Source of the DNA: an uncultured Anaerolineales bacterium
GTDB lineage: Bacteria > Chloroflexota > Anaerolineae > B4-G1 > SLSP01
Reading direction: 5' to 3'
Assembly: GCA_964501335.1 (NCBI GenBank)
Contig: CAZCTC010000010.1
Location: forward strand, 64,001 to 128,000
Length of the DNA stretch: 64,000 bases
The notes under the pieces are model-generated. The model was not told the origin of the DNA, did not search any database, and saw nothing but the letters and a program-made list of their open reading frames with translations. Positions 1-64,000 of this stretch are shown piece after piece. Within the stretch, counting starts at the first letter, position 1, and each line of letters opens with the position of its first letter. Both the position numbers and the translations under genes were made by a program.

Positions 1-1
1 G

Positions 2-958
2 GCCGGCTTTGAACTGTCGGACAGCTATCTGGATCTGCATGCCAAGGGGATGTGCTATCGGGACATCTCGTTCGGCAACGTTTTCTTCGATCCGACGAAC
101 GGCGATACCCTGATCTGCGACAACGACAATGTGGCCGTAGACAACCAGGAGCACTCCGGGGTGTTGGGGACGCCGCGGTTTATGGCGCCCGAAATTGTGC
201 GAGGGGAGGCGAAGCCCAGCACGCAGACGGATCTTTTCTCGCTGGCGGTTTTGTTGTTCTACATGTTGATGGTCCACCATCCATTGGAAGGCAAGAAGGA
301 GAGCGAGATCCGCTGTCTGGATCTGCCGGCGATGAATAAGTTGTACGGTTCCGAACCGATTTTCATCTACGATCCCAACGACGACAGCAATCGGCCGGTG
401 CCGGGGGTGCATGACAATGTGCTGGCTTTCTGGCCGCTCTATCCGTCGTTCCTGCGCGATCTTTTTATCAAGGCGTTCACGGTGGGGTTGAAAGATCCGC
501 TGGCGCGGGTGCGTGAGAGTGAGTGGCGGTCGACGATGGTACGGCTACGCGATTCAATCTATTATTGCGCGAACTGCAATGCCGAGAATTTCTACGATGT
601 AGAAGCGATGAAGGCTTCCGGCGGCAACCCCGGCAAGTGCTGGTCGTGCGGTAAGGATCTCGTGCTGACGCCCCGGTTGAAGCTGGATCGGGATATTGTC
701 ATGTTGAACCATGATACGAAGCTCTATCCGCACCATGTGGATACGCAACGGCTGTACGATTTCACTCAGGCGCAGGCTGAGGTGAATCGCCATCCGACCA
801 ATCCCAATATCTGGGGGTTAAAGAATCTCAGCCAGGAGAAATGGGTGATCACTACGCCGGACGGCACCGTGAAAGATGTTGATCCGGGGCGCAGTGTGAC
901 GTTGACTGTGGGAACACGGATCAATTTCGGTAAACGTGAGGGAGAGATCAGAGTCTAA
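2..958 (+). CDS. Ser/Thr protein kinase, C-terminal part with a zinc ribbon; the 5' end lies outside the window
   Basis: The reading frame is open from base 2. Catalytic-loop-like YRDISFGNVFFD and activation-segment GTPRFMAPE motifs are present. C-terminal CANCNAENF...CWSCGKD zinc ribbon. Confidence 0.7.
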   Translation, partial: AGFELSDSYLDLHAKGMCYRDISFGNVFFDPTNGDTLICDNDNVAVDNQEHSGVLGTPRFMAPEIVRGEAKPSTQTDLFSLAVLLFYMLMVHHPLEGKKESEIRCLDLPAMNKLYGSEPIFIYDPNDDSNRPVPGVHDNVLAFWPLYPSFLRDLFIKAFTVGLKDPLARVRESEWRSTMVRLRDSIYYCANCNAENFYDVEAMKASGGNPGKCWSCGKDLVLTPRLKLDRDIVMLNHDTKLYPHHVDTQRLYDFTQAQAEVNRHPTNPNIWGLKNLSQEKWVITTPDGTVKDVDPGRSVTLTVGTRINFGKREGEIRV

Positions 959-995
959 CGGAAAACGTTAGAGCGTTTCAACGTTAAGGAGAAGC

Positions 996-2282
996 ATGAA
1001 TCGTACCCGTTGGATTTTTGTAGGCATTGTGGCGCTGGCATTGTTGATTATTGGAGGATCGGTGTTGGTGCAGATGCTTTCGGGAGGCACCCCGGGGACT
1101 ACGGTTCCGGGCACGACGCCTCAGGCGATTGCAACTGTTGAACAACCCGATGCGGTGACGGTGCGGGTCCTGACGGCCCTGCCGGTAGAGCCCTGGGTGC
1201 GCCAGGCGGCTGAGAAATTCAACGCCAGCAACCCGACTGTGGACGGCAGTACCACGACGATCAAGGTCGAAGTGGTGGGGATGGATGGGCTTTCGGCGTT
1301 GGGGCGCTGGGACAGCAATGATTTCGGGGCGCTGCCGGCGGACAAGCGACCGGAGGATCTGACGGCTGAGGAAAAGGCGGCGCTGGCGAAATTCCCCACC
1401 GTCTGGATTCCCGATAACCGTTATCTGGTGGAACTGGCCAATGCTTCATACAAGGAGCGGTTGGGCCGGGATGTTTTCCTGACCGATGGTGAGTACCGGG
1501 CCAAGCCCATTGCGATCAGCCTCTTTACCTGGGGCATTTATGAGAGTCGGGCGAAGGTCTTGCAGGGCCATTTTGGGGACATCACCTGGGGTACCATCCA
1601 CGATGCGGCGATCGCGCCGGGCGGCTGGCCGGAACTGGGCGGGGATGCGGGATGGGGCTACTTCAAACTGGTGGTTCCCAATCCCAGCAAGAATGTGGGC
1701 GGTCTTTCGGCCATGGTGGCGGCAGCCGGTGAGTATTATAGCCGGACGGAGATCACCGTCCAGGATACGACCGACGCCGGTTTCCAGAAATGGCTGAAGG
1801 AATTGATGAGCTCGGGCACGGCCGTGGGGAGCGCCAGTGCCTATACTGCGCAAGATTTTGCGTTGTTTGGGTACAGCGTGGGCGACGGCGGTCAGTTGCT
1901 GGAGAGCGATCTGTTGCAAAATATGGAAGGGATTGTGACGCGCTGGGAAGATCCCCTGCGGCTCTATTATCCTCGTTATGTGACCTGGTTTGACTTCCCG
2001 TTTACCGTCTGGATGGGGCCGGAGACTTCGGCGGTGGAAAAGAATGCCGCGTTGCAGTTTGAGCGCTATCTGTTGGCCGATGAGCAGCAGAAGGCGGCGC
2101 TGGCCTATGGTTTACGCCCGGCGAATCCTGCCATTCCCCTGGATGCCACTCCGGAAAGCCTTTTCAGCAAATGGAAGGACCGGGGAGTTCAGATGGTGGT
2201 GCCGAGAGCCGACGCGATGCGCAGTCCCAACCGCGATGTGTTGCTGGCGATGCTGCGTTGGTTCGAACTGAACGTGAAGTAA
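996..2282 (+). CDS. membrane-anchored protein with a periplasmic solute-binding-like fold; paralogue of the N-terminal half of the next gene
   Basis: 428-aa ORF with an RBS-like aaggag upstream and an N-terminal TM helix (WIFVGIVALALLIIGGSVLV). Its fold-level similarity to the 2298-4094 product includes the segments GGWPELGGDAGWGYFKLVVPNP and LSAMVAAAGEYY. Confidence 0.6.
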   Translation: MNRTRWIFVGIVALALLIIGGSVLVQMLSGGTPGTTVPGTTPQAIATVEQPDAVTVRVLTALPVEPWVRQAAEKFNASNPTVDGSTTTIKVEVVGMDGLSALGRWDSNDFGALPADKRPEDLTAEEKAALAKFPTVWIPDNRYLVELANASYKERLGRDVFLTDGEYRAKPIAISLFTWGIYESRAKVLQGHFGDITWGTIHDAAIAPGGWPELGGDAGWGYFKLVVPNPSKNVGGLSAMVAAAGEYYSRTEITVQDTTDAGFQKWLKELMSSGTAVGSASAYTAQDFALFGYSVGDGGQLLESDLLQNMEGIVTRWEDPLRLYYPRYVTWFDFPFTVWMGPETSAVEKNAALQFERYLLADEQQKAALAYGLRPANPAIPLDATPESLFSKWKDRGVQMVVPRADAMRSPNRDVLLAMLRWFELNVK

Positions 2283-2297
2283 CGAGGTGATGTCATC

Positions 2298-4094
2298 ATG
2301 GTGAATGAGACACGCAGGTACGAGACTCCTCCCAAGGAGCCCAGCGGAAGTCTGGTGCCCTGGGCGGTTCTCATCGCGGGGGCGGTGGTGTTGCTCTGTG
2401 TCTGCGGCGGCATGGCGCTTCTTTTTAATTTCGGTTCGAGTGCCTGGAATGCTCTGCAAACTGCAGGGGCCGATAATACGCCGACTCCGGTGGGGCAAAG
2501 CTGGTCGACGGAAAGTGCCGAGCTGACGGTGGCTGTGGCGCCGGGAATGGCTCCGACTTTTCAGAAGCTGGCGGACGATTTCAACGCTCAGCAGAATAAG
2601 ACGCCGGACGGGGAAGTGATGACCGTCAAAGTCGTCGTGCTGGCGCCCGATCAGATGGTGGAGCAGAGTGTGGACAGGCCGGCTTTCCAGGCCGTGGCGC
2701 CCGACAGCAGTATCTGGCTGGCGCGGATCGAGCAGCGCTGGATCGCTACGCAGGGATTGACCGACACGGCTGAAAGTTCGCTGATCCCGATCAGCGATCG
2801 GCGGGTGGGGATGCCGGTGCGCTATGCGGTAAGCCCGGTGGTGATTGCGGCCTGGGAAGAGGTGGCGCGGGAGTTGGGCTGGCCGGAGACGGTGGGCTGG
2901 CGGCGGATTCAGCAGCGAGCCACCGAAGATCCCAATTTCAAGTGGAACCATCCGAGCACCGGTCAGGCGAGCGGTCTGTTGGCGACGCTGGCGGAATTCT
3001 ATGCCGGCGCCGGGGTGACGCGCGATTTGACGGCGGAACTGGCGCAGAAGCAGGAGACGCTGGACTATGTGCGCGCGGTGGAAGGGACCATCCGTTTCTA
3101 CGGCGAAGGCGAGAGCGTCATCATCGAGCATCTGGAGTCGGAAGGCCGGGGATTCCTGGATGCCTTTGCGACTCAGGAGCAGGTGGTGCTGGCCTGGAAT
3201 CAGAAGCACCCCGATCAGAAGCTGGTGGCGATCTATCCGGCGGAAGGGACCTTGTGGACCGACCATCCGCTGGCGCTGTTGGAGCTGGGGGCGGAGGGTG
3301 AGACGCGGGTAAGCGACAACCAGCGTTTGACTTTCCAGGAACTGGCGGCCTATCTTACCTCGGTGGATGTGCAGAAGCAGTTGCTGGCGGCGGGGTATCG
3401 GCCGGCCGATCTGAGCCTGCGGCTCGACGGCGAGGGCAGTCCCTTTGCCGGCACCAATGCGGTGGACTGGCGGCAGCCGCAGACGACCTTGCAGATCCCG
3501 GGGCCGGATGTCGTCGATGTGGTGATGAATGTCTGGTGGTATACCAAGCGGCCGACCAATGTCATTCTGGTGGTCGATACCAGCGGCAGTATGGAAGGTA
3601 ACAAGATCGCCCGGACCCGTGAGGCGTTGTTGGCTTTTGTGAATCAGATTCAAGGGCCGCGGGACCGGGTGGGCATTCTGGAATTCAGCAATGAGATCAA
3701 GCTGGAAGTGCCGTTGACGGAGATGACGGCGGAGAATCGTGAGCGGCTGTCACAGCAGATCTCGAATATGCGGTCCGACGGGGACACGGCGATGATCGAT
3801 GCCGTGTTGCGGGCGCGTCAGACCCTGGAAGAGAGCGGGGATCCCGAAGCGATCAATGCGATTGTGGTGATGACCGACGGGCAGGAGAATTCCAGCCGCG
3901 CCGACTTGAACGATCTTCAGACGGCTTTTGGTGCCAATCAGGAAAAGCGGGTGGTGATCTTTACGATTGCTTTCGGCAGCGATGCCGATGAGAAATTGTT
4001 GAAGAATATCGCCGAATTGGGCGACGGGCAGTTCCGTCGGGCCACTGAGATGGATATCCAAGAGCTGTACAAGGTCATTTCGACTTACTTCTAA
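2298..4094 (+). CDS. membrane-anchored solute-binding-like protein with a C-terminal von Willebrand factor A (vWA) domain
   Basis: 598 aa with an N-terminal TM helix. The vWA MIDAS motif is VILVVDTSGSMEG, followed by DGDTAMIDAV and VVMTDGQENSS. 15-nt gap to the upstream gene. Confidence 0.75.
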   Translation: MVNETRRYETPPKEPSGSLVPWAVLIAGAVVLLCVCGGMALLFNFGSSAWNALQTAGADNTPTPVGQSWSTESAELTVAVAPGMAPTFQKLADDFNAQQNKTPDGEVMTVKVVVLAPDQMVEQSVDRPAFQAVAPDSSIWLARIEQRWIATQGLTDTAESSLIPISDRRVGMPVRYAVSPVVIAAWEEVARELGWPETVGWRRIQQRATEDPNFKWNHPSTGQASGLLATLAEFYAGAGVTRDLTAELAQKQETLDYVRAVEGTIRFYGEGESVIIEHLESEGRGFLDAFATQEQVVLAWNQKHPDQKLVAIYPAEGTLWTDHPLALLELGAEGETRVSDNQRLTFQELAAYLTSVDVQKQLLAAGYRPADLSLRLDGEGSPFAGTNAVDWRQPQTTLQIPGPDVVDVVMNVWWYTKRPTNVILVVDTSGSMEGNKIARTREALLAFVNQIQGPRDRVGILEFSNEIKLEVPLTEMTAENRERLSQQISNMRSDGDTAMIDAVLRARQTLEESGDPEAINAIVVMTDGQENSSRADLNDLQTAFGANQEKRVVIFTIAFGSDADEKLLKNIAELGDGQFRRATEMDIQELYKVISTYF

Positions 4095-4939
4095 TGACCG
4101 GAGGGTCGATGGCTTCCAATCGGGCCGCAGCAGTCAAAAAAGCACAGGGGGTGGCGATTCAGTATGCCTTCTTCCGTTGGGAGAGCGCGCTGGTGCTGGC
4201 CGGGACGTTGGTGGTGACCTTTTTCTTTTGGAACAATGCGAGTTCGCCGCTGCCTTCCTGGGGCTGGCCCGTGATAGGAGCGCTGGCGCTGGCTGCGTTG
4301 GTCTATTCCAGCCTGACCGATCCGGATACCAATGCGCGGTTGCTGTGGGAGGTGCTGCAAGGGCCAGTGGATCCTAAGAAGATTCAGGAGTCGTCGTTAC
4401 GCGATTCGCTGCGGGAAGCGTTGACGTTGCAACAGCGTTTTGAACTCGAGGTTCAACGTCAAAAGAATGCGGCCGTGCGGAGCTGGTTGAATGAACGTGC
4501 CGAAGAGGTCGATAGCTGGACCCAGGCTTTTGCGGCGCTGATCTGGGATCTGGACCGCGACCGGCAGGATCCCCGGATGAAGGATGCGCAGCAACGGGCG
4601 GCGGAGGCGATCGAGACGGTGGTTTCACGCCGGCGCTTTGAGCGGAATCCGCAGGCGCAGCAGCGGCTGAATGAATCGATGGAAAAACTGGGCAAGCAAT
4701 GGGAAGCATTGCGCCAGCTGGGGGGCCATCTGGCCCGCGATGAGGCGCTGTTGATATCCAATCTGACAGTGCTGAAGGAACTTTCCGACCGGATCGTGGC
4801 CGTCGAAGCGGCAGACGTGGAAGGTGGGGCAGCCGATGCGCTGAGGATGAAACTGGTGGCGCAGATTCAAGATGTGGAGTCACGGCTGGCCAATCTGACA
4901 ACGCTGGTGGGAATGATAGATTTTGGAGGAGATGCCTGA
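4094..4939 (+). CDS. hypothetical membrane protein with a long coiled-coil region
   Basis: 281 aa. The start overlaps the vWA gene stop (ATGA). Two hydrophobic helices are followed by Q/E/R-rich heptad-like sequence. Confidence 0.5.
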   Translation: MTGGSMASNRAAAVKKAQGVAIQYAFFRWESALVLAGTLVVTFFFWNNASSPLPSWGWPVIGALALAALVYSSLTDPDTNARLLWEVLQGPVDPKKIQESSLRDSLREALTLQQRFELEVQRQKNAAVRSWLNERAEEVDSWTQAFAALIWDLDRDRQDPRMKDAQQRAAEAIETVVSRRRFERNPQAQQRLNESMEKLGKQWEALRQLGGHLARDEALLISNLTVLKELSDRIVAVEAADVEGGAADALRMKLVAQIQDVESRLANLTTLVGMIDFGGDA

Positions 4940-4942
4940 ACC

Positions 4943-6100
4943 ATGAAAAATAAGTTCCTGGCCCTGATTTTAATTGTCAGTCTGCTGCTGGCGGGCTGCA
5001 ATGGTGGCAAAAATACCCCCGGCACTTCGGGAACGACGCCGACCAAAGGCGATGTGCTGGTGTTTGTGGCAGTGCCGTTGAGCGGTTTCCAGGCCAACGG
5101 TGGTCAGACGGTGTTGGGGGGGGTCCGGTTGGCGGCCGAGGAGATCAATCGCTCCGGCGGTCTGCTGGGCTATCGTGTCGTCGTCCAGGCGCTGGATGAT
5201 GAGTCCGACAGCGATGTGGCGGTGGCGAACGTCGAGAAGATCAAAGAGGCGTTGCAGGGGAACGTCAAGGTGATCGCTGTGATCGGCCACCTGAACAGCG
5301 GTCAGACGCTGGCGGCGATGGAGCTTTACAAGGATCTGCCCTTGATTGTGATTACGCCGACGGCATCGGAGCAGAGTTTGACGCAGAAGGGGTATACCAA
5401 CTTCTTCCGGGTCAATGCGAGCGATGCGATCCAGGCGGCGGTGGATGCGCAGTTCCTGGCGGAAAAGCTGGGGGCCCGGCGTGTGGCGGTGGTTTTCAAC
5501 AATACGGAGTATGGTCGTGGTCTGGGGGCGCAGCTGACGGCGGCGCTGAAGTCCAAGGGGGCTGAGGCGGTGACGCAGATCGAGGTCGAGGAAGGTCAGA
5601 GCCATTATGAGAAAGAAGTGGCTGAAATCCAGGCCGCGAACCCGGATGCGATTTTCTACGCCGGTTATGAAATTGAGACGCCCTATCTGCGGGCGGCTTT
5701 GATCGGGGCCGGAGTGAAGGTGCCGATGCTGGCGAGCGACGGGGCTTTCCTTTCGGCGACGATCGATGAATCCAGTGGGACGGCGGAGGGGCTCTATGTG
5801 AGTGCTTTTGCGCCGAGCCCGAAGAATGTGGCCGATGCCAGCTGGTTCGCGGCCTATCAGGCGGTGGAGTATCGCAATCCCGAGACCTATTCGGTGAACG
5901 GGTATGTGGCGATGCAGGTGCTGGCGGCCGGTGTGAAGAATGCCAATTCGCTGGATTCCAAGGCGGTGGCGGCGGCGCTGCTCCAGAAGGGGATTCCGAC
6001 GTTGCTTTCGGAACTGAGTTACGATGCGAACGGCGATCTGAAGAATCCGCAGATCTGGATCTATCAGGTGAAGAACGAGGCGTTCGAGCAGGTGCAGTAG
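4943..6100 (+). CDS. branched-chain amino acid ABC transporter substrate-binding lipoprotein (LivJ/LivK family)
   Basis: 385 aa. Lipoprotein signal LLLAGCNGG. Type-I periplasmic binding fold motifs VIAVIGHLNSGQT and PLIVITPTASE. Confidence 0.8.
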   Translation: MKNKFLALILIVSLLLAGCNGGKNTPGTSGTTPTKGDVLVFVAVPLSGFQANGGQTVLGGVRLAAEEINRSGGLLGYRVVVQALDDESDSDVAVANVEKIKEALQGNVKVIAVIGHLNSGQTLAAMELYKDLPLIVITPTASEQSLTQKGYTNFFRVNASDAIQAAVDAQFLAEKLGARRVAVVFNNTEYGRGLGAQLTAALKSKGAEAVTQIEVEEGQSHYEKEVAEIQAANPDAIFYAGYEIETPYLRAALIGAGVKVPMLASDGAFLSATIDESSGTAEGLYVSAFAPSPKNVADASWFAAYQAVEYRNPETYSVNGYVAMQVLAAGVKNANSLDSKAVAAALLQKGIPTLLSELSYDANGDLKNPQIWIYQVKNEAFEQVQ

Positions 6101-6123
6101 CCGGCTGCGGGGTTAAGGATAAG

Positions 6124-6162
6124 GGGAGGCTCCTGAGAGGGGGCCTCCTTTTTTGTTTATCT
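6124..6162. terminator. rho-independent-type hairpin with a T-tract between convergent genes
   Basis: ggaggctcc-tgagaggg-ggcctcc followed by ttttttgttt. Confidence 0.55.
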
Positions 6163-6913
6163 ACCAGCTGAGTGTTTCTCCATCGGCGGGGATGGCAACG
6201 TGGTCGATCAGGCCGGCCCGGGTAAGCTGGTCGGCGAGGGGGCGGCGTTGCAACCGGCAATGGTTGACGGCTTCCATGTGGACGGCGACGATGTGGGCCT
6301 GGGGCGCGGCGCGGCCGACATTGATCACGTCGGCGGCGGTCATGGTGATGGGAGCGCCGATGTTGAATTGGGCGGCGCCGGCGTTGAGGACGATGATGTC
6401 GGGGTGATATTGCTCAAGGACGGCCTGGACGGTGGCGTTCCAGACGGTGTCTCCGGCGATGTAGAGGAGGGGTTCCCGGGGGGGGTTGATGATGAAGCCG
6501 GAGACGGCCCCCATGAGGTTGCCGAGGAGGCCGCGGCCATGTTTTCCGCCCGTGCGGGTGAAGTGGAGACCGTTCACTTCGGCGGAGGTTGCGATGGGCA
6601 AGACGTGGGTGAAGTTTGCTTTTTGGAAGGAGGGCTGATCGGGGGGCTGGCAGATGAGGGGGAGCTGTTTGGGGAGCCGGGCTGCGGCAACGGCATCGAA
6701 ATGATCGAAGTGGGAATGGGTGGCGACGATCATATCGGGATGCAGCAGTTCGTCGATAGGGCAGGGGAGCGGGACCGTCGGGTTGGTGGCGGCGGATGTT
6801 CCAAAGGTCAGGGATTGCAGGGTGTGGGCTTCAGCCAGCAATGGATCGATGAGGATGGATTGGCCGGCCAGTTCGATTTGCAGGGTGGCATGGCGGATCA
6901 GACGTAGTTTCAT
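6161..6913 (-). CDS. MBL-fold metallo-hydrolase
   Basis: The HxHxDH motif is ATHSHFDHFD. The start is placed at the internal Met (MKLRLIRHATL), the typical MBL N-terminus; the annotated ORF extends to 6988. Confidence 0.75.
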   Translation of the reverse strand: MKLRLIRHATLQIELAGQSILIDPLLAEAHTLQSLTFGTSAATNPTVPLPCPIDELLHPDMIVATHSHFDHFDAVAAARLPKQLPLICQPPDQPSFQKANFTHVLPIATSAEVNGLHFTRTGGKHGRGLLGNLMGAVSGFIINPPREPLLYIAGDTVWNATVQAVLEQYHPDIIVLNAGAAQFNIGAPITMTAADVINVGRAAPQAHIVAVHMEAVNHCRLQRRPLADQLTRAGLIDHVAIPADGETLSW

Positions 6914-7073
6914 GGGCCTCCTGGGATGGTTGGGAAATTGGATGTGGAAGGTATACCTCATTTTGCGGGAGTGGCAAGGGAGCGGCACCTGGAAGGATGA
7001 AAAAGAGATTTCACCGCAGAGGCACAGAGAACACAGAGAAGAAGAGAGGAGATTTTTCTGAATTTTCTCTGTA

Positions 7074-7386
7074 AAAAGGGCTATGTTTTGGCGGGGCCCT
7101 CACCCCCTGCCCCCTCTCCCCTATTTTGTTGTTAAGTAGCGACGCGATTCGAGTGGATGCGTTTTGGGGTATAGCTGCGAGCGATGCGGGAGGGAGAGGG
7201 GGGAAGAGCGTGCCGCCGGGGCGGTTCTGAAAAAGGGCTATGTTTTGGCGCGGCCCTCACCCCCTGCCCCCTCTCCCCTATTTTGTTGTTAAGTAGCGAC
7301 GCGATTCGAGTGGATGCGTTTTGGGGTATAGCTGCGAGCGATGCGGGAGGGAGAGGGGGGAAGAGCGTGCCGCCGGGGCGGTTCTG
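7074..7386. repeat. two near-identical 157-bp direct tandem units
   Basis: Units span 7074-7230 and 7231-7387 and differ at one position. Each contains a C-rich tract (ccctcaccccctgccccctctcccc) and a complementary G-rich tract (gggagggagaggggggaagag). Confidence 0.85.
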
Positions 7387-7560
7387 AAAAAGGGCTATGT
7401 TTTCGGCGGCTTCAGAAAGCCGCCGAAAACATAAACAAAAAAAACTCTCTCCCGATCCAGCGCGGTGCATTTTAGGGGGAAAGCGTCTTATGCGGGGAGG
7501 GGCGATTTTCCAAAGAGGTGCGTTGCATCTTTGAGAAACGTTGATTTATTTTGAGTAAGT
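7387..7560. repeat. dispersed intergenic repeat element, copy A (hairpin 7397-7432 plus conserved right arm)
   Basis: Perfect palindrome atgttttcggcggc-ttcagaaa-gccgccgaaaacat, followed by aaacaaaaaaaactctctcccgatccagcgcgg...ggggga. Homologous to the copies at 28826-29150, 32075-32180 and 51180-51290. Confidence 0.8.
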
Positions 7561-7648
7561 TATACAATGTTGCTGATTCTACGTATGGAGCTAATTTTAT
7601 GTTGAGAAGATTGAGAGGCCAGCTGAAGGTAGAATCAAGGAGGATTTT

Positions 7649-8356
7649 ATGGCGGGGAAATTGCGATGGTTGGGCGTGGCGTTTGTCGAGTTTATCACCG
7701 GGGACGGCCGGACGATCCTTTTCGATCCGTGGACGAAGACGGACGGCAGTCCGACCTGCCCGCTGGAGACGGAGGAGATCCGGAAGGCCGATCTGATTCT
7801 GGTGAGCCACGATCATTTCGATCATATCGCTTCGGCGGCGAAGTTGTGTAAACAGACGGGGGCGCTGCTGGGCGGCCCGGATGAGACGATGAAGCGGTTG
7901 ATGCGGGATGAGGGTTTGGAGCCGGAGCAGATTGTCAATCATGGCGCGGGGTATATTGTGGGCGGCGGCACGGTGTTGCCGTGGGCGAAGGTGGTTTCCA
8001 CGCCGGCGTATCATACGTCGAATACTTCGGTGCCGGTCGGGACCATTGTCAAGGCGGTGGATGGGACGACGATCTATCATGCCGGGGATACCAGTCTGAC
8101 CGGCGAGATGGAGATCTATGCGCGGCTTTATCCGTTGGATGTGGCGATTTTGCCGATTTTCGGGATTGCGACGATGGATGCACTTCAGGCGACGGAGGCT
8201 GTGCGGCTGATGAAGCCGCGGAAGGTGATGCCGATCCATTTCGATTTCTGTGCGGAGCCGGAGGCGGTGCTGGCGGAGTTTGTGGCTCTGTGCCGGGAGC
8301 GGGCTCCCGAGGTGGAGATTCTGGTGCCGGCGCCGGGGAAGTATTTTGAGCTTTAA
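7649..8356 (+). CDS. MBL-fold metal-dependent hydrolase
   Basis: 235 aa. LILVSHDHFDHIAS motif. RBS aaggagg lies upstream of the ATG. Confidence 0.75.
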   Translation: MAGKLRWLGVAFVEFITGDGRTILFDPWTKTDGSPTCPLETEEIRKADLILVSHDHFDHIASAAKLCKQTGALLGGPDETMKRLMRDEGLEPEQIVNHGAGYIVGGGTVLPWAKVVSTPAYHTSNTSVPVGTIVKAVDGTTIYHAGDTSLTGEMEIYARLYPLDVAILPIFGIATMDALQATEAVRLMKPRKVMPIHFDFCAEPEAVLAEFVALCRERAPEVEILVPAPGKYFEL

Positions 8357-8370
8357 GAGGGTTTTTTTAT

Positions 8371-8410
8371 CTATGTTTTCGCGCGCTTCAGAAAGCGCGC
8401 GAAAACATAG
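8371..8410. terminator. hairpin of the same family as the dispersed repeat, acting as a terminator after the MBL gene
   Basis: ctatgttttcgcgcgc-ttcagaaa-gcgcgcgaaaacatag followed by atattttt. Confidence 0.55.
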
Positions 8411-8478
8411 ATATTTTTCCCCCTTATTTTCTGGGGGACCCATAGCCAGTATTTTGACTGAGAGGCAGGGCGGTAAGG

Positions 8479-8895
8479 ATGAGTGAATACAATCGGCGGA
8501 GACGGCCGCATCTGTTGGCGGGACGGAAGCCGGCGGATGAAGCGGCCCGGCGGCGTTATTATCGCCGGCCTACTCCTGCCGAAAGGGTGGGGGCAGATTT
8601 ATTCTTTTTTATCATGGGAGCCACATCCTTTGTGATTAAAGGGCTTTCGTTGATTTATCAAGACCGTGACTGGAGAATCACTGAGGTGGCGATCGGTGGG
8701 AGTGCAATTGTTATGTTATTGACCATTGAGCTGTCGAAGTCGAGCCGGCTTTTTGTTCTGGGAGTGTTTTGGGCGGTTTTGTCGGCCGTGGCTTTGGTAC
8801 GGATTGAGTCCTATGGAGAGTTGATCTATCTGGCCTTTTGCGGGCTTTTTTTGTTTGATCTGTTTTTGCTTCGCGATAAAGAATGGAATGAGTAG
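8479..8895 (+). CDS. hypothetical small membrane protein
   Basis: 138-aa ORF with an Arg-rich N-terminus and three hydrophobic helices. No recognisable family; start uncertain. Confidence 0.3.
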   Translation: MSEYNRRRRPHLLAGRKPADEAARRRYYRRPTPAERVGADLFFFIMGATSFVIKGLSLIYQDRDWRITEVAIGGSAIVMLLTIELSKSSRLFVLGVFWAVLSAVALVRIESYGELIYLAFCGLFLFDLFLLRDKEWNE

Positions 8896-9036
8896 AGAAA
8901 AAACCCTTTGCGTGCCATTTCAGGTGCGGAAAGTTTTAGAAGGCCAGTTCAGGGTGCCCACGCAGGGGCACCCCTACAGAGACCGTTTCCGGGTAGGGGC
9001 GGCCACATCGGGCCGCCCTTGATCCCAGAAAGACGG

Positions 9037-9807
<771 letters not shown>

Positions 9808-9808
9808 T

Positions 9809-10981
9809 TTATTTCTGCTCCAACAGAATGGTGATGCGGACGGTCATGCCCCAGCGCAGATCGGGATCGGGTTGATCGAGGGCGATGACGGTCTTGTAGA
9901 CAACATCTCCGCTGCTGATGGTTTCGCCGCGCAGGGCGACGGAGACGATATGGCCGGAAAGTTTCTTGTCGTCAAAGGCGGTCAGGGTGATCTGAGCCGG
10001 GTCGCCGGGTTTGATATGGGTAGCGCCCCATTCATCCAGATCGGTCGTTTCGATTTGCAGGGTGGAGAGGTCGGCCAGGACGGCGACGGCCGCGCCGGGT
10101 TGAGCCCAATCGCCCAGGCGCAGTTGCCGTTTGATGAGGGTGCCGGCAAAGGGGGCGCGGAGGGTGGCGGATGCCAGATCTTTTTGGGCCCGTTCGAGCA
10201 GCAGGGTCTTGACTTCGACGTCCAGGGTCAGGAGCGGATCGACGCCCCGTTCCAGTTCGGCCAGCTTGAGACGGGCGCGCTCGACATCGGTTTGAAGGGC
10301 GGCGGCGTCACGGCTGACGGCGGTCTGTTCGCCTTTGCGGGCATCGACGTTGGCCTGGGCGACGGCGAGATCCTGTTTGGCTTTGTTCCAGTTGTCGGTG
10401 TAGACATTCCGCACGTCTTCGGAGATCCATTCCCAGGGGCGATCCTGGGCCCGGGCGTAGGCGGTGGCGGCGTCGGCTTCGGCTTTGCGGGCGCGTTCCA
10501 GTTCGACTTCGGATTGGGTGAGGCTGGGGTAGCGGGCGGTGGTCTGGCCGACGCGGGCCTGGGCGCTGCGCAGAGAGAGTTGCGCGTCGCTGATGTCCTG
10601 GGTGTGATTGAGTTCGGCCTGGTGCAGTTTGGTTTCGGCGGAATCCAGGTCGGCCTGGGCCTGACGGACGGCGAATTCCAGCTGGGTGGTGTCGAGTTGG
10701 GCGATGGGATCCCCGGCTTTGACGGTGGCGCCTTCTTCGACCAGCCATTTGACGATCGGGCCGCTGCGGTCGAAGGCGAGGGAACTCCAGGCGGCGGGGA
10801 CGACTTCTCCCCGGGCGCGGACGGCCAGTTCAGCGGAGGGGGTGCCCTGGGGGGTGAGGGTGAGGGCGATGTTTTGCATGGCGGCGTTGCCGGCGGTTGA
10901 GAGCATGCTGCTGGCGGCGCATAAAACGATGGCCGCGATGAGAATTCCTCCGATGATGAATGCTAACTTCTTGGGTTTCAC
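9809..10981 (-). CDS. efflux transporter periplasmic adaptor subunit (HlyD/MacA family)
   Basis: 390 aa. N-terminal TM anchor, long coiled-coil (AQADLDSAETKLHQAEL...) and a C-terminal beta-barrel-like region. Confidence 0.85.
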   Translation of the reverse strand: MKPKKLAFIIGGILIAAIVLCAASSMLSTAGNAAMQNIALTLTPQGTPSAELAVRARGEVVPAAWSSLAFDRSGPIVKWLVEEGATVKAGDPIAQLDTTQLEFAVRQAQADLDSAETKLHQAELNHTQDISDAQLSLRSAQARVGQTTARYPSLTQSEVELERARKAEADAATAYARAQDRPWEWISEDVRNVYTDNWNKAKQDLAVAQANVDARKGEQTAVSRDAAALQTDVERARLKLAELERGVDPLLTLDVEVKTLLLERAQKDLASATLRAPFAGTLIKRQLRLGDWAQPGAAVAVLADLSTLQIETTDLDEWGATHIKPGDPAQITLTAFDDKKLSGHIVSVALRGETISSGDVVYKTVIALDQPDPDLRWGMTVRITILLEQK

Positions 10982-11130
10982 GGTTCCTCCTTATTTATTC
11001 GTTTTTTCGGCCGAAGGCCGAAAAAACGCTACTTCTGATTTTTGATACTGCCCTGCACCTGAAGCTTTGTTTTTCAGATACGACGCGCTGGATGGGGGGA
11101 GAGTTATTTTGTGTATGGTTTTTTCTTTTT

Positions 11131-13446
11131 TTACTCGGCGTGAAGGGCGATGGCCGGGTCGAGTCGGGCGGCGGTGCGGGCAGGCAGGATTCCGGCGACC
11201 ATGCCTAAGACGATGCTGAAGATGAAGGCGCCCAGGACCAGGCGGGGGGAGAGGTTGAGCATGGTGAGGCCCAGGGAGGCCTGTAGCTGGATGTTGACCA
11301 GGATGACGGTGATCCAGGAGACGACCAGGCCGACGGCGCCGCCCAGGGCGCCGAGTTTGGCAGCGTCGAGGAGCACTTCGGCCAGGATGTCACCGTCATC
11401 GGCACCGACGGCTTTTTTCAGGCCGATTTCCCAGGTGCGCTCTTTGACGGAAATGACCATGGTATTGATGACGGAGACGGCTCCGACAAAGACGGCGATA
11501 GAGAAGATCCCGGCCATGACGGCGATCAGGGTCATGAAGACCTGCTGCAGGTTGCCGAAGATATCGGTGACGGTCTGGACCTGGAGGCCGGGCAGCTCTT
11601 CGCTGATCAGTTTTTTGAAGGATTCCGGCGAGACTCCGGGCTGAGCGCGGACGGAGAGGGCGCCGAGCTCGCTGTTGGCATCGGTCACGGAGACCAGGCC
11701 GTTGATCGACATGTAAGCCGCGGTGTTGTAGCCGCCAAAGTCGTAGGGGACAAAGTCCCAGATGCCGACGATGGTGATTTCTCGTTCTTTCTGTCCTACC
11801 CGGATGCGATCGCCGACGTGTAGATTGTTGACCTGGGCGAGGGAGGCGCCGACCATCATTTCGGTAGCGCTGCCGGGGGCATATTTCCGTCCGGAGGCGA
11901 CCCGGATATCCATCGGCATGTCGAAGCTGAAGTTGCCCAGTTCTGAATTGTTGGCCCAGATTTGGACTTCTTTCATCTCTTTGTCGTCGGTGCCGAAATA
12001 GATCGGGACCTGGCGGGAGTTGAAGCGCATCACTTCGGCGACGCCGGGGAAGTTGCGCAGGACGCGGGCGGTGGATTCGCCCATCGGGACGCCGGCTTTC
12101 TCAGGCTGCAAGAAGAGCATGTCCTGGGTGCCGTTGGTGACATCGTTGAGGGCGGTGTTCATTCCTTCGGCGAGGCTGCCCAGAGCGGCGATGGCGAAGA
12201 TGCCGATGGCGATCCCGCCGGCGGTGAGGATGGGGCGGAGGTTGCGGCGCAGAAGGTAGAAGAGGCGTTTGAGGCCGTGGGCGGCATAGCCGCCGGTGCT
12301 GCCGCCGCGCAGGGCGACTACCGGATCAAGCCGGGCGGCCTGTAAGGCGGGATAAATTCCGGCCAGGACTCCCATGACGGTGCTGAAGGCGACGACGCCG
12401 ACGGCCAGTCGAGGGGTCAGCAGAAAGAGTTTCGAGCCTATCTGGGCGATCAGGGCCTGGTTGGCGAGCATACCGCAGAGGGCTCCTACCAGCATGCCCG
12501 ACAAGCCTCCCAGCCCGGCGATCAGGACGGCTTCGGCGATCACTTCGGAGAGGATGTGGCTGTCTTCTGCGCCCAGGGCTTTTTTCAGGCCGATTTCACG
12601 GCGGCGTTCGTGGACGCTGACGGCCATGGTGTTGACGATGGTGAAGGTGCCGATCAACAGGGAGAGAATCCCACTGGCGCCGATGATGAGGGTGAAGATC
12701 AGGACCTGCTGGCGGGCCTGTTCGACCATGGCTTTGGGCGAGGTAGCGGTGATATCGCTGACTTCGGTTTCGATCTTTTTAGCGACGGCTTCCAGATCGG
12801 CTCCCGGTTGGGGGACGACGCTGACGACCTGAGCTCCGCCGGCTATGAAGACATCCCGGCCCAGCAGGTCTTCGGCGGCTTCGTAGCTGATGTAGGCGGT
12901 GCGGCCACCGACGGTCGGTTCGGATTCCCAGATGCCGACGATTTTGAAGGCGCGGTCGCGGATTTCCAGCAGTTGGCCGACTTCCAGGTGGCGGGCCTGG
13001 GCAAGGCCCCAGGAGACGACCGTTTCGGTCCGGCTGCCGGGATCGGGAATACGGCCGGCATAGAGTTTCAGTCCGCTCATCGGGGGCTCAAATTCCAGGC
13101 CGGGGATGTCGGAGCGGGTGCCGATAAAGGATTCCGGATTGACGGAGATCGTGGCGACATTTTCTTCCGGTTTGGCGATGTTGGCGACGATGGAAACGGT
13201 CAGTCCACGCACTCCGGGAATCCGGCGGATGACACTCATGGCCGATTCGGAGATCGGTTTCGAGTAGTCTTTGGTCATAACAGAGATGCGGGTTTGGGCA
13301 TCATTTCCGGTGAGTTGAATGAGGTCTTCCATCTGTTCCGTGATACCGCCGACCATGGTGACGGCGAAGATGCCGACCGCCACCGCAAACATAGTCAGGG
13401 CCGTGCGCATTTTGCGCCGCAGCAGATAGCGGATAATTTCGTTCAT
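11131..13446 (-). CDS. ABC transporter permease with duplicated FtsX/MacB-type domains
   Basis: Two repeats of TM helix + large periplasmic domain + 3-TM FtsX bundle. The start is assigned at MNEIIRYLLRRKMR, the typical FtsX N-terminus; the annotated ORF extends to 13542. Confidence 0.8.
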   Translation of the reverse strand: MNEIIRYLLRRKMRTALTMFAVAVGIFAVTMVGGITEQMEDLIQLTGNDAQTRISVMTKDYSKPISESAMSVIRRIPGVRGLTVSIVANIAKPEENVATISVNPESFIGTRSDIPGLEFEPPMSGLKLYAGRIPDPGSRTETVVSWGLAQARHLEVGQLLEIRDRAFKIVGIWESEPTVGGRTAYISYEAAEDLLGRDVFIAGGAQVVSVVPQPGADLEAVAKKIETEVSDITATSPKAMVEQARQQVLIFTLIIGASGILSLLIGTFTIVNTMAVSVHERRREIGLKKALGAEDSHILSEVIAEAVLIAGLGGLSGMLVGALCGMLANQALIAQIGSKLFLLTPRLAVGVVAFSTVMGVLAGIYPALQAARLDPVVALRGGSTGGYAAHGLKRLFYLLRRNLRPILTAGGIAIGIFAIAALGSLAEGMNTALNDVTNGTQDMLFLQPEKAGVPMGESTARVLRNFPGVAEVMRFNSRQVPIYFGTDDKEMKEVQIWANNSELGNFSFDMPMDIRVASGRKYAPGSATEMMVGASLAQVNNLHVGDRIRVGQKEREITIVGIWDFVPYDFGGYNTAAYMSINGLVSVTDANSELGALSVRAQPGVSPESFKKLISEELPGLQVQTVTDIFGNLQQVFMTLIAVMAGIFSIAVFVGAVSVINTMVISVKERTWEIGLKKAVGADDGDILAEVLLDAAKLGALGGAVGLVVSWITVILVNIQLQASLGLTMLNLSPRLVLGAFIFSIVLGMVAGILPARTAARLDPAIALHAE

Positions 13447-13656
13447 AAGGATTCCTGTCTGGTCCAGTTTTTTAAGGGAAAGGCATTTATAGGAAACGCG
13501 CGAAAACAAGAGCTTTTTTATTGGACGGTGTAAGGATACCACGAGGAGTAGTTTTTGCCATCGGACCGGGGGCGGGTTTTGAATCCGCCTGGAGACCGGC
13601 CTGTAACAGGGCTGGAGATGGATATTTTACAGAGAAGAATTTTCTCGGCGGTTTTT

Positions 13657-14106
13657 TCAGGGTAGTTTTTTGGGCAAATCGATGATTCCGAGCCAGAAAT
13701 TCCCCAGAATTTTGACTATTTTGACCAGAGAATCGAAGGTGATCGGTTTGGTGATATAGGCATTGGCGCCGAGATTGTAACTTTGCTGGAGATCTTTTTC
13801 GGCGTGGGAAGATGTGATGATAACGATCGGAATGGAGTTGAATTCAGGGTCGTTTTTAAGTTCGAGCAACGTTTCCCGCCCGTCTTTGCGCGGCATGTTC
13901 AAATCCATTAAAACCAGATCGGGCCGCCTGGGGGGGGCGGCGGCATAGGTTCCCTGTCCACGCAGGTAATCGAGCAGGGCTTCCCCGTTATCCACAAATT
14001 CCAGGGCGATGTTGATATCAGATTTTGCAAGGGCTTCCTGCGTTAACAGGCGATCGTCAGGATCGTCTTCTGCCATCAGAATGAGTAATTTAGAGTGCTC
14101 AGTCAT
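13657..14106 (-). CDS. response regulator, receiver domain only (CheY-like)
   Basis: 149 aa. Acid pocket EDDPDD and phospho-acceptor in VLMDLNMP. Overlaps the histidine kinase gene by 8 nt. Confidence 0.85.
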   Translation of the reverse strand: MTEHSKLLILMAEDDPDDRLLTQEALAKSDINIALEFVDNGEALLDYLRGQGTYAAAPPRRPDLVLMDLNMPRKDGRETLLELKNDPEFNSIPIVIITSSHAEKDLQQSYNLGANAYITKPITFDSLVKIVKILGNFWLGIIDLPKKLP

Positions 14107-16090
14107 GGAAACTTCCTCCAGGGTGATTTTTTATTGTGTAGATGTGACCGGCCGGGAGTGTGATGATAAAACGAGAACCCTGTCCTGGAATACTGTGAGC
14201 GGTAATTGCTCCTGCATGGCGTTCCACAATTTTGTGGCAGATTGAGAGCCCCATGCCGACGCCGGCGAATTCTTCCCGGGTATGCAGACGTTGGAAGGGT
14301 TGGAAGATGCGATCCAGATACTTTTCGTCGAATCCAATGCCGTTATCGGCGACAACGATCTGGACCTTTTCCGGGTTTTGAGCCGGGTGGACGGCAATTT
14401 CGATGTGGGGGGGAGTATTTGGGCGATGAAATTTCAAGGCATTGCCGATCAAATTTTGGAAGAGCCGGCGCATTTGACCGGGATCGGCGATAACGGTAGG
14501 GAGTTCGCTGATTTCAATTTTGCCACCGGTTTCTGCGATGGGGATTTCCAGATCGACTAAAAGTTCTTCGATCAGGGGCGTCAGCTGGACGGGGACCAGC
14601 GGTTGGGCCTGGGTGGTGATTTGTGTATAGAGCAGTAACTCATCGATCAGTTGCTGCATTCGTTGGGCGGCATTCTGCATGCGTTTCAGATAATCGAGTT
14701 CCTGGATATCGAGGCGCTCTCCGGCGCGGTTTTCCAGGCGTTCTCCAAAGATGCGAATTTTGCGCAGTGGTTCCTGGAGATCGTGAGAGGCGATGCGGGT
14801 GAAATCTTCCATTTCGGCATTGGCGATGCTTAATTCCAGGGCTTTTTGGGCCAGAGCTTCTTCGCTGAGTTTACGATCAGTGATATTTTCATGGGCGATG
14901 ACCACATAAATGCCTTGAGGCCCCTGAAAACGGGTGGCGTGCATGGTAAACCAGCGTTTTTTTAAGGGGGCATGGCAGGGATATTCGACAGAGAATTCGG
15001 GAATCTCATTTGCAATAAGGCGTCTAATTCCGGTCGCTGTAGAGGCAGCTTCTTCATCCCAGGGGGGACAGGCGTTATCGCAGACCAGCAAATAGTTTCG
15101 TCCCAGGCCGTAATCAACCCAGCCCAGGTTGTTTTCATCGGCAAATTGTTTCCAGGAAGTGTTTACTGCCCGAATTGTGCCGGAAGCGTCGAGGATGGCG
15201 ATCTGTGCGATCAGGGAATCCAGTGTGGATTGGACGAATTGTTGGGATTCTTGAAGTTCGTCGGTTGTTTTTTTTAGATGAAGGTTTTGTTCGCGTAATT
15301 TTTCCCGATTGAGGAAGAGATCCTGGAAGATCACTTTGTAGGGATTCCGGAGGCTGGATTCGACCACGGATTTATAAAGGCTTATGGTAGCGATCAATTT
15401 GAGGATATGGCCTCCCATGTTGAAGAGGTCATAGACATCGGTGTAGACGCTAAAAGCGAGTTCGGCCAGGATAGAAAATAAAACAAAGATCTGGATGTCG
15501 CGCATTTCAACATGGATAGCTTCGAGTTCTTTTTTGATGCTCCAGATTTTGGGGAAAGTGGAGAGCAGCAGCAACATAATGACGATTTCGCTGCTTTTTT
15601 TAAACCAGGTCAGTCCTTCTCCTTCGATATAACAGGCCGGGAAATTTCCGGTGAAAATGGCAATCAGCAGCAGGCTGCCGGTCAGGGTGTATCCTCCCAG
15701 GGTCAGGGGGGGGGAGATTTTGTGCACGGGGAGATAGAATGCCGCCCAGACAGAGATGCTGCAAAGGAACTGGCCGGCGATCCAGAGTTGAGTGGGGAGA
15801 TTGGGGGTGGAATTGTAGAAAATCGGCATGCCTTTATAGGCGAGCAGATGCAGGGCGTGAAACAGGCCGATGAAAAGATAGGCTATGCCTAAAAAGCGCA
15901 GGATGGGGTTTTGGATCATCTGGCGGGTGTTCCAGATGATGATAAAGATACCACCGGCCACGAACACGACAAACATTTCCACCAGGGAATGGAAGAGCAG
16001 GTAATTGTAAATTTTGCTCAGGTAGAGCCCGGTGAGAAGTCCCAGGATTTTTAATAAATCCAGCCCGTAGTGGCGAATGTGAGCGTTCAT
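14099..16090 (-). CDS. sensor histidine kinase with a multi-TM N-terminal sensor, PAS, HisKA and HATPase_c domains
   Basis: Around 7 N-terminal TM helices. H-box ASHDLQEPLRKI, N-box LIGNALKFH, G-boxes DNGIGFD and GVGMGLSI. Confidence 0.85.
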   Translation of the reverse strand: MNAHIRHYGLDLLKILGLLTGLYLSKIYNYLLFHSLVEMFVVFVAGGIFIIIWNTRQMIQNPILRFLGIAYLFIGLFHALHLLAYKGMPIFYNSTPNLPTQLWIAGQFLCSISVWAAFYLPVHKISPPLTLGGYTLTGSLLLIAIFTGNFPACYIEGEGLTWFKKSSEIVIMLLLLSTFPKIWSIKKELEAIHVEMRDIQIFVLFSILAELAFSVYTDVYDLFNMGGHILKLIATISLYKSVVESSLRNPYKVIFQDLFLNREKLREQNLHLKKTTDELQESQQFVQSTLDSLIAQIAILDASGTIRAVNTSWKQFADENNLGWVDYGLGRNYLLVCDNACPPWDEEAASTATGIRRLIANEIPEFSVEYPCHAPLKKRWFTMHATRFQGPQGIYVVIAHENITDRKLSEEALAQKALELSIANAEMEDFTRIASHDLQEPLRKIRIFGERLENRAGERLDIQELDYLKRMQNAAQRMQQLIDELLLYTQITTQAQPLVPVQLTPLIEELLVDLEIPIAETGGKIEISELPTVIADPGQMRRLFQNLIGNALKFHRPNTPPHIEIAVHPAQNPEKVQIVVADNGIGFDEKYLDRIFQPFQRLHTREEFAGVGMGLSICHKIVERHAGAITAHSIPGQGSRFIITLPAGHIYTIKNHPGGSFHD

Positions 16091-16113
16091 AGTTTTGTTT
16101 TTCCTGTAGATTT

Positions 16114-18105
16114 TCAGGAACGATCAGTAGTGACCGAGGTGATTGTAGTATTTTTCAGAATATGAGCAATTTCCTGGCGTATCAGGGGGTCCCGATCGTG
16201 GCTTAAGAGTTGCAGGGCTTGAAGGGCGGCCGGATCGGGGATACGAGCCAGAATGTGGACGGCCAGACGCCGGAAATGGGGATTAAGGGCATGGCCTAAT
16301 CTTTCCAGGGCGGGAATTGCTTCGGGATTTTGGAGTGCGCCGAGGGCCTCGGCGGCGGCCATGATGAGCGGCAGGGATGTGGATTCCAGCATCAAGATTA
16401 AATCGGGGAGGACTTCCTGATCTTTTAGTTCACCCAGATTGCGGGCGGCGGTATAGCGGACCCATAACGATTCATCGTGTAGGGCGGTGCGCAGGGCCGG
16501 CAGGACATCGGGATGACGGGTGTGGGTCAGGGCACCGGTGGCCAGCTGGCGCACCTGCCAGTCGGGATCCTGCAAGGCGGCTTTCAAGGCCGGGATAATT
16601 TCACGGCCTGGGCGCCGGCTGAGCAGCCGCGCGGCCACGCGGCGGGTTTCCGGCAGGGGCGCCTGTAAGGCATCGAGGAGCAGGGAGAGAATTTGGGGGT
16701 GTTGCATTTGATCTAAAGTTTGTAAGGCCGCGGTGGCTACTTCGGGACTTTTATCGTGAATCATGACGGTGAGTTGGGGCAGGAGATCGGGATCGTTCAG
16801 CTGCCCCAGAATGCGGGCGACAGCGAGGCGCACCTGGGGGGCGGGATCTTGCAAGCTCGGGAAGATTTCTTTTCCGGAAACGGTGGGAACCGCAAAGGTC
16901 AGCGCCTGGGCGCAGTGGGTGCGAATGGTGGGATCGGGATTATTGAGGGCGGCGACCAACGGCGCGGTGATATGCAATCGGCCCAAAATCTCAGCCAGTT
17001 GGGGGCGGTTTTGGGGGGTAGCTTTCTGGAAGGCGGCGATCAAGCGGGTTTGGTCGGTGCTGCCGAGGCGTACCAGTGTTTGCAGGGCTGCCCGGGAAAC
17101 GATTTCGGAAGACCTTTCCAGGAAGGGCAAAATATGGGGGATGTCGGTTGCATTGCCGATCCAACCGATGGCGTTGAGGGTCAAGCCACAGAGAGAATCT
17201 TCCGGGGTTTTTAAGCCGGCAATAAGTCGGGGCCATAGTTGGGGATAATTCTGGATGTGGGTCAGCCATTGACTTTTGCAACGTTGATCCAACCGTCCCA
17301 GGGCAATGACCGTGGAGGCGACGATGGCCAGGTCTTTGTGATTGAGGTTGGGAAGCAGAATTGTGCCCGCGGCCGTGTCGCCTACCTGACCGATGGCTTC
17401 AATTAAGGGGCCCCGTAGATTGGAGGCATTTTCCAGATGTTTGAGCAGAGTGGGATAACAGATGGGGTCTCCGATTTTGCCCAGAGTTTCAATAATGGGA
17501 AGCTGAATCCATTCGTCGATATCGAGGATTTTCAGCAGTTCAGGAATGGCCCGGGGATCCCCAATTTTGCCCAGGGCTTCAACCGTACTATAGCGGATAT
17601 TGGGATTGATATCTTTTAACATGGCGAGCAGCGCCGGCACCGCTTCCCAGGCACCGATTTCGCCCAACATGGTGACGGCAAATTTTCGCCCGGACTCGTT
17701 GGATTGAGCGAGGCGTTCTTCCAGCAGGGGGAGCGCCCGGGAGTTTAATTTGATAAGCAGCTTGCGGGTCAGGGAGCGATAACTCGGTTCTTTGTGTTCC
17801 AGCAGTTCGGTTAGAAATACGGATGAGATTTCTTCTGCGTGTTCAGTTAAGAATTCGAGGGCCATTTTTTGAATTGTGGAATTGGAGTCGTTCAGAGCTT
17901 CCATAAAGAGAAGGGGAGCTAAGGGATCATCTGTAATGAGCAGTTCATGATACGCAGCAAGACGGTCATCTTCTTCAGGGGCATGAAGTCGAGCGTGTAA
18001 GTTCAGATATTCGGGTGAAATTTCAATCAGGTTTTTGATGTGGAAGGAGATCATCGACTTTTTGCTCCTGCTGAGTGCCACCGGGGGCGGTCTGGTTGGA
18101 ATCAA
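16114..18105 (-). CDS. HEAT-repeat (PBS-lyase type) protein
   Basis: 663 aa consisting almost entirely of about 30-aa repeats ending in the consensus LG.IGD..A.P.L...L.D. Confidence 0.8.
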   Translation of the reverse strand: MIPTRPPPVALSRSKKSMISFHIKNLIEISPEYLNLHARLHAPEEDDRLAAYHELLITDDPLAPLLFMEALNDSNSTIQKMALEFLTEHAEEISSVFLTELLEHKEPSYRSLTRKLLIKLNSRALPLLEERLAQSNESGRKFAVTMLGEIGAWEAVPALLAMLKDINPNIRYSTVEALGKIGDPRAIPELLKILDIDEWIQLPIIETLGKIGDPICYPTLLKHLENASNLRGPLIEAIGQVGDTAAGTILLPNLNHKDLAIVASTVIALGRLDQRCKSQWLTHIQNYPQLWPRLIAGLKTPEDSLCGLTLNAIGWIGNATDIPHILPFLERSSEIVSRAALQTLVRLGSTDQTRLIAAFQKATPQNRPQLAEILGRLHITAPLVAALNNPDPTIRTHCAQALTFAVPTVSGKEIFPSLQDPAPQVRLAVARILGQLNDPDLLPQLTVMIHDKSPEVATAALQTLDQMQHPQILSLLLDALQAPLPETRRVAARLLSRRPGREIIPALKAALQDPDWQVRQLATGALTHTRHPDVLPALRTALHDESLWVRYTAARNLGELKDQEVLPDLILMLESTSLPLIMAAAEALGALQNPEAIPALERLGHALNPHFRRLAVHILARIPDPAALQALQLLSHDRDPLIRQEIAHILKNTTITSVTTDRS

Positions 18106-18294
18106 GTCAATTTTTCAGCTACTTTAATCATAAATAAAAAAGGCCGGGTGATTGTTGGGGTTGTGTTAGGACTTCGTTGTGGTTTTGTTGGTAGGCATGT
18201 TTGTAACTTGAGCTAAAATGGTAGATACCAATTTTGGGTTGAATTTGGATTGTCCCGTGAGGTTGAAATCAAGATAGTAAGAAAGGTTGAACCC

Positions 18295-20967
18295 ATGGAT
18301 AAAGAGTGGATTTTGCCTTTGGATGCCGGGGGGGCTCAATTAGAGGCTGTGGGAGGTAAAGGGGCCAATCTGGCCCGGCTGATGGCGGCCGGTTTTTCGG
18401 TTCCAGGTGGTTTTTTGGTTACCACGTCGGCCTATGAAGCCTTTGTTGCGGCCAATGATTTGCGTCGGCGAGTCTCTGTCCTGGCTGAGACAGTTGCCGT
18501 AGACGATCTGGCAGCTCTGGAGGCTGTGTCGGCGGAGATTCGCGCCGGTTTTGCCCGGGGGACGATGCCGCCGGCGTTGGCAGAAAGTTTACAGGATGCT
18601 TATCGTCAGTTGGGCCAGCCGCCTGTAGCCGTGCGTTCTTCGGCGACGGCGGAAGATCTGCCGGATTTTTCTTTTGCCGGACAACAGGATACGTTTCTTA
18701 ATGTGATCGGTGAGGATGCTCTGTTGCGGGCCGTGGTGGATTGTTGGAGCAGTTTGTGGACGGCCCGGGCTATCGGTTATCGCAAACGTAATGCAGTCAG
18801 CACGGGCGGGTTGGCGTTGGGTGTAGTGGTTCAACAGATGGTGAACAGCGAGGTTTCGGGGGTGCTCTTTACGGCCAATCCCCTCACCGGGGATCGGACT
18901 GAAGTGGTGATCGATGCGACCTGGGGATTGGGGGAGGCTTTGGTTTCCGGGCAGGTGGAGCCGGATCATTATGTAGTAGCGGCAGGGACGTTGATTTTGC
19001 AGAAGGCTGTGGGGGCCAAAGCGGTGATGATCCGGCCGGCAGACACCGGGGGCGTGGTTTCATTGGAGGCCGGTCTCTCGCATCAACAGGCGCTGCCCGA
19101 TCCGGTGATTTTGGAACTGGCGCAGTTGGGGCGGAAGATCGCGGTGCTTTACGGCGTGCCGCAGGATGTGGAATGGGCCTGGGCGGAAGGGAAGCTTTTT
19201 GTGCTTCAGGCGCGGCCGATCACTTCTCTTTACCCGCTGCCGGACGGGCTGCCGGAGAATCCGCTGGCTGTGTTGATTTCCTTTGGGGCGGTACAGGGGA
19301 TGTTGGATCCGATGACGCCGTTGGGGCGCCAGTGGATTCAGAGTTGTATTCCAGTCATTGCCCGGCGTTTTGGGATGAAGAAGGATTTGAAGACGCAGAC
19401 CGTATTGGTGGAATCGGCAGAACGGATGTTTATGAATCTCACACCCGTCGCTCATAATAAAGTGGGGCGAAAGCTTATGCGGGCGGCCATGGGGGCGGTC
19501 GAACCGGCGGCGCGGGCCGGATTGGAGTTGTTGTGGGACGATCCTCGATTGGCCCATCCCGGGCCGTTGCGGTTTCGTTCGGTTGGGGCTCTGGTGCGAG
19601 GGATGGGACCGGTATTTGTGCGGGTCATCGGCAATCTGTTACGGCCCGAATCGATGCGGCCGCGGGTAGATAAACGGGTGGAAGCGATGCTCGCTGATTT
19701 TGCCCAACGCAGCGCGGCGGCAGCCTCTCTGGCGGATCGTTTAACTCTTTTTCAGGTGATTTGGGAAAGTATCCCCGGGATTATTTTGGGGGAACTTTTG
19801 CCGGGGATGGTCGCCGGGATGGCGATGTTTGTTGCTTTGATGAAGCTGGCCGAAGCGGTGCCCGGGGGGGATCTGGAGGTCCTGGCGGTGACGCGAGGGA
19901 TGCCGGGAAACGTCACGACGGAGATGGATCTGGCTTTGTGGGTAACCGCGCGACAAATTCAATCTGATCCGGCGGTGAAGGCCTTCTTTTTGCAGACGCC
20001 GGCGGAGCAACTGGCGGCGGATTGGATGGCCGGAACTCTGCCTTCGATGGCTCATTCGGCGATTCAGGCTTTTATGGATCGTTATGGGATGCGCGGGTTG
20101 GCGGAGATCGATCTGGGGCGGCCCCGTTGGCGAGAAGAGCCGGTTCCGGTTTTTCAGTCCTTGCAGAGCTATTTACAGATCACCGATCCGGAGCTGGCGC
20201 CGGATGCCGTTTTCAGCCGGGGAGCCGTGGCCGCGGAAGCGGCTTTGACGTATCTGGTAACCGCATTACGGTCCCGGCCGGGCGGCTGGTTGAAGGCGCG
20301 GCTGGCGCGAGCTGCAGGGCGACGGGTGCGGTTGTTGCTGGGGATTCGTGAAAGTCCCAAGTTTTTTGTCATTCGGCTGATGGGAATGTTGCGGATGGCT
20401 TTGTTGGAAAGCGGTCGCGATCTGGTTTCCCGCGGGATCTTGCAGGCGCCGGACGATCTTTTTTTTCTGGGGTTTGCCGAGTTGCAATCTCTGGCCGACC
20501 ATGAACCAGGAGAATGGAGGGCGCTGGTCGATCAACGGCGCGCGGTTTATCAACGTGAACTGCGGCGGCGGCAGATTCCCCGGGTGTTATTGGGCGATGG
20601 GCGGGCTATCTTTGAAGGGTTGAGTGCGGATGCCGAAGCCGCCGGAGTGGGCGAGCTGGTCGGCAGTCCTGTTTCGCCGGGGGTGGTTGAAGGTGGGGTG
20701 CATGTGGTGTTAGATCCCCGGGGAGTTCAGTTGATCCCCGGTGAAATCCTGGTTTGTCCGGGAACCGATCCTTCCTGGACCCCCCTGTTCCTTTCGGCGG
20801 GAGGACTGGTGATGGAGGTCGGTGGGCTGATGACCCATGGAGCCGTCGTGGCGCGAGAGTACGGCATTCCGGCGGTTGTGGGCGTCCATGATGCGACGAC
20901 GCGGTTGCAAACCGGACAACGGATTCGAGTTGACGGAGCAACCGGGAAAATTGTGATTTTGGCGTGA
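18295..20967 (+). CDS. PEP-utilising phosphotransferase with PpsA / rifampicin-phosphotransferase-like architecture
   Basis: N-terminal PPDK_N ATP-grasp segment (GGKGANLARL...GFSVPGGFLVTT). C-terminal swivel phosphohistidine domain (GGLMTHGAVVAREYGIPAVVGV). The start is placed at the ATG with RBS gaaagg (MDKEW); the ORF could extend to 18250. Confidence 0.8.
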   Translation: MDKEWILPLDAGGAQLEAVGGKGANLARLMAAGFSVPGGFLVTTSAYEAFVAANDLRRRVSVLAETVAVDDLAALEAVSAEIRAGFARGTMPPALAESLQDAYRQLGQPPVAVRSSATAEDLPDFSFAGQQDTFLNVIGEDALLRAVVDCWSSLWTARAIGYRKRNAVSTGGLALGVVVQQMVNSEVSGVLFTANPLTGDRTEVVIDATWGLGEALVSGQVEPDHYVVAAGTLILQKAVGAKAVMIRPADTGGVVSLEAGLSHQQALPDPVILELAQLGRKIAVLYGVPQDVEWAWAEGKLFVLQARPITSLYPLPDGLPENPLAVLISFGAVQGMLDPMTPLGRQWIQSCIPVIARRFGMKKDLKTQTVLVESAERMFMNLTPVAHNKVGRKLMRAAMGAVEPAARAGLELLWDDPRLAHPGPLRFRSVGALVRGMGPVFVRVIGNLLRPESMRPRVDKRVEAMLADFAQRSAAAASLADRLTLFQVIWESIPGIILGELLPGMVAGMAMFVALMKLAEAVPGGDLEVLAVTRGMPGNVTTEMDLALWVTARQIQSDPAVKAFFLQTPAEQLAADWMAGTLPSMAHSAIQAFMDRYGMRGLAEIDLGRPRWREEPVPVFQSLQSYLQITDPELAPDAVFSRGAVAAEAALTYLVTALRSRPGGWLKARLARAAGRRVRLLLGIRESPKFFVIRLMGMLRMALLESGRDLVSRGILQAPDDLFFLGFAELQSLADHEPGEWRALVDQRRAVYQRELRRRQIPRVLLGDGRAIFEGLSADAEAAGVGELVGSPVSPGVVEGGVHVVLDPRGVQLIPGEILVCPGTDPSWTPLFLSAGGLVMEVGGLMTHGAVVAREYGIPAVVGVHDATTRLQTGQRIRVDGATGKIVILA

Positions 20968-21176
20968 ACATTTTGCTGAGTGCTCTCGTTTAACGAATAA
21001 GCCGGACAAAAGGGACCGGAATGGAATTGCTTTTATTGATTAAAACATGGATCACAGCCATCCGGGCGCTCCAGAATCAGATCTCTGTCTGGTTTTTGGA
21101 GCAAATTGCGGTTGGACGGCGATTTTTCTTCAGATATGAAGGCTCAGAGGCCGAACCGGCCACGCCTGATTTGATT

Positions 21177-21716
21177 ATGAGCTTTCAGCAAGGGCATCCC
21201 GAAGCATTTGAGCTGATCTATCAACGATTTAAGAACTATGTCTATCGGGTGGCCTGTTTTTTGGTGCGGGACGATGTGGAAGCTGAGGATGCAGTTCAGG
21301 AGACTTTTCTGGATGTGTTGCATGGATTGCCGCATTATGTACCCAGTGAGAAGGCCGCCTTTGAGACCTGGCTTTATCGGGTTACCATCAATCGTTGTAC
21401 TACCCGATTGCGGCGTAAGGTTTTGCCGTCGACCGATTGGGATGAGATGACGGAACAGATGGAGAATTTACCGACTCCTGATCTGGAAGGCGATCCGGAA
21501 GCGGTTTGTCTGGGCCATGAGGAGACCCTGACGTTGTGGCGGGCCGTCGATACATTGTCGGAGGAGCATCGCGCGGTATTGGTGTTGCGTTATGGACAGG
21601 ATTTGGGGTATGAAGAGATTGCTCAGGTTTTAAATATCAATTCAGGGACGGTGAAATCACGCCTGTTCAATGCTCATCGCAAGTTGCGGTCGGTTTTAGA
21701 GGCCATGAGTGGATAA
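21177..21716 (+). CDS. ECF-family RNA polymerase sigma factor (sigma-70 regions 2 and 4)
   Basis: Region 2 FELIYQRFKNYVYRVACFLVRDDVEAEDAVQETFLDV. Region 4 HTH LSEEHRAVLVLRYGQDLGYEEIAQVLNINSGTVKSRL. The start is placed at internal Met 21177 for a 179-aa product; the ORF is open from 21021. Confidence 0.8.
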   Translation: MSFQQGHPEAFELIYQRFKNYVYRVACFLVRDDVEAEDAVQETFLDVLHGLPHYVPSEKAAFETWLYRVTINRCTTRLRRKVLPSTDWDEMTEQMENLPTPDLEGDPEAVCLGHEETLTLWRAVDTLSEEHRAVLVLRYGQDLGYEEIAQVLNINSGTVKSRLFNAHRKLRSVLEAMSG

Positions 21717-21732
21717 TGGCAGGGGGTGGTGA

Positions 21733-24700
21733 GTGAGTAGAAACCATGTGGAGCAGGAATTGCTGGCCTATCTGGACGGAGCATTGGATGCACGGACCCG
21801 AAGCCGGGTCGAAGCGCATCTGAAGGAATGCCCGACCTGTACGGCTGAGCTGGCGCGGTTGAAGCGGCAACGCCTGATATTGGGGCAGGTTTTCAAGATC
21901 AAATTGGGGGAGAAGCAGTTGCCGGCGGCGGCCGATCGCCGGATTCGGACCCGGCTGCGTCAGGAAGCGGAGCCACGCCGGGAATGGTGGTGGGCCTGGC
22001 GCGGTGGGTTGACGCAGGTGGCCCTGGCTTTTATGGCAGTGGCGATGGTGATCACGGCCTGGCCGTTTCTGTCACCTTCGACCTCTCCTGCCGTTCTTCC
22101 GACTGTTCCGCCGCGGACCGAGGTGATGGGACAGAGCCGGCTGGCGCCGGGAAGCCGGGCGGCGATGCGGATCGTGGTGAGAGAACAATTATCTCCGCAG
22201 CCGGTTTCGGGGGCCGAAATTGAAGTGCGGTTGGGCAAGGTGCCCGGACTGGCGGCGTTGGTCTATCGGGGCCGGACGGATGCGGAAGGCATGGTCCAGG
22301 CGGCCTTTACGGTGCCGGAAGAGCTGGAAGGGGCGGTCAATCTGGTGGTGAAGACCGTGGTGGCCGGGCAAAGTGGAGAGATCGTGCGGCCGATTGTGGT
22401 GGTGCGCAGCGCCCGTCTTTTTTTGAATTCCGACAAACCGGTTTATCGGCCCGGGCAGGAGCTGTTTGTGCGGGCGCTGGCATTGGATGCGATGAACCTT
22501 CGCCCGGTGGTTGGGGGGCAGGTGGCTTTTGATATTTTGGACAGCAAGGGGCGTTCCTTAAATCATCAGGTATTGAGGGCTTCGGATTATGGGGTGGCTG
22601 CCTTTACCTGGAAAGTAGCCGATGATTATGCCGACAAGTCGTTGACTTTAAGAGCGACCATCAGTGATACCGTGTCGGAACGTCAGGTAATGGTAGGGGC
22701 TTATCCGCGGGCAGCTTTTCGGCTGAATGTTGAACCGGGACGGACCTTTTATGCCCCCGGGAATCGGGTGACCGGTACCGTTCAGGCTGATTATTTTTTT
22801 GGAAAGGCAGTGGCGGACGCCATGGTGCGGATTGTCGGGCGGCAGGGGGGGGCGGCTGGCGTCATCATAGCCGATGTCAGCGGGCGTACGGATGCCCTGG
22901 GACGGTTCGATTTTACTTTCAATTTGCCACTGGAAGATAGCTGGCGTGAGTTGGGTGGGCAGCCGGACATTCTCTATCTGACTGTGTCGGCGACCGACAG
23001 CGCCGGTCGGACCGAAGGAGTACGTCGGGAGATGCCGGTTTCCCGGGCGGGTCTTCTGATCCAGGCGGTTCCGGAGCGGGGCAGTTTGAAGCCGGGGGTT
23101 GAGAATATCATCTACATTTCGACGGCTTATCCAGATGGACAACCGGCTGCGACGGAGATGGAAATTATGGTTGGAGATGTGTCTTATCAGGTAGCGACCG
23201 ATTCTTACGGCATGGGGGAATTTCGGCTGAAGCCTTTGACTGAGACGGTGATGCTGGAGATTGTCGCTCATGATGAGCAGGGGCAGACGGGCGCCCGGGT
23301 TTTCAATCTGGCAAGCTTTTATGGATCGAAGAGTGTGTTAGTGCGAACCGATGGAGCGATCTATCGAGTAGGGGATACCCTGCATGTGGAAGCTTTGACG
23401 GCGGGGGAAATTCGTCAACTCTATCTGGATGTGTTGCAGGCCGGGCAGTCGGTGGCTATGCTTTCGGGGTTTGTGGAAGAGGGGCGGGCGGCCTGGGCGA
23501 TCGATTTGGACAGCTCGCTGGCAGGGACTCTGGAACTGCATGTGTATGCGGCGGACGATGAGACCCTGGAGGATAGCCGTTCTGTGGTGGTCGATCCGGC
23601 GAATGAGGTTGCCGTGCAGGTGACGGCGGATCGGGCGGTCTATCGGCCTGGAGAGCAGGCCCATTTACAGTTTCAGACAACTTTGACGGAGTCCGGGAAG
23701 TCCCTGCCGGCGCAGGCTTTGCTGGGAGTGGGTGTTGTTGATGCGTCGGTTTATGCGTTGGAACAGTTGCCGGTGGGCTTTGCCCGCACCTATTTTCTGT
23801 TGGATAAAAAATTATCCAGTGTGCCTCAATTGGGTTTTGCCGTGGATCAGGGTTTGGCGGCCGGGTCGGAAAATAGAGCGGTTCGTCTGGCGCAGAGTCG
23901 CGCTGCTGAGGCGGCCTGGGCCTTGGCCGGCGATTCTCCGATCGGAGAAAGGAGGCTTTATGCATTGTCCGTTTCTTATGACGTGCGTTCATCGGCGCAA
24001 AATCAGAAGTCGCCTTCCGATGGGGTGCGGAGACTGTTGGCAGGAATCCTTCTGATATTGGCGATTTTTCTGTGGGTTGTTGTAATTCAGACCCTGTTCC
24101 GGTTGGAGTTAGTGAGAGCGGCTTTGCCCTGGATGGGGGGGGGGATGGTATTTGCTTTTCTGGTCTCACCGCTGCTCTTCTCGCTTACTTCATGGTTGGT
24201 TAATGGCTTGGTTTCGGTGTTGGGGAACTGGATGTTGTTGGTTTTCCTGATTCCGATGGTGGGCCTGTGGGGATTTTTGTGGCGGCAGGGGTGGCGCCGG
24301 CAGGATGTCAGGTTACAGGAAGCGATGGCCATCGTGGGCGCCTATGGGATTTGTGAGAGTTTGCTGATCGTATTGACCCGTGAAAGCCAGAATTTGGCGG
24401 AATTCGAGACGGTGGTGGCGGTCTTTTCTTTTCTGGTATTGCTGGGAGGCATGCTCTTGCTGGGGGCCAGTTTGTGGTTCGAGGGGCATCGTAAGCCGGC
24501 CGGATGGAGCCTGGCTCTGGTGATCGTGTGGGTGATGCTTTCTTTGGCCTTGCCGTCGATCCCGGCCATTTCTTCCCGATTGACTCAGACATTGGGCGAG
24601 CCGGTGCTTTATGCCGGGCCGTTGGGCTGGTTGAGCGGGTGCGCGGCTCCGATGAGTCCTACTGCGGCTCCGACTACAGAGGCTCCGGCTGTTGAGGAGC

Positions 24701-25323
24701 CGACCGAAGCGGCTACAGAAGAAGCAACGGAAGCGCCGACCGAAGAGGCAACTCAGGAAATTCCTACTGCGGCTCCGACTGCTGCGCCGCCGACTGCTAC
24801 GCCCGTTCCAACGCCGGGAATTGAAGTGCCGATGGAACCTTTCCCGTTGCGGCAGTTTTTCCCGGAGACCCTTTACTGGAATGCAGCAGCTGAGACCGAT
24901 GCTGAAGGGCGATGGGATCTGGATTTGCCGTTGGGGGACAATGTGACGACCTGGCGGGTGACGGCGCTGGCTTCAACTCAAGATGGTGCTTTGGGGGCCG
25001 TAGTTTACGATCTGCCGGTCTCTCAGGATTTCTTTATGGAGCTGAATTTACCTGAAACGGTGCGTAGCGGGGCCGAGGTGACCGGTACAGCTACGTTGCA
25101 CAACTATTCACAGGTCAGTCAGACCGTGCAGGTGCAGTTCGCGCCGGCGGACTGGTATGAGGTGCAGGTTTCTTCCGGGACGGTAACGTTAGGACCGGGG
25201 CAGGTAGTTGCCGTGGACTTTGTGTTGAAAGCCGGGCAGGTTGGGAAGTTCACTCTGTTGGTTAAGGCAAACGGGGAGGGAGTCCAGGATGCTCTGGCCC
25301 GGGAAGTCGTGGTCCATGAGTGA
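21733..25323 (+). CDS. anti-sigma factor (zf-HC2 N-terminus) fused to a very large extracytoplasmic domain, an internal multi-TM block, a Pro/Thr/Glu/Ala-rich linker and a C-terminal beta-rich domain
   Basis: GTG start 17 nt after the sigma gene. N-terminus ELLAYLDGALD...HLKECPTCTAEL is the anti-sigma zinc-finger signature. TM helix at about aa 95. About 8 predicted TM helices at aa 760-950. Linker APTTEAPAVEEPTEAATEEATEAPTEEAT. Confidence 0.75.
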   Translation: MSRNHVEQELLAYLDGALDARTRSRVEAHLKECPTCTAELARLKRQRLILGQVFKIKLGEKQLPAAADRRIRTRLRQEAEPRREWWWAWRGGLTQVALAFMAVAMVITAWPFLSPSTSPAVLPTVPPRTEVMGQSRLAPGSRAAMRIVVREQLSPQPVSGAEIEVRLGKVPGLAALVYRGRTDAEGMVQAAFTVPEELEGAVNLVVKTVVAGQSGEIVRPIVVVRSARLFLNSDKPVYRPGQELFVRALALDAMNLRPVVGGQVAFDILDSKGRSLNHQVLRASDYGVAAFTWKVADDYADKSLTLRATISDTVSERQVMVGAYPRAAFRLNVEPGRTFYAPGNRVTGTVQADYFFGKAVADAMVRIVGRQGGAAGVIIADVSGRTDALGRFDFTFNLPLEDSWRELGGQPDILYLTVSATDSAGRTEGVRREMPVSRAGLLIQAVPERGSLKPGVENIIYISTAYPDGQPAATEMEIMVGDVSYQVATDSYGMGEFRLKPLTETVMLEIVAHDEQGQTGARVFNLASFYGSKSVLVRTDGAIYRVGDTLHVEALTAGEIRQLYLDVLQAGQSVAMLSGFVEEGRAAWAIDLDSSLAGTLELHVYAADDETLEDSRSVVVDPANEVAVQVTADRAVYRPGEQAHLQFQTTLTESGKSLPAQALLGVGVVDASVYALEQLPVGFARTYFLLDKKLSSVPQLGFAVDQGLAAGSENRAVRLAQSRAAEAAWALAGDSPIGERRLYALSVSYDVRSSAQNQKSPSDGVRRLLAGILLILAIFLWVVVIQTLFRLELVRAALPWMGGGMVFAFLVSPLLFSLTSWLVNGLVSVLGNWMLLVFLIPMVGLWGFLWRQGWRRQDVRLQEAMAIVGAYGICESLLIVLTRESQNLAEFETVVAVFSFLVLLGGMLLLGASLWFEGHRKPAGWSLALVIVWVMLSLALPSIPAISSRLTQTLGEPVLYAGPLGWLSGCAAPMSPTAAPTTEAPAVEEPTEAATEEATEAPTEEATQEIPTAAPTAAPPTATPVPTPGIEVPMEPFPLRQFFPETLYWNAAAETDAEGRWDLDLPLGDNVTTWRVTALASTQDGALGAVVYDLPVSQDFFMELNLPETVRSGAEVTGTATLHNYSQVSQTVQVQFAPADWYEVQVSSGTVTLGPGQVVAVDFVLKAGQVGKFTLLVKANGEGVQDALAREVVVHE

Positions 25324-25350
25324 GTGGGGGTATTAAAAAAGGAGATAGGG

Positions 25351-25770
25351 ATGGAACGGAATGAGAAAAAGATTAAACGTCCTTTTTTGCGGAAACGCTG
25401 GGCTTTGATTTCCGGTCTGGCGCTGGCTTTTTCGGCAGCCTGTGCCGTGCCGGTAACCTGTTATACTCCTATGCCGTCAACGATTGAGCCGTCAGCGACG
25501 CCGACCCAAACGCCGACTCCCACGCCTACGCTTTTTTTCGTCTGTTATACGCCGACGCCTTCGCTGCAACCGATTGATACGTTGACGCCAACCTGTTATA
25601 CGGCTACTCCGATAGCGACTCCCACGCCAGTTTTGATTCCGCCGCCCGAGGCGACCTTCACGCCGATTCCGGCCACGCCTACGCCGATGCCGCAGACATT
25701 GGATGAATTGCGGGAGAAGTTGCTGGTCGAGGGGCGGTTTCCGGAGGGTGTGGTTAAGGAATTGAAGTAG
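25351..25770 (+). CDS. secreted Pro/Thr-rich Cys-Tyr-motif peptide with the conserved C-terminal EGRFP motif (precursor-like, type C)
   Basis: RBS ggag 7 nt upstream. Signal-peptide-like N-terminus. Three CYT(P/A) motifs. C-terminus LDELREKLLVEGRFPEGVVKELK. Confidence 0.6.
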   Translation: MERNEKKIKRPFLRKRWALISGLALAFSAACAVPVTCYTPMPSTIEPSATPTQTPTPTPTLFFVCYTPTPSLQPIDTLTPTCYTATPIATPTPVLIPPPEATFTPIPATPTPMPQTLDELREKLLVEGRFPEGVVKELK

Positions 25771-25783
25771 TTGTGGAGGTTAT

Positions 25784-26128
25784 ATGGAACTCGGAAACAG
25801 AAATCGAGGACGGTTGTCGCGCAAGTTGAAATTGTTGGCGGCTTCCGGGATTGCGTTGGGCCTGGCGGCCCGTTGTGCGGCCGAGCCTACTCCTGAAGTG
25901 CTCTGTTATGCTCCGGTTGCGCCGACTCCGACTGAAACGCCCATGGTGATGTGTTATGAACCCACCATGTCGCCCATTGAGGAGACGCCCACGATCACGC
26001 CAACGGCAACGCTTACCGGTTCTCCGGAAATCACCATTACACCAACTTTGGAATCCCGGAGCACTTTAATGGAACAATTATTGACTGAAGGACGTTTTCC
26101 AAAATGTGTGGCGGAGGAATTGAAATAA
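25784..26128 (+). CDS. secreted Cys-Tyr-motif peptide, type A (copy 1)
   Basis: RBS ggagg. N-terminus MELGNRNRGRLSRKLKLLAASGIALGLAA. Motifs LCYAP and MCYEP. C-terminus RSTLMEQLLTEGRFPKCVAEELK. Confidence 0.6.
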   Translation: MELGNRNRGRLSRKLKLLAASGIALGLAARCAAEPTPEVLCYAPVAPTPTETPMVMCYEPTMSPIEETPTITPTATLTGSPEITITPTLESRSTLMEQLLTEGRFPKCVAEELK

Positions 26129-26154
26129 TTAAATTAATCTAAAGGGATTGATGT

Positions 26155-26547
26155 ATGGGCCAGAAAAAGAGAAGGTTATCGCGTAAGGCGATGTTGGTGG
26201 TGGTTTCTGGAATGGCCGTGGGAATGGCGGCAAGTTATAATGCGGGAGTTGCCATGCCGCCGCCCACGCCTACGCCCACTGCCATTTATTTGACCCCGGC
26301 GGCACTTCCGAACGAAAGCACTGTTTTGCCGCGTTTTCATCCACGCGACATAAGCTGTTATATAGTAATTGATGTAACCCCAGAAGAGAGCTGGATCTCG
26401 TCTCCGGATGGAGCTACCGCGACGCCGACTCCCACACCTACTCCGACTTTGATAGGGAGTTCGGGACCGACCTCTCTGGATCTTTTACGGGAGCAGTTGC
26501 TGGCAGAAGGGCGATTTCCGGATGAGGTGGCGAAGGAATTGAAATAG
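26155..26547 (+). CDS. secreted Cys-Tyr-motif peptide, type B (copy 1)
   Basis: N-terminus MGQKKRRLSRKAMLVVVSGMAVGMAAS. Motif SCYIVIDV. C-terminus LDLLREQLLAEGRFPDEVAKELK. Confidence 0.6.
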   Translation: MGQKKRRLSRKAMLVVVSGMAVGMAASYNAGVAMPPPTPTPTAIYLTPAALPNESTVLPRFHPRDISCYIVIDVTPEESWISSPDGATATPTPTPTPTLIGSSGPTSLDLLREQLLAEGRFPDEVAKELK

Positions 26548-26637
26548 CGAAAATCCTTTTCGGGTGATTTGTTTTTAGTGTCCCACAAAGGGATTTTGCC
26601 CGGTAAGAAGCGACGCGCTGGAGGGAGGAAGGGGCAT

Positions 26638-26982
26638 ATGGAAAGCAAAAACAGAAATCGAGGCCGGTTGTCGCGTAAGTTGAAATTGTTGGTGGCTTCC
26701 GGGATTGCGTTAGGGTTGGCGGCGCGCTGTGTGGCTGAGCCTACGCCGGAAGTGACCTGTTATGCAGTGGCGGCGCCGACGCCGACTGAAACGCCGATGG
26801 TGATGTGTTATGAACCCACCATGCCGCCCATGGAGGAGACGCCCACGATCACGCCGACGGCAACGCTTACCGGTTCTCCGGAGATCACCATAACACCAAA
26901 TGTGGAATCCCGGAGCACTTTAATGGAACAATTATTGACTGAAGGACGTTTTCCAGAATGTGTGGCGGAGGAATTGAAGTAA
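26638..26982 (+). CDS. secreted Cys-Tyr-motif peptide, type A (copy 2)
   Basis: Around 90% nucleotide identity to 25784-26128. RBS ggaggaagg. Motifs TCYAV and MCYEP. C-terminus ...EGRFPECVAEELK. Confidence 0.6.
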   Translation: MESKNRNRGRLSRKLKLLVASGIALGLAARCVAEPTPEVTCYAVAAPTPTETPMVMCYEPTMPPMEETPTITPTATLTGSPEITITPNVESRSTLMEQLLTEGRFPECVAEELK

Positions 26983-27008
26983 TTAAATTAATCGAAAAGG
27001 ATTGATGT

Positions 27009-27428
27009 ATGGGCCAGAAAAAGATAAAGTTATCGCGTAAGGCGATGTTGGTGGTGGTTTCCGGAATAGCCGTGGGAATGGCGGCAAGTTATAATGCGGG
27101 AGTTGCTATGCCGTCGCCCGCGTCCATATTCACGCCCACGTCCACGCCAACTCCCTCTTTCGTTCATTTGCTTTCGAACGGAATTGCCGTTTCGTCGCCC
27201 CATCGTCCAATCGGCGTGAGGTGTTATCTTGTAATTGATGTAACTGAGGTAACTCCAGAAGAAAGTGGGATCTGGTATCCTGATGGAGTTTTCGCGACGC
27301 CGACTCCAACGCCGACTCCCACTCCGACTTTGATAGGGAGTTCGGGGCCGACCTCACTGGATCTTCTACGGGAACAGTTGCTGGCGGAAGGGCGTTTCCC
27401 GGATGCGGTGGCGAAGGAGTTGAAGTAA
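27009..27428 (+). CDS. secreted Cys-Tyr-motif peptide, type B (copy 2)
   Basis: Paralogue of 26155-26547. Motif RCYLVIDV. C-terminus LDLLREQLLAEGRFPDAVAKELK. Confidence 0.6.
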   Translation: MGQKKIKLSRKAMLVVVSGIAVGMAASYNAGVAMPSPASIFTPTSTPTPSFVHLLSNGIAVSSPHRPIGVRCYLVIDVTEVTPEESGIWYPDGVFATPTPTPTPTPTLIGSSGPTSLDLLREQLLAEGRFPDAVAKELK

Positions 27429-27433
27429 GAAGC

Positions 27434-27703
27434 ATGATAAAAAAGCGGAGTAACAAAATCTCCGGGGGGCCGCGCCGGAAGCCGGGGGCGGATTTTTTGG
27501 TCCAGATGTTTCAGGAGTTACACGATGCTGAGGTACGTTCTACTCCGGATTTGAGCATCTGTTACGAGATCCAGGCTGTGGAACCTGATCCGGTAACCGG
27601 GGCAGCTCAACCGGAGAAATCCCGGCAGCTTTTGCGAAGCCGGTTGGTCAAAACCAACCGCTTTCCTGCCGGTGTGGAGGGTGAGTTGGGGGAGGAACGA
27701 TGA
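27434..27703 (+). CDS. sixth family member: no signal peptide, degenerate C-terminal motif, translationally coupled to the radical SAM gene
   Basis: 89 aa. Motif SICYEIQAV is related to the type B SCYIVIDV. C-terminus LLRSRLVKTNRFPAGVEGELGE. Its stop overlaps the rSAM start (ATGA). Confidence 0.5.
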   Translation: MIKKRSNKISGGPRRKPGADFLVQMFQELHDAEVRSTPDLSICYEIQAVEPDPVTGAAQPEKSRQLLRSRLVKTNRFPAGVEGELGEER

Positions 27704-28815
27704 AAAGAAAAGAAGGAAAGCGGACCTGGCTTTCGCGGTGGCGGCAGGTGCTGGCTCAGGTAGAGATGCGGCAGGCGCAAAAGAGAGAGCCGGAACGGGC
27801 TTCTTATTTTATTCTGGAGTTGACGGCGCGTTGTAACCAGGATTGCCGGTATTGTTATAATGTCTGGAAGGCGCGCGAGGGGATGGTCCAACGGGAGATG
27901 ACGACCGAAGAGTGGTGCACGTTGATCGGTCGGTTACAGGACGAGATGGGCTGTCGGCAGGTGACTTTTTCGGGCGGGGAGCCGCTGCTGCGAGAGGATT
28001 TCCGTGAGATCCTGGCCTTCTGTCACCGGCGAGGGTTGGAGAGTATTGTGATTAGCAATGGCCGGTATCTGGACCAGGAGATGCTGGAATTCTGTCTGGC
28101 CCACGGGGTGAAGATGTTTGAAGTGACGCTGCTGGGTTCCAATGCGGCGACCCATGACGGATTGACGCGGGTGCCGGGCAGTTGGGAGCGGGCTCTTTCC
28201 GCGATGACCCGGCTTTACAAGGCCGGGGCTACCTGGTGCGGTGTTTTTGTGGCGACGAGTGAAAATATCGGGCAGGTGCGGGAGACGGTGGAGATGATGA
28301 TTGCGCTGGGGGCGAAGGTCATTATGTTTAACCGGTTCAATCCTGGCGGAGAGGGGGCCCGGCATCGCGATTTGATGCCGGCACCGGATGATGTGCAGAA
28401 GGCGTTGCGGGTTGTGGATGAGCTGGCTGTGGCGTATAATTTCCCTGCAACGGCTTCGGTGCCGGTGATGCCCTGTCTGGTCGATCTACACGGCTTTCAA
28501 CGGGTGCAATTTGGGTTTTGTGCGGCGGGGCGGGCGGGTTCTTATCCCACCATCGGGCCGGATGGCCGGGTGCGCCCTTGCAATCACAGTGCGACCATTC
28601 TGGGGGATTTTCATCAACAGTCGATGCAGGAGATGTTGGAGGGGCCTGCGTTGCGGGCTTTTACGGCCGTGGTGCCTGAGGTTTGCCGGCCCTGTCCGGG
28701 GCTGGATCAATGCCGGGCGGGGTGCAGGGCGGCTGCAGAGGTCTGTTTTGGTTCATTGGAAGAGCCGGAACCCTGGTTGAAGGCTAATTTAGAGCGATTG
28801 CCGCCTATGGTTTAG
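27700..28815 (+). CDS. radical SAM enzyme with a C-terminal SPASM-type auxiliary Fe-S cluster domain (peptide/protein maturase type)
   Basis: CX3CX2C motif CNQDCRYC near the N-terminus. SAM-binding GGEPLL. C-terminal Cys-rich block CAAGRAG...CNHS...CRPCPGLDQCRAGCRAAA. 371 aa. Confidence 0.85.
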   Translation: MKRKEGKRTWLSRWRQVLAQVEMRQAQKREPERASYFILELTARCNQDCRYCYNVWKAREGMVQREMTTEEWCTLIGRLQDEMGCRQVTFSGGEPLLREDFREILAFCHRRGLESIVISNGRYLDQEMLEFCLAHGVKMFEVTLLGSNAATHDGLTRVPGSWERALSAMTRLYKAGATWCGVFVATSENIGQVRETVEMMIALGAKVIMFNRFNPGGEGARHRDLMPAPDDVQKALRVVDELAVAYNFPATASVPVMPCLVDLHGFQRVQFGFCAAGRAGSYPTIGPDGRVRPCNHSATILGDFHQQSMQEMLEGPALRAFTAVVPEVCRPCPGLDQCRAGCRAAAEVCFGSLEEPEPWLKANLERLPPMV

Positions 28816-28825
28816 GCACATTGAG

Positions 28826-29150
28826 GGATGAAAAAGGAATTTCACCACAGAGGCGCAGAGATCACAGAGAAGAAGAAGAGAGGAGATTTTCTGAAACGTA
28901 AAAAGTAATGATCTGTGGGTTTGGTGCAACGGTGAAGGGAGGGGGTAAGCGGATGTTGCCGGGATGCTTTTGGAAAAAGCCATGTTTTTGCGCGCATTCT
29001 GATGCGCGCAAAAACATAAATAAAAAACTCTCTCTGCCTATCCAGCGCGGCGTATTGTAAGGGGAGAGTGCCATTTACGGGTGAGGAGGATTTTTCCAGA
29101 CAGGTGTAACGCACTCGGATCTTGCAATGATGGGCGGTTTGCCTTCAGAT
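28826..29150. repeat. dispersed intergenic repeat element, copy B (left arm, hairpin 28982-29017, right arm)
   Basis: Left arm ggatgaaaaaggaatttcaccacagaggcgcagagatcacagagaagaagaagagaggagattttctgaa matches 6995-7062. Hairpin atgtttttgcgcgc-attctgat-gcgcgcaaaaacat. Right arm aaataaaaaactctctctgcctatccagcgcgg. Confidence 0.8.
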
Positions 29151-29238
29151 TGGTCCGTTTGAATCGATGGTTCTATGGATAGAAAGTGCGTCGCACCTTA
29201 AGGTGGGTTATTTTCAGGACAGAATTTGAGGAGGCGTT

Positions 29239-30093
29239 ATGTTGTTAACCGATTTTATCCATCGTCAGGCTGTTCCTGAGCCATGGGCGGAGGGGGAGAA
29301 GATCCCCTGGAACGATCCGGAATTCAGCCGGCGGATGTTATTGGAGCATCTTTCGCAGGCCCATGATGCTGCCAGCCGGCGTTTCGAGCGGATTGAGCGG
29401 CATGTGGCCTGGATCCAAAGGGTATTGTTGAAGGGGCAATCGGCGCGGATTTTGGATCTGGGATGCGGTCCGGGATTTTATTCTAACCGACTGGCGCGGC
29501 TGGGAAATCAATGTGTGGGGATCGATTTTTCTCCGGCTTCGGTCGAATATGCGCGAGAGCTGGCCGGGGCCGATCAGCTGGATTGTACTTTTATAGAAGG
29601 GGATATTCGGAAGGTGGCGTATGGTGGGGACTATGATTTGGCCATGTTGATTTATGGCGAGTTCAACGTTTTCAAGCCGGCGGAGGCGGAATCCATTTTG
29701 CACAAGGCGTGGGCGGCGTTGAAGCCGGGAGGAATTTTATTGTTGGAACCTTCGACCTATGCCTGTATCCAGGAATTGGGGCAGCGGCCTCCGGAATGGT
29801 ACAGTGCCGATGGTGGGTTATTTTCCGAGCGGCCGCATTTATGCTTGATGGAAAATTTCTGGGATGAAGAGTGCAACGTGACGACGGAGCGATATTGGAT
29901 TGTAGATGCGGAGACGGGGAGTGTGACCCGGCATGCTTCGAGTTCCCAGGCGTACAGCGATGCCCAATTTCAGGCGCTGCTGGAGCGCTGTGGTTTTGAG
30001 GGGGTGACCTTTTATCCTTCTTTAATGGGGGAGGTCGATCCTGAGCAACGGCATCTTATGGCGGTGATGGGATGGAAAGGACAATCTGAATGA
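29239..30093 (+). CDS. class I SAM-dependent methyltransferase
   Basis: Motif I ILDLGCGPGFYS. Acidic motif II IDFS. Motif LKPGGILLLE. Confidence 0.8.
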   Translation: MLLTDFIHRQAVPEPWAEGEKIPWNDPEFSRRMLLEHLSQAHDAASRRFERIERHVAWIQRVLLKGQSARILDLGCGPGFYSNRLARLGNQCVGIDFSPASVEYARELAGADQLDCTFIEGDIRKVAYGGDYDLAMLIYGEFNVFKPAEAESILHKAWAALKPGGILLLEPSTYACIQELGQRPPEWYSADGGLFSERPHLCLMENFWDEECNVTTERYWIVDAETGSVTRHASSSQAYSDAQFQALLERCGFEGVTFYPSLMGEVDPEQRHLMAVMGWKGQSE

Positions 30094-30974
30094 AGTCGCG
30101 TGTTTATGCTGCCTCTGATTATCCGGCTTTACTACATCTATTGGGGCAGTGTGAGATGTTTACCCAGTGGACCTTCAATCCCAATGAGGTTCCCGAGAAC
30201 CCGGCTTTTACCCGTTTGTGGGAGGATGAGGCCGGGAAATTGTTGGCGGCGGCGTTTTTGCATTATCATTCCAAAGCGGAGAATGCGCGGGCTTATCTGA
30301 CGTGGGCGGTGTTGCCCGCGTGGCGGGCGGTATTGTTGCGGCAGTTGCTCGAATGGGCGATGGAGAACCGGCAGAAGTTCAATCCTATGGCTACTGTGGG
30401 GTGTAGGGCCCAGGCGGACGACGAGGCGACGGCGGCATTTTTAACGGAAGTTGGTTTTATGCCGCATCCGGAGTTGATCACTTCGTTTATGGGGCGACCC
30501 TGTGGTGGGGACCTGGAAATTCCGGCCTTACCTGCGGGCTATCAGCTGCGGCCGTTCCAGCCGGCGGATATGGCGGCTTGGCTGGCGGTGTGGAGTCAGA
30601 CTCAAAGCCATGCTTTGACTCCAGATGAACGGATGGGGTGGTTGAATTATCCTTCTTATCGACCTGAACTGGATTGGGTGATCGAGACTCCGGACGGTGG
30701 GGTGGGAGGGTATGGAGTCGGAAACCTCTTTTTAGATGAAGGGGATAGGGTCGGGCCCGATTCCGCCTGGATTTTGTGGTTGGGGGTGGATTCCGGGGTG
30801 CGGCGGCAGGGATTGGCCCAGATCCTGCTTGGGCAGTTGTTGAAGGAATTCGAGGCTATGGACTGTGAGCGGGTGATTCTCAATGTGATGTCGAGCAATG
30901 AACCGGCCATCCGGTTGTATGAAAAATTGGGGTTTACCACGTTGTGGCAGAGTATGTATTTTTCCTGCTCTTGA
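30090..30974 (+). CDS. GNAT-family N-acetyltransferase (probably a tandem GNAT fold)
   Basis: Acetyl-CoA-binding motif RRQGLAQILLGQLL...RLYEKLGF. Start overlaps the methyltransferase stop by 4 nt. Confidence 0.7.
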   Translation: MKSRVYAASDYPALLHLLGQCEMFTQWTFNPNEVPENPAFTRLWEDEAGKLLAAAFLHYHSKAENARAYLTWAVLPAWRAVLLRQLLEWAMENRQKFNPMATVGCRAQADDEATAAFLTEVGFMPHPELITSFMGRPCGGDLEIPALPAGYQLRPFQPADMAAWLAVWSQTQSHALTPDERMGWLNYPSYRPELDWVIETPDGGVGGYGVGNLFLDEGDRVGPDSAWILWLGVDSGVRRQGLAQILLGQLLKEFEAMDCERVILNVMSSNEPAIRLYEKLGFTTLWQSMYFSCS

Positions 30975-31002
30975 TGGAATAAGCAGGTGTGGGGAATGAG
31001 GA

Positions 31003-31036
31003 GCGCGTTGCCTTTCAGGAGGGCAACGCGCTTTTT
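31003..31036 (+). terminator. rho-independent terminator after the GNAT gene
   Basis: gcgcgttgcc-tttcaggag-ggcaacgcgc followed by tttttgtttc. Confidence 0.6.
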
Positions 31037-31046
31037 GTTTCTGTGC

Positions 31047-31074
31047 ATTGACAAACTTTGGTTCGCTTTTATAA
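31047..31074 (+). promoter_or_regulatory. consensus sigma-70 promoter (TTGACA - 16 nt - TATAAT) upstream of the marR-family gene, overlapped by an AGTTAG inverted repeat
   Basis: ttgaca at 31047-31052, tataat at 31069-31074. tagttagacaaactaac follows at 31076-31092. Confidence 0.6.
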
Positions 31075-31106
31075 TTTAGTTAGACAAACTAACAAGGTGC
31101 GGCGAA

Positions 31107-31538
31107 ATGGAATTTGAATTGCTGTTGTTGGAATTGAACGAAATTATCCACAATTTGCTTCGTCAGTATAAAGAAGGGGTGATCGGCGGGGAGGGATTTG
31201 GAGATATTACAACCAGTGAATTGCTTTATGTAGAAGCCATTCACCGATTGGAAAGGCCGACCGTGACCGAGCTGGCGGTGCATCTTAAGGTTTCTAAAGC
31301 TTCTACGACGCTGGCTGTGCAAAAGTTGATCAAGAAGGGAATTGTTGAAAAAACTCCATCGACAGATGATAAACGGAGTTTCACCATTACCTTATCAGGA
31401 CGGGGGGCCGGATTGATTGAAGCCGAGATGAAAGCCTTGCAGGATGTTACGGGGAGTATTCGAATTTTGTTAAACACCGAAGAGATCGAACTGACCACCA
31501 CAGTATTGCGAAAGATTATAGCTCATTATCGCCGTTAA
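31107..31538 (+). CDS. MarR-family transcriptional regulator
   Basis: 143 aa. Winged-HTH motif TVTELAVHLKVSKASTTLAVQKLIKKGIVEK. Confidence 0.8.
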   Translation: MEFELLLLELNEIIHNLLRQYKEGVIGGEGFGDITTSELLYVEAIHRLERPTVTELAVHLKVSKASTTLAVQKLIKKGIVEKTPSTDDKRSFTITLSGRGAGLIEAEMKALQDVTGSIRILLNTEEIELTTTVLRKIIAHYRR

Positions 31539-31638
31539 AGGCTGGATTTGAGTGCGGAAGTTGCATTCAAATCCAGTTTTTTATCTTGAAAAAAGTTAGT
31601 TAGTTTAACAAATTAAAAAATGAAAGGGGGATAAGCAG

Positions 31639-32037
31639 ATGAAAAACGGTAAGCTGTTGTTAAGGGTGACTTTCTGGTGGGGGCTGATCGCGGATGCGGT
31701 TGAGACGATTCGTATGTTGGCTCCAGAGCTGATGAAATCTACGACGGGACTGACTTTGCCGGTAGACAGTGGGTTGCAGTTTGGGTTGCTTTATGGAATG
31801 CCGGTGATGTTAGGATGGACACTTATTCTGTTCTGGGCCGATCGTAAACCCCTGGAGCGGAGAGGGTTGTTGCTTTGCCTTATTCCCGTTGTGCTTTCCT
31901 ATATTGGTGTGGAGCTGTTTGCCATTGCGCAGGGATGGCTGCCCGTGCAGACCATGATTTTTCCATTCTTTTCGGAAGCGGTTCTTTTGGGGTTAAGCCT
32001 GGTTTCGTATTATATGACCGGTAAAGCGGGTGACTGA
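31639..32037 (+). CDS. hypothetical membrane protein (4 TM helices)
   Basis: 132 aa and hydrophobic. RBS-like aagggggat upstream. Confidence 0.5.
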   Translation: MKNGKLLLRVTFWWGLIADAVETIRMLAPELMKSTTGLTLPVDSGLQFGLLYGMPVMLGWTLILFWADRKPLERRGLLLCLIPVVLSYIGVELFAIAQGWLPVQTMIFPFFSEAVLLGLSLVSYYMTGKAGD

Positions 32038-32074
32038 GAAGGCGGCACTCTTAAGTTCGAGGGCGTCGCCGGGA

Positions 32075-32180
32075 CGGTTCTGGAAAAAGCCATGTTTTGG
32101 TGCGCCTTCTGAGGCGCACCAAAACATCAACAAAAAAATGCTCTCCTTCCATCCTGTGATGTGCTTCTTACGAGAAAAGT
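32075..32180. repeat. dispersed intergenic repeat element, copy C (hairpin 32092-32127)
   Basis: ggttctggaaaaagcc-atgttttggtgcgcc-ttctga-ggcgcaccaaaacat-caacaaaaaaatgctctcc... Confidence 0.75.
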
Positions 32181-32181
32181 G

Positions 32182-32679
32182 TCAGGGGATGGGGGGGCAA
32201 TAACGATCCCAGTTTTGGAGCAGGTAGCCCCGAATGCCGGTTTTAGGATTGTAAGTAGGGTAACGTTGTTTGAACTGCAGCTCGGCTTCCGGGACGGTGG
32301 CGGCAGTGATCGCGCCGCAATAGACGAGGTAGAGCAGGGCAATGGAGGGCGAGCGGGATTCGCCCTGATTGCAGTGGACCAGAACTTTATGTCCTTCGGT
32401 CAGGCCGGCGTGGATAAATTCCAGGGCGGCATCGATGACTGCGGCATGGAAATATTTGGGATCATCGGCATCGACCAGATTGAGGATCAGCCGGTTATCC
32501 CGGTAGGCCAGATAGTATTCCGGGTGATTTTTATCGGCGGCGGAGCCTTTGTAGCCCAGCGCCTGGCGGTGATAGGGTTCCTTGCAGGCCTGGACGACTT
32601 TCCAGCCGGGCTGACCGGCGACCTCTTGTTCGTAAGCTTCCTGATTCCCCACATAGAGATTGGGATAGATCTCGATCAT
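32182..32679 (-). CDS. dual-specificity / protein-tyrosine phosphatase
   Basis: P-loop CX5R motif VHCNQGESRS. Confidence 0.8.
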   Translation of the reverse strand: MIEIYPNLYVGNQEAYEQEVAGQPGWKVVQACKEPYHRQALGYKGSAADKNHPEYYLAYRDNRLILNLVDADDPKYFHAAVIDAALEFIHAGLTEGHKVLVHCNQGESRSPSIALLYLVYCGAITAATVPEAELQFKQRYPTYNPKTGIRGYLLQNWDRYCPPIP

Positions 32680-32901
32680 GGATGCTCCTTATCGTATTTG
32701 AGAATGAAGGCCATCATTATAGGCGTAAACAGAAATAAGCCCATATTTTCCGGGCTGACGGCGCAGGTTGGAATTTCTTAAAAAAAGAAAATTGCTTCTG
32801 AAATCGTGAACATTTTGGGGAGTGGTCTCGTGTAATGAATAAGTCGCAGCTACAACGCCCCAAGATTTAGTAGCGAAATCAGTTAGTTAATAAGGAGGAT
32901 T

Positions 32902-34515
32902 GTGATGAACGCTTTTACACGGATGTTAAGTGGAGGAGTGATTTTAGGAACGCTGTTCCTGACGGCCTGTGGTACCCCTGTTCCTACCGGGGCTCCGACT
33001 CAAGAAATGCGGCTTGAGTCAGCAGCTACGGAAGAAGCCACGGAGGCGCCTTATGATTATGCGCCCGCAGCGACTGCGGCGCCCGCGTTTGACGAGGCGC
33101 TTGGGGGACCTTCGACCGGAGGATCGGCCGAACCGAACGATCAACCTTACGGCGATGTTTTCTTTGAGAACTATGGGGTCAATCCGGTCATCGACACGGA
33201 AGATGATCATTTTTCGACCTTTGCCGTGGATGTGGACACGGCTTCTTACACGGTAATGCGCCGCTATCTGGCCGACGGCAATCTGCCGGACAAAGACTCG
33301 GTGCGGGTCGAGGAATACATCAATTTCTTCGATCAGGAATATACGCCCCCAACGGAAGGCGCTTTTGCCATCCATCTGGAAGGATCGCCGGCGCCTTACG
33401 GTGAGAACAATTACTATCTGGTGCGGGTGGGGTTGAAGGGTTATGAAGTTCCGGCTGAAGAGCGGAAGCCGGTGGTACTCACCTTTGTGATCGATGTTTC
33501 CGGGTCGATGGGAGAAGGAAACCGGCTGGCATTGGTTAAGCAGGCTTTGCAACTGCTGGTGCAGAACCTTCGCCCTACGGATAAAGTTGCCGTCGTGGTG
33601 TACGGCGATGTGGCGCATGTGGTGCTGGAACATACCCCCGTTTCGGAATCCAACACCATTTTGCAGGCGATCAATCGTTTGCAGACCGAAGGGGCTACCA
33701 ATGCTGAGGATGGGCTGAAATTGGGTTATCAACTTGCAGATCAGGCTTTTGAAGATGGTGCCATCAACCGGGTGATCCTCTGCTCGGATGGGGTAGCCAA
33801 TGTAGGAAATACGGGGCCCGATTCTATTTTGCAGCAGATTCGCCGCTATGCCGACAATGGTATTTTTATGACGACCGTGGGCTTTGGGATGGGGAATTAC
33901 AACGATGTGCTGATGGAGCAACTGGCCGATGACGGCGACGGTTTTTACGCTTATGTGGACGATATCAAAGAGGCCGAGCGGGTCTTTGTGAACGATTTGA
34001 CTTCATCGTTACAGGTGATCGCCAAGGATGCCAAAATCCAGGTCGATTTCAATCCCCAGGTGGTGGCTCGTTATCGGCTGATCGGTTATGAGAATCGGGA
34101 TGTGGCCGATGAAGATTTCCGCAACGACAATGTGGATGCGGGTGAGATCGGGGTCGGGCACAGCGTCACGGCGCTTTATGAGGTGAAATTCCAGCGGGAG
34201 ATCGATCCTCAGGCGACGGCGATGACCGTGGCGGTGCGGTATGCCGATCCCGACAGCGGGAATGTGACAGAGATTTCCCGTTCGATCGCTCAGGCCGATC
34301 TGGCAACTGCTTTTGAGGCGACCTCGCCGCGGTTCCAGTTGGATGCGGTGGCGGCTGAATATGCGGAGATTTTGCGGGAGAGTTACTGGGCGCGCGGTTC
34401 AACGTTAGAAGCCCTGGTTTCTCAAGCGCGGCGGATTGCCGATGCTTTGCCGCAAGATGCAGAGGTGCGGGAATTTGCGGATCTGGTAGCCCGAGCCGCT
34501 CAGTTGCGGAGATAA
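32902..34515 (+). CDS. vWA-domain lipoprotein (YfbK-like architecture)
   Basis: Lipobox LTACG. MIDAS motif VLTFVIDVSGSMGEG, followed by CSDGVANVG. 537 aa. Confidence 0.8.
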   Translation: MMNAFTRMLSGGVILGTLFLTACGTPVPTGAPTQEMRLESAATEEATEAPYDYAPAATAAPAFDEALGGPSTGGSAEPNDQPYGDVFFENYGVNPVIDTEDDHFSTFAVDVDTASYTVMRRYLADGNLPDKDSVRVEEYINFFDQEYTPPTEGAFAIHLEGSPAPYGENNYYLVRVGLKGYEVPAEERKPVVLTFVIDVSGSMGEGNRLALVKQALQLLVQNLRPTDKVAVVVYGDVAHVVLEHTPVSESNTILQAINRLQTEGATNAEDGLKLGYQLADQAFEDGAINRVILCSDGVANVGNTGPDSILQQIRRYADNGIFMTTVGFGMGNYNDVLMEQLADDGDGFYAYVDDIKEAERVFVNDLTSSLQVIAKDAKIQVDFNPQVVARYRLIGYENRDVADEDFRNDNVDAGEIGVGHSVTALYEVKFQREIDPQATAMTVAVRYADPDSGNVTEISRSIAQADLATAFEATSPRFQLDAVAAEYAEILRESYWARGSTLEALVSQARRIADALPQDAEVREFADLVARAAQLRR

Positions 34516-34534
34516 GAGCGACTTTTCCATAGGG

Positions 34535-34568
34535 ATTGGGCGCGCCTTTTTAAAAGGCGCGCCCAATC
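34535..34568. terminator. perfectly palindromic, bidirectional terminator-like hairpin
   Basis: gattgggcgcgcc-tttttaaaaa-ggcgcgcccaatc. Confidence 0.55.
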
Positions 34569-34637
34569 TGCGTTTCTGGGATTTGTCTGACTCCGGGGTA
34601 TAATGCGAATCGAATTTTGAACAAAGGAGGCTAGAGG

Positions 34638-35654
34638 ATGCACATCATTTATACAGAACGGCATCGACTCCATGCGACGGAGGATGTCTGGTATGAAGGG
34701 CATCCTCTGATAGTCGAAGAGGTCCCGGCGCGGGTGGAGAATATTTTGACAGCGGTGCAGGCGGGGGGGCTGGGACCGGTCATCCCGGCGGAGGACCACG
34801 GCCTTGAGCCGGTGCTGGCCGTTCACGACGAAGGGATGGTGCAATATCTTCAATCAGCTTATGCTGAAAACCTGGCCTATTTCGGCAAGGCGGAACCTGT
34901 CTTACCGGGAACCTTTGCGATGCGTTATACCGGTTCTCGTCCCAAAGGTTTTTTAGGGCAATTGGGATATTATGCTTTTGGAATTGGGACCCCCATACTG
35001 GAACAGACATGGGAAGCGGCGTACTGGAGTGCTCAAAGTGCTTTAACGGCGGCTGACCGGGTATTGGCCGGGGAACGGGTCACTTATGCGCTTTGTCGTC
35101 CGCCGGGACACCATGCTGCTCAGGATTTATATGGGGGGTTTTGCTATCTGAACAACGTAGCCATCGCGGCGCGGCGGTTGCAGCGTGAGGGGAAGGTAGC
35201 GATTCTGGATATCGATTACCATCACGGCAACGGGACCCAATCCATTTTTTATTCAGATCCGACCGTGTTGTTTTGTTCTTTACATGCCGACCCTGAGGAG
35301 AATTATCCTTTTTATTGGGGAAATCCTCAGGAACGAGGCTGTGGAGCGGGAGAAGGGTTCAATTATAACTGGATCGTGCCGCAGCTGGCGGATGATTTCA
35401 TTTATCTTCGGATTTTGGAACAGGCCCTGGGTAAAATTCAGGAGTTCAAACCGACGGTGTTACTGGTTTCGACCGGGTTTGATACGGCAGTGGGCGATGA
35501 AGTGGGGGGATTTTGTGTGACAGGGGATGGTTTTCGATCCATTGGACGGGCTATTGCCGGGTTAGGATTGCCGATTGTTTTGGTTCAAGAGGGCGGATAT
35601 CGACTGGATACCCTGGGGGAAAACGCTGTGGCATTTTTGGAGGCTTTTGAATGA
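34638..35654 (+). CDS. histone-deacetylase-family (arginase/deacetylase fold) protein, AcuC / acetylpolyamine amidohydrolase-like
   Basis: Motifs CRPPGHHA and DIDYHHGNGTQ. Confidence 0.85.
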   Translation: MHIIYTERHRLHATEDVWYEGHPLIVEEVPARVENILTAVQAGGLGPVIPAEDHGLEPVLAVHDEGMVQYLQSAYAENLAYFGKAEPVLPGTFAMRYTGSRPKGFLGQLGYYAFGIGTPILEQTWEAAYWSAQSALTAADRVLAGERVTYALCRPPGHHAAQDLYGGFCYLNNVAIAARRLQREGKVAILDIDYHHGNGTQSIFYSDPTVLFCSLHADPEENYPFYWGNPQERGCGAGEGFNYNWIVPQLADDFIYLRILEQALGKIQEFKPTVLLVSTGFDTAVGDEVGGFCVTGDGFRSIGRAIAGLGLPIVLVQEGGYRLDTLGENAVAFLEAFE

Positions 35655-36511
35655 GCTTATCGGAAAGAATATCTGTGGAGAGTGGGCGGGAAAGTCACCG
35701 TTCCCGGCGGAGTTTGACGGATCTTTTGGGGTGGACTAAATCCAGCTATTGGATGATCAGTATTTTCTTTGCCATTGTCTTTTTGATTGTGATTGTCTGG
35801 TGGCCTTTGGCTGAAGAAGTCCTTTCGTATATCGACCCTGCGCGGCCGTTATGGTTGCAACTGGATTGGTTGTTGCTGGGGATCTTTCTGATGATGTCGT
35901 TGTTGATCATGGCGGGGGCGGATTTGCGGGCAGATGTCTGGATTGTGTTTGTGGGGCTGGCTGGAGGGCTGGTTATTGAGAGTTGGGGAACCCAGACGCA
36001 ATTGTGGACCTATTTCACGCTGGAACGTCCGCCCTTATGGATCATTCCCGCCTGGCCGATTGCCAGCCTTTCGATTGACCGGGTGGTGCGTTTTCTCGAT
36101 AAGCGATTTTTTCAGGGTCCAGAGCGGGTGTATAAGATTTTGTATGTGGCAGTTTTTTTTATCTTTTTGATCGCTATGGTGCAATTTGTTTACGTAACTT
36201 TTAATCGATCTTTGACATGGGCGGCCCTTTTACTCTGTCTTTTTTTGATCTTTACACCTGTGAATTGGCGACTTACCTTATTGACTTTTGCCGCTGGGGC
36301 AGGTTTGGGATATTTCCTGGAACTTTGGGGAACAACACGGGAATGTTGGACTTATTATACACATCAGACCCCCCCGTTTTTTGCCGTACTGGCGCATGGG
36401 ATGGCGGCGGTAGCTTTCTGGCGAGCCGGGCTGGTACTTAAGTGGGGCTGGGATCAGTTGCTGGGGCGATTCCGTAAACAGATGGTGGATTCGGGATCGG
36501 CGGCTGGATAG
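35651..36511 (+). CDS. hypothetical polytopic membrane protein
   Basis: 286 aa with 7-8 TM helices. Start overlaps the HDAC stop by 4 nt. Confidence 0.5.
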   Translation: MSLSERISVESGRESHRSRRSLTDLLGWTKSSYWMISIFFAIVFLIVIVWWPLAEEVLSYIDPARPLWLQLDWLLLGIFLMMSLLIMAGADLRADVWIVFVGLAGGLVIESWGTQTQLWTYFTLERPPLWIIPAWPIASLSIDRVVRFLDKRFFQGPERVYKILYVAVFFIFLIAMVQFVYVTFNRSLTWAALLLCLFLIFTPVNWRLTLLTFAAGAGLGYFLELWGTTRECWTYYTHQTPPFFAVLAHGMAAVAFWRAGLVLKWGWDQLLGRFRKQMVDSGSAAG

Positions 36512-36535
36512 TCTGGGGAAAAGAGTTTGGGGGCT

Positions 36536-36568
36536 TTTTTTCGCCCGCCTTTGGAGGCGGGCGAAAAA
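36536..36568. terminator. bidirectional terminator hairpin between convergent genes
   Basis: tttttcgcccgcc-tttgga-ggcgggcgaaaaa. Confidence 0.55.
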
Positions 36569-36575
36569 TTGAGGC

Positions 36576-37295
36576 TTAGACTTGCGAGTGTTGGCATTCA
36601 CCTGGAAAAAGTTCGCCAGTTTCCATCATGTGTTTAAAGTTACAGAGATCCTCTCTGATTTGTTGTTCCGGAGTTTTGCCGAACATGGTCGCAATGGCCA
36701 TCCCCAGAGAGCCAGCCGGAGGGATATAGCGCAGAATGACATGGATTCGGGTTTGTCCGTCCGGCAGGGATTCAAAATGGACTGAACCGGCATGTTCCAC
36801 TGCGGACCCTGGAAGGGATCGCCAGCCGATCAGCTTATTTTCTTCCTCATTGACGATTTCTCCGTCCCATGCTACCCGAATTCCGGCGGGACCCCGGGCC
36901 ACCCAGCGGGTACGTTTCTCATCCAACCATTCGACAGATTCCAGATGGCGCATAATGCGGGGCAGGTTTTCCAGATTACGCCAATAGCGATAGAGTTCAT
37001 CTGCCGGTTTATCGACCACAATGGATTCCTCAAACTTGTAGCCTTTTCCGTAAGGCACACTGATATTGGCTCCTCCGCCCCTAATAATGGGAAGATGCCC
37101 TTCCACATCCCGGAGTTTCAGGCTTTGGGTTGCTCCATTGTAGATGAACCCGCCGCCGATGATCGCCAGGAGCAGTCCATCAAAAGAACGTCGTCTTAGA
37201 CCATAGAGAGTGAGGACACTGCCGCCGATGATGGTTGCCAGACGCCGTGCTTTAACAGGGTCCATTTGATTTTTGGATACATTTTCCATTTCCAT
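36576..37295 (-). CDS. SRPBCC (polyketide cyclase/dehydrase-like) protein with an N-terminal membrane segment
   Basis: Hydrophobic N-terminal segment GGSVLTLYGL...IIGGGFIYNG, followed by a START/Bet v1-like region. Confidence 0.6.
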   Translation of the reverse strand: MEMENVSKNQMDPVKARRLATIIGGSVLTLYGLRRRSFDGLLLAIIGGGFIYNGATQSLKLRDVEGHLPIIRGGGANISVPYGKGYKFEESIVVDKPADELYRYWRNLENLPRIMRHLESVEWLDEKRTRWVARGPAGIRVAWDGEIVNEEENKLIGWRSLPGSAVEHAGSVHFESLPDGQTRIHVILRYIPPAGSLGMAIATMFGKTPEQQIREDLCNFKHMMETGELFPGECQHSQV

Positions 37296-37331
37296 ATTTT
37301 TGGTCCTTTTCCTTAAGAGGATTAAGGGATA

Positions 37332-38012
37332 TTAAAAGGCCTGCGGTCCTGTAAATTGTCGGGCTCGAGTGCGAAATAAGCTGCCGATGAGCATACCGAA
37401 CACAAATCCGCCTATATGGGCCCAGACCGCCACTCCGCTGGTTTGTGCAGTAGGGATTCCCAGGCTGGCGACCCCATTGAAAAGTTGAGTGATAAACCAG
37501 ATGCCGAGGAAGAGCAGTGCCGTGACTCGCGTGATCGTGGCATAGAATCCCAACAGGAGCAACACCCTGATGTGGGAATGCGGAAACATTAGAATATAAG
37601 CGCCCAGAATCGCCGCGATGGCACCGCTGGCGCCCAGGCTGGGAATGAGGCTGTCGGGATTAAAAAGAATGTGGGTTAACGAGGCTACAATTCCACCTGC
37701 GAGGTAGACCGCGAGGTAAGTCAATTTTCCCATGATTGCTTCGACATTGTCTCCGAAGACCCAGAGGAAGAGCAGATTTCCCAGAATGTGAGCCCATCCG
37801 CCGTGGATGAACATGGAAGTTAACAGGGGCGATACTCCATTTCCCTGTAACAATTCTGCGGGGATAACTGCGTAATTTCGATAAAAATTTTCCAATTCAG
37901 GAGGTGTTAAAAGTAACTGATAAGCAAAAACGGCTGCATTCAACGCGATCAGCAGCCATGTTATCCAGGGGCGGATATCATTTCGAACTTCTTCATCGCC
38001 AATAGGAAACAT
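37332..38012 (-). CDS. rhomboid-family intramembrane serine protease
   Basis: Catalytic Ser in GASGAI (LGASGAIAAILGAY). Catalytic His in HIGGFVFG. 6 TM helices. Confidence 0.8.
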   Translation of the reverse strand: MFPIGDEEVRNDIRPWITWLLIALNAAVFAYQLLLTPPELENFYRNYAVIPAELLQGNGVSPLLTSMFIHGGWAHILGNLLFLWVFGDNVEAIMGKLTYLAVYLAGGIVASLTHILFNPDSLIPSLGASGAIAAILGAYILMFPHSHIRVLLLLGFYATITRVTALLFLGIWFITQLFNGVASLGIPTAQTSGVAVWAHIGGFVFGMLIGSLFRTRARQFTGPQAF

Positions 38013-38034
38013 TGCAAATACTCCGTTTCAGGGT

Positions 38035-38394
38035 TTACAGGAGATCTTCGGGGGGATGACGGAGGTAAAGATGGTTAATTTCGCCGTTACGGGCTTTTAT
38101 TTTCAGGTATACCGTTCCTCCCAGGGCTGAGGTGTCTTCGGATTCTATTTCCTGGGCATCGCCGATAATATGGTTGAGATCATTGTCATTTTTTTCTTGT
38201 AAAAGGATGGCGATAGAATCTGTACTTTCTTGTTGTTCGGCGGTAATTCCTTTGAAGGGTAATTCTCGGACCATCAAATGGCGGTTGGTATAGGGCGAAT
38301 CGACCGTCAGGGTCGTCAGCCAGTTTTTATAGGTTTTGCTGAAATCGTTGCAAAAGGCAGTCCATTGTTCTTTGGGAATATTTATCGATGCCAT
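38035..38394 (-). CDS. hypothetical protein
   Basis: 119-aa ORF with RBS ggagaaa upstream. No recognisable motif. Confidence 0.4.
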   Translation of the reverse strand: MASINIPKEQWTAFCNDFSKTYKNWLTTLTVDSPYTNRHLMVRELPFKGITAEQQESTDSIAILLQEKNDNDLNHIIGDAQEIESEDTSALGGTVYLKIKARNGEINHLYLRHPPEDLL

Positions 38395-38487
38395 AATTTT
38401 TCTCCTTGTCGGGTGAGTTTTTTGTGGGTGAGAGCGATGGTAGACCAGGGAGGTCAGGTTTCCTGACCTCCCGGGTTGGATTAACCG

Positions 38488-40005
38488 TTAACTTACGTTT
38501 TTCGCGCGGTTCCACCCTTCATGGATGGCATCGCGAAATTCTTCCCAGGGGCCGAGGTGCCGTTCTTCCCAGTTCCGTTGCACTTCTGGTTCAATTTCTG
38601 ACCAGTCGCGATTGCGATAACGGGGCTCCGTGGCCAGGCTGTATCCATAACGATACCCGGGTTCGTACCGCTCATAGGAATAGCCGCGAGTTCCAAAGGT
38701 GCTCTGGTAGTGGCGGCGGAAGTCATCTCGGTAGGTGTTGAAATCCGGTACGCCGGTGCGTACCCCTTCTCCGCCGTAGGCCGCTTTACGGACTTCATTC
38801 CAGGAATAGTAGATCGTGTCGCGGAATTCATTCCAGCTTCCCGGATGGCTTTCTTCCCAGTGTTGCCGTACTTCCGATTCGATATCCGACCAGCTTCGAT
38901 TGCGGTAACTGGGGTTGACGGCTACATCATAGCCATAGCGGTAGGCGGGTTCGTATCGTTCATAAGGATAACCGCGGGTGCGGTAATTGGTCTGGTAATG
39001 GTTGCGGAAGGTAAAGTTGTAAGTACTGTATCCTCCTTCGCGTAGAACCGGTTCGGGCTCTTTGCCGGACACCATGGGGGGAGAAACGGGTTCCTGTTTC
39101 CCCGTCACCGTAGTTTTAACCTGATCCCAGGCCCGGCGCACGGCATCCTTCACTTCATCCCAGGGGCCGGTATTGCCCTCTTCCCATCCCCGGCGGGCTT
39201 CCGTTTCGAATTCTTTCCAATCGCGGTTGTGATAGGTGGGTTCCATGGCTAATCCGTAGCCATAGCGATAGGCGGCTTCGAAATGTTCATAAGGATAGCC
39301 CGTGTTTCCAAAGTAAGTCTGATAGTCACGGCGGAAGACCGGATCGAACGCGTTGTAATCGCTGCCCGACATCTTTCCGGGTTCGGGAGAGGGCGTGGGG
39401 GGGGCGGTGACATTGGGGCCGGTCACATTTGAGGGGGTGAAAACGCCCGGGCGCCAGCCTTGTTCCTGCCATTTAGCTGCCCGTTCCTCTACATTGACCG
39501 GGTTATAGTTCTTCATAATGGAGATAGCTTCATTTACCCGATTGTCGGGGGTTTGAACTACCACCAGGGTCCCGCCGCGGCGGATCCCTTCGGCGTAGAG
39601 GCGGGCTTCGTTTTCCGGAATTCCGGCATTGACCAACGCACCCACCAGGGCTCCGGCTGCTGCTCCAATCCCTGCGCCGGCAGCTGCTCCCACACCGGTT
39701 CCCAGCAAGACCGTGGCAATAGAACCGGCGGTGATGATGGGGCCGATGCCGGGAATCACAATTGCTCCCAGCCCGGCCAGCAATCCACTCAAGCCTCCCA
39801 ACACCGCTCCCATTCCGGCCCCGGCGGCGGTATCTTCGCCTACCGTTCCTACTTCTCCTGATTGAATCAATTTCCCATACCGGCCTTCCGGATCATAAGC
39901 CGTGAGGCTGATATCATCCCGGTTGAATCCATGTTGGGTCAGATCGCGGACCACATCCCGGGCGGTTGTCATATCGTCATACAAGCCTACGACTGTCTTT
40001 GCCAT
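38488..40005 (-). CDS. glycine-zipper membrane-associated protein (YflT/general-stress-like N-terminus) with three tandem ~95-aa Tyr/Arg/Trp-rich repeats
   Basis: Gly-zipper GAGMGAVLGGLSGLLAGLGA...GAAAGAGIGAAAGALVGALV. Three repeats of the pattern F(R/N)xxY(Q)xxF...GYPYExxExAYRYGY...YxNRxWxExExE..xxWEE... Confidence 0.6.
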   Translation of the reverse strand: MAKTVVGLYDDMTTARDVVRDLTQHGFNRDDISLTAYDPEGRYGKLIQSGEVGTVGEDTAAGAGMGAVLGGLSGLLAGLGAIVIPGIGPIITAGSIATVLLGTGVGAAAGAGIGAAAGALVGALVNAGIPENEARLYAEGIRRGGTLVVVQTPDNRVNEAISIMKNYNPVNVEERAAKWQEQGWRPGVFTPSNVTGPNVTAPPTPSPEPGKMSGSDYNAFDPVFRRDYQTYFGNTGYPYEHFEAAYRYGYGLAMEPTYHNRDWKEFETEARRGWEEGNTGPWDEVKDAVRRAWDQVKTTVTGKQEPVSPPMVSGKEPEPVLREGGYSTYNFTFRNHYQTNYRTRGYPYERYEPAYRYGYDVAVNPSYRNRSWSDIESEVRQHWEESHPGSWNEFRDTIYYSWNEVRKAAYGGEGVRTGVPDFNTYRDDFRRHYQSTFGTRGYSYERYEPGYRYGYSLATEPRYRNRDWSEIEPEVQRNWEERHLGPWEEFRDAIHEGWNRAKNVS

Positions 40006-40830
40006 TTTATTTGAACTCCTTCTCTGAATTTTCTCAAGAAAGTCAAATATCTTGACCGAGTTTTGATAATTTTTATCCTAACCGAGGGGCGAGGATTTGA
40101 TAAAGATGCTTTCTGGGGATGTTTTCTGGTCCAGCAAGGTTGACGCGGGGTGTAATTTTCCCGCCCGGGGGCGGGAGTAGTAAGTTGAGAGGCTTTCCCC
40201 AGCATTCCCGGAGGCTCTATCTCTTTTGAATGTAAAGAGGTTGTACGGATCTTCAAAATTTAACTTCCTTGTTTTGTTTGTCGCTGATTTGAACCCGAAG
40301 GTTTTAGATCTTTGGTCAATGTTCTAAAACTAACATAGCGGAAACCTGATGTCCATGTGCCGGGATACAAAAAAGAGATAGGGCTGAAGATATATTCCCT
40401 CCCCGGATGCTGGGCGGTTTCGACGCTATTCGCTAGGAAATTTGGCCGGGAAGGGGATCGCATGGGGCGAGCGGATACAGAAAAGCTATAGATATATCGG
40501 ATTTTATGCCTGGGGTTAGCAGAAGATATATAGACAAGGTTTTTGTTTACCGGTACGCTGGATTATGGAATACGGGCAGGAATTTATAGATAGAAAATTG
40601 GAACAGAGCGTTCTACAGATGAGTAATTTTTCCCTCTGGCAGGTTGTCCTCAGGTTGAGTCCTGGATAATTAACTATTTTTTCGGGCATGTTAAAAATTC
40701 TATCCTGGTATCATCGATGAAAATCCTTTATTGCCTGAATATTGGAACGAGAAAGTGACAGCGAATTTTCGCCTGAGAAAATCCCGAGGGAGAAATCCTG
40801 AAGGGCGAGCTGATTTGAAAGGAGGCTGGG

Positions 40831-41121
40831 ATGGCGGGAGATTCAAAAATGACTCAGGATCATGAGGTGATTCGCAAGTGGGCTGAAGAACGCGATGGTC
40901 GGCCGGCCATGGTGAAAGGAATCGGCGGCGGTGGGGTTGGGTTGTTAAGGATCAGTTTTCCCGGGTATGGAGAAGAAGATTCTTTGCAAGAAATTTCATG
41001 GGAAGAATTTTTTGAAAAATTCGAGGAAAAAAAACTGACTTTTCTTTACCAGGAACGGAAATCCAGTGGGGAGCTCAGCCGGTTTTCCAAATTTGTAAAC
41101 CGAGAATCTTTGAATGAATGA
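40831..41121 (+). CDS. hypothetical small acidic protein
   Basis: 96 aa with RBS aaggagg upstream. No recognisable family. Confidence 0.4.
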   Translation: MAGDSKMTQDHEVIRKWAEERDGRPAMVKGIGGGGVGLLRISFPGYGEEDSLQEISWEEFFEKFEEKKLTFLYQERKSSGELSRFSKFVNRESLNE

Positions 41122-41183
41122 ACGGATTATTCCTTGTCTGACGGGTGTCAGGCAAGGAATTTTTATTTTTAAAGGAGTGCAAT

Positions 41184-41573
41184 ATGAGGGTGCCAGTGTG
41201 TCGGGGGGTGGGTTTTTTCGAACCACCGCAGGTTATTTCACTAGGGGCCGTATTGGGATTTCCAGTGCGGAATCAGCGGGGCGAAAATCTTGGGCGGTTG
41301 GATGAAGTTGTTTTCGATGCCGATGAAGCCCGGATTGCTTATGCGATTTTGGTTTTTGAGAATTTTTCTGAGGAGGTCCCGGAAAAACGTTTTGCTATCC
41401 CCTGGAAGGCTTTGGTGTTGCGTGCGGAAGAGGGTTTCTTTATGTTGAAATGTGATCGGAATACCTTGGAAGATGCTCCTGGTTTTGATCGCACGACATG
41501 GAGTCGCATGACCGAGCGCCAATGGTTATCAGAACTTTATCATTATTATGGCTATGTTCCTTATTGGAAATAA
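41184..41573 (+). CDS. PRC-barrel domain protein
   Basis: RBS aaaggag 7 nt upstream of the ATG. PRC-barrel-like segment GAVLGFPVRNQRGENLGRLDEVVFDADEARIAYAIL. Confidence 0.55.
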   Translation: MRVPVCRGVGFFEPPQVISLGAVLGFPVRNQRGENLGRLDEVVFDADEARIAYAILVFENFSEEVPEKRFAIPWKALVLRAEEGFFMLKCDRNTLEDAPGFDRTTWSRMTERQWLSELYHYYGYVPYWK

Positions 41574-41585
41574 GGGGTTACCACC

Positions 41586-42533
41586 TTGTTTCAACATATT
41601 TTAGTTCCTTTGGACGGATCGGTGTTAGCAGAATGTGTTTTGCCTCACGTTTTGACGATGGCGCGCACTTTCAACAGTCGGATTACCCTCTTAAAAGTTT
41701 TACAGCAGGAAGCTTCGTTTGAACAAATTGACCCTGTTTTCTGGCATATTGCCAAGACCGAAGCTCAGGCTTATCTGGCTCAATGGGCGGTAAAATTGCA
41801 GACTTTGGGCATAAGTGTTGAGACTCAGGTGCTGGATGGGCAACCTGCTGAGCGGGTGTTGGAATTTGCGCAACTTAATGATGTGGATCTCATTCTCTTA
41901 AGCAGCCATGGTCAGAGTGGATTGAGCGAATGGAATGTCAGTAGCGTGGTGCAGAAAATTATTATGCGGGCGAAATCTTCGATCATGATTATCCGGGCTT
42001 ACCAGCCGCTCCATTCGCAATGGGAAGCGCTGGTTTATCATCGATTTTTATTACCGTTAGATTGCTCGGCCCGGGCTGAGTGTGTCCTGCCGGCCGCGAT
42101 TATGTTGGCACGCTCTCACCATGTTCCGGTTTTGTTGGCCCATGTGGTTCAGCCTTTTGAATTACTTTGTCAGGATAGGGTTTCTTCTGAGGAACTGGAG
42201 GTGATTTCGAGAATGAATGAACGTAATCGTCTAGAGGCGGAACAATATTTTCAGCAAATTATCGCGCGTTATGAGGCTGATTTTAAACCGAACGTTTTGG
42301 TAAATTCCAGTGTTGGAGCTGCTTTGCATGATTTAGTAGAGCAGGAAAAGGTGGATTTGGTAATTCTAAGCGCGCATGGGCGCTCCGGGAATGTTCGTTG
42401 GCCCTATGGAGGGGTAGTGGTTAATTTTATTGCTTATGGTCATACCCCTTTGTTGATTGTTCAAGATTTACCTGTAGATCGAGGACCGATTTCTTTGGTA
42501 GATGTTTCTATGCAGGTACAAAAAGGCCATTGA
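41586..42533 (+). CDS. universal stress protein with tandem UspA domains
   Basis: Segments HILVPLDGS...LILLSSHGQSGLSE and LPLDCS...LVILSAHGRSG. Probable TTG start. Confidence 0.8.
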   Translation: MFQHILVPLDGSVLAECVLPHVLTMARTFNSRITLLKVLQQEASFEQIDPVFWHIAKTEAQAYLAQWAVKLQTLGISVETQVLDGQPAERVLEFAQLNDVDLILLSSHGQSGLSEWNVSSVVQKIIMRAKSSIMIIRAYQPLHSQWEALVYHRFLLPLDCSARAECVLPAAIMLARSHHVPVLLAHVVQPFELLCQDRVSSEELEVISRMNERNRLEAEQYFQQIIARYEADFKPNVLVNSSVGAALHDLVEQEKVDLVILSAHGRSGNVRWPYGGVVVNFIAYGHTPLLIVQDLPVDRGPISLVDVSMQVQKGH

Positions 42534-45500
42534 GTCTGCTCTTTTATTTTTAGGGCAGTTTTATTTAAAGGGTAAGGCAATAGAAAGTCGTAAGCGTGTG
42601 GTTGAAATAGAGAATCTGGCCTATCAGGTGGCAGAAGGGCATCGAATTTATCTTTCGCCCGGGAGTTCTCCCTCTTTGATTGACTGGTTAAAAGAACAAA
42701 GTCGCCTTCTGAGCGAAATCCATTTGATTTTTAGTCAGCGCAGGGATGAAGATCCGGCGATTTCTTATGCTTCCGAGTGGTTGTTGGATAATTTTTACAT
42801 TGTTCAACAAACCATTACTCAAATTAAAGAGGATCTTCCGGATAAATATTACCGTCAGTTGCCGAAACTGACTGGTGGGCCCTTGAATGATTATCCCCGG
42901 ATTTACGATATCGCACGGGAATTGATTAAAAATGCCGATGCGTTGCTGGATTTTCCTCAACTGATTGAGTTTGTGCGGGCTTATCAACAAATAACCCCTT
43001 TGACCATGGGTGAATTATGGGCTTTTCCCACGATGTTACGGTTGGGAATTTTGGATGTTTTGATTGAAGCTTTGATCGTTTTGAATGGACAACCTCAAGG
43101 CGAAAATCGACCTTTTCCTAAAATTGAAATGGCGGAGACTTTACGAGAAGATGGGGTGGTAGCCAATACGATCTTGAGTCTACGGATGTTGGAGGTGCAG
43201 AATTGGAATGATTTTTTCGAGCAGGTTAATTTAATTGATGCCGTGTTAGCGGAGGATCCGGCCCAAATTTACAAATATATGGATTTTGAAACGCGGAACC
43301 GTTATCGGCAAATTATTGAAAACCTGGCTTCTGCAACTGGATTTAGTGAGATGGCGGTAGCTCAGCTGGCCGTGAAACTGGCTCAGGCTGAAGCGGTTGT
43401 TTCCGGAGATGAGATCCATGTTGAAGCGCATGTGGGATTTTATCTGGCGGGGAATGGGCATAAAGTGTTAGAGAGCCGGTTGGGATTTCGGCCTCCTCCC
43501 GGGCAACGTTTACAGCGGGAAATTTGGGAAGCGCCGGTTTTTTTCTATCTCGGGAGCATCGGGGCCTTATCTATTTTTATTATGATTCCCCTGTTGATTT
43601 ATGTGATGGGTTGGGGAACTACCTGGCTACAATTGATGGCGATGGGGGTGTTGATTTTAGGGCCGGTGATGGCGGTGGCGATCGATTGGGTGAATTTTTT
43701 TATTACTCATGTAATTCCTCCCCGGGTTTTGCCCAAAATGGATTTTGAGAAAGGGATTGCCTCTGATTGTCGGACTATGGTTGTTATCCCTTCTTTATTG
43801 GTCGGGATTGCTGAAATTGATCCCTTGTTACGGCAGTTGGAACTTCATTTTTTAAATAATCCCGATCCCTGGCTGTCTTTTGCCCTGTTGACTGATTTTG
43901 CGGACAGTCTCCAGCCGGAGTTGCCTGATGATAACATTTTGTTGGCTCGGGTAAGCAGTGGAATTGAGGCTCTTAACCGTAAATATCGCCGTGACTCCAA
44001 TTCGCCTTTTTATCTGTTTCACCGACGGCGAAGCTGGAATTCTATGGAAGGGGTATGGATGGGATGGGAACGTAAACGGGGTAAATTGACGGAATTCAAT
44101 CAACTGTTGCAAGGGGATCCTTCGACCTCTTTTCAGGTGAAATTAGGAGAACTTGAGGTTTTATCTCAGATTCGTTATGTGATCACTTTGGATGCGGACA
44201 GCGTTTTGCCTTGGGATGCCGCTAAAAAATTGGTGGCGACATTAGCGCATCCTTTGAACTGGCCCCGATTTGATGATGTGACAGGGAAAGTGACTGCCGG
44301 ATATACAGTTTTGCAGCCTCGGGTTGAGTTGAAACCGGTCAGTGCCCGACGTTCTGTTTTTTCGCGAATTTTTTCAGGGGATACGGGGTTGGATTTGTAT
44401 ACTCGGGCAGTCTCCAATGTTTATCAAGATCTGTTAGGGGAAGGAATTTTTGTTGGCAAGGGGATTTACGATGTCAAAGCTTTTGATCGCAGTCTGGCGG
44501 GAAGAGTGCCTGAAAATGCTTTATTGAGCCACGATCTTTTTGAAGGGATTTTAGGGCGGGCTGGATTGGTGACGGATGTGGTTGTATATGAAGAATATCC
44601 TTCTCATTACCTGGCGCATGCTCAGCGAATTCATCGATGGGTAAGAGGCGATTGGCAATTGTTGCCCTGGTTGGGGCGTCGAGTTCGTACGGCGGATGGC
44701 GGAAAGATCCCCAGTCAGCTTTCTTTGATCGATCGTTGGAAAATTTTTGATAATTTACGCCGAAGCCTTTTGATTCCCTGGTTGCTGTTGATTTTTGTTT
44801 TGGGATGGACCGCGGTCTTGCCGGGGCCTCCCTGGATTTGGAGCTGGATTGGATTGCTGCCGTTAGGGGGAACTTTTGTCGTTACTTGTTTTGAAGGATT
44901 ATGGCGTTCGTTTACTCGGCCTTCTCGTCAGGTTTTACCCCCTTTATGGAGCGGGTTGGGGCGTTGGGTCATGGCTCTTATTTTTCTTCCTTTTGAGTCA
45001 TTGTTGTTATTGGATGCTATTGTGCGTACCCTGGTTCGTATTTTGGTAACCCATCGTTCTTTATTAGAATGGGTTCCGGCTGCTTATGCCGGGCAACAGT
45101 TGGAAACAGCGGAACAAAATCGTTTGGTCTGGCGGCGGATGGGATATGCTTCTGCTTTTGCCTTAGGTGTGGGGCTTTTGTTGTTTTCTTTCCGGCCGGC
45201 CGGGTTGGGGGTGGCAGCTCCTCTTTTGTTGATCTGGTTGTTTTCGCCTCAAATAGCTTTCTGGATCAGTTTGCCGTTGATTCAAAAATCACCCCCCTTA
45301 GCAGCATCCCAATTGCCGATTTTGCGGCGTTTGGCCCGACGCACATGGTTGTATTTTGAACATTTTGTGGGGCCGGATGATCATTGGCTACCGCCTGATC
45401 ATTTTCAGGAGACGCCTTTAGGTGTTACTACCCATTTGACCTCGCCTACCAATATGGGGATGGGAATGTTGGCTTCTCTGGCGGCTTATGATTTGGGGTA

Positions 45501-48500
45501 TGTAGGCCTGTTGGGCTTGACGTTGCGTTTGCGCGCTATTTTTGATACCTTGGAACAATTGGAACGTCATCGGGGACATTTTTTGAACTGGTATGATACT
45601 CGTACTCTGGTTGCCGTAGGATCTCAATATGTTTCAACTGTAGATAGCGGCAATCTGGCAGCTTCTTTTTTAATTTTCCGGCGAGGCGTGATGGAGTTAA
45701 CGAAAGCTCCGATCTGGCGTTGGGCTTACTGGCAGGGAATTCTGGATACGGTTGAAGTCTTGATCGAATTGTTATCCCCTTTGACCTCAGGGAGTCAGCC
45801 TTTGCTGGCATATCTTGAGCGGTTACAGCGGTATTTATGGAGTGGTCAGGACGATGAGACGATCTGGGGAAAATTACTTCAGGATCTTAACAGTGAGATG
45901 GTACGGACGGAACTGGATCGTTTGTTGATTGTGTGGGTAGAATCTTCATCTGAACTGGAACCGGAGTTGTTGCGAAGTTTGCGAATCTGGTTTGAGCGGT
46001 TTCGGCATCAGGTAGAGGTAGTGATTCAGGAATTGAACTTTCTGGTTCCCTGGCTTTTTTTGTTAGATGAAGCTCCCGTGGGGTTGAAAGAGGCCGAAGC
46101 CGGCTCCGTATTAGGGGAGGCCTGGAAGAAAATTCAGGCCGTTTTATCTTCTTCCGTTACTGTAGAGCAGCTCCCTGATGTTTGTCGGCGCGGTGAAGCT
46201 CTGTTGATGGGTTTACAAGCTGAATTGTCGATTTCTTCTGGCGATCCGGATGAAAGGTTAAGGTTGTGGATCTCGCAATTGCACGCCGCTTTACAAACTT
46301 CCCGGCTTAATGCTTCCGGTTTATACATTGCCTGTCAGGATCTGGCGGAGCGAGCGGAACAGTATTTTCGAGAGATGGATTTCAGTTTTTTGCTGGATCC
46401 GCAACGGCTGGTTTTTCATCTGGGATATAACGTTGAATCGGGTCGTTTGGATGCTAATTATTATGATTTACTGGCTTCAGAGGCCCGGATTGCGAGTCTG
46501 GTGGCGATTGCTAAAGGGGATGTGCCTCAGATCCATTGGCTTCATTTAAGCCGTCCTGTGGCTTTGATGGATCATGGGCGGGGTTTGATTTCCTGGAGCG
46601 GGACTATGTTTGAATATCTGATGCCGCTTTTGTTTATGAAAGACGATCCGGATACTTTGTTGGGACAAAGTGTGCGGGCAGCGGTGGATGTTCAAATTCA
46701 TTATGGCCGTCGGAAAGCCACCCCTTGGGGAGTTTCGGAATCAGCTTACTATCATTTTGATGCGGCTTTGAATTATCAGTACAAAGCCTTTGGGGTTCCT
46801 GGTTTGGGTTTTAAACGAGGGTTGGGCGAGGAATTGGTCATAGCGCCTTATGCATCTCTGTTGGCGTTGTCTTTGCGACCGCAGGCGGTCTGGAAAAATA
46901 TAGTGGCTTTGTTGAAAGTGGGATTGTTGGGGGATTATGGTTTTTATGAGGCCATCGATTATACCCCTGCTCGAATGGGGTTGGGCCAGGGATCAGGGCT
47001 GGTTAAAACTTACATGGTGCATCATCAGGGGATGATTTTATTGTCCTTAACGAACTATTTACTGGATCAGGTGATGGTGCAGCGCTTCCATGCTGATTTG
47101 CGAATTCAAAGTGTAGAGCTGTTGTTGTATGAACAGGTTGCTGCCGTGCTTTCGGCCGGACCTCTTGATGCAACTGCTATCGCTCCTGCCCGGCCTGAAA
47201 AACCTCAAACTATTTATGGAGCCTGGAATATACCTTTGACCAGCCAGATCATGCAATCGCATTTGCTTTCTAATGGGCGTTATACTGTTTTCCTGACTCA
47301 AAGCGGCAGTGGGTACAGTGCCTGGAATGCTTTTGCTTTAACCTGGTGGCGGGCGGATTCTGTTTTGGACGATTACGGGACCTGGATTTATGTGCAGGAA
47401 CAGGGGGGGGATAACCTTTGGTCGGTGAGTTTTCAGCCTACCGCGGCCTGGGTTGAGAATCAAAATGTGTACTTTTCACCTCACCAGGTGGAATACCGTT
47501 GCCGGCATCGGGATATTTCTTTTCAGACTTTAATTACGGTTTCCCCTTATGAGGATGTAGAGATTCGGGTGGTCATGTTGACCAATCATACGGATCGAAA
47601 ACGTCAGCTGCGTCTGACGAGTTATGGAGAAGTGGCGCTGGCTCGCTTCGAAGATGTGCAACGGCACCCGGTTTTCAATAAGCTTTTTATTGAAAGTGAA
47701 TATCTTCCGGAAATCAACGGGCTTTTATTTCGCCGTCGCCCCCGTTCTGTGGATGATCCGACTTTTTATTTTGTTCATATGGTGGTTCCAGAATCGGGAG
47801 TATCCGTTACCGGGGCCTACGAGAGCGATCGCGAGCGTTTTCTGGGAAGAGGTAGAACTTCTCGTCGGCCTCAGATTTTAGATCTGGATAGTTCCTGGCT
47901 CTCGGGGACGGCGGGGGCTACTTTGGATCCGGTGATGGCCCTGGGGCAGGAAATCGCATTACCTCCCCATGCTTTTTCCCGGGTGGCTTTTGTGACTTTG
48001 GTGGCTCGATCCCGTAAGGAAGCTCTGGCTCTGGCTGAACGTTATCGGGCCTGGGCGGTATTGGATCGGGTGGTTGAGCAGACTTCTTCGGCCGCGGAAC
48101 TGGAGCTTTACCAGTTGGGTATGGATACTCAAAATCTGGAAATGATACAGCAATTGCTTTCTCTCTTGATCTTTCCCCGCTTCCAGCTACGGGCCTCTAT
48201 GGATGTTCGTTCGGCTAATCGTTTGGGTCAGTCCGGGCTGTGGCCGTTTGGTATTTCGGGAGATTATCCGATTTTGCTGGTTAAGATTGCTTCAAAAAAG
48301 GGTTCCAGGGTGCTTCGGGAATTGTTGCGCGCTCATAATTATTGGCGCAATCGGCAACTTAAGATTGATTTGGTGATCTATAACGAAGGGGATACCGGTT
48401 ACAATCAGGATTTACAGGGATATCTTCGTCGTTTGATAGCTCATTCTGAGGGAGAAGCGTGGATTAATCGGCGTGGAGGGATCTTCCTTATTCAGGTTGC

Positions 48501-51105
48501 GGCGCTTTCGGAGAGCGACCGGATTCTTTTGCAATCAGTTGCCTATGTCGTTCTGGATGGAGAACAGGGGGAGCTGCGTGAGCAACTGGCCTCTTTGCAG
48601 GGACAGATTCTTTCCCTGCCGCATTTTATTCCTACTCTGGTTGATTTAACAGAACGGGAGCCGACCCCGATTTTAGAACGAGATTCCGATTTGCAATTTG
48701 ACAATGGTTTCGGTGGATTCAGCGCGGAGGGGCGGGAATATATTATTTACCGCAATTCCGATCAACCGTTGCCTGCTCCCTGGATTAATGTGATTGCCAA
48801 CTCCGATTTTGGGTTCCTCGTTTCTGATGCTGGTTTGGGGCCGACCTGGGCGATCAACAGTGGGGAGAATCGTCTTACCCCCTGGTTGAACGATCCGGTT
48901 ACCGATTTTCCGGTGGAAGTGATCTATCTGCGTGATGAAGAAACCGGGCGAGTTTGGAGCCCTACACCGGCTCCGGTTAGAGAGCCATTGCCTTATCGTA
49001 TCCGGCATGGAGCCGGTTATTCTGTTTTTGAACATAATAGCCATGGGTTGAGCCAGCATTTGACGGTTTTTGCTTTGATGGATGCACCCGTGAAAGTGAT
49101 CCATGTGCGCCTGGAAAATCATTGGATGCGCATTCGCCGGATTACGGCAACCTGCTATCTTCCCTGGGTGTTGGGCACTACCCCGGAAGCTACACGGCAA
49201 ATGTTAATTCCGGCCTTTGATGCCGGCCGGCGTTTGTTGACGGTGGCTAATCCTTATCATCCTGAATTGAGTGAACGGGTGGCCTTTCTTGCGGCCAGTG
49301 AACCTATTCATGGGGTAACGACGGATCGAATTGAATTTGTGGGCGTTTCCGGCGATTTGGCCCAGCCGGCTGGATTGTTACGGATTGGGTTGAGTGGAAC
49401 GGTTACTGCGACCTCAGATCCGTGTGCAGTTTTGCAGATCCATATTAATCTGGCTCCTGGGGAGAGTCGGGAATTTTATTTCTTGTTGGGGGAGGCGGAG
49501 AATTTAACGGCAGTCCATCAGGTTTTGAAGCGATTGCCGGATCCTTCGGCGGTAGCAGCAGCTCGACAGGCGGTGGATGTTTTTTGGGATCGGTTGTTGG
49601 GGACTGTGACGGTTAAGACCCCAGATCGAGCCATGGATTTCTTGTTGAATCGCTGGCTGCTCTATCAGACGTTGGTTTGTCGTGTGTGGGGACGTTCGGC
49701 TTTTTATCAATCCAGTGGTGCTTTTGGATATCGGGATCAATTACAGGATGTGGGGGCCTTACTTCATGCCCGGCCTGATTTGATCCGGGAGCATATTTTG
49801 CGCGCAGCTGCTCATCAATTTGAAGCCGGGGATGTTTTGCATTGGTGGCATCCCCCTTCCGGTCGGGGCGTCCGAACCCGTTTTTCCGATGATTTGTTGT
49901 GGTTGCCCTGGGTGACGGCCTTGTATGTTAAGACAACCGGGGATCACGGTATTTTGGATGAACTGATTCCTTTTCGTAAGGGAGATCTCCTGTCGCCCGG
50001 CGTGAGCGAACGTTACGATTTATATCCGTTTACCGAAGAGAAGGCTTCATTATATGAACATTGTCGGCGGGCGGTAGAGCGGGGTTTTACGACCGGTCCT
50101 CACGGTTTGCCTTTGATCGGTTCCGGGGATTGGAATGATGGCTTGAATCGGGTGGGAATCGGGGGGCAAGGCGAAAGTGTCTGGCTGGCCTGGTTTTTGT
50201 TCGCTACGTTGAACGGGTTCGCTGATCTATGCGAGGTTCGGGAGGAATTGCAGGCGGCCGCACTTTATCGGACTCGCGCTCAGAATTTATATACGATGAT
50301 TGAAAACGTGGCCTGGGATGGCCAATGGTATCTGCGGGCCTTTTATGATGACGGCACGCCTTTGGGATCGGCGGAGAATCTGGAATGTCAGATCGATGCG
50401 ATTGCTCAATCCTGGGCGATCCTTTCCGGCGCAGCTAAAGAAACATCGCATAGTCGGCAGGCGATGGCTGCTGTGATGAAATGGTTGGTCTCATGGGAGG
50501 ATGCTCTGATCCTTCTCTTTACACCTCCTTTCGATCATACATTGCAGGATCCGGGGTATATAAAAGGCTATCTCCCGGGTGTCCGTGAAAATGGAGGGCA
50601 GTATACGCATGCAGCGATTTGGACTGCATGGGCTATGGCCGGGTTGGGGGAAGGAAATTTAGCGGAATCGCTGTTTCATCTACTTAATCCCATTTATCAT
50701 GCGGAGCGGTTGGAGCAGGCGTTGCATTATCGTGTGGAGCCTTATGTGATAGCGGCCGATATTTACAGTGTGCCGCCGCATCGGGGCCGGGGGGGGTGGA
50801 CCTGGTATACAGGATCTTCAGGGTGGATGTATCGTTTGGGATTGGAGGCTATTTTGGGCCTTCGGCGGCAGGGGGACCGATTGTTCTTTGATCCCTGTAT
50901 TCCTGCCGATTGGGCCGGCTATGAGATCCTTTATCGAGCGGGTGAGACTACCTATCGGATTGTGGTTACCAATCCTCACCATGTTCAACGGGGAGTGAAG
51001 TGGATTTGTCTGGATGGTCAGATGGTTGCGGATGGGGAAATTATATTGTCGGGGGATGGTCAAAGGCATGAAGTAGAAGTTGTGATGGGGGAAGATAAGC
51101 CTTAA
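42502..51105 (+). CDS. cyclic beta-1,2-glucan synthase-like giant protein (N-terminal multi-TM + GT84 glycosyltransferase + C-terminal GH94 glycoside phosphorylase-like domain)
   Basis: 2867 aa. DxD-type motif in ITLDADSVLP. GH94-like C-terminal region (…DDLLWLPWVTALYVKTTGD…GSGDWNDGLN…). The size and domain order match the NdvB/ChvB/Cgs proteins. The exact start is uncertain because it overlaps the Usp gene by 32 nt. Confidence 0.8.
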   Translation: MFLCRYKKAIESALLFLGQFYLKGKAIESRKRVVEIENLAYQVAEGHRIYLSPGSSPSLIDWLKEQSRLLSEIHLIFSQRRDEDPAISYASEWLLDNFYIVQQTITQIKEDLPDKYYRQLPKLTGGPLNDYPRIYDIARELIKNADALLDFPQLIEFVRAYQQITPLTMGELWAFPTMLRLGILDVLIEALIVLNGQPQGENRPFPKIEMAETLREDGVVANTILSLRMLEVQNWNDFFEQVNLIDAVLAEDPAQIYKYMDFETRNRYRQIIENLASATGFSEMAVAQLAVKLAQAEAVVSGDEIHVEAHVGFYLAGNGHKVLESRLGFRPPPGQRLQREIWEAPVFFYLGSIGALSIFIMIPLLIYVMGWGTTWLQLMAMGVLILGPVMAVAIDWVNFFITHVIPPRVLPKMDFEKGIASDCRTMVVIPSLLVGIAEIDPLLRQLELHFLNNPDPWLSFALLTDFADSLQPELPDDNILLARVSSGIEALNRKYRRDSNSPFYLFHRRRSWNSMEGVWMGWERKRGKLTEFNQLLQGDPSTSFQVKLGELEVLSQIRYVITLDADSVLPWDAAKKLVATLAHPLNWPRFDDVTGKVTAGYTVLQPRVELKPVSARRSVFSRIFSGDTGLDLYTRAVSNVYQDLLGEGIFVGKGIYDVKAFDRSLAGRVPENALLSHDLFEGILGRAGLVTDVVVYEEYPSHYLAHAQRIHRWVRGDWQLLPWLGRRVRTADGGKIPSQLSLIDRWKIFDNLRRSLLIPWLLLIFVLGWTAVLPGPPWIWSWIGLLPLGGTFVVTCFEGLWRSFTRPSRQVLPPLWSGLGRWVMALIFLPFESLLLLDAIVRTLVRILVTHRSLLEWVPAAYAGQQLETAEQNRLVWRRMGYASAFALGVGLLLFSFRPAGLGVAAPLLLIWLFSPQIAFWISLPLIQKSPPLAASQLPILRRLARRTWLYFEHFVGPDDHWLPPDHFQETPLGVTTHLTSPTNMGMGMLASLAAYDLGYVGLLGLTLRLRAIFDTLEQLERHRGHFLNWYDTRTLVAVGSQYVSTVDSGNLAASFLIFRRGVMELTKAPIWRWAYWQGILDTVEVLIELLSPLTSGSQPLLAYLERLQRYLWSGQDDETIWGKLLQDLNSEMVRTELDRLLIVWVESSSELEPELLRSLRIWFERFRHQVEVVIQELNFLVPWLFLLDEAPVGLKEAEAGSVLGEAWKKIQAVLSSSVTVEQLPDVCRRGEALLMGLQAELSISSGDPDERLRLWISQLHAALQTSRLNASGLYIACQDLAERAEQYFREMDFSFLLDPQRLVFHLGYNVESGRLDANYYDLLASEARIASLVAIAKGDVPQIHWLHLSRPVALMDHGRGLISWSGTMFEYLMPLLFMKDDPDTLLGQSVRAAVDVQIHYGRRKATPWGVSESAYYHFDAALNYQYKAFGVPGLGFKRGLGEELVIAPYASLLALSLRPQAVWKNIVALLKVGLLGDYGFYEAIDYTPARMGLGQGSGLVKTYMVHHQGMILLSLTNYLLDQVMVQRFHADLRIQSVELLLYEQVAAVLSAGPLDATAIAPARPEKPQTIYGAWNIPLTSQIMQSHLLSNGRYTVFLTQSGSGYSAWNAFALTWWRADSVLDDYGTWIYVQEQGGDNLWSVSFQPTAAWVENQNVYFSPHQVEYRCRHRDISFQTLITVSPYEDVEIRVVMLTNHTDRKRQLRLTSYGEVALARFEDVQRHPVFNKLFIESEYLPEINGLLFRRRPRSVDDPTFYFVHMVVPESGVSVTGAYESDRERFLGRGRTSRRPQILDLDSSWLSGTAGATLDPVMALGQEIALPPHAFSRVAFVTLVARSRKEALALAERYRAWAVLDRVVEQTSSAAELELYQLGMDTQNLEMIQQLLSLLIFPRFQLRASMDVRSANRLGQSGLWPFGISGDYPILLVKIASKKGSRVLRELLRAHNYWRNRQLKIDLVIYNEGDTGYNQDLQGYLRRLIAHSEGEAWINRRGGIFLIQVAALSESDRILLQSVAYVVLDGEQGELREQLASLQGQILSLPHFIPTLVDLTEREPTPILERDSDLQFDNGFGGFSAEGREYIIYRNSDQPLPAPWINVIANSDFGFLVSDAGLGPTWAINSGENRLTPWLNDPVTDFPVEVIYLRDEETGRVWSPTPAPVREPLPYRIRHGAGYSVFEHNSHGLSQHLTVFALMDAPVKVIHVRLENHWMRIRRITATCYLPWVLGTTPEATRQMLIPAFDAGRRLLTVANPYHPELSERVAFLAASEPIHGVTTDRIEFVGVSGDLAQPAGLLRIGLSGTVTATSDPCAVLQIHINLAPGESREFYFLLGEAENLTAVHQVLKRLPDPSAVAAARQAVDVFWDRLLGTVTVKTPDRAMDFLLNRWLLYQTLVCRVWGRSAFYQSSGAFGYRDQLQDVGALLHARPDLIREHILRAAAHQFEAGDVLHWWHPPSGRGVRTRFSDDLLWLPWVTALYVKTTGDHGILDELIPFRKGDLLSPGVSERYDLYPFTEEKASLYEHCRRAVERGFTTGPHGLPLIGSGDWNDGLNRVGIGGQGESVWLAWFLFATLNGFADLCEVREELQAAALYRTRAQNLYTMIENVAWDGQWYLRAFYDDGTPLGSAENLECQIDAIAQSWAILSGAAKETSHSRQAMAAVMKWLVSWEDALILLFTPPFDHTLQDPGYIKGYLPGVRENGGQYTHAAIWTAWAMAGLGEGNLAESLFHLLNPIYHAERLEQALHYRVEPYVIAADIYSVPPHRGRGGWTWYTGSSGWMYRLGLEAILGLRRQGDRLFFDPCIPADWAGYEILYRAGETTYRIVVTNPHHVQRGVKWICLDGQMVADGEIILSGDGQRHEVEVVMGEDKP

Positions 51106-51108
51106 AAA

Positions 51109-51145
51109 TTTTTCCGCAGCCGCTTTGGGCGGCGGCTGCGGAAAA
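51109..51145 (+). terminator. terminator hairpin after the giant gene
   Basis: ttttccgcagccgc-tttgg-gcggcggctgcggaaaa followed by taatc. Confidence 0.55.
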
Positions 51146-51179
51146 TAATCGACCTGGGCCGTTAGCGCGGAAAAGCGTG

Positions 51180-51290
51180 AGAAAAAAAACTGTGTTTTGG
51201 CGCGCCTTCTTATGCGCGCCAAAACATAAACAAAAAACTTTCTCTGCCCACCTTGCGCGTCGTGTCTTACGGGGGAAGTGTCCGGTGAGG
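51180..51290. repeat. dispersed intergenic repeat element, copy D (hairpin 51193-51226)
   Basis: tgttttggcgcgcc-ttcttat-gcgcgccaaaaca, followed by taaacaaaaaactttctctgcccaccttgcgcg... Confidence 0.75.
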
Positions 51291-51353
51291 AACCCCAGAA
51301 ACCCGCCGTGGGGCAACATTACAATAGCTGCACCGGTCGAAACCAATTCAAAG

Positions 51354-52097
51354 TTAACTTTCCGGCATGGGATTCTGAGCGTTGGCCGAGTGAGGATAGA
51401 ATAATTCTTCAGCAATGTTGAATGGTTTTGGAGGGAGGACCGTCATTGTGAAAGGTGCAGTGATAGAAAAGATGGGGATGGGAGAAAGTTGATAGGGGAA
51501 TCGTGAGGACCAGGTTTCCAGATGTATTCGACTTCGACTGAGTTGCATTTGAGAGAAGTAGACCGGGGCCTGAATCCAACGGTTTTCCAGAAAACTGATG
51601 CCTGGAATGGTGATATTCCTGAGGTTCCACGTTCGTGATAGGGGGCCTGAAATGGTCAGATCGGCGATGGTCCCGGCTCCATCGCTGATATGGACATAAT
51701 CCTGTTCCCATTCAAATTGAGCCATTTGTTTGGGAACTCCCCAAATGTGCCTTCCCCCTTCTAGTGATATTTCGTTATTAACCCAAATGTTTAAAATGAA
51801 GAGTCCACAATGATAGTTAAGGCGAACCGGCATACAGATAGCCAGTTCATCGTATTGAAGAGTTCCCTTTAAATAGCGTACCAGAGCCACTATGGCCAGA
51901 CGACGGGTAATTAAGGGGTGGAGTCCAACCAAAAGTCGGATCGGCAGATTTGCCGGAAATAAGCTCATCCAGATTTGTCCCTGACTGAACCAGGGTGCCG
52001 GAGGATAATCCAAAGCCTTTTGCGAAGTATTAAGGGTTTCCATGAGATAAATTCCTTTCTTTGCTGATTTCAACTGTCGGGTTCTTTCTGTTGCCAT
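51354..52097 (-). CDS. acetoacetate decarboxylase (ADC)-family protein
   Basis: 247 aa. N-terminal YPPAPW motif, typical of ADC-like proteins. The start may instead be the internal Met at 52043. Confidence 0.5.
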   Translation of the reverse strand: MATERTRQLKSAKKGIYLMETLNTSQKALDYPPAPWFSQGQIWMSLFPANLPIRLLVGLHPLITRRLAIVALVRYLKGTLQYDELAICMPVRLNYHCGLFILNIWVNNEISLEGGRHIWGVPKQMAQFEWEQDYVHISDGAGTIADLTISGPLSRTWNLRNITIPGISFLENRWIQAPVYFSQMQLSRSRIHLETWSSRFPYQLSPIPIFSITAPFTMTVLPPKPFNIAEELFYPHSANAQNPMPES

Positions 52098-52921
52098 TGG
52101 ATGGTGCCATAATTGCGGCGACTGGCTCCTCCCAAGGTCATAAGTCCCCGAAAGAAGTCAGGAGCGAGCCTGAAAACAAAATAGAACCAGGGTAAGTAAC
52201 CCGGGAGATCGAGGATGGTGGACCGCTGTTGCAGGGCCTTGATGACGACGTGGGCAACTTGTGGCGGGGTGAGATAGGGGATAAAGTCGGCAAGTCGAGG
52301 CAGGATGGTTGAATCTACATGTTTTCGGAAAAAGTCGGTGCCGGCAACTGTGGCCGGACGGATCAGGGTGACGGCAATGTTAGTTTTCCTCAATTCCCAC
52401 TGTAAAACCTGCGTATAGGCATCGATGGCGGCTTTGGTTGCTGCATAGGCTGCCGAGGTTCCTCCCCCAAAGATTTGGCTGGCGCAGGATCCCAGATTGA
52501 TAATGTGGCCCTGATTGGCCGGTAACATGAATTCAAGAACGGCTTTAGTGGCATAAAGCATCCCCTGATAACCAACCTGCATGATTCGTTCGGCGGTTTC
52601 TATCGGCATGGCGGTGACTTCTTCCCACTTTACAAACGCAGCGTTGTTGACGAGGATATCGATTCTGTGGTTTTTCTGATAGATTCCTTTGATCCAGGCA
52701 TTGACCGCGGAACGGTTTGTTACATCACATAAGGTCAAATTTATGGTCCCTTTAAGGGCTGTAGAGGTCAATTGTCGGGTGGCCTGTGCCAGGTTTTCCG
52801 GAGAATTGTCGCATAGGTAGACATGGATGTTTTTTTGAGCCAGCGCCAGGGAAATTGCCCAGCCGATGCCTTGAGCTCCTCCAGTGACTAACCCGATTTT
52901 TTTGTTTAAACAGGTATCCAT
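52070..52921 (-). CDS. SDR-family short-chain dehydrogenase/reductase
   Basis: Cofactor motif TGGAQGIG. Catalytic motif YAATKAA. Confidence 0.85.
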   Translation of the reverse strand: MDTCLNKKIGLVTGGAQGIGWAISLALAQKNIHVYLCDNSPENLAQATRQLTSTALKGTINLTLCDVTNRSAVNAWIKGIYQKNHRIDILVNNAAFVKWEEVTAMPIETAERIMQVGYQGMLYATKAVLEFMLPANQGHIINLGSCASQIFGGGTSAAYAATKAAIDAYTQVLQWELRKTNIAVTLIRPATVAGTDFFRKHVDSTILPRLADFIPYLTPPQVAHVVIKALQQRSTILDLPGYLPWFYFVFRLAPDFFRGLMTLGGASRRNYGTIQWQQKEPDS

Positions 52922-53012
52922 ATCTCTCTTACCTTTTTATAATATTAATGAATATAATAGCATGAATTAAGTTAAATATTGGTGTGCAGAGATACATTTT
53001 AGGTACATAATA

Positions 53013-54206
53013 GTGAAAATTGTCATTCCCCTAAAGGGCGTTATAATTTGCCCTGCAATGAAGCTGAACAGTGTGCCTGTGGTGGCCCTTAATGCGCATT
53101 TGCTTTCCGGCGACGCCTCTTATCGGAGCGCCGGAATTTCTGCTTATCTGTTTAATTTATTCCGCCATCTAAACCCTCAAGAAGATGCTTTGCGGTATGT
53201 GCTGTTTATGGGACGCGGAAAACAGCCCGGTATAAATTTGCCGGTTTCATCTTCTTTGTGGGCGACGGATCGACCGGCGGCCCGGATTCTTTGGGAACAG
53301 CTGGCCTTGCCCTGGGCGTTACATCGTGTGGGAGCGAACCTCTTACATGCCCCGGCTTTTGTCGGTCCATTGTGGAGTTCCTGTCCTCAAGTGATCACCG
53401 TTCATGATCTGAGCTTTTTGCGCCATCCAGAGTTTTTTCGGGGCGGCAACCGTTTCTATTTACAAAAGATGACGGGGGTGACCTGTCGCCGGGCGGCCGC
53501 TGTCGTGGCTGTTTCTGAGTTTACGGCTCGTGAAGTGGTTGCTCTGTTGGGGATCCCTCGCGAGCGGATTCATGTGATTTATCATGGGGTCGATCCGGTT
53601 TTGAAACCATTGCCTGCCGGGGATGTGGCCCGTTTCCGGTTGGAACGAGAATTGCCGGAACGTTTTATTTTGTACTTGGGGACCCTGGAACCTCGTAAAA
53701 ACCTGCCCACTCTGGTGCAGGCTTTTGCCCGATTGAAAGACCCCGCGTTGCATCTGGTTTTAGCGGGGGGGCGGGGATGGTTGTATGAAACCATCTTCGC
53801 CGAGGTAGAACGGCTTGGTTTGACCGGCCGCGTACATTTTCCGGGCTATATCTCACCCCAGGATCAGGTCTATTGGTATAATGCCGCGACTGCTTTTGCT
53901 TATATCTCTCATTACGAGGGATTTGGATTGCCTGTGCTGGAGGCTTTGGCCTGCGGCACTCCCACTCTGGCGGCCGAAACGACAGCTTTACCTGAAGCTG
54001 CGGGTGATGCGGCTGTGTTGGTGCCGCCTACCGACGTAACTGCCGTGGCGGAAGGTTTACATCGAGTGTTGACCGATGCGGGTTTGCGGGATTCTCTGCG
54101 CTGTCGCGGTCCGGCGCATGCAGCTCGTTTTTCCTGGTCCGAAACGGCACGTCAGACTGTAGCCCTTTACCACCAAATCCTGGGAGATCAAGGAAAAGCC
54201 ATATGA
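53013..54206 (+). CDS. GT4-family glycosyltransferase
   Basis: C-terminal motif EGFGLPVLEALACGTP. Confidence 0.8.
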   Translation: MKIVIPLKGVIICPAMKLNSVPVVALNAHLLSGDASYRSAGISAYLFNLFRHLNPQEDALRYVLFMGRGKQPGINLPVSSSLWATDRPAARILWEQLALPWALHRVGANLLHAPAFVGPLWSSCPQVITVHDLSFLRHPEFFRGGNRFYLQKMTGVTCRRAAAVVAVSEFTAREVVALLGIPRERIHVIYHGVDPVLKPLPAGDVARFRLERELPERFILYLGTLEPRKNLPTLVQAFARLKDPALHLVLAGGRGWLYETIFAEVERLGLTGRVHFPGYISPQDQVYWYNAATAFAYISHYEGFGLPVLEALACGTPTLAAETTALPEAAGDAAVLVPPTDVTAVAEGLHRVLTDAGLRDSLRCRGPAHAARFSWSETARQTVALYHQILGDQGKAI

Positions 54207-55621
54207 ACAGAAAATCCGATCACGTCCATTGGAGTATCATGTTGTTCGATGTGGCGGTGATCAACCTGGCCTTATTTCTGGCGTATGTGTTACGTTATCG
54301 GTTGCAATGGCTGAAGGAAGTAGCCTTCGATGCTCCTTTGCAATCCTATCTTCTTTTTTGGGCGGTTTTTTCGGTTTCGGTCCCGATGATGTTGCTGGCG
54401 GACGGTGCTTATAATCATTGGCGCGGTCGTGACTGGCTGGATCATACTTATCGGGTGGTGAATGCTGTGGCCAAGGCTGCGGTAATGGTCATGGCTTTGA
54501 CCTTTTTCTTGCAACCGTTGGTTTATTCCCGGTTATTGATTTTGGAAGCCGGGATTATGATGGTGATTTTTCTATCCCTGGCCCGGGCGACCGCCATCGC
54601 GGTGCAGAGTTATCTGCGGCGGCGCGGGGTGGGAGTAATGCGGGTGGTTATTGTCGGGGCCGGTGAAGTGGGCCGGCGGGTGATGCGCAATATTGTGGCC
54701 CGTCCTGATCTGGGTTATCAGATCGTCGGTTATGTGGACGATAACCCGGTCAAAGGGGAAGGGGAGATCGGTCGCTTCAAAGGCTTGGGGGCAGTGGATA
54801 ACCTGGCCGGCGTGATCGATTCTGAAACGGTGGATGAAGTGATTATCACTTTGCCCTGGACCTATCATCGCCGTATTTTGACGGTGTTACGAGAATGCCG
54901 CCGGCATGAAATCGAAGCCCGTATTGTTCCGGACTTCTTTCAGATGAGTTTGAGCCAGGTGGCGGTCAGCGATCTGGGCGGCGTTCCTTTGATCGGTGTG
55001 CAGGAAATTGCGTTCAGTCAATCGGCTTTGTTGTTCAAACGGGCCATGGATGTTTGTGGTTCGGTCATTTTGTTGATCGTGGGAGCGCCGATTTTTGCGG
55101 TGATTGCCCTGGCGATTAAACTGGATTCCTCGGGACCCGTTTTCTTCCGTCAGGAACGAGTTGGAGAGAAGGGACGTCGTTTTATGATCTACAAATTCCG
55201 TTCGATGCGCCAGGGCGCTGAGAACGAATTGGCGCAGCTGAAGAAGCTGAATGAGGCCGATGGACCGTTATTCAAAATTCGTCGGGATCCGCGGTTGACC
55301 AGGGTGGGGAATTTCTTGCGGCGGACCAGCCTGGATGAATTGCCGCAACTGATCAATGTGTTGCAGGGGGATATGAGTCTGGTGGGCCCTCGACCGCCGA
55401 TCCCGGCCGAGGTGGAGAAATACCAGGCCTGGCATCGTAAGCGTCTGGAGGTCCCCCCCGGCATGACCGGTTTGTGGCAGGTAAGCGGACGTAGTGATCT
55501 GACTTTTGATGAAATGGTTTTGTTGGATCTCTATTATGTGGAACATTGGAGTCCCTGGCTGGATATAACTATTATGTTGCGCACGATTCCTCAGGTTCTT
55601 CTGGGTGATGGGGCATATTGA
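54203..55621 (+). CDS. polyprenyl-phosphate sugar phosphotransferase (WbaP/EpsL-type initiating transferase)
   Basis: N-terminal TM helices. C-terminal bacterial sugar-transferase domain with RPPIPAEVEKY...PGMTGLWQVSGRSDL. Overlaps the GT4 gene by 4 nt. Confidence 0.85.
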   Translation: MNRKSDHVHWSIMLFDVAVINLALFLAYVLRYRLQWLKEVAFDAPLQSYLLFWAVFSVSVPMMLLADGAYNHWRGRDWLDHTYRVVNAVAKAAVMVMALTFFLQPLVYSRLLILEAGIMMVIFLSLARATAIAVQSYLRRRGVGVMRVVIVGAGEVGRRVMRNIVARPDLGYQIVGYVDDNPVKGEGEIGRFKGLGAVDNLAGVIDSETVDEVIITLPWTYHRRILTVLRECRRHEIEARIVPDFFQMSLSQVAVSDLGGVPLIGVQEIAFSQSALLFKRAMDVCGSVILLIVGAPIFAVIALAIKLDSSGPVFFRQERVGEKGRRFMIYKFRSMRQGAENELAQLKKLNEADGPLFKIRRDPRLTRVGNFLRRTSLDELPQLINVLQGDMSLVGPRPPIPAEVEKYQAWHRKRLEVPPGMTGLWQVSGRSDLTFDEMVLLDLYYVEHWSPWLDITIMLRTIPQVLLGDGAY

Positions 55622-56822
55622 GGAGAATGAGTTGATGAATCAATGGCATTTAACGCCGCAAGAACGTGAATCTTTGTTGGAATTTTTGAAGGCGCTGGTC
55701 CGTACTCCCAGCCTGCCGGGACAGGAAGGGGCTGTGGCGGGGTTGGTGATGGAGGAGATGCGCCGCCTGGGTTTTCCTGAAGTCTGGACGGATTCGGCCG
55801 GCAATGTGGTCGGACGGGTTGGCAGCTCGAGCGGGCCGGGTCTGCTGTTGAACAGCCATATGGACACGGTCGATGTGTCCGATCCCGGGGTCTGGATGAA
55901 TGATCCCTGGGGTGCGGTGGTCCGCGAAGGTCGTCTGTACGGCCGGGGTTCGGCCGATATGAAGGCCGGGCTGGCGGCGACGATCTATGGGGCCGCGATG
56001 TTGTTGCGCCGGAATGCCAATTTGCATGGACATGTGCGGGTGGCTGTGGTGGGGCTGGAAGAACCGGCGGAAGGTGTGGGCTCGCGGGCGCTTTTTGAAG
56101 AATGTAAGTTGAAGCCGGATTGGGTGGTGATTGCTGAGCCCTCTAACTTGCAGATCGTGCGCGCTCAACGGGGGCATCTGGAGATGGGGCTGACGGTGAA
56201 AGGCAAGGCCGCTCACTCTTCGGCTCCTCAATTGGGCGAAAATTCGATCTACGCTGCGGCACGGATTATCTTTGGGTTGGAGATGCTTTCCGATCAACTG
56301 GCCGAAGATCCGTTCCTGGGGGCAGGCGTTCTGGCTGTGACACAGATCGATTCTCAAGGGGTCAGCCGCAATGCGATTCCGGACCGTTGTAATTTGATTG
56401 TGGATCGGCGGTTGACGGTGGGAGAGACGGAGGCCCTGGCTCTGGCCGAGGTTCGGCGGATTATTGCCCGTGAAGGGGTCAATGCCGAGGTGCAGGTATT
56501 GGAAGATGAGGTGCGCACCTATACCGGCAAGACCTATCGGGCGCGCCGTTCTTCACCGCCCTGGGCTTTGGAGGAACGTCATCCGTTGATTGGTGCATTG
56601 ACCCACGCGGTTAAAGATATGGGACTGCGGCCGGTGATGACGAAATGGGCCTTTGCCACTGAAGGGTCGTACACGGCCGGGGTGGCTCAGGTGCCGACGG
56701 CCGGCTTTGGCCCGGGCGATCCGGCCCTGGCCCATACTGTGGATGAATATGTGGATTTGGAACAGGTCTACGCGGCAACTTCAGTTTACGCTGCGTTGGC
56801 GTATCGGTTGTTGGGTAAGTAA
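55605..56822 (+). CDS. M20-family metallopeptidase / deacylase (ArgE/DapE-like)
   Basis: Motifs NSHMDTVDV and GRGSADMKAG. The start may instead be Met 55635 (MNQWH). Confidence 0.8.
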   Translation: MMGHIEENELMNQWHLTPQERESLLEFLKALVRTPSLPGQEGAVAGLVMEEMRRLGFPEVWTDSAGNVVGRVGSSSGPGLLLNSHMDTVDVSDPGVWMNDPWGAVVREGRLYGRGSADMKAGLAATIYGAAMLLRRNANLHGHVRVAVVGLEEPAEGVGSRALFEECKLKPDWVVIAEPSNLQIVRAQRGHLEMGLTVKGKAAHSSAPQLGENSIYAAARIIFGLEMLSDQLAEDPFLGAGVLAVTQIDSQGVSRNAIPDRCNLIVDRRLTVGETEALALAEVRRIIAREGVNAEVQVLEDEVRTYTGKTYRARRSSPPWALEERHPLIGALTHAVKDMGLRPVMTKWAFATEGSYTAGVAQVPTAGFGPGDPALAHTVDEYVDLEQVYAATSVYAALAYRLLGK

Positions 56823-56833
56823 CAGGAGGCTAA

Positions 56834-57730
56834 ATGGAACTGGTACAGATTTCAAAGGACATTCAGACGGCGTTAAGTCGGGGGAAGGCGGTGGTGGCGT
56901 TGGAATCCGCTTTGATCACACATGGTTTTGCCTATCCCGACAATATCGATATTACGAAGCGGATGGCCGCCGCTATTGAGGCGGAAGGGGCCGTTCCGGC
57001 GGTGATTGGGATCTGGAAAGGCCAGGCGGTCGTCGGGTTGGAAGATGCTCAGATTGCTGCGCTGGGTGCCGATCGGACGGCGGTCAAGGTGAGTGTGCGC
57101 GATCTGCCGTTGATGGGGGTGCGTGGACTCAATGGCGGCACGACGGTGGCCGCCACGATGTTGATTGCCCATAAGGCCGGCTTGCGCGTTTTTGCTACCG
57201 GCGGTATCGGGGGCGTGCATCGGGGGCATCCGGAAGATATCTCGGCTGATTTGCCCATGCTGGCGACGACGCCGTTGATGGTGGTTTGTGCCGGCGCCAA
57301 GTCGATTCTGGATCTGCCGCGGACGCTGGAATACCTGGAAACCTGGGGCGTGCCGGTGGTTGGTTGGGAAACGGATCAATTTCCGGCTTTCTATAGCCGC
57401 AGCTCGGGGCTGCCGGTGGATTATCGCCTGGATCAGGCTTCCCAGGTGGCTGAGGTCTATCAGTTGCAGCGCCAGTGGGGATTGCGGCAGGGCATGTTGG
57501 TGGCGGCTCCGGTGCCGGTTTTGGACGAATTGCCGGCTTCTGAAGTGGAGCCCTTGATTGCTCAGGCTGTGGCGGAGGCCGATGCTCAAGGGGTGAGTGG
57601 CAAGGCGATGACCCCCTTCTTGCTCTCCCGGTTGGTGACGTTGAGCGAATCGCGCACCCGCAGAGCCAATGAAAGTTTGTTGATCAATAATGCGCGAATT
57701 GCTGCCCGAATTGCCCGGGCGTCAGTGTAA
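56834..57730 (+). CDS. psuG: pseudouridine-5'-phosphate glycosidase
   Basis: N-terminal VVALESALITHGFAYPDN and VFATGGIGGVHRG, characteristic of the PsuG / indigoidine-synthase-A-like family. Confidence 0.8.
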   Translation: MELVQISKDIQTALSRGKAVVALESALITHGFAYPDNIDITKRMAAAIEAEGAVPAVIGIWKGQAVVGLEDAQIAALGADRTAVKVSVRDLPLMGVRGLNGGTTVAATMLIAHKAGLRVFATGGIGGVHRGHPEDISADLPMLATTPLMVVCAGAKSILDLPRTLEYLETWGVPVVGWETDQFPAFYSRSSGLPVDYRLDQASQVAEVYQLQRQWGLRQGMLVAAPVPVLDELPASEVEPLIAQAVAEADAQGVSGKAMTPFLLSRLVTLSESRTRRANESLLINNARIAARIARASV

Positions 57731-57801
57731 GCGTTGAATTGTGTTGTGCCTGCCGGGGAGGCAGGTAGAACATAGTTTCTCAGGATGGGTAGAGGATAAG
57801 T

Positions 57802-60195
57802 ATGAAACGCAATCCGGAGAAAATGCGCGCCGACCGGTGGGGCCGGCGCGCTCTTTTCATCTTGCTTTGCTGGATTTTTCTGGCTCAGCTGGCCTGGGGG
57901 GCGCGCCAGCTCTCGTTGACGATCGATGAGCCTTCCCATCTGATGAATGGCTATGCTGTTTGGACGACCGGGTCGTATTGGACGGTACCTCCGCACACGC
58001 ATCCTCCTCTGGCTAATTTGCTTTCCGCAGCGCCGCTGTTGTTGGAACCTGACCGTCCCGACCCTCGTCAAATTGCCGGTTGGCAGCGAGATTTTGTTCG
58101 CTTTATGTTCAATGTGATGCCGCAGTGGCCGAATCTGGAGCGGTTGGAGCTGGTGGGGCGTTATCCGATTATGTTGCTGGCTCTGATTTTAATGGCGCTG
58201 GTCTATCGCTGGACTAAGGAGCGGGCCGGTGGTTGGGGGGCTTTGCTGGCGATGGGGGTCATGATCTGGGATCCGACGTTGGTGGCTCATTCTCAGTTGA
58301 TGACCAACGATTTGGTGATGACGTTGTTGGGGTTTGCTTTTTTCTATCGGATCGAGCGACTTTCCCGCCGGCGGACTCTGGGAAATTGGGTTTGGGCCGG
58401 GGTGTTGCTCGGTGCCGCATTGGCTACCAAGACTTCGGCGATGTTGTTGGTGCCGGTTGGATTGGGGTTGTTGTCTCTGACGGTCTGGCTGGCCCATCCC
58501 CGGCCTTCCCGGGCCTGGTGGCCCTGGATCGGGGGGATGCTCTTTTTGCTGGCGGTGGCCGGCGTGACTTTGTGGGCGGTCTACGGTTTTGAGTGGTCCG
58601 GCGGCCCGCTGCCGAGCCATATGAAGATGTTGCAGATCTTTTCCTCGGATCGTACCTGGGGGGCTTTTGCCGGGGGTCAGCGGCAGCGCGGCGGCTGGTG
58701 GTGGTATTTTCCGTTGGTCATAGCGATCAAGACGCCTTTGCCGGTTCTGATTGCCTTTCTGATTTTGTTGGGAATCGTTTTGCGTCAGGGTGGGGCCCGG
58801 TTGTGGGCGGACCGCTGGCTGTGGGTTTTCCCGCTTTTCTATCTGGCGACTGCCATGTGGAGCGGTGTAAATGTGGGCTATCGTCATTTGTTGCCGATCT
58901 TTCCTTTTGTCTATGTGGGCTTGGGGGAACTGGTGCCGGCGCTGGCCGCAGTCCGTTCCAAAAAGTTGCTCCTGGGATTGCGGAGCGCGGGAGTTTTGTT
59001 GGGGTTTTGGTTGATCCTGGGGACGTTGCGGATCTATCCTTTCTCCGTAGCTTACTTTAATGAAACGATCGGCGGCGCGCGGCAGGGGTATCGTTACCTC
59101 GTGGATTCCAATCTGGACTGGGGGCAGTATTTCAAGGCGCTTCGTATCTGGATGCAGACGGCGGGCGTACAACAGGTGGAGCTGAGCTATTTCAGCTGGG
59201 TCGATCCGGCTCGCTACGGCATTCGGTATCATAAGCTGCCTCCGGCCCGGCGGGGCGGGGATGTTTTGCTGCGACAGTACGATCCGGCCCCTGGGGTTTA
59301 TGCGATTGGGGCCACGCCTTTGCAGGGATTGTTATTGCGCGATCCTGATCTCTATGAATGGTTTCGGCATTGTGAGCCGGTGGCGGAGCCGGGGTATGGA
59401 TTGTTGATTTACGACGTCCGCCCGCATAATCCGCCGGCAACCTGGCTGGCCCAGTGTCACGTCCCGGTCATACCCTTGACTTCTGAAAAGGTAAAGGTAG
59501 GATTGGGCAGGGCTGATTTGCGTCAGATCCGGTTCGATTGTACTCAGGGCTGGATTTATCCTCGCGGTGGATTGGATACGGGTTGGTATGGGATTTACCG
59601 TTCGACATGGCAGAACGGGGGCGCCTGGATGCGCCGACAGCTTACCCCGGCCCGGTTGAGCTATGAACAGGTGGAAACCGGCGAGGCCCCGCCCTTTGTG
59701 TTGTGGGAACAGGAGGGGGGGCAGGTTATTACCTCAACTTACTCTTTGGAAGGGGTGGCGGCCTTCGATGCCGGTGAGCCGGGAGCCCTGCTGGCGCAAA
59801 CCCCGGCCGTGCAGGCGCCCCTGGCGACCGACGGCCCATTGACGTTGTTGGGGTATTCTCTGGTGCCCAAGGGCGAAACCGGCCCGGAGTTGTGGACTTA
59901 CTGGCGTGTGGAATCGGTTCCCGATCGAGCGCTTTCTTTGATGGCCCATCTGGTCGGGGCCAATAATCAGCCGATTGCGGTGGGGGATGGGCTGGCCGTG
60001 CCGCGGGATCAATGGCAGGCCGGGGATGTGCTTGTGCAGCGCCATCGTTTTGAGATTCCGGCTGGAACTGCGCGTGGAGTTTACTGGTTCCAAATCGGGG
60101 CTTATTGGTCGGATCCGCTGGCGCGTTGGTCTTTTGTAAAAGAGGGGCGACCGATCGGCAATCGCCTGATTGTGGGACTGTGGGAACTGAAATAA
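57802..60195 (+). CDS. polytopic membrane glycosyltransferase, GT39/ArnT-like (polyprenyl-phosphate-sugar dependent), with a C-terminal extracytoplasmic domain
   Basis: About 12 TM helices. First-loop acidic motif TIDEPSH. 797 aa. The family assignment is by architecture only. Confidence 0.55.
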   Translation: MKRNPEKMRADRWGRRALFILLCWIFLAQLAWGARQLSLTIDEPSHLMNGYAVWTTGSYWTVPPHTHPPLANLLSAAPLLLEPDRPDPRQIAGWQRDFVRFMFNVMPQWPNLERLELVGRYPIMLLALILMALVYRWTKERAGGWGALLAMGVMIWDPTLVAHSQLMTNDLVMTLLGFAFFYRIERLSRRRTLGNWVWAGVLLGAALATKTSAMLLVPVGLGLLSLTVWLAHPRPSRAWWPWIGGMLFLLAVAGVTLWAVYGFEWSGGPLPSHMKMLQIFSSDRTWGAFAGGQRQRGGWWWYFPLVIAIKTPLPVLIAFLILLGIVLRQGGARLWADRWLWVFPLFYLATAMWSGVNVGYRHLLPIFPFVYVGLGELVPALAAVRSKKLLLGLRSAGVLLGFWLILGTLRIYPFSVAYFNETIGGARQGYRYLVDSNLDWGQYFKALRIWMQTAGVQQVELSYFSWVDPARYGIRYHKLPPARRGGDVLLRQYDPAPGVYAIGATPLQGLLLRDPDLYEWFRHCEPVAEPGYGLLIYDVRPHNPPATWLAQCHVPVIPLTSEKVKVGLGRADLRQIRFDCTQGWIYPRGGLDTGWYGIYRSTWQNGGAWMRRQLTPARLSYEQVETGEAPPFVLWEQEGGQVITSTYSLEGVAAFDAGEPGALLAQTPAVQAPLATDGPLTLLGYSLVPKGETGPELWTYWRVESVPDRALSLMAHLVGANNQPIAVGDGLAVPRDQWQAGDVLVQRHRFEIPAGTARGVYWFQIGAYWSDPLARWSFVKEGRPIGNRLIVGLWELK

Positions 60196-60289
60196 ATTTT
60201 CGTGAAGCGTACGTTTTCGTGGGTGTGAGGCCGCGAAAAAATGAATTCCAAAAATCCTCTTCAGTCTATCAAAGGGGGCATGATAAAGG

Positions 60290-61111
60290 ATGGCAGTGGT
60301 TTCATCTCGGGACGCCGATAAAGTACCGGCGACCGGCAAATTGAAGAAGATTTCCAGCATCAGTGCGTTTTTTCCGGCCTTCAACGACGGCGGAACGATT
60401 CCAAGTATGGTGCTGGGAGTGCTGCTGGCATTGCGGCAGGTGACCGATGATTATGAAGTGATTGTGGTGAATGACGGCAGTCAGGACTATACGGCCCAGG
60501 TTTTGGAAGAGCTGGCCAGCCGTTATCCTGAGTTGCGCGTGATCCATCATCCTCGCAATATGGGGTATGGGGCGGCGTTGCGTAGCGGATTTGCGGCGGC
60601 GACGAAGGAGTGGATTTTCTACACCGACGGCGATGCCCAATATGATCCGCAGGAATTGACCCATTTGACCGAGGCTTTGCACGAGGGGATCGATGTGGTC
60701 AACGGCTTTAAGATTTCCCGCAACGATCCGATCGAACGGAAAATTATCGGTAAGATCTATCATTATTTTGTAAAGTACACTTTTGGTTTTAAGTTGAAGG
60801 ATGTGGACTGCGATTTCCGGTTGATCCGGCGTTCCATTTTCGATGAGATTAAGCTGGTCAGCGATAGCGGAACGATTTGCCTGGAGATGGTTAAGAAATT
60901 CCAGGATGCGGGCTATGTTTTTGCGGAAGTGCCGGTCCATCACTACCATCGTCAATATGGGATCTCACAGTTTTTCAACTGGCGCCGGTTGATCCGGACG
61001 GCGCGGCAGTTAACCGTGTTGTGGTGGAAGATGGTGATCAAGAAAGAGCATCGGGCCGAATTGGCGATGCGGCGGGCTGCCGCGACGCCGGCTGTCGTTG
61101 AACAGAAATAG
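60290..61111 (+). CDS. GT2-family glycosyltransferase (polyprenyl-phosphate sugar synthase, DPM1/ArnC-like)
   Basis: Motif EVIVVNDGSQD with DxD, followed by YGAALRSG. Confidence 0.8.
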   Translation: MAVVSSRDADKVPATGKLKKISSISAFFPAFNDGGTIPSMVLGVLLALRQVTDDYEVIVVNDGSQDYTAQVLEELASRYPELRVIHHPRNMGYGAALRSGFAAATKEWIFYTDGDAQYDPQELTHLTEALHEGIDVVNGFKISRNDPIERKIIGKIYHYFVKYTFGFKLKDVDCDFRLIRRSIFDEIKLVSDSGTICLEMVKKFQDAGYVFAEVPVHHYHRQYGISQFFNWRRLIRTARQLTVLWWKMVIKKEHRAELAMRRAAATPAVVEQK

Positions 61112-61117
61112 GATACC

Positions 61118-63604
61118 ATGCCTGCTATTGCGCTGACTCCTCGCGGATTTGTTCTTGACGGACGCCCGGCTTTGATTCAAGCCGGGACGTTGTCTTATCT
61201 CCGGCTGCCGCATCCTGATCTCTGGCGTCCGGCTTTGGAGCGTCTGCGTATGGCGGGCTGTAATACGGTGGTTTTTCCGGTGCCGTGGGCTTATCACAGC
61301 CCGGCGGCGGGCATGATCGATTTTACCGGTCTGCGGGATCTGCCGCGGTTGCTTTCGGAGGCGGAGCGGGCCGGGTTGTGGGTGGTGATTCAGGCGGGAC
61401 CCTGGCTGGGCGGCGGGCTGGATCGCGGCGGGCTGCCGGGATGGTTGACCGGGCTGGGGATTGCCTTGAACGATGAATCCCCGGCTTTTTTACGTCAGTT
61501 GCGGGAATGGTGGGAACAGCTCTGGCCGGTGGTACGGCGCTGCCATACTTTGCTGGCTGTGCAGGTGCACGGCATGGCCGGGGATGCGGGCATGATGGCC
61601 CTGGCGCGTCAGACCGGGCCGGCCGTGCCCATTTTGGGTTGGGATGATGCGCGGTTGCCCCGTGTGGAGCTGCAATTCCCGGACGGCTGGGGCGGGCAGG
61701 GGGCGGAGCGTTTGCGCCGGCAGCTCGATCCCTGGCATCCGATCGGGCGGGTGGCACCGGTACTGGCCGGCGGGGCGGCGGGCTATGTGCTGGATCCTTT
61801 TGCGGCCGGCTGCACCTGGGGTTATTGGGGACCGCCGGAAAGCTATACGGCCTACGGCAACGGCGCGCCGGTTTTGGAAGGCGGCTTGTTGGATGAGATC
61901 TATTTCCGGACGCGTCGTTGGGCGATGACGGTGGAAACTCTGGGGGAGGTGTTGGCCGGAGCGGAGCCGACGGATGCGTTGTATGCTTCGGAGCCGGGGG
62001 CGCTGACCGGCGCCTTTCATCAGGGGAAGACGGCGCTGGCCTGGCTTTATGCAGGGGAAGAAGCGCTGGAAGGGCTCAGGCTTTCCTGGCCGGTGGATGA
62101 TGAGGTGTGGACGACGGCACCTTTCAATCTGGCGGCGGGGAGCCGGCGGCTGTTGCCTTTTAACTGGCCGCTGGCGGGCGGTATGTTGCGCACGACGACT
62201 TTGGAGCCCGTGCTCCGGGTGACGGTGGCCGGGCGGGATCTGTTGATTGTGTGCAACGACGGCGGCGGCGAGTTGTTGCTTTCGGACGATTTTCGGCCGC
62301 GCCATGCTCAGGGGCCGGTGCGGACGCTGCGCGGAGCGGGTGGTTTGACGATACGGATTGAGCCCGAGCGGGTGGTTTCGTTGGTTTTGGATGGACCGCG
62401 GGGAATGTTGCAAATTCTGGCGTTGGAGCCGGGATGGGCCTCGCGGATCTGGCCGTTGGACGATGCCTGGCGGACGACGCCGGCGGCGGCGCCGACCTGG
62501 GCTCCCGATCCTCAGGAGCCGGCGCGGGGGTTGCTTTTTGGCCCGGAATGGCTGGTGCCGCGTCCGGACGGCGGCTATGCTTTTGGGGCGTTGGCGCGCG
62601 GCTTCGGTTACCGTTGGGGCCCGTGGCGGGGCAGTAATCCGCAGACCTGGCTGGCGCCGCTTTCCTGGGAGGCCCCGGCTCCGGTGCGCCTGCCCGATTT
62701 GACGGGGTGGGAATCCCGTGCGGCGGCGCCGGAAGTCCGGCCGGATTACGATGATCGGGAGTGGCGGGAGGTTTTATCGCCTACGCCGCTGGCGATGGAG
62801 GCTCAGGGCGTGTTCTCCGGGTTGATCTGGTACCGGGGCCGATTTTCCGGGCCGGCGGCCGAGATGACCTGGACCTGTCGTCATGGCTGCGATCTTTTCT
62901 TGAATGGTGAGCTGATTGCAGTTTCCAATGTGCTGCCAGGGACGCCGGAGTCGATCGATCCGGTACCGCAGACGATTCCTTTGCCGGCGCGGTTGATGCA
63001 GGAGGAGAATTCTGTGGTGATTCTGGCCGAAGGGCTGGGGCATCTTTCGACGCCGGCCGGGGTGACGGCGCCGAATGGGTTGCTTTCTTTCTCTTTGCAG
63101 TCGGCGCCGCTGCTGCCGGAAGTGGAATCTGCGGCCGAGGGGGAATCGGCGGATCCTCCCGTGTCGGTTATCCAGGCGGTGCCCTGTCAATGGCGAGTTC
63201 GGGGGGGATTGAGTGGTGAACGTGGACAGCAGGGTTTCCCTGGTTTTGCCGAATGGGAAAGGGTTCCGGAGAGCGGCGATGAGGCGGTGACCTGGCATCG
63301 GTTCCATTGGGCGATGGGATTGGCGGACAATCTGGATACGACGCTCTTTTTAATTGTGGAGCGGTTGGCCGGAAAGGCTTTTTTCTTTCTGAACGGGCAG
63401 TTGATCGGGCGATATTGGGAGGCTCAGGGGCCGCAGCGGCGTTTCTGGCTGCCGGATGGACTGTTACAGCGGCGGGGCGAGAATGCGCTGTGGGTGGTGC
63501 AGTGGTTGCGGGGGGCCGAGGCGGGGCCCGGCCGGGTGCGGCTGGAGGCGGTGGGGACGCTTCGCTGGTATAGTGAACCGGGATTGCCCCGTAAGCCAAA
63601 ATGA
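61118..63604 (+). CDS. large glycoside-hydrolase-like protein with a GH35-type N-terminal TIM barrel and C-terminal beta-sandwich domains
   Basis: N-terminus FVLDGRPALIQAGTLSYLRLP...MAGCNTVVFPVPWAYH..G.IDFTG parallels the GH35 beta-galactosidase N-terminus. The expected ENEY acid/base motif is not evident (VQVHGMAGD). Confidence 0.5.
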   Translation: MPAIALTPRGFVLDGRPALIQAGTLSYLRLPHPDLWRPALERLRMAGCNTVVFPVPWAYHSPAAGMIDFTGLRDLPRLLSEAERAGLWVVIQAGPWLGGGLDRGGLPGWLTGLGIALNDESPAFLRQLREWWEQLWPVVRRCHTLLAVQVHGMAGDAGMMALARQTGPAVPILGWDDARLPRVELQFPDGWGGQGAERLRRQLDPWHPIGRVAPVLAGGAAGYVLDPFAAGCTWGYWGPPESYTAYGNGAPVLEGGLLDEIYFRTRRWAMTVETLGEVLAGAEPTDALYASEPGALTGAFHQGKTALAWLYAGEEALEGLRLSWPVDDEVWTTAPFNLAAGSRRLLPFNWPLAGGMLRTTTLEPVLRVTVAGRDLLIVCNDGGGELLLSDDFRPRHAQGPVRTLRGAGGLTIRIEPERVVSLVLDGPRGMLQILALEPGWASRIWPLDDAWRTTPAAAPTWAPDPQEPARGLLFGPEWLVPRPDGGYAFGALARGFGYRWGPWRGSNPQTWLAPLSWEAPAPVRLPDLTGWESRAAAPEVRPDYDDREWREVLSPTPLAMEAQGVFSGLIWYRGRFSGPAAEMTWTCRHGCDLFLNGELIAVSNVLPGTPESIDPVPQTIPLPARLMQEENSVVILAEGLGHLSTPAGVTAPNGLLSFSLQSAPLLPEVESAAEGESADPPVSVIQAVPCQWRVRGGLSGERGQQGFPGFAEWERVPESGDEAVTWHRFHWAMGLADNLDTTLFLIVERLAGKAFFFLNGQLIGRYWEAQGPQRRFWLPDGLLQRRGENALWVVQWLRGAEAGPGRVRLEAVGTLRWYSEPGLPRKPK

Positions 63605-63795
63605 GTTTATAAGTTTATGGTAGGAGTTTTTGTTCTTCCTCATTTTCCGGTCAATTGCACAGGGGAATTTTATGAGGTTGTCCTTCGGGCCTTCGCTTTT
63701 CACCATTTTAGGCTATGTTATAATATGAGGGTGATGGCTCAGTTTCTCACTAACTAAACGTCCAGGGGTATTCTGCCTAAAGGGATCGTGACTCC

Positions 63796-64000
63796 ATGGA
63801 TTATTTCCAGTGGCGCGACATGAATGGTTCCCTTTTGTTTCCCGAAAACATAGCCGGGATTGTTGTGGTCCTGGTTTATGCTGTGGGCATGGGTTGGATG
63901 CTGTGGCGCCATCTCCGTGAGTTTAAGGAATTCACTCCCTGGATCTGGGGCCTCTTTTTATTCGGTGTGTTGTTTTTATTTCCGGCCAACTCCATCGATT
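63796..64000 (+). CDS. N-terminal fragment of a hypothetical membrane protein (runs off the window)
   Basis: ATG at 63796, followed by hydrophobic helices (IAGIVVVLVYAVGMGWMLW). No stop before the window end. Confidence 0.3.
   Translation, partial: MDYFQWRDMNGSLLFPENIAGIVVVLVYAVGMGWMLWRHLREFKEFTPWIWGLFLFGVLFLFPANSID

Follow-up and report, generated by a model that had tools for sequence, protein, structure and literature searches.

The question raised by this locus is why perfectly palindromic hairpins with differing stems recur between its genes, and to what kind of element they belong. The window, i.e. the whole 64-kb stretch of DNA analysed here, matches contigs of the JGI metagenome 3300022666 and of the Logan run SRR6476076. 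A sequence-only reading had pointed out five hairpins in the window, and all five are there in the sequence. These hairpins are members of a family of short intergenic repeats, very abundant and not described before, in an uncultured, Anaerolineae-like bacterium of the Chloroflexota.

The full unit of this family has a length of approximately 128 nt and is directional, featuring in 5′ to 3′ order a module, a U-rich tract, a hairpin, and a T-run. On the active strand, which is the minus strand for the units A to D, the 5′ end reads (T)TTTTAGCG-TCCCGCA...GTAAGAAACGACGCGCTGGATGG-GNAGAGAGAG-TTTTTTGTTT-ATGTTTT and then enters the hairpin core; the 3′ part reads ATGTTTT-(GC core)-TTCAGAAA-(GC core′)-AAAACAT-GGGC-TTTTT. 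The 5′ module of approximately 70 nt contains a core ...GUAAGAAACGACGCGCUGGAUGG... followed by a purine-rich run, and the U-rich tract UUUUUUGUUU lies between it and the hairpin. The hairpin comprises 18 to 20 bp: the A/T feet AUGUUUU and AAAACAU and the UCAGAA loop are conserved, and the GC core of approximately 7 bp is variable. The feet occur either as (T)ATGTTTT...AAAACAT(A) or as T5-6...A5-6. Averaged over pairs of copies, the identity of the 5′ module is 0.65 and that of the GC core 0.63-0.71; the feet reach 0.80-0.89, and the U-rich tract reaches 0.87. A hypervariable GC core was rejected because the core and the 5′ module have diverged to the same degree. The 3′ modules of the copies are of two kinds.

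The 5′ module is conserved as sequence, without a detectable fold. RNAalifold predicts no structure for it from 13 copies, two helices proposed by hand perform no better than shuffles or slid controls, and the folding energies of both strands lie at or above the shuffled means, with z-scores near 0. A conserved small ORF starting from the ATG at the hairpin foot was rejected by hand translation, as frames and lengths vary among the copies, and a sigma-54 motif (TGGCAC-N5-TTGC) at the TGGCAC of the module was rejected because the −12 element is absent. By eye, the alignments contain neither a shared −35/−10 upstream of the unit nor an outward promoter on the opposite strand. Similarity among the copies begins only a few bases before the 5′ module. 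The copies in the window and the repeats associated with them are collected in Table 1.

Table 1. Repeat units, partial copies, and associated repeats in the window (R1, covariance model of the family).
Feature	Position	Strand	Basis or remark
Full unit A (5′ module, U-rich tract, hairpin 7396-7433, T-run)	7379..7506	-	R1, 119 bits
Stem of unit A	7396-7433	-	Perfect 17-bp stem; terminator-like by consensus terminator scan
Two 157-bp tandem units attached to A	7073..7386	-	Repeat family D5, 99% identity
Left arm beside A (GATGAAAAAG...CACAGAG repeats)	6984..7070		Repeat family D18
Short-form unit (GAGGG, U-rich tract, hairpin 8368-8413, T-run)	8356..8426	+	R1, 65 bits
Lone perfect palindrome (T-run / GC stem / A-run)	11000..11028		Inspection of palindromes
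Hairpin-less copy (conserved 5′ module and U-rich tract)	11042..11133	+	R1, 49.8 bits
5′ module only	26572..26634	+	R1, 38 bits
Left-arm repeat beside B	28815..28890		Sequence repeat of the A arm
Full unit B (hairpin 28982-29017)	28964..29091	-	R1, 126.6 bits
Full unit C (hairpin 32092-32127)	32074..32202	-	R1, 108.5 bits
Lone hairpin (T-run / GC stem / A-run), between convergent genes	36537..36568		R1 search and palindrome inspection
Lone T4 / GC stem / A4 hairpin	51110..51145		Directly past the stop codon of a 2867-aa ORF
Full unit D (hairpin 51193-51226)	51174..51301	-	R1, 123.7 bits

The covariance model R1, which was trained on 13 copies, finds the four full units A to D in the window, each of them on the minus strand, together with one short form, two hairpin-less copies, and lone hairpins. 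The estimate of at least five copies holds, and the family is larger, the extra members being the hairpin-less copy, the module-only copy, and the three lone hairpins of Table 1. Unit A sits in a divergent gap and lies, on the active strand, upstream of a minus-strand gene (6161-6913); its loop is flipped relative to most copies, and each of the tandem units attached to it repeats the 3′ half of the A hairpin together with the sequence after it. Unit B lies antisense between two plus-strand genes. Unit C starts at the stop codon (32182-32184) of a minus-strand phosphatase gene (32182-32679; Pfam DSPc), and unit D lies 50-60 nt past a stop codon, 3′ of a minus-strand gene of the ADC family (51354-52097; Pfam). 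The hairpin of D is present, and in place of the eight fully complementary GC pairs ascribed to it, it features the 5′ foot GTGTTTT, a perfect stem of 13 bp, and an 8-nt loop. The stretch 8371-8410, formerly described as a hairpin-only copy, belongs in reality to a short-form unit in the orientation opposite to A to D, which covers model positions 59-128, carries a 21-bp hairpin, and begins at the stop codon of a plus-strand MBL-fold gene (7649-8356; Pfam). The purine-rich end of the module-only copy continues directly into the ATG of a small gene at 26638.

A left arm of 62 nt is common to A and B at 87% identity, with only these two copies in the window, and comparison of the two units confirms a further shared stretch of approximately 100 bp to the right of the hairpin. 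The left arm had been counted as part of the element; it is a repeat family in its own right that accompanies the core, lies on the opposite side of it in locus L069, and stands between the conserved module and the hairpin in locus L071. Beside these arm repeats, GTAGACAG repeats are named as further repeats.

Over approximately 112 kb, R1 identifies 18 full units (>100 bits) and approximately 16 partial units or lone hairpins, all of them intergenic, i.e. between ORFs. The left flank of the window (9 kb) carries two full units in tandem and one lone hairpin, the right flank (10 kb) three partial copies, the contig L074 (20.9 kb) nine full and approximately six partial copies, and the locus L034 three full copies. 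Perfect palindromes of 32-46 nt occur at least 30 times within the approximately 112 kb. The density amounts to approximately one copy per 3-4 kb of the DNA sampled, a value that may be overestimated because L034 and L069 were found through carrying the element; the 19 kb flanking the window, which were not chosen for the element, have a similar density. The pattern ATGTTTT-N14-34-AAAACAT matches the window four times with 0.01 matches expected, and a stricter pattern with an added GC stem and an A-rich/CTCTC flank matches A, B, C, and D with 0.00 expected.

A loose pattern scan of GTDB genomes yielded 68 loci, nearly all of them chance matches in AT-rich genomes; L034 and L069 are the only real loci among them. 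The orthologous regions of two related Anaerolineae (66 kb around a methyltransferase gene, with approximately 70% amino-acid identity of the methyltransferase) contain no R1 match at E <0.1. Two scans of metagenome contigs with specific patterns gave no match, the patterns working locally and the collection evidently being devoid of the source sample. One pattern scan of viral contigs and a blastn search of plasmids and phages gave nothing either. In the window, Rfam has no match at the gathering threshold, Chloroflexi motifs included, and at relaxed thresholds only chance-level matches to generic hairpin models (miRNA precursors) appear. The Geobacter multicopy sequences (PMC2700814) are unrelated to the family.

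All DNA examined comes probably from one genome or population, and no spread between species is claimed. The locus L069, labelled “uncultured Geobacter,” would at face value suggest spread across phyla; this was rejected, as L069 is 100% identical to the 133.8-kb JGI contig L074 of the same sample as the window. The Geobacter label is contradicted as well by the named homologs of the methyltransferase, all of which belong to Anaerolineae or Chloroflexi at 65-73% identity, and by a tetranucleotide signature that fits the window. The correlation of this signature with the window is r = 0.93 for L074 and r = 0.89 for L034 (L074, L069, and L034 ranging from 0.89 to 0.93), which is as high as that of the window's own flanks; relatives reach 0.61. 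So far, the family has been seen in one lineage only, an uncultured Anaerolineae-like genome of the Chloroflexota. The closest named homologs of a PEP-utilising enzyme encoded in the window are from Chloroflexi, Anaerolineae, and Ardenticatenaceae, with approximately 55-61% identity, which makes the host a divergent representative of Anaerolineae-like Chloroflexota.

Pairing in the hairpin is maintained. Over 18-20 pairs and 13-18 copies, 94-97% of the cells are paired (94.4% of 20 pairs with 18 copies), and 9-11 pairs have changed on both sides (11 with 18 copies). In 500 shuffles, neither the observed pairing nor the observed covariation is attained, and in controls with the 3′ partner slid by one to three columns only 33-55% is paired. 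The compensatory changes first noticed by eye are thereby borne out. In the GC core, approximately 155 cells are Watson-Crick, two are U·G, and two are mismatches, the changes being mostly flips from CG to GC. As the core has diverged as far as its flank and yet remains paired, either selection on the folded strand or DNA-level copying from arm to arm is needed. The conclusion drawn earlier—that covariation implies selection on the hairpin—stands as far as maintenance of the hairpin is concerned; covariation by itself is no proof of selection on RNA, since DNA-level repair of one palindrome arm from the other gives the same pattern.

That the fold matters on one strand is best supported by the base of the stem. 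A T-run lies 2-5 nt past the CAT foot in 18/18 full units; with respect to the 5′ module it never changes sides, and the short form agrees in this. Between the CAT foot and the T-run, four further pairs (GUUU with GGGC) lengthen the stem; 56/72 of their cells are paired, and one of the four pairs features two double changes from GC to AU. As many as 38 of the 56 paired cells are U·G or G·U, which would be A·C mismatches on the complement—with the qualification that the most constant of these pairs (U·G in 18/18) is invariant and, hence, uninformative on pairing, and that a T-rich side facing a G-rich side yields U·G by composition alone. The T-run and the stem extension with its U·G pairs put the active strand of A to D on minus. 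Thus, the view of A and B as lying upstream of genes, which took the plus strand as reference, is superseded; on the active strand, C and D each directly follow a gene of the minus strand, and the short form at 8373 follows one of the plus strand. With a hairpin followed by a U-tract, the complete unit has the form of a Rho-independent terminator, and on the strand defined by the module a GC-rich stem-loop is indeed followed directly by a U-tract. A simple consensus terminator scan flags A on the minus strand and the short form on the plus strand. The original preference for a REP-like or terminator-like element over a promoter is supported.

The copies behave as repeats do, and not as genes. 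A count by hand gives approximately 10 loci in sense to the upstream gene and 5-6 in antisense, which amounts to a weak bias. Of the gaps in the window, copies occupy 3/5 convergent, 1/5 divergent, and approximately 5/40 co-directional ones, again counted by hand and small in number. The genes adjoining the copies are functionally unrelated. Tandem pairs occur at 3148/3288 in L072 and at 5961/6142, 11137/11306, and 12049/12248 in L074, with 10-50 nt between one terminator and the next unit. Arrays in which the repeat unit starts inside the hairpin loop are present at 7073-7386 of the window and at 1825-2060 of L074, and A and copy L034_15 share one and the same stem around a loop that is flipped between them. 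Perfect palindromes of this T-run / GC stem / A-run design also stand alone, without a T tail, at 11000, 36537, and 51110 of the window and at 8607 and 9280 of L074; a separate hairpin stands between gene and unit at two loci (L072 3087-3117 and L034 2050-2081). Assemblies break at the copies: in window positions, JGI contigs end at 7254 and 7277, Logan contigs end at 7054 and 7422, and a further break lies at 8401.

The unit has no terminal inverted repeats, its 5′ end (TTTTTAGCG-TCCCGCA) and 3′ end (CAT-GGGC-TTTTT...) not being complementary; inverted repeats are confined to the hairpin inside the unit. A strictly defined MITE, one of the options put forward from the sequence, is thereby set aside. 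T-runs stand at both ends of many units and could possibly represent a target-site duplication; the nearest relatives share only 60-73% amino-acid identity. Among the called genes of the approximately 112 kb, Pfam reveals no transposase, be it RAYT, IS200, or another type. We infer mobility from the distribution of the copies only, as neither terminal inverted repeats nor a demonstrable target-site duplication nor an empty site nor, in the approximately 112 kb, a transposase is seen.

Taken together, the family is probably best explained, with appreciable room for doubt, as a high-copy interspersed mosaic repeat of the REP/BIME/SPRITE kind, whose unit is a terminator-like cassette that spreads at the DNA level and whose sense copies terminate or stabilise transcripts. 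The units would spread and rearrange as DNA, either through some enzyme or through recombination or template switching at the palindrome, landing in intergenic DNA in either orientation, then forming tandem arrays and decaying into truncated forms. Where a unit is sense to the upstream gene, as in C, D, the short form at 8373, and many others, its hairpin and U-tract would terminate or stabilise the transcript, and the pairing would be kept through selection on the folded strand, to which DNA-level copying of the palindrome from arm to arm may contribute. Termination cannot be the role of every copy, since about a third of the loci are antisense to the flanking genes, and terminator function alone does not explain how strongly the sequences of the loop, the U-rich tract, and the unstructured 5′ module are conserved. 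Ordinary gene-specific intrinsic terminators, alike merely through shared constraints in the organism, are hardly credible: the hairpin and T-run geometry and the position of several copies directly past stop codons (C and the short form) would suit them, but the approximately 70 nt of non-hairpin sequence common to the copies at 65% identity, the conserved loop and feet, and a family pattern expected 0.00 times by chance would not, and neither would the antisense, divergent-region, tandem, and truncated copies. Shared flanks and antisense copies contradict gene-specific terminators, and the original description as a dispersed intergenic repeat family is upheld. A cis-acting 5′ leader (attenuator or riboswitch-like) for the downstream gene has next to no probability either. 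Unit A on its active strand, the pair 12049/12248 of L074, which precedes a gene of the same direction, and the module-only copy, which supplies the ribosome-binding region of its small gene, are placed as such a leader would be; most copies, however, follow genes or run antisense to them, no structure is supported for the conserved module, and the neighbour genes share no function.

The main rival, which we regard as unlikely, is a small-RNA family, either encoded by genes of its own or cut out of 3′ untranslated regions, in which the module would act as seed or protein-binding platform and the U-rich tract and terminator as the usual chaperone-binding 3′ end. A conserved single-stranded region that passes into a U-rich tract and ends in a strong terminator is the way in which small RNAs are typically laid out, and the lack of structure in the module on both strands, the U·G strand asymmetry, the starts of C exactly at a stop codon and of D shortly past one, and the peak of conservation in the U-rich tract and hairpin feet (0.87-0.89) point the same way. 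Against it stand the upstream region with no visible promoter elements and with similarity setting in just before the module, the spacing of the tandem pairs, which leaves only 10-50 nt from a terminator to the next unit, the lack of an Rfam match, a density far above that of known small-RNA families, and the many truncated, hairpin-less, nested, and antisense copies. Still less weight falls on true REPs, whose palindrome would be a single-stranded DNA hairpin spread by a RAYT (a tyrosine transposase of the IS200/IS605 type), with the other modules forming BIME-like mosaics. The palindromes of known REPs are imperfect, with bulges that cleavage requires, and the RAYT gene, encoding a Y1/HUH transposase, is usually flanked by REPs; here, the palindromes are perfect, the hairpin feet carry neither a GTAG nor a CGTC tag, and no Y1 transposase is found among the called genes of the approximately 112 kb. 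The very high copy number of an extragenic palindrome of 32-38 nt that occurs singly, clustered, and in mosaics with other motifs, the almost exclusively Watson-Crick core pairs (155 versus two G·U and two mismatches), and the many lone palindromes of the same design without a T-run speak for REPs, as do the GTAG-tagged REPs reported in Chloroflexi (PMC3733652). Three further classes were rejected. An integron attC site consists of R″ and R′ core sites (RYYYAAC and GTTRRRY) in an imperfect palindrome with extrahelical bases and has an integrase nearby; on inspection, the present feet misfit these core sites, the stems are perfect, both orientations occur, and there is no cassette array, and no integrase is called in the same-sample loci. 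CRISPR repeats and retron ncRNAs were rejected on anatomy.

If the interpretation as a terminator-built mosaic repeat holds, the family adds an example from the Chloroflexota to the few interspersed repeats built on terminators, such as SPRITE and some REPs. What is new is the family itself; small interspersed bacterial repeats with terminator-like hairpins are already known as a kind. A repeat as dense as approximately one per 3-4 kb must, on this interpretation, influence where transcripts end throughout the genome. It accounts for the breaks in assemblies of this organism at the copies and may contribute to contigs landing in differently labelled bins; the covariance model is a ready marker for re-binning the contigs of this organism. 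A contig 100% identical to a same-sample contig sits in a MAG labelled Geobacter. Perfect palindromes with differing GC cores are, in addition, a test case for RNA selection versus templated DNA repair from arm to arm. The conserved single-stranded module sequence ...GUAAGAAACGACGCGCUGGAUGG... contains a GGA motif and a purine-rich run. It is conceivable, at rather long odds, that this module is the working part: hundreds of transcripts ending in ...GUAAGAAACGACGCGCUGGAUGG..., a U-rich tract, and a very stable terminator would then make up an RNA regulon that spans the genome, or would act on an RNA-binding protein as a sponge. A palindrome kept perfect through DNA-level copying of one arm from the other would be a second novelty on this view. 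To our knowledge, small-RNA biology is almost unknown in the phylum Chloroflexota.

Among known systems, the MITEs with effects at the RNA level (Correia/CREE, ERIC, RUP, and BOX) are able to alter transcript ends and capable of nesting. The present unit resembles them in being short, non-coding, high-copy, intergenic, and nested; it differs by having neither enclosing terminal inverted repeats nor a demonstrable target-site duplication. With Rho-independent terminators it shares the GC-rich stem-loop directly followed by a U-tract on one strand. Compared with canonical terminators, the stem has twice the usual length and is a perfect palindrome, the loop, the feet, and the 70-nt upstream module are conserved, and about a third of the copies are not placed to terminate any gene. 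REPs and BIMEs are high-copy extragenic palindromes of 20-40 bp arranged in mosaics, lie mostly downstream of genes, are thought to terminate or stabilise transcripts, and fall into two superfamilies defined by a GTAG or a CGTC tag (PMC3733652). The present family likewise features a short high-copy extragenic palindrome and a mosaic organisation, composed of the 5′ module, the two 3′ modules, the arm repeats, and the tandem and nested arrangements. Its palindrome ends without GTAG or CGTC—CGTC is present inside the 5′ module only—and is perfect rather than bulged, its GC core varies between copies, and the approximately 112 kb contain no RAYT gene among the called genes.

The closest described element is the pneumococcal SPRITE, with a likeness in architecture only. 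SPRITE, described in 2011, consists of a duplex of 18 bp, with AAAA/TTTT at its ends, and a U-rich tract behind it; it is enriched past genes and between convergent genes and confined to one lineage, a pneumococcal genome having 30 copies, and neither a transposase nor a target-site duplication is known for it (PMC3049150). The present family matches this design by a duplex of 18-20 pairs followed by a T-run in 18/18 full units. It is set apart from the SPRITE description by a probably unrelated sequence and belongs to a different phylum. In addition, its A/T runs are ordered T4-stem-A4, its U-tract follows a short G-rich, U·G-pairing spacer, and it features an extra conserved, unstructured module of approximately 70 nt and a variable GC core. 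The density of approximately one copy per 3-4 kb is much higher than that of SPRITE, and tandem and antisense copies are frequent.

The arm repeat beside copies A and B of the core unit (the roughly 128-nt directional, terminator-like repeat) belongs to a second repeat family, which features GATGAAAAAGAGATT and, further along, short direct repeats of CACAGAG/CGCAGAG. The arm copy of L069 additionally harbors a long inverted repeat. Since the arm flanks the core unit on one side or the other, depending on the copy, and in one case separates the conserved module of the unit from its hairpin, it is an independent element and possibly a mobile one. Some units are flanked by tandem runs of up to 4 GTAGACAG octamers and by the related GTAGACAGTAGCAAGTAGACAG motif, both in inverted orientation; the window itself contains neither.

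Coordinates of features around the repeats (L034 and L069, loci from the GTDB genome scan; L074, JGI contig of the window's sample; L071 and L072, further loci with copies)
Feature	Location	Remark
Arm repeat	window 6984-7070; window 28815-28890; L069 5960-6075; L071 about 17880-17960	
Tandem GTAGACAG octamers or related GTAGACAGTAGCAAGTAGACAG motif	L074 300-330, 45-66, 16150-16260; L034 255-310	
Long hairpin of 157-bp unit	window 7100-7215	repeated at 7257-7372
Other long perfect palindromes	window 34534-34568; L072 3087-3117; L072 8137-8178	design different from core-unit hairpin
VWA, PP2C phosphatase, TerY_C, Ser/Thr kinase and DUF5682 genes	window 1-6100; L072 1-10000	
Five paralogous small genes and radical SAM/SPASM gene	window 25324-28815	
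Radical SAM/SPASM enzyme gene	window 27700-28815	after the five small genes
Single ORF	window 42502-51105	2867 aa
L069		CAZHVY010000024.1
L034		CAZHTS010000137.1

Every 157-bp unit contains a long hairpin, formed by pairing of a C-rich stretch (CCCTCACCCCCTGCCCCCTCTCCCC) with a G-rich one (GGGAGGGAGAGGGGGG) at a distance of about 95 nt; this hairpin gives weak matches to miRNA-precursor models of Rfam. JGI and Logan contigs end inside repeats or hairpins (window 7054, 7254, 7277, 7422, and 8401); therefore, a single assembly, the window's own source, attests to how many 157-bp units lie at 7073-7386. The other palindromes include a GC stem with an A/T center and a 19-bp GC-rich stem. At L072 3087, the palindrome has TTTT after it and separates a gene from the two tandem units.

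L069, a contig of a GTDB species-representative MAG labeled 'uncultured Geobacter sp.', matches a JGI contig from the window's sample at 100% identity. L069 is probably mis-binned, as judged by its Anaerolineae-like genes and tetranucleotide signature.

The 2867-aa ORF ends 5 nt before a hairpin of the form T4/GC stem/A4, with unit D next. The kinase and phosphatase gene set resembles a TerY-phosphorylation triad and is followed by two divergent MBL-fold hydrolase genes with copy A between them. Unit B directly follows the radical SAM/SPASM cluster, and a hairpin-less copy of the core unit lies between two of its five small genes. The products of these genes comprise about 114-148 aa, carry Thr/Pro-rich repeats, and share a conserved C-terminal tail, encoded by GAAGGGCGTTTTCC and, downstream, GTGGCGAAGGAATTGAAATAG; together with the enzyme gene, they look like a RiPP-type precursor-plus-maturase cluster.

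What the first reader, a model, noticed from the sequence alone, without database searches (positions are those of the whole stretch)
21177..25323. ECF sigma factor paired with a giant (1196 aa) anti-sigma factor of unusual topology, immediately upstream of the peptide/rSAM locus
The anti-sigma N-terminus carries the zf-HC2 signature (HLKECPTCTAEL) and one TM helix. It is followed by about 640 aa of extracytoplasmic beta-rich sequence, a second block of about 8 TM helices (aa ~760-950), a Pro/Thr/Glu/Ala-rich linker compositionally like the peptide cores, and a roughly 160-aa C-terminal domain. Most anti-sigma factors are under 300 aa. The same-strand placement directly upstream of the peptide genes (2-nt gap at 25323/25351 after a stop) suggests that the sigma/anti-sigma pair senses an envelope signal and controls, or is co-transcribed with, the peptide/rSAM cluster.
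Basis: partly seen in the sequence, partly recalled or inferred. Interest (0 to 1): 0.55.

Follow-up and report, generated by a model that had tools for sequence, protein, structure and literature searches.

The report
Macroglobulin-like membrane anti-sigma factor pair
A stress-type sigma factor sits next to a giant membrane inhibitor whose outer part is built like the protease trap alpha-2-macroglobulin, with six membrane helices where the trap's "bait" should be; this is a conserved but undescribed sensor design in Anaerolineae bacteria, and it probably switches on envelope proteins and the neighbouring modified-peptide genes.

Summary
An ECF sigma gene (most likely 21021-21716, not 21177) is followed by a 1196-aa anti-sigma gene (21733-25323). 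It is not a frameshift fusion: more than 60 homologues in Anaerolineae metagenome genomes share the architecture, and 42 loci have the sigma ortholog directly upstream.

Anti-sigma architecture:
- A zinc anti-sigma domain (H5/H29/C33/C36) and one TM helix.
- Alpha-2-macroglobulin/C3-type MG1-MG6a domains.
- Six TM helices, not about eight.
- An invariant lipobox-like Cys970.
- A disordered 65-aa Pro/Thr/Ala/Glu linker, then MG6b-MG7.
- No thioester domain.

The TM block and linker sit exactly where A2M has its bait region and C3 its C3a domain.

I found the cognate promoter, GAAC-N16-GCATGTAAC, in 40 of 42 loci. The window has two copies: 20962-21001, before sigma, and 32804-32843, before a YfbK-like vWA lipoprotein. 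None lies before the peptide genes. These start 27 nt (not 2) after the anti-sigma stop with no terminator, so co-transcription is likely.

Orthologous peptide/rSAM clusters follow this anti-sigma in five further loci. One detached cluster (L092) carries the same promoter. The regulatory link is supported but not universal. The signal is inferred; protease attack is my best guess.

Side finding: related macroglobulins have in-frame TGA (probable selenocysteine) at the thioester cysteine.

The parts
20962..21001 (+). Cognate ECF promoter of the operon: -35 GAAC at 20966-20969 (overlapping the TGA stop of the upstream PEP-utilising enzyme gene), 16-nt spacer, -10 TCGTTTAAC at 20986-20994
   Evidence: A PWM built from 40 orthologous sites in fixed register scores 18.4 bits here. 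None of 200 simulated 64-kb windows reaches that score.
21021..21716 (+). ECF sigma factor, 231 aa. The conserved sigma2/sigma4 core starts at 21177; 21021-21176 is an N-terminal extension of about 52 aa.
   Evidence: Pfam Sigma70_r2 + r4. Orthologs are 50-67% identical in 42 loci. The extension frame is stop-free in 38/40 loci. NCBI, JGI and Logan aa.
21733..25323 (+). Anti-sigma factor, 1196 aa (GTG start, TGA stop), whole gene
   Evidence: The start is supported by the nearly invariant H5 and the homologue N-termini.
21733..21912 (+). Cytoplasmic zinc-binding anti-sigma domain (aa 1-60; H5, H29, C33, C36)
   Evidence: Pfam zf-HC2 E=9e-10. H29/C33/C36 are invariant and H5 at least 90% conserved. 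Helices 7-60 in the AF2 model.
21982..22071 (+). TM helix 1 (aa 84-113), N-in/C-out
   Evidence: Hydropathy, AF2 helix, and 9.6 K+R before it against 0.6 after it.
22111..23742 (+). Extracytoplasmic MG1-MG5 and MG6a beta-sandwich domains (aa 127-670)
   Evidence: Pfam MG2 and A2M_BRD. AF2 pLDDT mostly above 90. Foldseek hits to CD109/C3/C4/C5/A2M/ECAM. phmmer aligns aa 207-500 to C3 106-412.
23743..24000 (+). Short helical segment after MG6a (aa 671-756), lower-confidence model
24013..24558 (+). Six-helix membrane block (aa 761-942) inserted at the bait-region/ANA position
24565..24642 (+). Conserved juxtamembrane motif ending in the invariant Cys970 (GWLSGC, lipobox-like)
   Evidence: G955, Y960, G962, P963, G969 and C970 are invariant in 28 sequences. 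The motif occurs only in the zf-HC2 lineage.
24643..24837 (+). Disordered Pro/Thr/Ala/Glu linker (aa 971-1035); candidate bait
   Evidence: pLDDT below 50. Composition. Hypervariable in length (about 85-350 aa for the aligned stretch that contains it) and in sequence among homologues.
24850..25320 (+). MG6b + MG7 (aa 1040-1196); the protein ends where CUB/TED would begin
   Evidence: Pfam A2M PF00207. phmmer aligns aa 1038-1166 to C3 762-901. AF2 model.
25351..27703 (+). Five paralogous precursor-peptide genes plus a sixth divergent one (27434-27703), probably co-transcribed
   Evidence: Gaps are 90 nt or less, with no terminator and no ECF promoter.
27700..28815 (+). Radical SAM/SPASM maturase, last gene of the putative operon
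   Evidence: Pfam Radical_SAM + SPASM. Orthologs.
28980..29019 (.). 18-bp palindromic REP-like hairpin after the rSAM gene; likely operon end
32804..32843 (+). Second copy of the cognate ECF promoter (33/40 identical to the first)
   Evidence: PWM 21.0 bits, the best hit in the window.
32902..34515 (+). YfbK-like vWA lipoprotein, predicted regulon member
   Evidence: Pfam vWF_A, VWA and YfbK_C. Homologues carry the same promoter in L092, L002, L007 and L027.

Best explanation
This is an autoregulated ECF sigma/anti-sigma signalling module of a family conserved in Anaerolineae.

SHOWN by sequence, structure prediction and comparison:
- The anti-sigma factor has an N-terminal zinc anti-sigma domain in the cytoplasm and one TM helix.
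- Outside the membrane it has a thioester-less alpha-2-macroglobulin/C3-type ring of MG1-MG7 domains.
- The slot between MG6a and MG6b normally holds the A2M bait region or C3a. Here it holds a six-helix membrane domain, an invariant lipobox-like cysteine and a long disordered Pro/Thr/Ala/Glu linker.
- The sigma factor has a conserved cognate promoter, yGAACyTTT-N12-kGCATGTAAC.
- In the window this promoter occurs upstream of the sigma gene and upstream of a YfbK-like vWA lipoprotein. In other genomes it also precedes a DUF4349 lipoprotein.

INFERRED:
- The zinc domain sequesters the sigma factor at the membrane.
- An extracytoplasmic event perceived by the macroglobulin-like module inactivates the anti-sigma factor. 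The most likely event is proteolytic attack on the exposed bait-like linker, or on the Pro/Ser/Thr linker next to TM1, by analogy with A2M bait cleavage and C3 activation.
- Inactivation probably proceeds by regulated proteolysis.
- The freed sigma factor then transcribes its own operon and the envelope lipoprotein genes.
- In this genome the six precursor-peptide genes and the radical SAM maturase follow the anti-sigma gene with no promoter or terminator between them. They are therefore expressed as the tail of the same sigma-dependent transcript.
For: - Domains.
- Conservation and lack of a frameshift.
- Sigma ortholog directly upstream in 42 loci.
- Even-numbered, out-to-out TM topology.
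- The linker is disordered and hypervariable, as bait regions are.
- Promoter found de novo in 40/42 loci in identical register (shuffle maximum 8 loci against 24 observed).
- Two significant window hits (0/200 simulated windows reach them), placed before the sigma gene and before a homologue of a regulon gene seen in other genomes.
- The 27-nt terminator-free junction to the peptide genes.
- Peptide+rSAM directly downstream of this anti-sigma in five further loci, scattered over the rSAM tree.
- A detached peptide+rSAM cluster carrying the cognate promoter.
Against: - No experiment of any kind, and no RNA data.
- The signal is unknown. Without a thioester domain the protein cannot trap a protease as A2M does.
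- Cleaving the linker would not shorten the ectodomain attached to TM1, which is what classical site-2 proteolysis requires. A further step is therefore needed.
- AF2 draws TM helices b and c as one 62-residue helix. Taken literally, that gives five TM helices and an impossible topology.
- About 14 orthologous peptide/rSAM clusters lack both the anti-sigma gene and the promoter.
- About 36 of 42 sigma/anti-sigma loci lack peptide genes. The peptide link is therefore lineage-specific.
- The window's -10 element (TCGTTTAAC) departs from the consensus at two of nine positions.
Confidence: 0.6

Rival explanations
1. Same sigma/anti-sigma module, but the macroglobulin-like ring is not a protease sensor. 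It is a scaffold that binds an envelope component or the regulon lipoproteins (YfbK-like vWA, DUF4349). Alternatively the six-helix block senses membrane state, or the zinc/thiol anti-sigma domain senses redox.
For: - There is no thioester domain, so no trapping chemistry.
- MG domains are generic binding scaffolds.
- The regulon consists of envelope lipoproteins with adhesion-type vWA domains.
- The HxxxCxxC motif is of the type that can be redox-sensitive.
- The TM block is well conserved, with conserved cytoplasmic loops (GWRRRDxRxQ, LGQGLVLEG), which suggests it does more than anchor.
Against: - The insertion keeps a long, disordered, hypervariable linker at exactly the bait position in every anti-sigma-type member. 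That is hard to explain for a pure scaffold.
- No binding partner is conserved next to the gene in all loci.
Confidence: 0.25
2. The placement of the peptide/rSAM cluster after the anti-sigma gene is a neutral insertion with no regulatory meaning. The peptides are expressed from their own, unrecognised promoter.
For: - No ECF promoter before any peptide gene in the window or in L010, L085, L104, L107 or L114.
- Most orthologous clusters lie elsewhere.
- In L010 the cluster sits between the anti-sigma gene and its usual DUF4349 neighbour, like an insertion.
- Organisms with non-sigma-70-type promoters are not covered by the scan.
Against: - The same insertion point recurs in at least six loci whose rSAM genes are scattered across the tree.
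- L092 carries the cognate promoter on a detached cluster.
- Only 27 nt separate the anti-sigma stop from a Shine-Dalgarno-preceded ATG, with no terminator.
Confidence: 0.15
3. The 1196-aa ORF is an assembly or frameshift fusion of an anti-sigma gene, a membrane protein gene and a macroglobulin fragment.
For: None found. It was only a prior possibility raised by the unusual size.
Against: - More than 60 independent database clusters and 42 GTDB species representatives have the same continuous architecture, with collinear alignment over 100% of the query.
- MG6 is completed only by joining the parts on either side of the TM block.
Confidence: 0.01

Closest known systems
Membrane-bound zinc-binding (ZAS, class I) anti-sigma factors of ECF sigma factors, e.g. 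RsiW, RslA, ChrR (own knowledge of the family; Pfam zf-HC2 PF13490)
   Same: - N-terminal HxxxCxxC anti-sigma domain followed by a TM helix.
- Gene immediately downstream of, and probably co-transcribed with, an autoregulated ECF sigma gene.
- Promoter with a GAAC -35 element.
   Different: - About 4-6 times larger, with seven TM helices instead of one.
- The ectodomain is tethered to the membrane at both ends.
- The sensor domain is an alpha-2-macroglobulin-type MG ring, which I could not find described for any anti-sigma factor.
Bacterial alpha-2-macroglobulins (E. coli ECAM/YfhM, Salmonella A2M; thioester-less YfaS/MagD type) and eukaryotic C3/C4/C5/CD109/A2M
   Same: - MG1-MG7 order, with MG6 split by an insertion.
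- The FPETxxW start of MG6b aligns to C3 residues 762 onward.
- Membrane-anchored and extracytoplasmic.
- Foldseek E 1e-34 to 1e-25.
   Different: - No CUB, thioester domain or MG8/receptor-binding domain.
- The bait/ANA slot is filled by a six-helix membrane domain plus a 65-aa disordered linker.
- Fused to an anti-sigma domain.
- Anchored by TM helices rather than an N-terminal lipid.
Full-length relatives in Chloroflexota that carry the same 6-TM block (P0074-P0091 with Cys thioester; P0068-71 and P0078 and 25 loci with TGA at that site; P0056/P0064 with zf-HC2 plus TED)
   Same: - Same 6-TM insertion at the same place.
- 27-38% identity over the MG domains.
- One of them (L041) carries the same ECF promoter.
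   Different: - They keep the thioester domain and receptor-binding domain.
- Most have only an N-terminal anchor instead of the anti-sigma domain.
- They lack the L-T/S-G-C motif and the long Pro/Thr linker.
Anti-sigma factors with large modular sensor ectodomains, e.g. RsgI of Clostridium thermocellum or RsiV (own knowledge)
   Same: Logic of a ligand- or event-sensing ectodomain coupled to an ECF-type sigma factor through a membrane-spanning anti-sigma factor.
   Different: - Those are single-pass proteins with carbohydrate-binding or lysozyme-binding domains.
- They have no MG ring and no polytopic insertion.

Membership tests
ECF (group 4) sigma-70 family | Only sigma2 and sigma4 domains, no sigma3 or sigma1.1 | tested here: met
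   Pfam Sigma70_r2 (E=2e-18) and r4/r4_2 (E=6e-15) only. NCBIfam TIGR02937 sigma70-ECF scores 98 bits against a cutoff of 42.9.
ECF (group 4) sigma-70 family | Cognate anti-sigma gene adjacent and an autoregulated promoter with an AAC-containing -35 | tested here: met
   Anti-sigma gene 16 nt downstream. A conserved GAAC-N16-GCATGTAAC promoter lies upstream of sigma in 40/42 loci, and there is a variant site at 20962-21001. Promoter use itself is not tested.
ECF (group 4) sigma-70 family | Assignment to a named ECF group | not testable with these tools
   All NCBIfam equivalog models score far below their cutoffs. No ECF-group classifier was available.
Class I / ZAS anti-sigma factor | N-terminal anti-sigma domain with the H/C-x(23-26)-H-x3-C-x2-C zinc motif | tested here: met
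   Pfam zf-HC2 scores 38.9 bits (cutoff 22.2). H29, C33 and C36 are invariant and H5 at least 90% conserved.
Class I / ZAS anti-sigma factor | Binds and inhibits its cognate sigma factor | not testable with these tools
   Inferred only from strict gene pairing in 42 loci.
RIP-regulated single-pass anti-sigma factors (RsiW/RseA type) | Single TM helix with a free C-terminal ectodomain that is trimmed by a site-1 protease | tested here: not met
   There are seven TM helices, and the ectodomain re-enters the membrane. It may still work through proteolysis, but it is not a member of this architectural class.
Alpha-2-macroglobulin / thioester-containing protein superfamily | MG1-MG7 beta-sandwich array with MG6 split by an insertion | tested here: met
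   Pfam MG2, A2M_BRD and A2M. AF2 gives seven MG-type sandwiches. Foldseek gives 443 PDB hits at E of 1e-3 or less, the top ones CD109/C3/C4. See also the phmmer alignment to C3.
Alpha-2-macroglobulin / thioester-containing protein superfamily | Thioester domain with the CxEQ motif | tested here: not met
   The protein ends after MG7, with no PF07678 or PF10569 hit. No separate TED gene is present in the window. Relatives do have GCFEQ.
Alpha-2-macroglobulin / thioester-containing protein superfamily | CUB and MG8/receptor-binding domains | tested here: not met
   Absent.
Alpha-2-macroglobulin / thioester-containing protein superfamily | Flexible protease-sensitive bait region between MG6a and MG6b | tested here: inconclusive
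   A disordered, hypervariable linker is at the right place. It is preceded by a 6-TM domain, and its protease sensitivity is untested.
Bacterial lipoprotein (Lgt/LspA substrates) | Lipobox [LVI][ASTVI][GAS]C | tested here: met
   L-S-G-C970 in the window, and L-[TSA]-G-C in essentially all zf-HC2-type homologues.
Bacterial lipoprotein (Lgt/LspA substrates) | Lipobox directly follows the hydrophobic core of an N-terminal signal peptide | tested here: not met
   The cysteine is at residue 970, about 25 residues after the last TM helix. Lipidation or cleavage is therefore only a possibility.

The most novel reading that the evidence does not exclude
The alpha-2-macroglobulin/complement activation principle has been rewired into a transmembrane signalling device, a bacterial 'protease alarm'.

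- Foreign or endogenous proteases cut the exposed bait-like linker at the MG6 junction.
- The linker may first be processed at the lipobox-like Cys970 into a two-chain, C3-like molecule held together by the split MG6 domain.
- The resulting rearrangement of the MG ring is passed through the six-helix membrane domain, or through follow-up intramembrane proteolysis, to release the ECF sigma factor.
- The sigma factor then induces envelope lipoproteins and, in some lineages, exported radical-SAM-modified Pro/Thr-rich peptides.
Probability: 0.3. Interest if true: 0.85.

Novelty: new variant of a known kind. Interest (0 to 1): 0.66.

Why it matters
ECF sigma/anti-sigma pairs are the third main pillar of bacterial signal transduction. 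For most of the many groups the sensed signal and the sensor fold are unknown.

This finding offers a conserved sensor built from a protein family best known as protease traps and complement components. The membrane domain is inserted at exactly the activation site.

If proteolysis of the bait-like linker is the trigger, it would show that the macroglobulin activation switch can act as a signalling input, not only as a trap. It would also give a defined, testable regulon: the promoter motif, the YfbK-like vWA lipoprotein, the DUF4349 lipoprotein and the peptide/rSAM operon.

It further gives a regulatory handle on an uncharacterised family of radical-SAM-modified peptides.

The side observation is that sister macroglobulins carry probable selenocysteine at the thioester position. 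I could not find this described in the searchable literature, and it may be of independent chemical interest.

Tried and rejected
1. Frameshift or fusion artefact: rejected.
2. A shared ECF promoter before the peptide genes in the window: looked for with a PWM down to 8 bits and not found. Also absent in the gaps of L010, L085, L104, L107 and L114.
3. A sigma-70 promoter or intrinsic terminator between the anti-sigma and peptide genes: none in the window, L010 or L107.
5. The 6-TM block as an independent protein family: phmmer against 1.8 billion representatives gave 42 hits, which from their lengths and match positions look like members or fragments of this family (not checked one by one; P0127 may be spurious). 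Pfam and NCBIfam found nothing.
6. A separate thioester-domain gene, a paralogous A2M or a DUF4349 gene elsewhere in the window: none.
7. Read-through of the anti-sigma TGA stop into the first peptide ORF, which is in the same frame. I reject this because homologues end at the same position and no hairpin follows.
8. Rfam: no family in 20000-35000, and no SECIS model hit in L040.
9. Literature: seven full-text searches for anti-sigma + macroglobulin, bacterial A2M + transmembrane, macroglobulin + Chloroflexi, and selenocysteine + macroglobulin gave nothing relevant. The 'MG2' term only matched Mg2+.

Full report
**Observation**

The window carries, on the + strand, a 231-aa ORF (21021-21716). 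Its last 179 residues are an ECF sigma factor, with Pfam Sigma70_r2 and r4 only. Sixteen nucleotides later a 1196-aa ORF begins (21733-25323).

Pfam finds four domains in the long ORF:
- zf-HC2 at aa 6-36
- MG2 at aa 228-298
- A2M_BRD at aa 537-676
- A2M (PF00207) at aa 1046-1135

Hydropathy gives one TM segment at about aa 96-114 and six peaks between aa 767 and 946. The corrections are six TM helices rather than about eight, a 27-nt rather than 2-nt gap before the first peptide gene, and a different sigma start (see below).

**Not an artefact**

A search of 5.8 billion proteins returned 215 relatives. The first ~67, mostly 1146-1235 aa (a few shorter or longer), have the same Pfam domain set and align over up to 100% of the query at 35-52% identity. 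A hydropathy scan shows the same 1 + 6 TM pattern in register in all of them. They come from Anaerolineae/Chloroflexota metagenome-assembled genomes. NCBI and JGI call the window gene as one ORF of 1191 or 1196 aa.

**Anatomy**

AlphaFold2 with an 84-sequence alignment gives mean pLDDT 84, and above 90 for most beta domains. The model reads as follows:

| Residues | Element |
|---|---|
| 7-60 | helical anti-sigma domain |
| 84-113 | TM1 |
| 127-223, 227-321, 329-436, 442-528, 534-621 | five complete beta-sandwiches (MG1-MG5) |
| 626-670 | half sandwich (MG6a) |
| 671-756 | short helical segment |
| 761-942 | membrane helices |
| 949-967 | three short helices |
| 971-1035 | disordered stretch (pLDDT below 50) |
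| 1046-1096 | other half of MG6 (MG6b) |
| 1100-1195 | MG7 |

- Foldseek against the PDB gives CD109, C3, C4, C5, A2ML1, human A2M and E. coli ECAM, at E from 6e-34 to 2e-25.
- A sequence search of PDB chains aligns aa 207-500 to C3 106-412. It aligns aa 1038-1166 to C3 762-901, which is the FPESWLW start of MG6b directly after C3a/alpha'NT.
- The membrane block plus linker therefore occupies exactly the slot that holds the bait region in A2M and the processing site/anaphylatoxin domain in C3.
- The protein stops where CUB and the thioester domain would begin. No thioester-domain gene is found elsewhere in the window.

**Topology**

In 60 family members the loops after helices a, c and e carry 3.5, 3.0 and 1.4 Lys+Arg on average. 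The loops after b and d carry 0.1 and 0.8. This fits six helices with both flanks outside, which MG6 needs in order to assemble.

One caveat: DSSP on both AF2 models draws helices b and c as one 62-residue helix. I could not inspect the coordinates. The family consensus has GG and GVGAP at the expected turn.

**The membrane block**

- Modelled alone, it reaches pLDDT 88.5 and pTM 0.83.
- phmmer against 1.84 billion representatives finds 42 proteins; by length and match position these look like members or fragments of this family, though I did not check them one by one and one hit (P0127) may be spurious.
- It is therefore a family-specific insertion of unknown fold class.

**A lineage-specific motif**

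Right after the last helix, every anti-sigma-type member has ...LGxPALYAGPxGWL(T/S)GC. G955, Y960, G962, P963, G969 and C970 are invariant in a 28-sequence alignment. A Pro/Thr/Ala/Glu/Val-rich stretch of very variable length and sequence follows.

Relatives without the anti-sigma domain have neither the cysteine motif nor the long linker. L-(T/S)-G-C is a lipobox by sequence. However, it sits at residue 970, about 25 residues past the helix, so lipidation or cleavage there is only a possibility.

**Partner and promoter**

A scan of one genome per GTDB species returned 80 loci.
- In 42 of them an ortholog of the window sigma factor (50-67% identical) lies directly upstream of the anti-sigma gene.
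- An enumerative search for bipartite motifs in the 330 nt upstream of the conserved sigma core gave AACTT/GCAT-type pairs in up to 24 loci, against at most 8 in shuffles.
- Extraction shows one site per locus in 40 of 42 loci, in identical register: yGAACyTTT-N12-kGCATGTAAC.
- It lies about 200-240 nt upstream of the conserved core in most loci (nearer or further in a few), and where an extended ORF was called it ends from just inside that ORF's start to about 260 nt upstream, usually within about 60 nt.
- That extension frame is stop-free over 150 nt in 38 of 40 loci, against 14 and 1 for the other frames.
- The sigma factor therefore has an N-terminal extension of about 50 aa, and the window gene starts at 21021.

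**The window's promoters**

A weight matrix from the 40 sites finds two hits in the 64-kb window:
- 20962-21001 (18.4 bits), with the -35 overlapping the stop codon of the upstream gene
- 32804-32843 (21.0 bits)

The two sites are 33/40 identical to each other. None of 200 simulated windows reaches 18.4 bits; the simulated maximum is 17.0. The second site precedes a lipoprotein with vWF_A, VWA and YfbK_C domains at 32902-34515.

**Regulon in other genomes**

The same matrix marks three kinds of gene elsewhere:
- DUF4349 lipoprotein genes just downstream of the anti-sigma gene, in 11 loci
- YfbK-like lipoproteins, in 3 loci
- one stand-alone relative of the macroglobulin gene, in L041

**Link to the peptide/rSAM genes**

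- No promoter hit of 8 bits or more lies between the sigma promoter and the end of the rSAM gene.
- No terminator-like or sigma-70-like site lies at the junction.
- The gaps are 27, 13, 26, 90 or less, 26, 5 and -4 nt.
- A large palindromic element follows the rSAM gene at 28980-29019.
- Read-through from the sigma promoter is therefore the simplest model for this genome.

Comparative data:
- L010 has peptide + rSAM (64% identical) between the anti-sigma gene and its DUF4349 neighbour.
- A metagenome scan with the rSAM protein gave about 27 orthologous loci at 61-70% identity.
- The anti-sigma gene is directly upstream in L085, L091 (same arrangement as L010), L104, L107 and L114.
- It is absent in about 14 loci with enough flank.
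- In a neighbour-joining tree the linked clusters are scattered, and the window's branches first. The tree has no support values.
- In L092 the cluster is detached, but a 31.7-bit copy of the promoter lies directly upstream of the peptide gene. A 32.8-bit copy lies before a YfbK-like + DUF4349 pair just downstream.

Together these argue that the peptide/rSAM genes belong to this sigma factor's regulon in some lineages, including this one, but not in all.

**Mechanism**

Shown: the architecture, its conservation, the gene pairing, the promoter and the predicted regulon.

Inferred: the zinc domain binds the sigma factor, an extracytoplasmic event inactivates the anti-sigma factor, and the sigma factor is released.

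I favour proteolytic attack as the event, for three reasons:
- The module descends from proteins that are activated by cleavage at exactly this site.
- A long disordered hypervariable linker is retained there in every member.
- A second Pro/Ser/Thr linker lies next to TM1 (aa 114-126).

Problems with this reading: there is no thioester domain, and cutting the linker would not by itself shorten the ectodomain attached to TM1. Rival readings (scaffold or ligand binding, membrane sensing by the six-helix block, redox sensing by the zinc domain) cannot be excluded.

**Comparison and novelty**

It works like a class I ECF anti-sigma factor and passes the sequence-level membership tests for that family and for the MG-ring part of the A2M superfamily. 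It fails the tests for a thioester-containing protease trap and for a single-pass RIP substrate.

Seven literature searches found no description of a macroglobulin-type anti-sigma factor or of a membrane-inserted bait region. Database names are generic: 'anti-sigma factor RsiW', 'MG2 domain-containing protein', 'zf-HC2 domain-containing protein'. I rate it a new variant of a known kind.

**Side finding**

The relatives without an anti-sigma domain at first looked split into ORFs of about 1150 and about 465 aa.
- In 25 loci the two ORFs are in frame and separated by a single TGA. It always falls at LRLPHG-TGA-FEQSTS.
- This aligns with the thioester motif MPFG-C-FEQTSS of the cysteine-containing relatives.
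- A conserved hairpin, GUACGUC-GGY-GACGUAC, starts 11 nt after the TGA. It has one compensatory change, and its synonymous sites are frozen relative to the codons downstream.
- This is the signature of a selenocysteine codon with its insertion element. Rfam has no matching model, and I found no literature on it.

Noticed in passing
L033, L034, L036, L040-L046, L048-L053, L055, L058, L059, L061, L063, L065, L069, L077, L078 (e.g. L040:13271-13273): Relatives of the window protein that keep the thioester domain have an in-frame TGA exactly at the thioester cysteine (LPHG-TGA-FEQSTS against GCFEQTSS in Cys homologues). A conserved hairpin (GUACGUC-GGY-GACGUAC) starts 11 nt downstream. This is probably selenocysteine replacing the thioester Cys. 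Databases call these genes as two ORFs or as truncated proteins (P0068-71, P0078). The loci include a Planctomycetota genome (Ca. Uabimicrobium, L077).
   Followed up: partly
window 21021-21176: The ECF sigma factor has an N-terminal extension of about 52 aa before region 2. The frame is stop-free in 38/40 orthologous loci, and the conserved promoter ends just upstream of the extended start. The sequence is poorly conserved and its function is unknown.
   Followed up: partly
window 32804-34515: A second copy of the ECF promoter (33/40 identical to the one before sigma) precedes a YfbK-like vWA lipoprotein. Homologues in L092, L002, L007 and L027 carry the same promoter, so this is a predicted regulon member about 7.5 kb away from the operon.
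   Followed up: yes
window 24640-24642 (Cys970): An invariant cysteine in a lipobox-like L-S/T-G-C context lies about 25 residues after the last TM helix. It is found only in the anti-sigma-fused lineage. Internal lipidation or signal-peptidase-II processing would give a two-chain, C3-like molecule. This is untested.
   Followed up: partly
window 28980-29019, 32068-32137, 51193-51248, 8363-8408, 7426-7465: A repeated palindromic (REP-like) element, GGAAAAAGCCATGTTTTTGCGCGC...GCGCGCAAAAACAT; the copies at 28980 and 32068, the two I inspected, lie in intergenic DNA shortly after a gene end. It may act as a terminator or mRNA stabiliser, and one copy closes the putative operon after the rSAM gene.
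   Followed up: partly
window 25351-27703: The five precursor genes fall into two paralogue pairs (B/D 89% identical, C/E 67-69% identical) plus A. All have a basic N-terminus with a hydrophobic segment, Pro/Thr-rich cores with recurring C-Y dipeptides, and a conserved C-terminal LLxEGRFPxxVxKELK. The 89-aa ORF at 27434-27703 looks like a sixth, divergent precursor without the hydrophobic segment (ICYE, RFPAGVEGEL).
   Followed up: no
window 24709-24738 and 33022-33051: The identical 10-residue string AATEEATEAP occurs in the anti-sigma linker and in the N-terminal linker of the vWA lipoprotein. The DNA differs at several synonymous sites, so this is probably low-complexity convergence rather than recent exchange.
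   Followed up: no
L044:419-458, L053:485-524, L058:9765-9804; L041:9762-9801: Some stand-alone (TGA-containing) macroglobulin genes are preceded by a different ECF-like motif, GGAAC-N16-CGTCTAA. L041 carries the same promoter as the window's sigma factor (32 bits). The whole TM-block macroglobulin clade may therefore be ECF-controlled.
   Followed up: no
window 1-64000: GC skew is positive in every 2-kb bin (strong in nearly all; 0.03-0.06 at 36-40 kb); cumulative 6.3. Every gene examined in 18-36 kb is on the + strand, which is an unusually strong strand bias.
   Followed up: no
window 18250-20967: The upstream gene encodes a 905-aa PEP-utilising enzyme (PPDK_N + mobile domain; the database copy also hits an Rph_4th family, rifampicin-phosphotransferase-like). 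Its TGA stop overlaps the -35 element of the sigma promoter. It is not conserved next to the sigma gene in other loci.
   Followed up: no
window 25321-25350: The anti-sigma TGA stop is in the same frame as the first peptide ORF (an ORF can be read from GTG 25324). I judged this to be chance: homologues end at the same residue and no hairpin follows.
   Followed up: partly

Follow-up and report, generated by a model that had tools for sequence, protein, structure and literature searches.

A radical SAM (rSAM)/SPASM enzyme and the Cys-Tyr-bearing proteins encoded next to it probably make up an unrecognised protein-modification system, since sequence comparisons place the pair in many bacterial phyla as well as in some archaea and show no match to a described family; in the literature we found no paper describing such an enzyme/Cys-Tyr protein system. 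In the window (the whole 64-kb stretch of DNA analysed here) the enzyme gene follows six genes for small proteins, and on balance we think that these proteins are its substrates, whose Cys-Tyr dipeptides would be modified in the cytoplasm before export, guided by a downstream helix. The initial annotation had interpreted the locus as a candidate RiPP-like system, and the sequence comparisons support it: multiple peptides do stand beside an rSAM enzyme, but the layout is not confined to short peptides, and the window appears to contain the short-peptide branch of a far wider enzyme/protein-substrate family, so that “modified exported protein” may be a better description than “natural-product RiPP”. 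The locus has neither an RRE nor a protease nor a dedicated transporter and is therefore not a typical RiPP cluster.

The six Cys-Tyr peptides and their family

Seven plus-strand ORFs, six peptides and the rSAM/SPASM enzyme, occupy positions 25351–28815 exactly as initially annotated (Table 1). GGAG-type ribosome-binding sites precede the ATG starts, and peptides 1 and 4 could also be read from starts farther upstream (GTG 25324 and TTG 26569, respectively). Peptide 6 is annotated as a gene in public assemblies and matches the family profile with E=2.8e-12; its stop codon overlaps the rSAM start (ATGA), an overlap by which the last peptide and the enzyme are predicted to be translationally coupled, and the two genes abut in the same way in homologous loci L001, L002, L004, L005 and L006. 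Peptides 2 + 3 and 4 + 5 are the two halves of a tandem duplication of ~860 nt with 86–89% nucleotide identity, and dN/dS values of 0.26 (peptides 2/4) and 0.29 (peptides 3/5) indicate that the peptide reading frames are under purifying selection.

Table 1. Features of the module and its surroundings (positions in the window)
Feature	Position	Strand	Details	Evidence or relation
ECF-type promoter-like site	20965..20992	+	TGAAC-N17-CGTTTA	29 nt 5' of sigma gene
ECF-type sigma-70 factor	21021..21716	+	operon gene 1	Pfam Sigma70_r2, Sigma70_r4_2
Anti-sigma factor (zf-HC2)/alpha-2-macroglobulin-like (A2M) fusion	21733..25323	+	internal multi-transmembrane block	Pfam zf-HC2, MG2, A2M_BRD, A2M
Peptide 1	25351..25770	+	139 aa; lipoprotein-type signal FSAAC; Cys-Tyr at 25459, 25543, 25594; C-terminal motif 25708-25767	public protein P0126
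Peptide 2	25784..26128	+	114 aa; signal end LAARC; Cys-Tyr at 25904, 25952; C-terminal motif 26066-26125	paralogue of peptide 4
Peptide 3	26155..26547	+	130 aa; signal peptide without Cys; Cys-Tyr at 26356; C-terminal motif 26485-26544	paralogue of peptide 5
Peptide 4	26638..26982	+	114 aa; Cys-Tyr at 26758, 26806	duplicate of peptide 2
Peptide 5	27009..27428	+	139 aa; Cys-Tyr at 27222	duplicate of peptide 3
Peptide 6	27434..27703	+	89 aa; no signal peptide; Cys-Tyr at 27560; degenerate C-terminal motif	
Radical SAM/SPASM enzyme	27700..28815	+	371 aa	Pfam; conserved columns; AF2 model
Palindrome	28980..29019	.	18-bp stem, 3' of rSAM stop	probable operon end
ECF-type promoter motif, copy 2	32807..32834	+	23/28 nt identical to copy 1	
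VWA/YfbK_C protein gene	32902..34515	+		Pfam vWF_A, VWA, YfbK_C

The Cys-Tyr contexts quoted in the initial annotation agree exactly with the sequence (3, 2, 1, 2, 1 and 1 dipeptides in peptides 1–6), and the common C-terminal motif that it described, L..LL.EGRFP..V..EL, can be aligned in all six peptides with eight invariant residues (L, L, R, F, P, V, E and L); at the DNA level the motif forms a 63-nt repeat family of five copies. Export signals, called by inspection and with family regexes, are present in five of the six peptides as had been proposed; across the family, however, most are of the lipoprotein type and those of one subgroup are Tat-type (a PROSITE-type lipobox occurs in 75/120 members and a twin-arginine motif in 15/120). 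Within the window a canonical lipobox is found in peptide 1 only, peptides 2 and 4 sharing the LAARC ending and peptides 3 and 5 having signals that lack Cys.

A search with the family profile returned 62 proteins at E<=1e-3 among 1.84 billion representatives, the behaviour of a specific family and not of Pro/Thr low-complexity noise. The peptides match no Pfam or NCBIfam model and the family members are called “hypothetical” in their sources, so that no known secreted-protein family accounts for them. Each member has 1–5 Cys-Tyr, and 291 of the 333 Cys residues that follow the lipobox lie in this dipeptide. Cys-Tyr had been assigned to the “variable” part of the peptides; it is instead what the family conserves best. 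Proteins P0248, P0250, P0252 and P0254 bridge the short peptides and a family of ~230-aa Tat proteins. The Cys-Tyr sites are predicted to be accessible: a 236-aa partner has two, and its AF2 model puts them in the two non-helical loops of lowest confidence, the second with a helical hairpin after it.

The radical SAM/SPASM enzyme

The enzyme matches Radical_SAM PF04055 (6e-22), SPASM PF13186 (2e-07) and Fer4_12 in Pfam, and it has an N-terminal helix (residues 2–28), a CxxxCxxC motif (C45/C49/C52) and, in its SPASM region, eight conserved Cys. Its AF2 model (pLDDT 94.5) is nearest in fold to the peptide/protein maturases SkfB (the best structural match, Foldseek E=6e-17), SuiB, PqqE and anSME; to the last of these it has a TM score of 0.66–0.68 and sequence similarity in the SPASM part only (E about 6e-4). 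PqqE is the top sequence match in both NCBIfam and the PDB, and the best profile matches overall (PqqE, AhbD, NirJ2 and StsB) are all far under their cut-offs and indicate no single chemistry. No NCBIfam family cut-off is reached (bits vs cut-off: PqqE 115 vs 381, MftC 73 vs 265, StsB 88 vs 625, TIGR04133 79 vs 425), and neither Pfam nor the AF2 model reveals an RRE domain in the enzyme.

The enzyme and Cys-Tyr proteins occur together

Six loci with rSAM orthologues (62–70% identity, Chloroflexota) include upstream sequence (L001, L002/L003, L004, L008 and L009), and each has one or two such peptides immediately 5' of the enzyme; no close homologue without peptides was seen among them. In the reverse direction, a search with the motif [ED][RQK]LLAEGRF alone found an rSAM homologue adjoining in 11/11 metagenome loci, directly downstream in 9 and divergent in 2, with identities of 64–67% (50% over a 66-residue fragment in L090).

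The association extends well beyond these peptides. Enzymes that are 35–45% identical, from at least 10 phyla and archaea, are located behind unrelated exported or membrane proteins. The only unit common to these distant partners is hydrophobic-Cys-Tyr-x-Pro/Met followed by a helix-turn-helix, which lends support to the “follower-type” recognition suggested in the initial annotation. Within that unit the helix segment shows only a hydrophobic/Gly/Pro pattern, and the element invariant across phyla is Cys-Tyr. Among rSAMs at 38–60% identity, Cys-Tyr is present in the adjacent 5' ORF in 35/41 loci, on scaffolds as different as cytosolic proteins of 116 aa, Planctomycetota proteins of 800 aa and archaeal proteins with multiple TM segments. 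Overall, Cys is followed by Tyr in 99/434 cases (22.8%) in the upstream ORFs vs 108/7956 (1.4%) in background ORFs, a 16-fold enrichment, and no other gene recurs beside the enzyme in more than 4/60 loci.

A proposed order of events, and alternatives

We propose that the RRE-less enzyme docks on the amphipathic helix-turn-helix at the peptide C-terminus, which would act as a “follower” recognition element, and uses its 5'-deoxyadenosyl radical on every upstream Cys-Tyr dipeptide. The likeliest chemistry would join or oxidise both invariant residues, e.g., by a thioether from Cys-S to a Tyr carbon; alternatively, the Cys could be oxidised as in formylglycine formation, or the Tyr could be the target of a PqqE/MftC-like reaction. 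The eight SPASM-region Cys are all conserved and, as in anSME, may fully ligate two auxiliary clusters and leave no open site for a substrate thiolate, which weakens the thioether guess. Modification would come first and export second, through the Sec/lipoprotein pathway or, in one subgroup, through Tat; the product would remain on the membrane's outer face as a Pro/Thr-rich stalk with one to three modified sites, from a substrate gene amplified here to six copies. Maturation in the cytoplasm ahead of export has precedents in Tat substrates, anSME/sulfatases and QhpD/QhpC, and the Tat signals of one peptide subgroup and of the ~230-aa family are consistent with it. Counted against this proposal are the untypical RiPP layout and the profile matches without a single chemistry (above), the atypical Cys-Tyr contexts of peptides 3 (SCYIVIDV) and 5 (RCYLVIDV), the lack of a signal peptide in peptide 6, and the spacing between the helix and the Cys-Tyr nearest to it, which is 30–60 residues in the window and thus much longer than the ~10–20 in distant homologues.

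The Cys-Tyr proteins could be partners and not substrates, as scaffold, carrier or acceptor of a small-molecule product or as binders, via Cys and Tyr, of a cofactor made by the enzyme. The top NCBIfam similarities to heme and PQQ cofactor enzymes (PqqE, AhbD, NirJ-type), the missing RRE, the Tat signals typical of cofactor-bearing proteins and the invariant His91, His122, Trp58 and Asp179 of the 230-aa partner family all point this way; we regard it as unlikely, however, because the cofactor-enzyme profiles score 3- to 5-fold under their cut-offs, the enzyme is closest in fold to peptide/protein maturases, its neighbourhoods contain no recurrent cofactor-pathway genes, and the Pro/Thr-rich chains of the window peptides are unstructured and lack a pocket for a cofactor. 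Quite unlikely, in our judgement, is modification of the conserved C-terminal segment itself (e.g., the R-F-P of EGRFP), with Cys-Tyr serving metal or redox binding, disulfides or anchoring after export. No other conserved block of the six window peptides is as long as this segment, which is retained by 112/120 family members, and in many RiPPs a conserved block adjoins the core, but across phyla the segment contains no invariant residue while Cys-Tyr does not vary. Moreover, one to five Cys-Tyr accompany a single helix, the pattern expected of sites and a docking element, respectively; in L010 the helix is N-terminal with five Cys-Tyr repeats after it, and P0249 has eight repeats.

It is very improbable that the genes have no functional link, and we strongly disfavour the idea of an ECF-controlled envelope operon whose peptides are secreted lipoproteins of an ordinary Pro/Thr-rich kind and in which the rSAM gene is carried along by synteny. 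The sigma factor, the anti-sigma/A2M fusion and the VWA protein of the regulon have no need of an rSAM enzyme, and among the close orthologue loci, from related Chloroflexota, synteny alone could explain the adjacency. However, peptide and enzyme genes remain adjacent where sigma and anti-sigma genes are absent (L004, L089–L093, L095/96) and across phyla and domains sharing nothing but the Cys-Tyr unit, and the Cys-Tyr enrichment (above) likewise speaks against this reading.

Comparison with known systems

In sactipeptide and ranthipeptide systems (AlbA, SkfB, CteB, PapB), too, an rSAM/SPASM enzyme stands beside at least one precursor that contains Cys, and Cys motifs are often repeated there, as in the six C-x3-D repeats modified by PapB; SkfB and StsB are among the closest structural and NCBIfam matches, respectively, of the window enzyme. 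Their enzymes, however, have an N-terminal RRE and bind an N-terminal leader, whereas the window enzyme has no RRE, and its putative substrates have a C-terminal docking-like segment and begin with an export signal; donor and acceptor would here be neighbouring residues, and the scores are far under the family cut-offs (e.g., StsB, above). Another parallel is anSME, an RRE-less rSAM/SPASM enzyme, likewise with eight conserved Cys for two auxiliary clusters, whose cytoplasmic target is the Cys of a short linear motif in a signal-peptide protein that is exported later; yet its motif is C/S-x-P/A-x-R in a sulfatase domain, compared with hydrophobic-C-Y-x-P/M/A in non-sulfatase proteins here, and translational coupling to small substrates in tandem is not usual for its genes.

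QhpD is an rSAM/SPASM enzyme that installs Cys-based thioether cross-links in QhpC, a small protein that works outside the cytoplasm. The pairing of such an enzyme with a small extracytoplasmic protein is similar, but QhpC has Cys-Asp/Glu links, a Trp-derived quinone, a dedicated transporter and a multi-gene operon, no genes of which were detected at the window locus by Pfam or in the neighbour survey. PqqE/PqqA and MftC/MftA resemble the present pair in rSAM/SPASM chemistry centred on a Tyr of a small peptide; they differ in requiring a PqqD-type RRE partner, in their sites (E-x3-Y or C-terminal V-Y) and in releasing small-molecule products instead of exported proteins, and the window enzyme is under both cut-offs (above). 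TIGR04133, “radical SAM/SPASM protein with lipoprotein” (a hypothetical equivalog), we take from its name to be a curated, uncharacterised rSAM/SPASM-lipoprotein pairing; the window enzyme is far under its cut-off (above) and the peptides match no NCBIfam model. Bufferins and oxazolins are Cys-modified precursors with Sec signal peptides in place of leaders, ~16% of Buf2 have lipoprotein signals, precursor genes can stand in tandem, and Buf1 clusters may include sigma/anti-sigma genes (PMC12452194). Their enzyme, though, is of an entirely different class, an MNIO/DUF692 multinuclear iron oxidase with a DUF2063 partner, and neither gene is present at the window locus; the resemblance is one of logic, not ancestry.

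Operon and regulation

In the window the module forms part of an ECF sigma/anti-sigma operon, a point that adds to the initial annotation. The TGAAC-N17-CGTTTA motif occurs twice in the whole window vs 0.22 expected and is also kept 5' of the sigma genes in L002 and L009. Sigma factor orthologues are located 5' of the module in L001, L002/L003, L009 and L088, and orthologues of the anti-sigma/A2M fusion (which NCBIfam anti-sigma models match, but below cut-off) are 5' of the peptides in L001, L002/3/94, L009, L088, L097 and L098. An orthologue of the VWA protein (71% identity) lies inside the L001 operon, between the A2M gene and the peptides and behind the same ECF promoter motif, and the window's VWA/YfbK_C gene is a probable member of the same regulon as the peptide/rSAM module. 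The whole module would be transcribed, together with the anti-sigma/A2M fusion, from an autoregulated ECF-sigma promoter. We count this regulon in favour of cytoplasmic Cys-Tyr modification before export, and its shared members suggest an envelope-stress or envelope-protection role. The palindrome 3' of the enzyme gene probably marks the operon end; it belongs to a ~90-nt element that is repeated at ~32075–32160.

The peptide genes

The initial annotation had described seven ORFs on the same strand, six small ones and a 371-aa radical SAM/SPASM (rSAM) gene, and ORF listing reproduced the coordinates of all of them; the ATG of the rSAM gene overlaps the stop codon of the sixth peptide ORF. Alignment of the six peptides displays a basic and hydrophobic N-terminus (which peptide 6 lacks), a Pro/Thr-rich middle and a C-terminal block. 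The C-terminal motif said to be shared could be aligned in all six, with invariant L, L, R, F, P, V, E and L, and the Cys-Tyr sites were likewise present in the reported contexts, numbering 3, 2, 1, 2, 1 and 1 in peptides 1–6, respectively. Several observations support these ORFs as real genes: peptides 2 + 3 and 4 + 5 constitute a ~860-nt tandem duplication (86–89% identity) whose duplicated pairs have dN/dS values of 0.26 and 0.29, GGAG-type ribosome-binding sites precede most of the peptide starts, and a search of 1.84 billion representatives with the peptide-family profile yielded just 62 proteins, which means that Pro/Thr low complexity does not account for the similarity. Pfam and NCBIfam scans of the six peptides and of ten partner proteins (below) gave no matches.

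Positions of the features discussed, in window coordinates
Feature	Position	Strand	Remarks
VWA-domain protein	2298-4094		fused to solute-binding-protein domain
First ECF-type motif	20965-20992		29 nt before sigma gene; kept in L002 and L009
Operon	21021-28815	+	ECF sigma, anti-sigma zf-HC2 fused to MG2/A2M_BRD/A2M, six peptides, rSAM
Anti-sigma/A2M fusion	21733-25323	+	MG2, bait region, A2M
Peptides 1–6	25351-27703	+	six tandem ORFs
Cys31 codon, peptide 2	25874-25876	+	signal-end Cys
Cys31 codon, peptide 4	26728-26730	+	signal-end Cys
rSAM	27700-28815	+	371 aa
rSAM N-terminal segment	27700-27790	+	residues 1–30
Palindromic element, first copy	~28955-29045		~90 nt
Palindromic element, second copy	~32075-32160		~80% identity to first, 3 kb apart
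Second ECF-type motif	32807-32834		23/28 nt identical to first; 68 nt before VWA/YfbK_C gene
VWA/YfbK_C gene	32902-34515		YfbK-like, behind ECF motif
Universal-stress-protein gene	41586-42533		tandem; precedes 2867-aa ORF
2867-aa ORF	42502-51105		GT2, glucoamylase-like and GH94 domains

The putative export signals are not uniform. Inspection with a PROSITE-type lipobox pattern, [LVI][ASTVI][GAS]C, shows that peptide 1 and 75 of 120 family members match it, that peptides 2 and 4 carry Arg at −1 of the signal-end Cys (LAARC), that peptides 3 and 5 have a signal without Cys, and that peptide 6 has no signal. An Arg at this place departs from the usual lipobox rule (Gly, Ala or Ser at −1), and the site may be a lipobox peculiar to the lineage, or the Cys may serve some other purpose. 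In the short-peptide family the C-terminal motif is retained by 112 of 120 members, a median of 40 residues past the last Cys-Tyr.

The enzyme

The claimed radical SAM/SPASM identity of the enzyme was borne out by its Pfam domains, conserved Cys residues and AF2 fold, which all agree. The protein is above the Pfam cut-offs for PF04055 (79 bits), PF13186 (31.5 bits) and also Fer4_12; it has the conserved cluster motif CxxxCxxC (C45/C49/C52) and eight conserved post-barrel Cys residues (C259, C274, C294, C329, C332, C338, C342 and C349), which could supply every ligand of two auxiliary clusters; and its AF2 model (pLDDT 94.5) comprises an N-terminal helix (residues 2–28), a partial TIM barrel and the SPASM part. 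The N-terminal helix is specific to the close clade, more distant members beginning ~10 residues before CxxxCxxC. No RRE was found, either as PF05402 or any other N-terminal domain in Pfam or as a winged helix in the AF2 model. The nearest solved folds are SkfB, SuiB, PqqE and anSME (13–21% identity), all of which are peptide or protein maturases, and a PDB sequence search placed PqqE first (3.5e-17). No NCBIfam family reached its cut-off for this enzyme or for four distant relatives; the best model for the window protein was PqqE at ~115 bits (cut-off 381), followed by AhbD, NirJ2 and StsB. The close-clade N-terminal helix (…LLRWQQELAAEG…, …TLLRWQQELAAEGVRL…) resembles the peptide motif (…LLRERLLAEG…, …RLLRERLLAEGRFP…), a likeness that may reflect a helix-helix docking surface or chance.

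Co-occurrence of the enzyme and the peptides

Orthologues of the enzyme form about 50 clusters at 62–70% identity, all from Chloroflexota/Anaerolineae metagenome bins, and a second tier contains hundreds of relatives at about 40% identity. Wherever an orthologue locus includes upstream sequence (the close Chloroflexota loci L001, L002/L003, L004, L008 and L009), one or two small ORFs end 3–4 nt before the rSAM gene. Their peptides have a lipoprotein-like signal (…TTAC|S, …SAAC|S), one to three Cys-Tyr sites with the consensus TPxP-φ-x-CY-[TE]-[PA], and a TFTSPLSPLPTPTP linker, and they finish in EARxLLxxxLLAEGRFPxDVARELxS. A profile search retrieved 85 peptides of this type, not one of which is named or has a Pfam domain; many of them lie on contigs that equal those of rSAM hits in length. 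For the reverse test, the search for joint occurrence of motif and enzyme that the initial annotation had proposed, metagenome contigs were scanned for the back-translated peptide motif [ED][RQK]LLAEGRF, and an rSAM homologue adjoins the peptide in all 11 confirmed loci (64–67% identity; in locus L090, 50% over a 66-residue fragment). The rSAM gene is directly downstream in 9 of the 11 and divergently transcribed in the other two, which are a twin-arginine-signal subgroup. One mark of a RiPP in the broad sense, alongside a demonstrated modification and the release of a mature product, is a gene-encoded precursor genetically coupled to a tailoring enzyme, and here that coupling is seen in the two-way co-occurrence and in the translational coupling.

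The wider family and its partner proteins

A wider scan of one genome per GTDB species with the signatures C[NT][HQN]xCx[YH]CYN and [ML][FL]NRFNPGG found at least 553 stretches that encode rSAM relatives. Among the matches listed are bacteria of the Chloroflexota, Planctomycetota, Myxococcota, Armatimonadota, Patescibacteria, Acidobacteriota, Zixibacteria, Bacillota and Bacteroidota, as well as archaea, including Aciduliprofundum, and a separate archaeal contig with an rSAM relative also carries MCM and eIF genes. The clade signatures of the enzyme are CN[HQ]xCxYCYN[VA]W and NRFNPGG. The adjacent upstream ORFs are non-homologous between groups of these relatives: they encode ~230-aa Tat-signal helical proteins in Chloroflexota, proteins of 260–800 aa in Planctomycetota, multi-TM proteins that end in a C-terminal tail in both Patescibacteria and archaea, signal-less proteins of 116–140 aa in Zixibacteria, Acidobacteriota, Bacteroidota and Dehalococcoidales, and a protein with five C-terminal Cys-Tyr repeats in Bacillota. 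Nearly all of the partners have φ-[TSVM]-C-Y-[EDKVIA]-[PMA], followed 10–20 residues on by a helix, a G-x-φ-x-P turn and a second helix.

Cys-Tyr is present in the adjacent upstream ORF at 35 of 41 loci with enzymes of 38–60% identity, versus 7 of 21 at <35% identity, and Tyr follows 22.8% of the Cys residues in upstream ORFs versus 1.4% in the background (445,000 residues of other ORFs in the same loci). When neighbouring ORFs of 60 loci were compared all-against-all, the upstream partner was the sole recurrent neighbour of the rSAM gene; no other gene, whether protease, transporter/exporter or RRE protein, occurred in more than 4 of the 60. The module therefore consists of two genes, without a protease, transporter or RRE protein.

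Bridging forms join the two kinds of partner: an exhaustive profile search found four Tat proteins (P0248, P0250, P0252 and P0254) that have an N-terminal “peptide-like” module and then a helical domain with a second Cys-Tyr, and others with 4–8 repeats (P0246, P0253 and P0249). The 230-aa partner family comprises 637 clusters, among whose source names only [quoted passage not shown] is informative. Its signal has an invariant terminal Cys after Arg (LLLTRC; column C24 of alignment A9), its first Cys-Tyr stands immediately past the signal, and its second lies within HVWRSNAPITCYEP. The LLLTRC sequence resembles LAARC of window peptides 2 and 4. An AF2 model of a 236-aa partner is all-helical (pLDDT 78), with both Cys-Tyr sites in non-helical loops that are its two lowest-confidence segments (24–35 and 133–136); after site 2 come a helix (140–160), a turn and another helix (166–184). 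A fold search of this model against the PDB gave no significant match (best E=1.1).

Comparison with known systems

The initial annotation could not place the system in any described RiPP class, and this judgement held against each of the six kinds of system compared, namely sacti/ranthipeptide, PQQ, mycofactocin, anSME, TIGR04133 and bufferin. A sacti- or ranthipeptide maturase is rejected by score (StsB, 88 versus a cut-off of 625) and by architecture, the window enzyme being without the leader-binding N-terminal RRE (PqqD-like winged helix); the AlbA and PapB models match distant relatives only, with 43–61 bits versus cut-offs of 340–850. The PQQ system has a PqqA peptide with E-x3-Y and a PqqD partner; TIGR02109 gives 114.7 bits versus 381 for the window enzyme, and the operon is without a PqqA- or PqqD-like gene. 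MftA-type precursors of mycofactocin end in Val-Tyr; TIGR03962 gives 73 bits versus 265, and the C-termini of the window peptides read ...ELK. Substrates of anSME carry C/S-x-P/A-x-R within a sulfatase domain, while the window peptides have no such domain and their motif is C-Y-x-P/A. The TIGR04133 rSAM-with-lipoprotein system fails by score (79 bits versus 425). The window system behaves like an rSAM/SPASM peptide or protein maturase.

Bufferins were rejected as well, there being no DUF692/MNIO, DUF2063, DUF2282 or BUF_6/12Cys-type precursor in the operon or its flanks. They are the closest analogue in logic, in that their precursors bear signal peptides and occur in tandem, their chemistry concerns Cys and their clusters include sigma/anti-sigma genes, but their enzyme class is unrelated to the window rSAM (PMC12452194). 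It has been described as highly unusual for a RiPP precursor to carry a signal peptide, and bufferins are the only case in which experiments have demonstrated Sec-dependent export in the native host (PMC12452194). We found no publication in the open literature, and no curated model, for the enzyme or the peptides.

Proposed function

The reading best supported by these comparisons is that the rSAM enzyme and the Cys-Tyr proteins are an enzyme-substrate pair. Cys-Tyr would be the modification site and the helical hairpin after it the recognition element; modification would occur in the cytoplasm, since rSAM enzymes require reduced Fe-S clusters and SAM, and export would come afterwards. This is the logic of anSME/sulfatases and QhpD/QhpC, and it agrees with the Tat signals that some family members carry. 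Because Cys and Tyr are both invariant, we favour a reaction that involves both residues, for example a Cys-Tyr thioether or related cross-link; Cys oxidation and Tyr chemistry are possible alternatives in view of the eight-Cys SPASM pattern and the Tyr-centred precedents PqqE and MftC. It could also be argued that the C-terminal block is the modified core, that the Cys-Tyr proteins are cofactor acceptors or scaffolds, or that the adjacency of enzyme and peptide is mere synteny, but all three match the cross-phylum pattern less closely than an enzyme-substrate pair does.

The fullest form of the enzyme-substrate reading is that the window represents a single branch of a system that is widespread and unnamed, in which an RRE-independent rSAM/SPASM clade puts an undescribed modification on an invariant Cys-Tyr by means of a downstream helix-turn-helix “follower”, with Sec, Tat or lipoprotein export thereafter; we hold this tentatively, at slightly under an even chance. 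What results could be a new kind of cross-link or cofactor, carried by a protein at the cell surface, and there is a substantial chance that the system conceals new chemistry. The combination of a proposed C-terminal recognition element, signal/lipoprotein/Tat export and a putative Cys-Tyr target common to phyla and domains is unusual. Should the modification prove real, it would add both a new post-translational mark, borne by exported proteins in many uncultured lineages, and a new way in which SPASM enzymes recognise their substrates. With six putative natural substrates that vary in Cys-Tyr number and context, the operon makes a compact test system. rSAM/SPASM maturases are a main source of new peptide chemistry. 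Large rSAM RiPP mining efforts begin from the RRE domain (PMC10288494) and so would miss this RRE-less clade.

Operon, promoter and regulon

The genes of the operon are all on one strand with gaps of 5–90 nt. Sigma and anti-sigma/A2M (alpha-2-macroglobulin) genes precede the module also in L001, L002/3/94, L009, L088, L097 and L098 and are absent from the L004-type and Tat-type lineages, so their association with the module is frequent, not obligatory. This context points to envelope stress or protection and offers a physiological handle. The anti-sigma/A2M fusion has several predicted transmembrane helices mid-protein (about residues 720–950), an unusual topology for an A2M-like protein.

The ECF-type motif TGAAC-N17-CGT.TA has exactly two matches in the 64-kb window versus 0.22 expected (consensus of the two, TGAACATTTTG..GAGTG.TCTCGT.TA). 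As they stand before the operon and before the VWA/YfbK_C gene, these sole matches suggest that the two form a small ECF regulon. The orthologous VWA gene in L001 is inside the operon, behind the same ECF motif. In the related loci L002 (9274-10299) and L008 (1510-2561), the gene that comes directly after the rSAM gene stands behind this motif as well and encodes a lipoprotein of ~320 aa with a C-terminal membrane anchor; this lipoprotein has no homologue in the window. A palindrome with an 18-bp stem lies past the rSAM stop codon, and apart from it sigma-70 promoter and terminator scans of the window gave nothing above chance. The ~90-nt palindromic intergenic element (core CCATGTTTTTGCGCGCATTCTGATGCGCGCAAAAACATAA, with the 18-bp stem) that occurs twice is probably REP/MITE-like or a shared terminator.

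Other features of the window

Scans of the 64-kb window for tRNAs and Rfam families gave no matches. The window encodes two VWA-domain proteins, and the domains of its 2867-aa ORF are arranged as in a cyclic beta-1,2-glucan synthase. Long ORFs are mostly on the + strand, every 2-kb bin shows a positive GC skew (0.03–0.31), and G+C falls from ~0.58 to ~0.45 around 40–46 kb.
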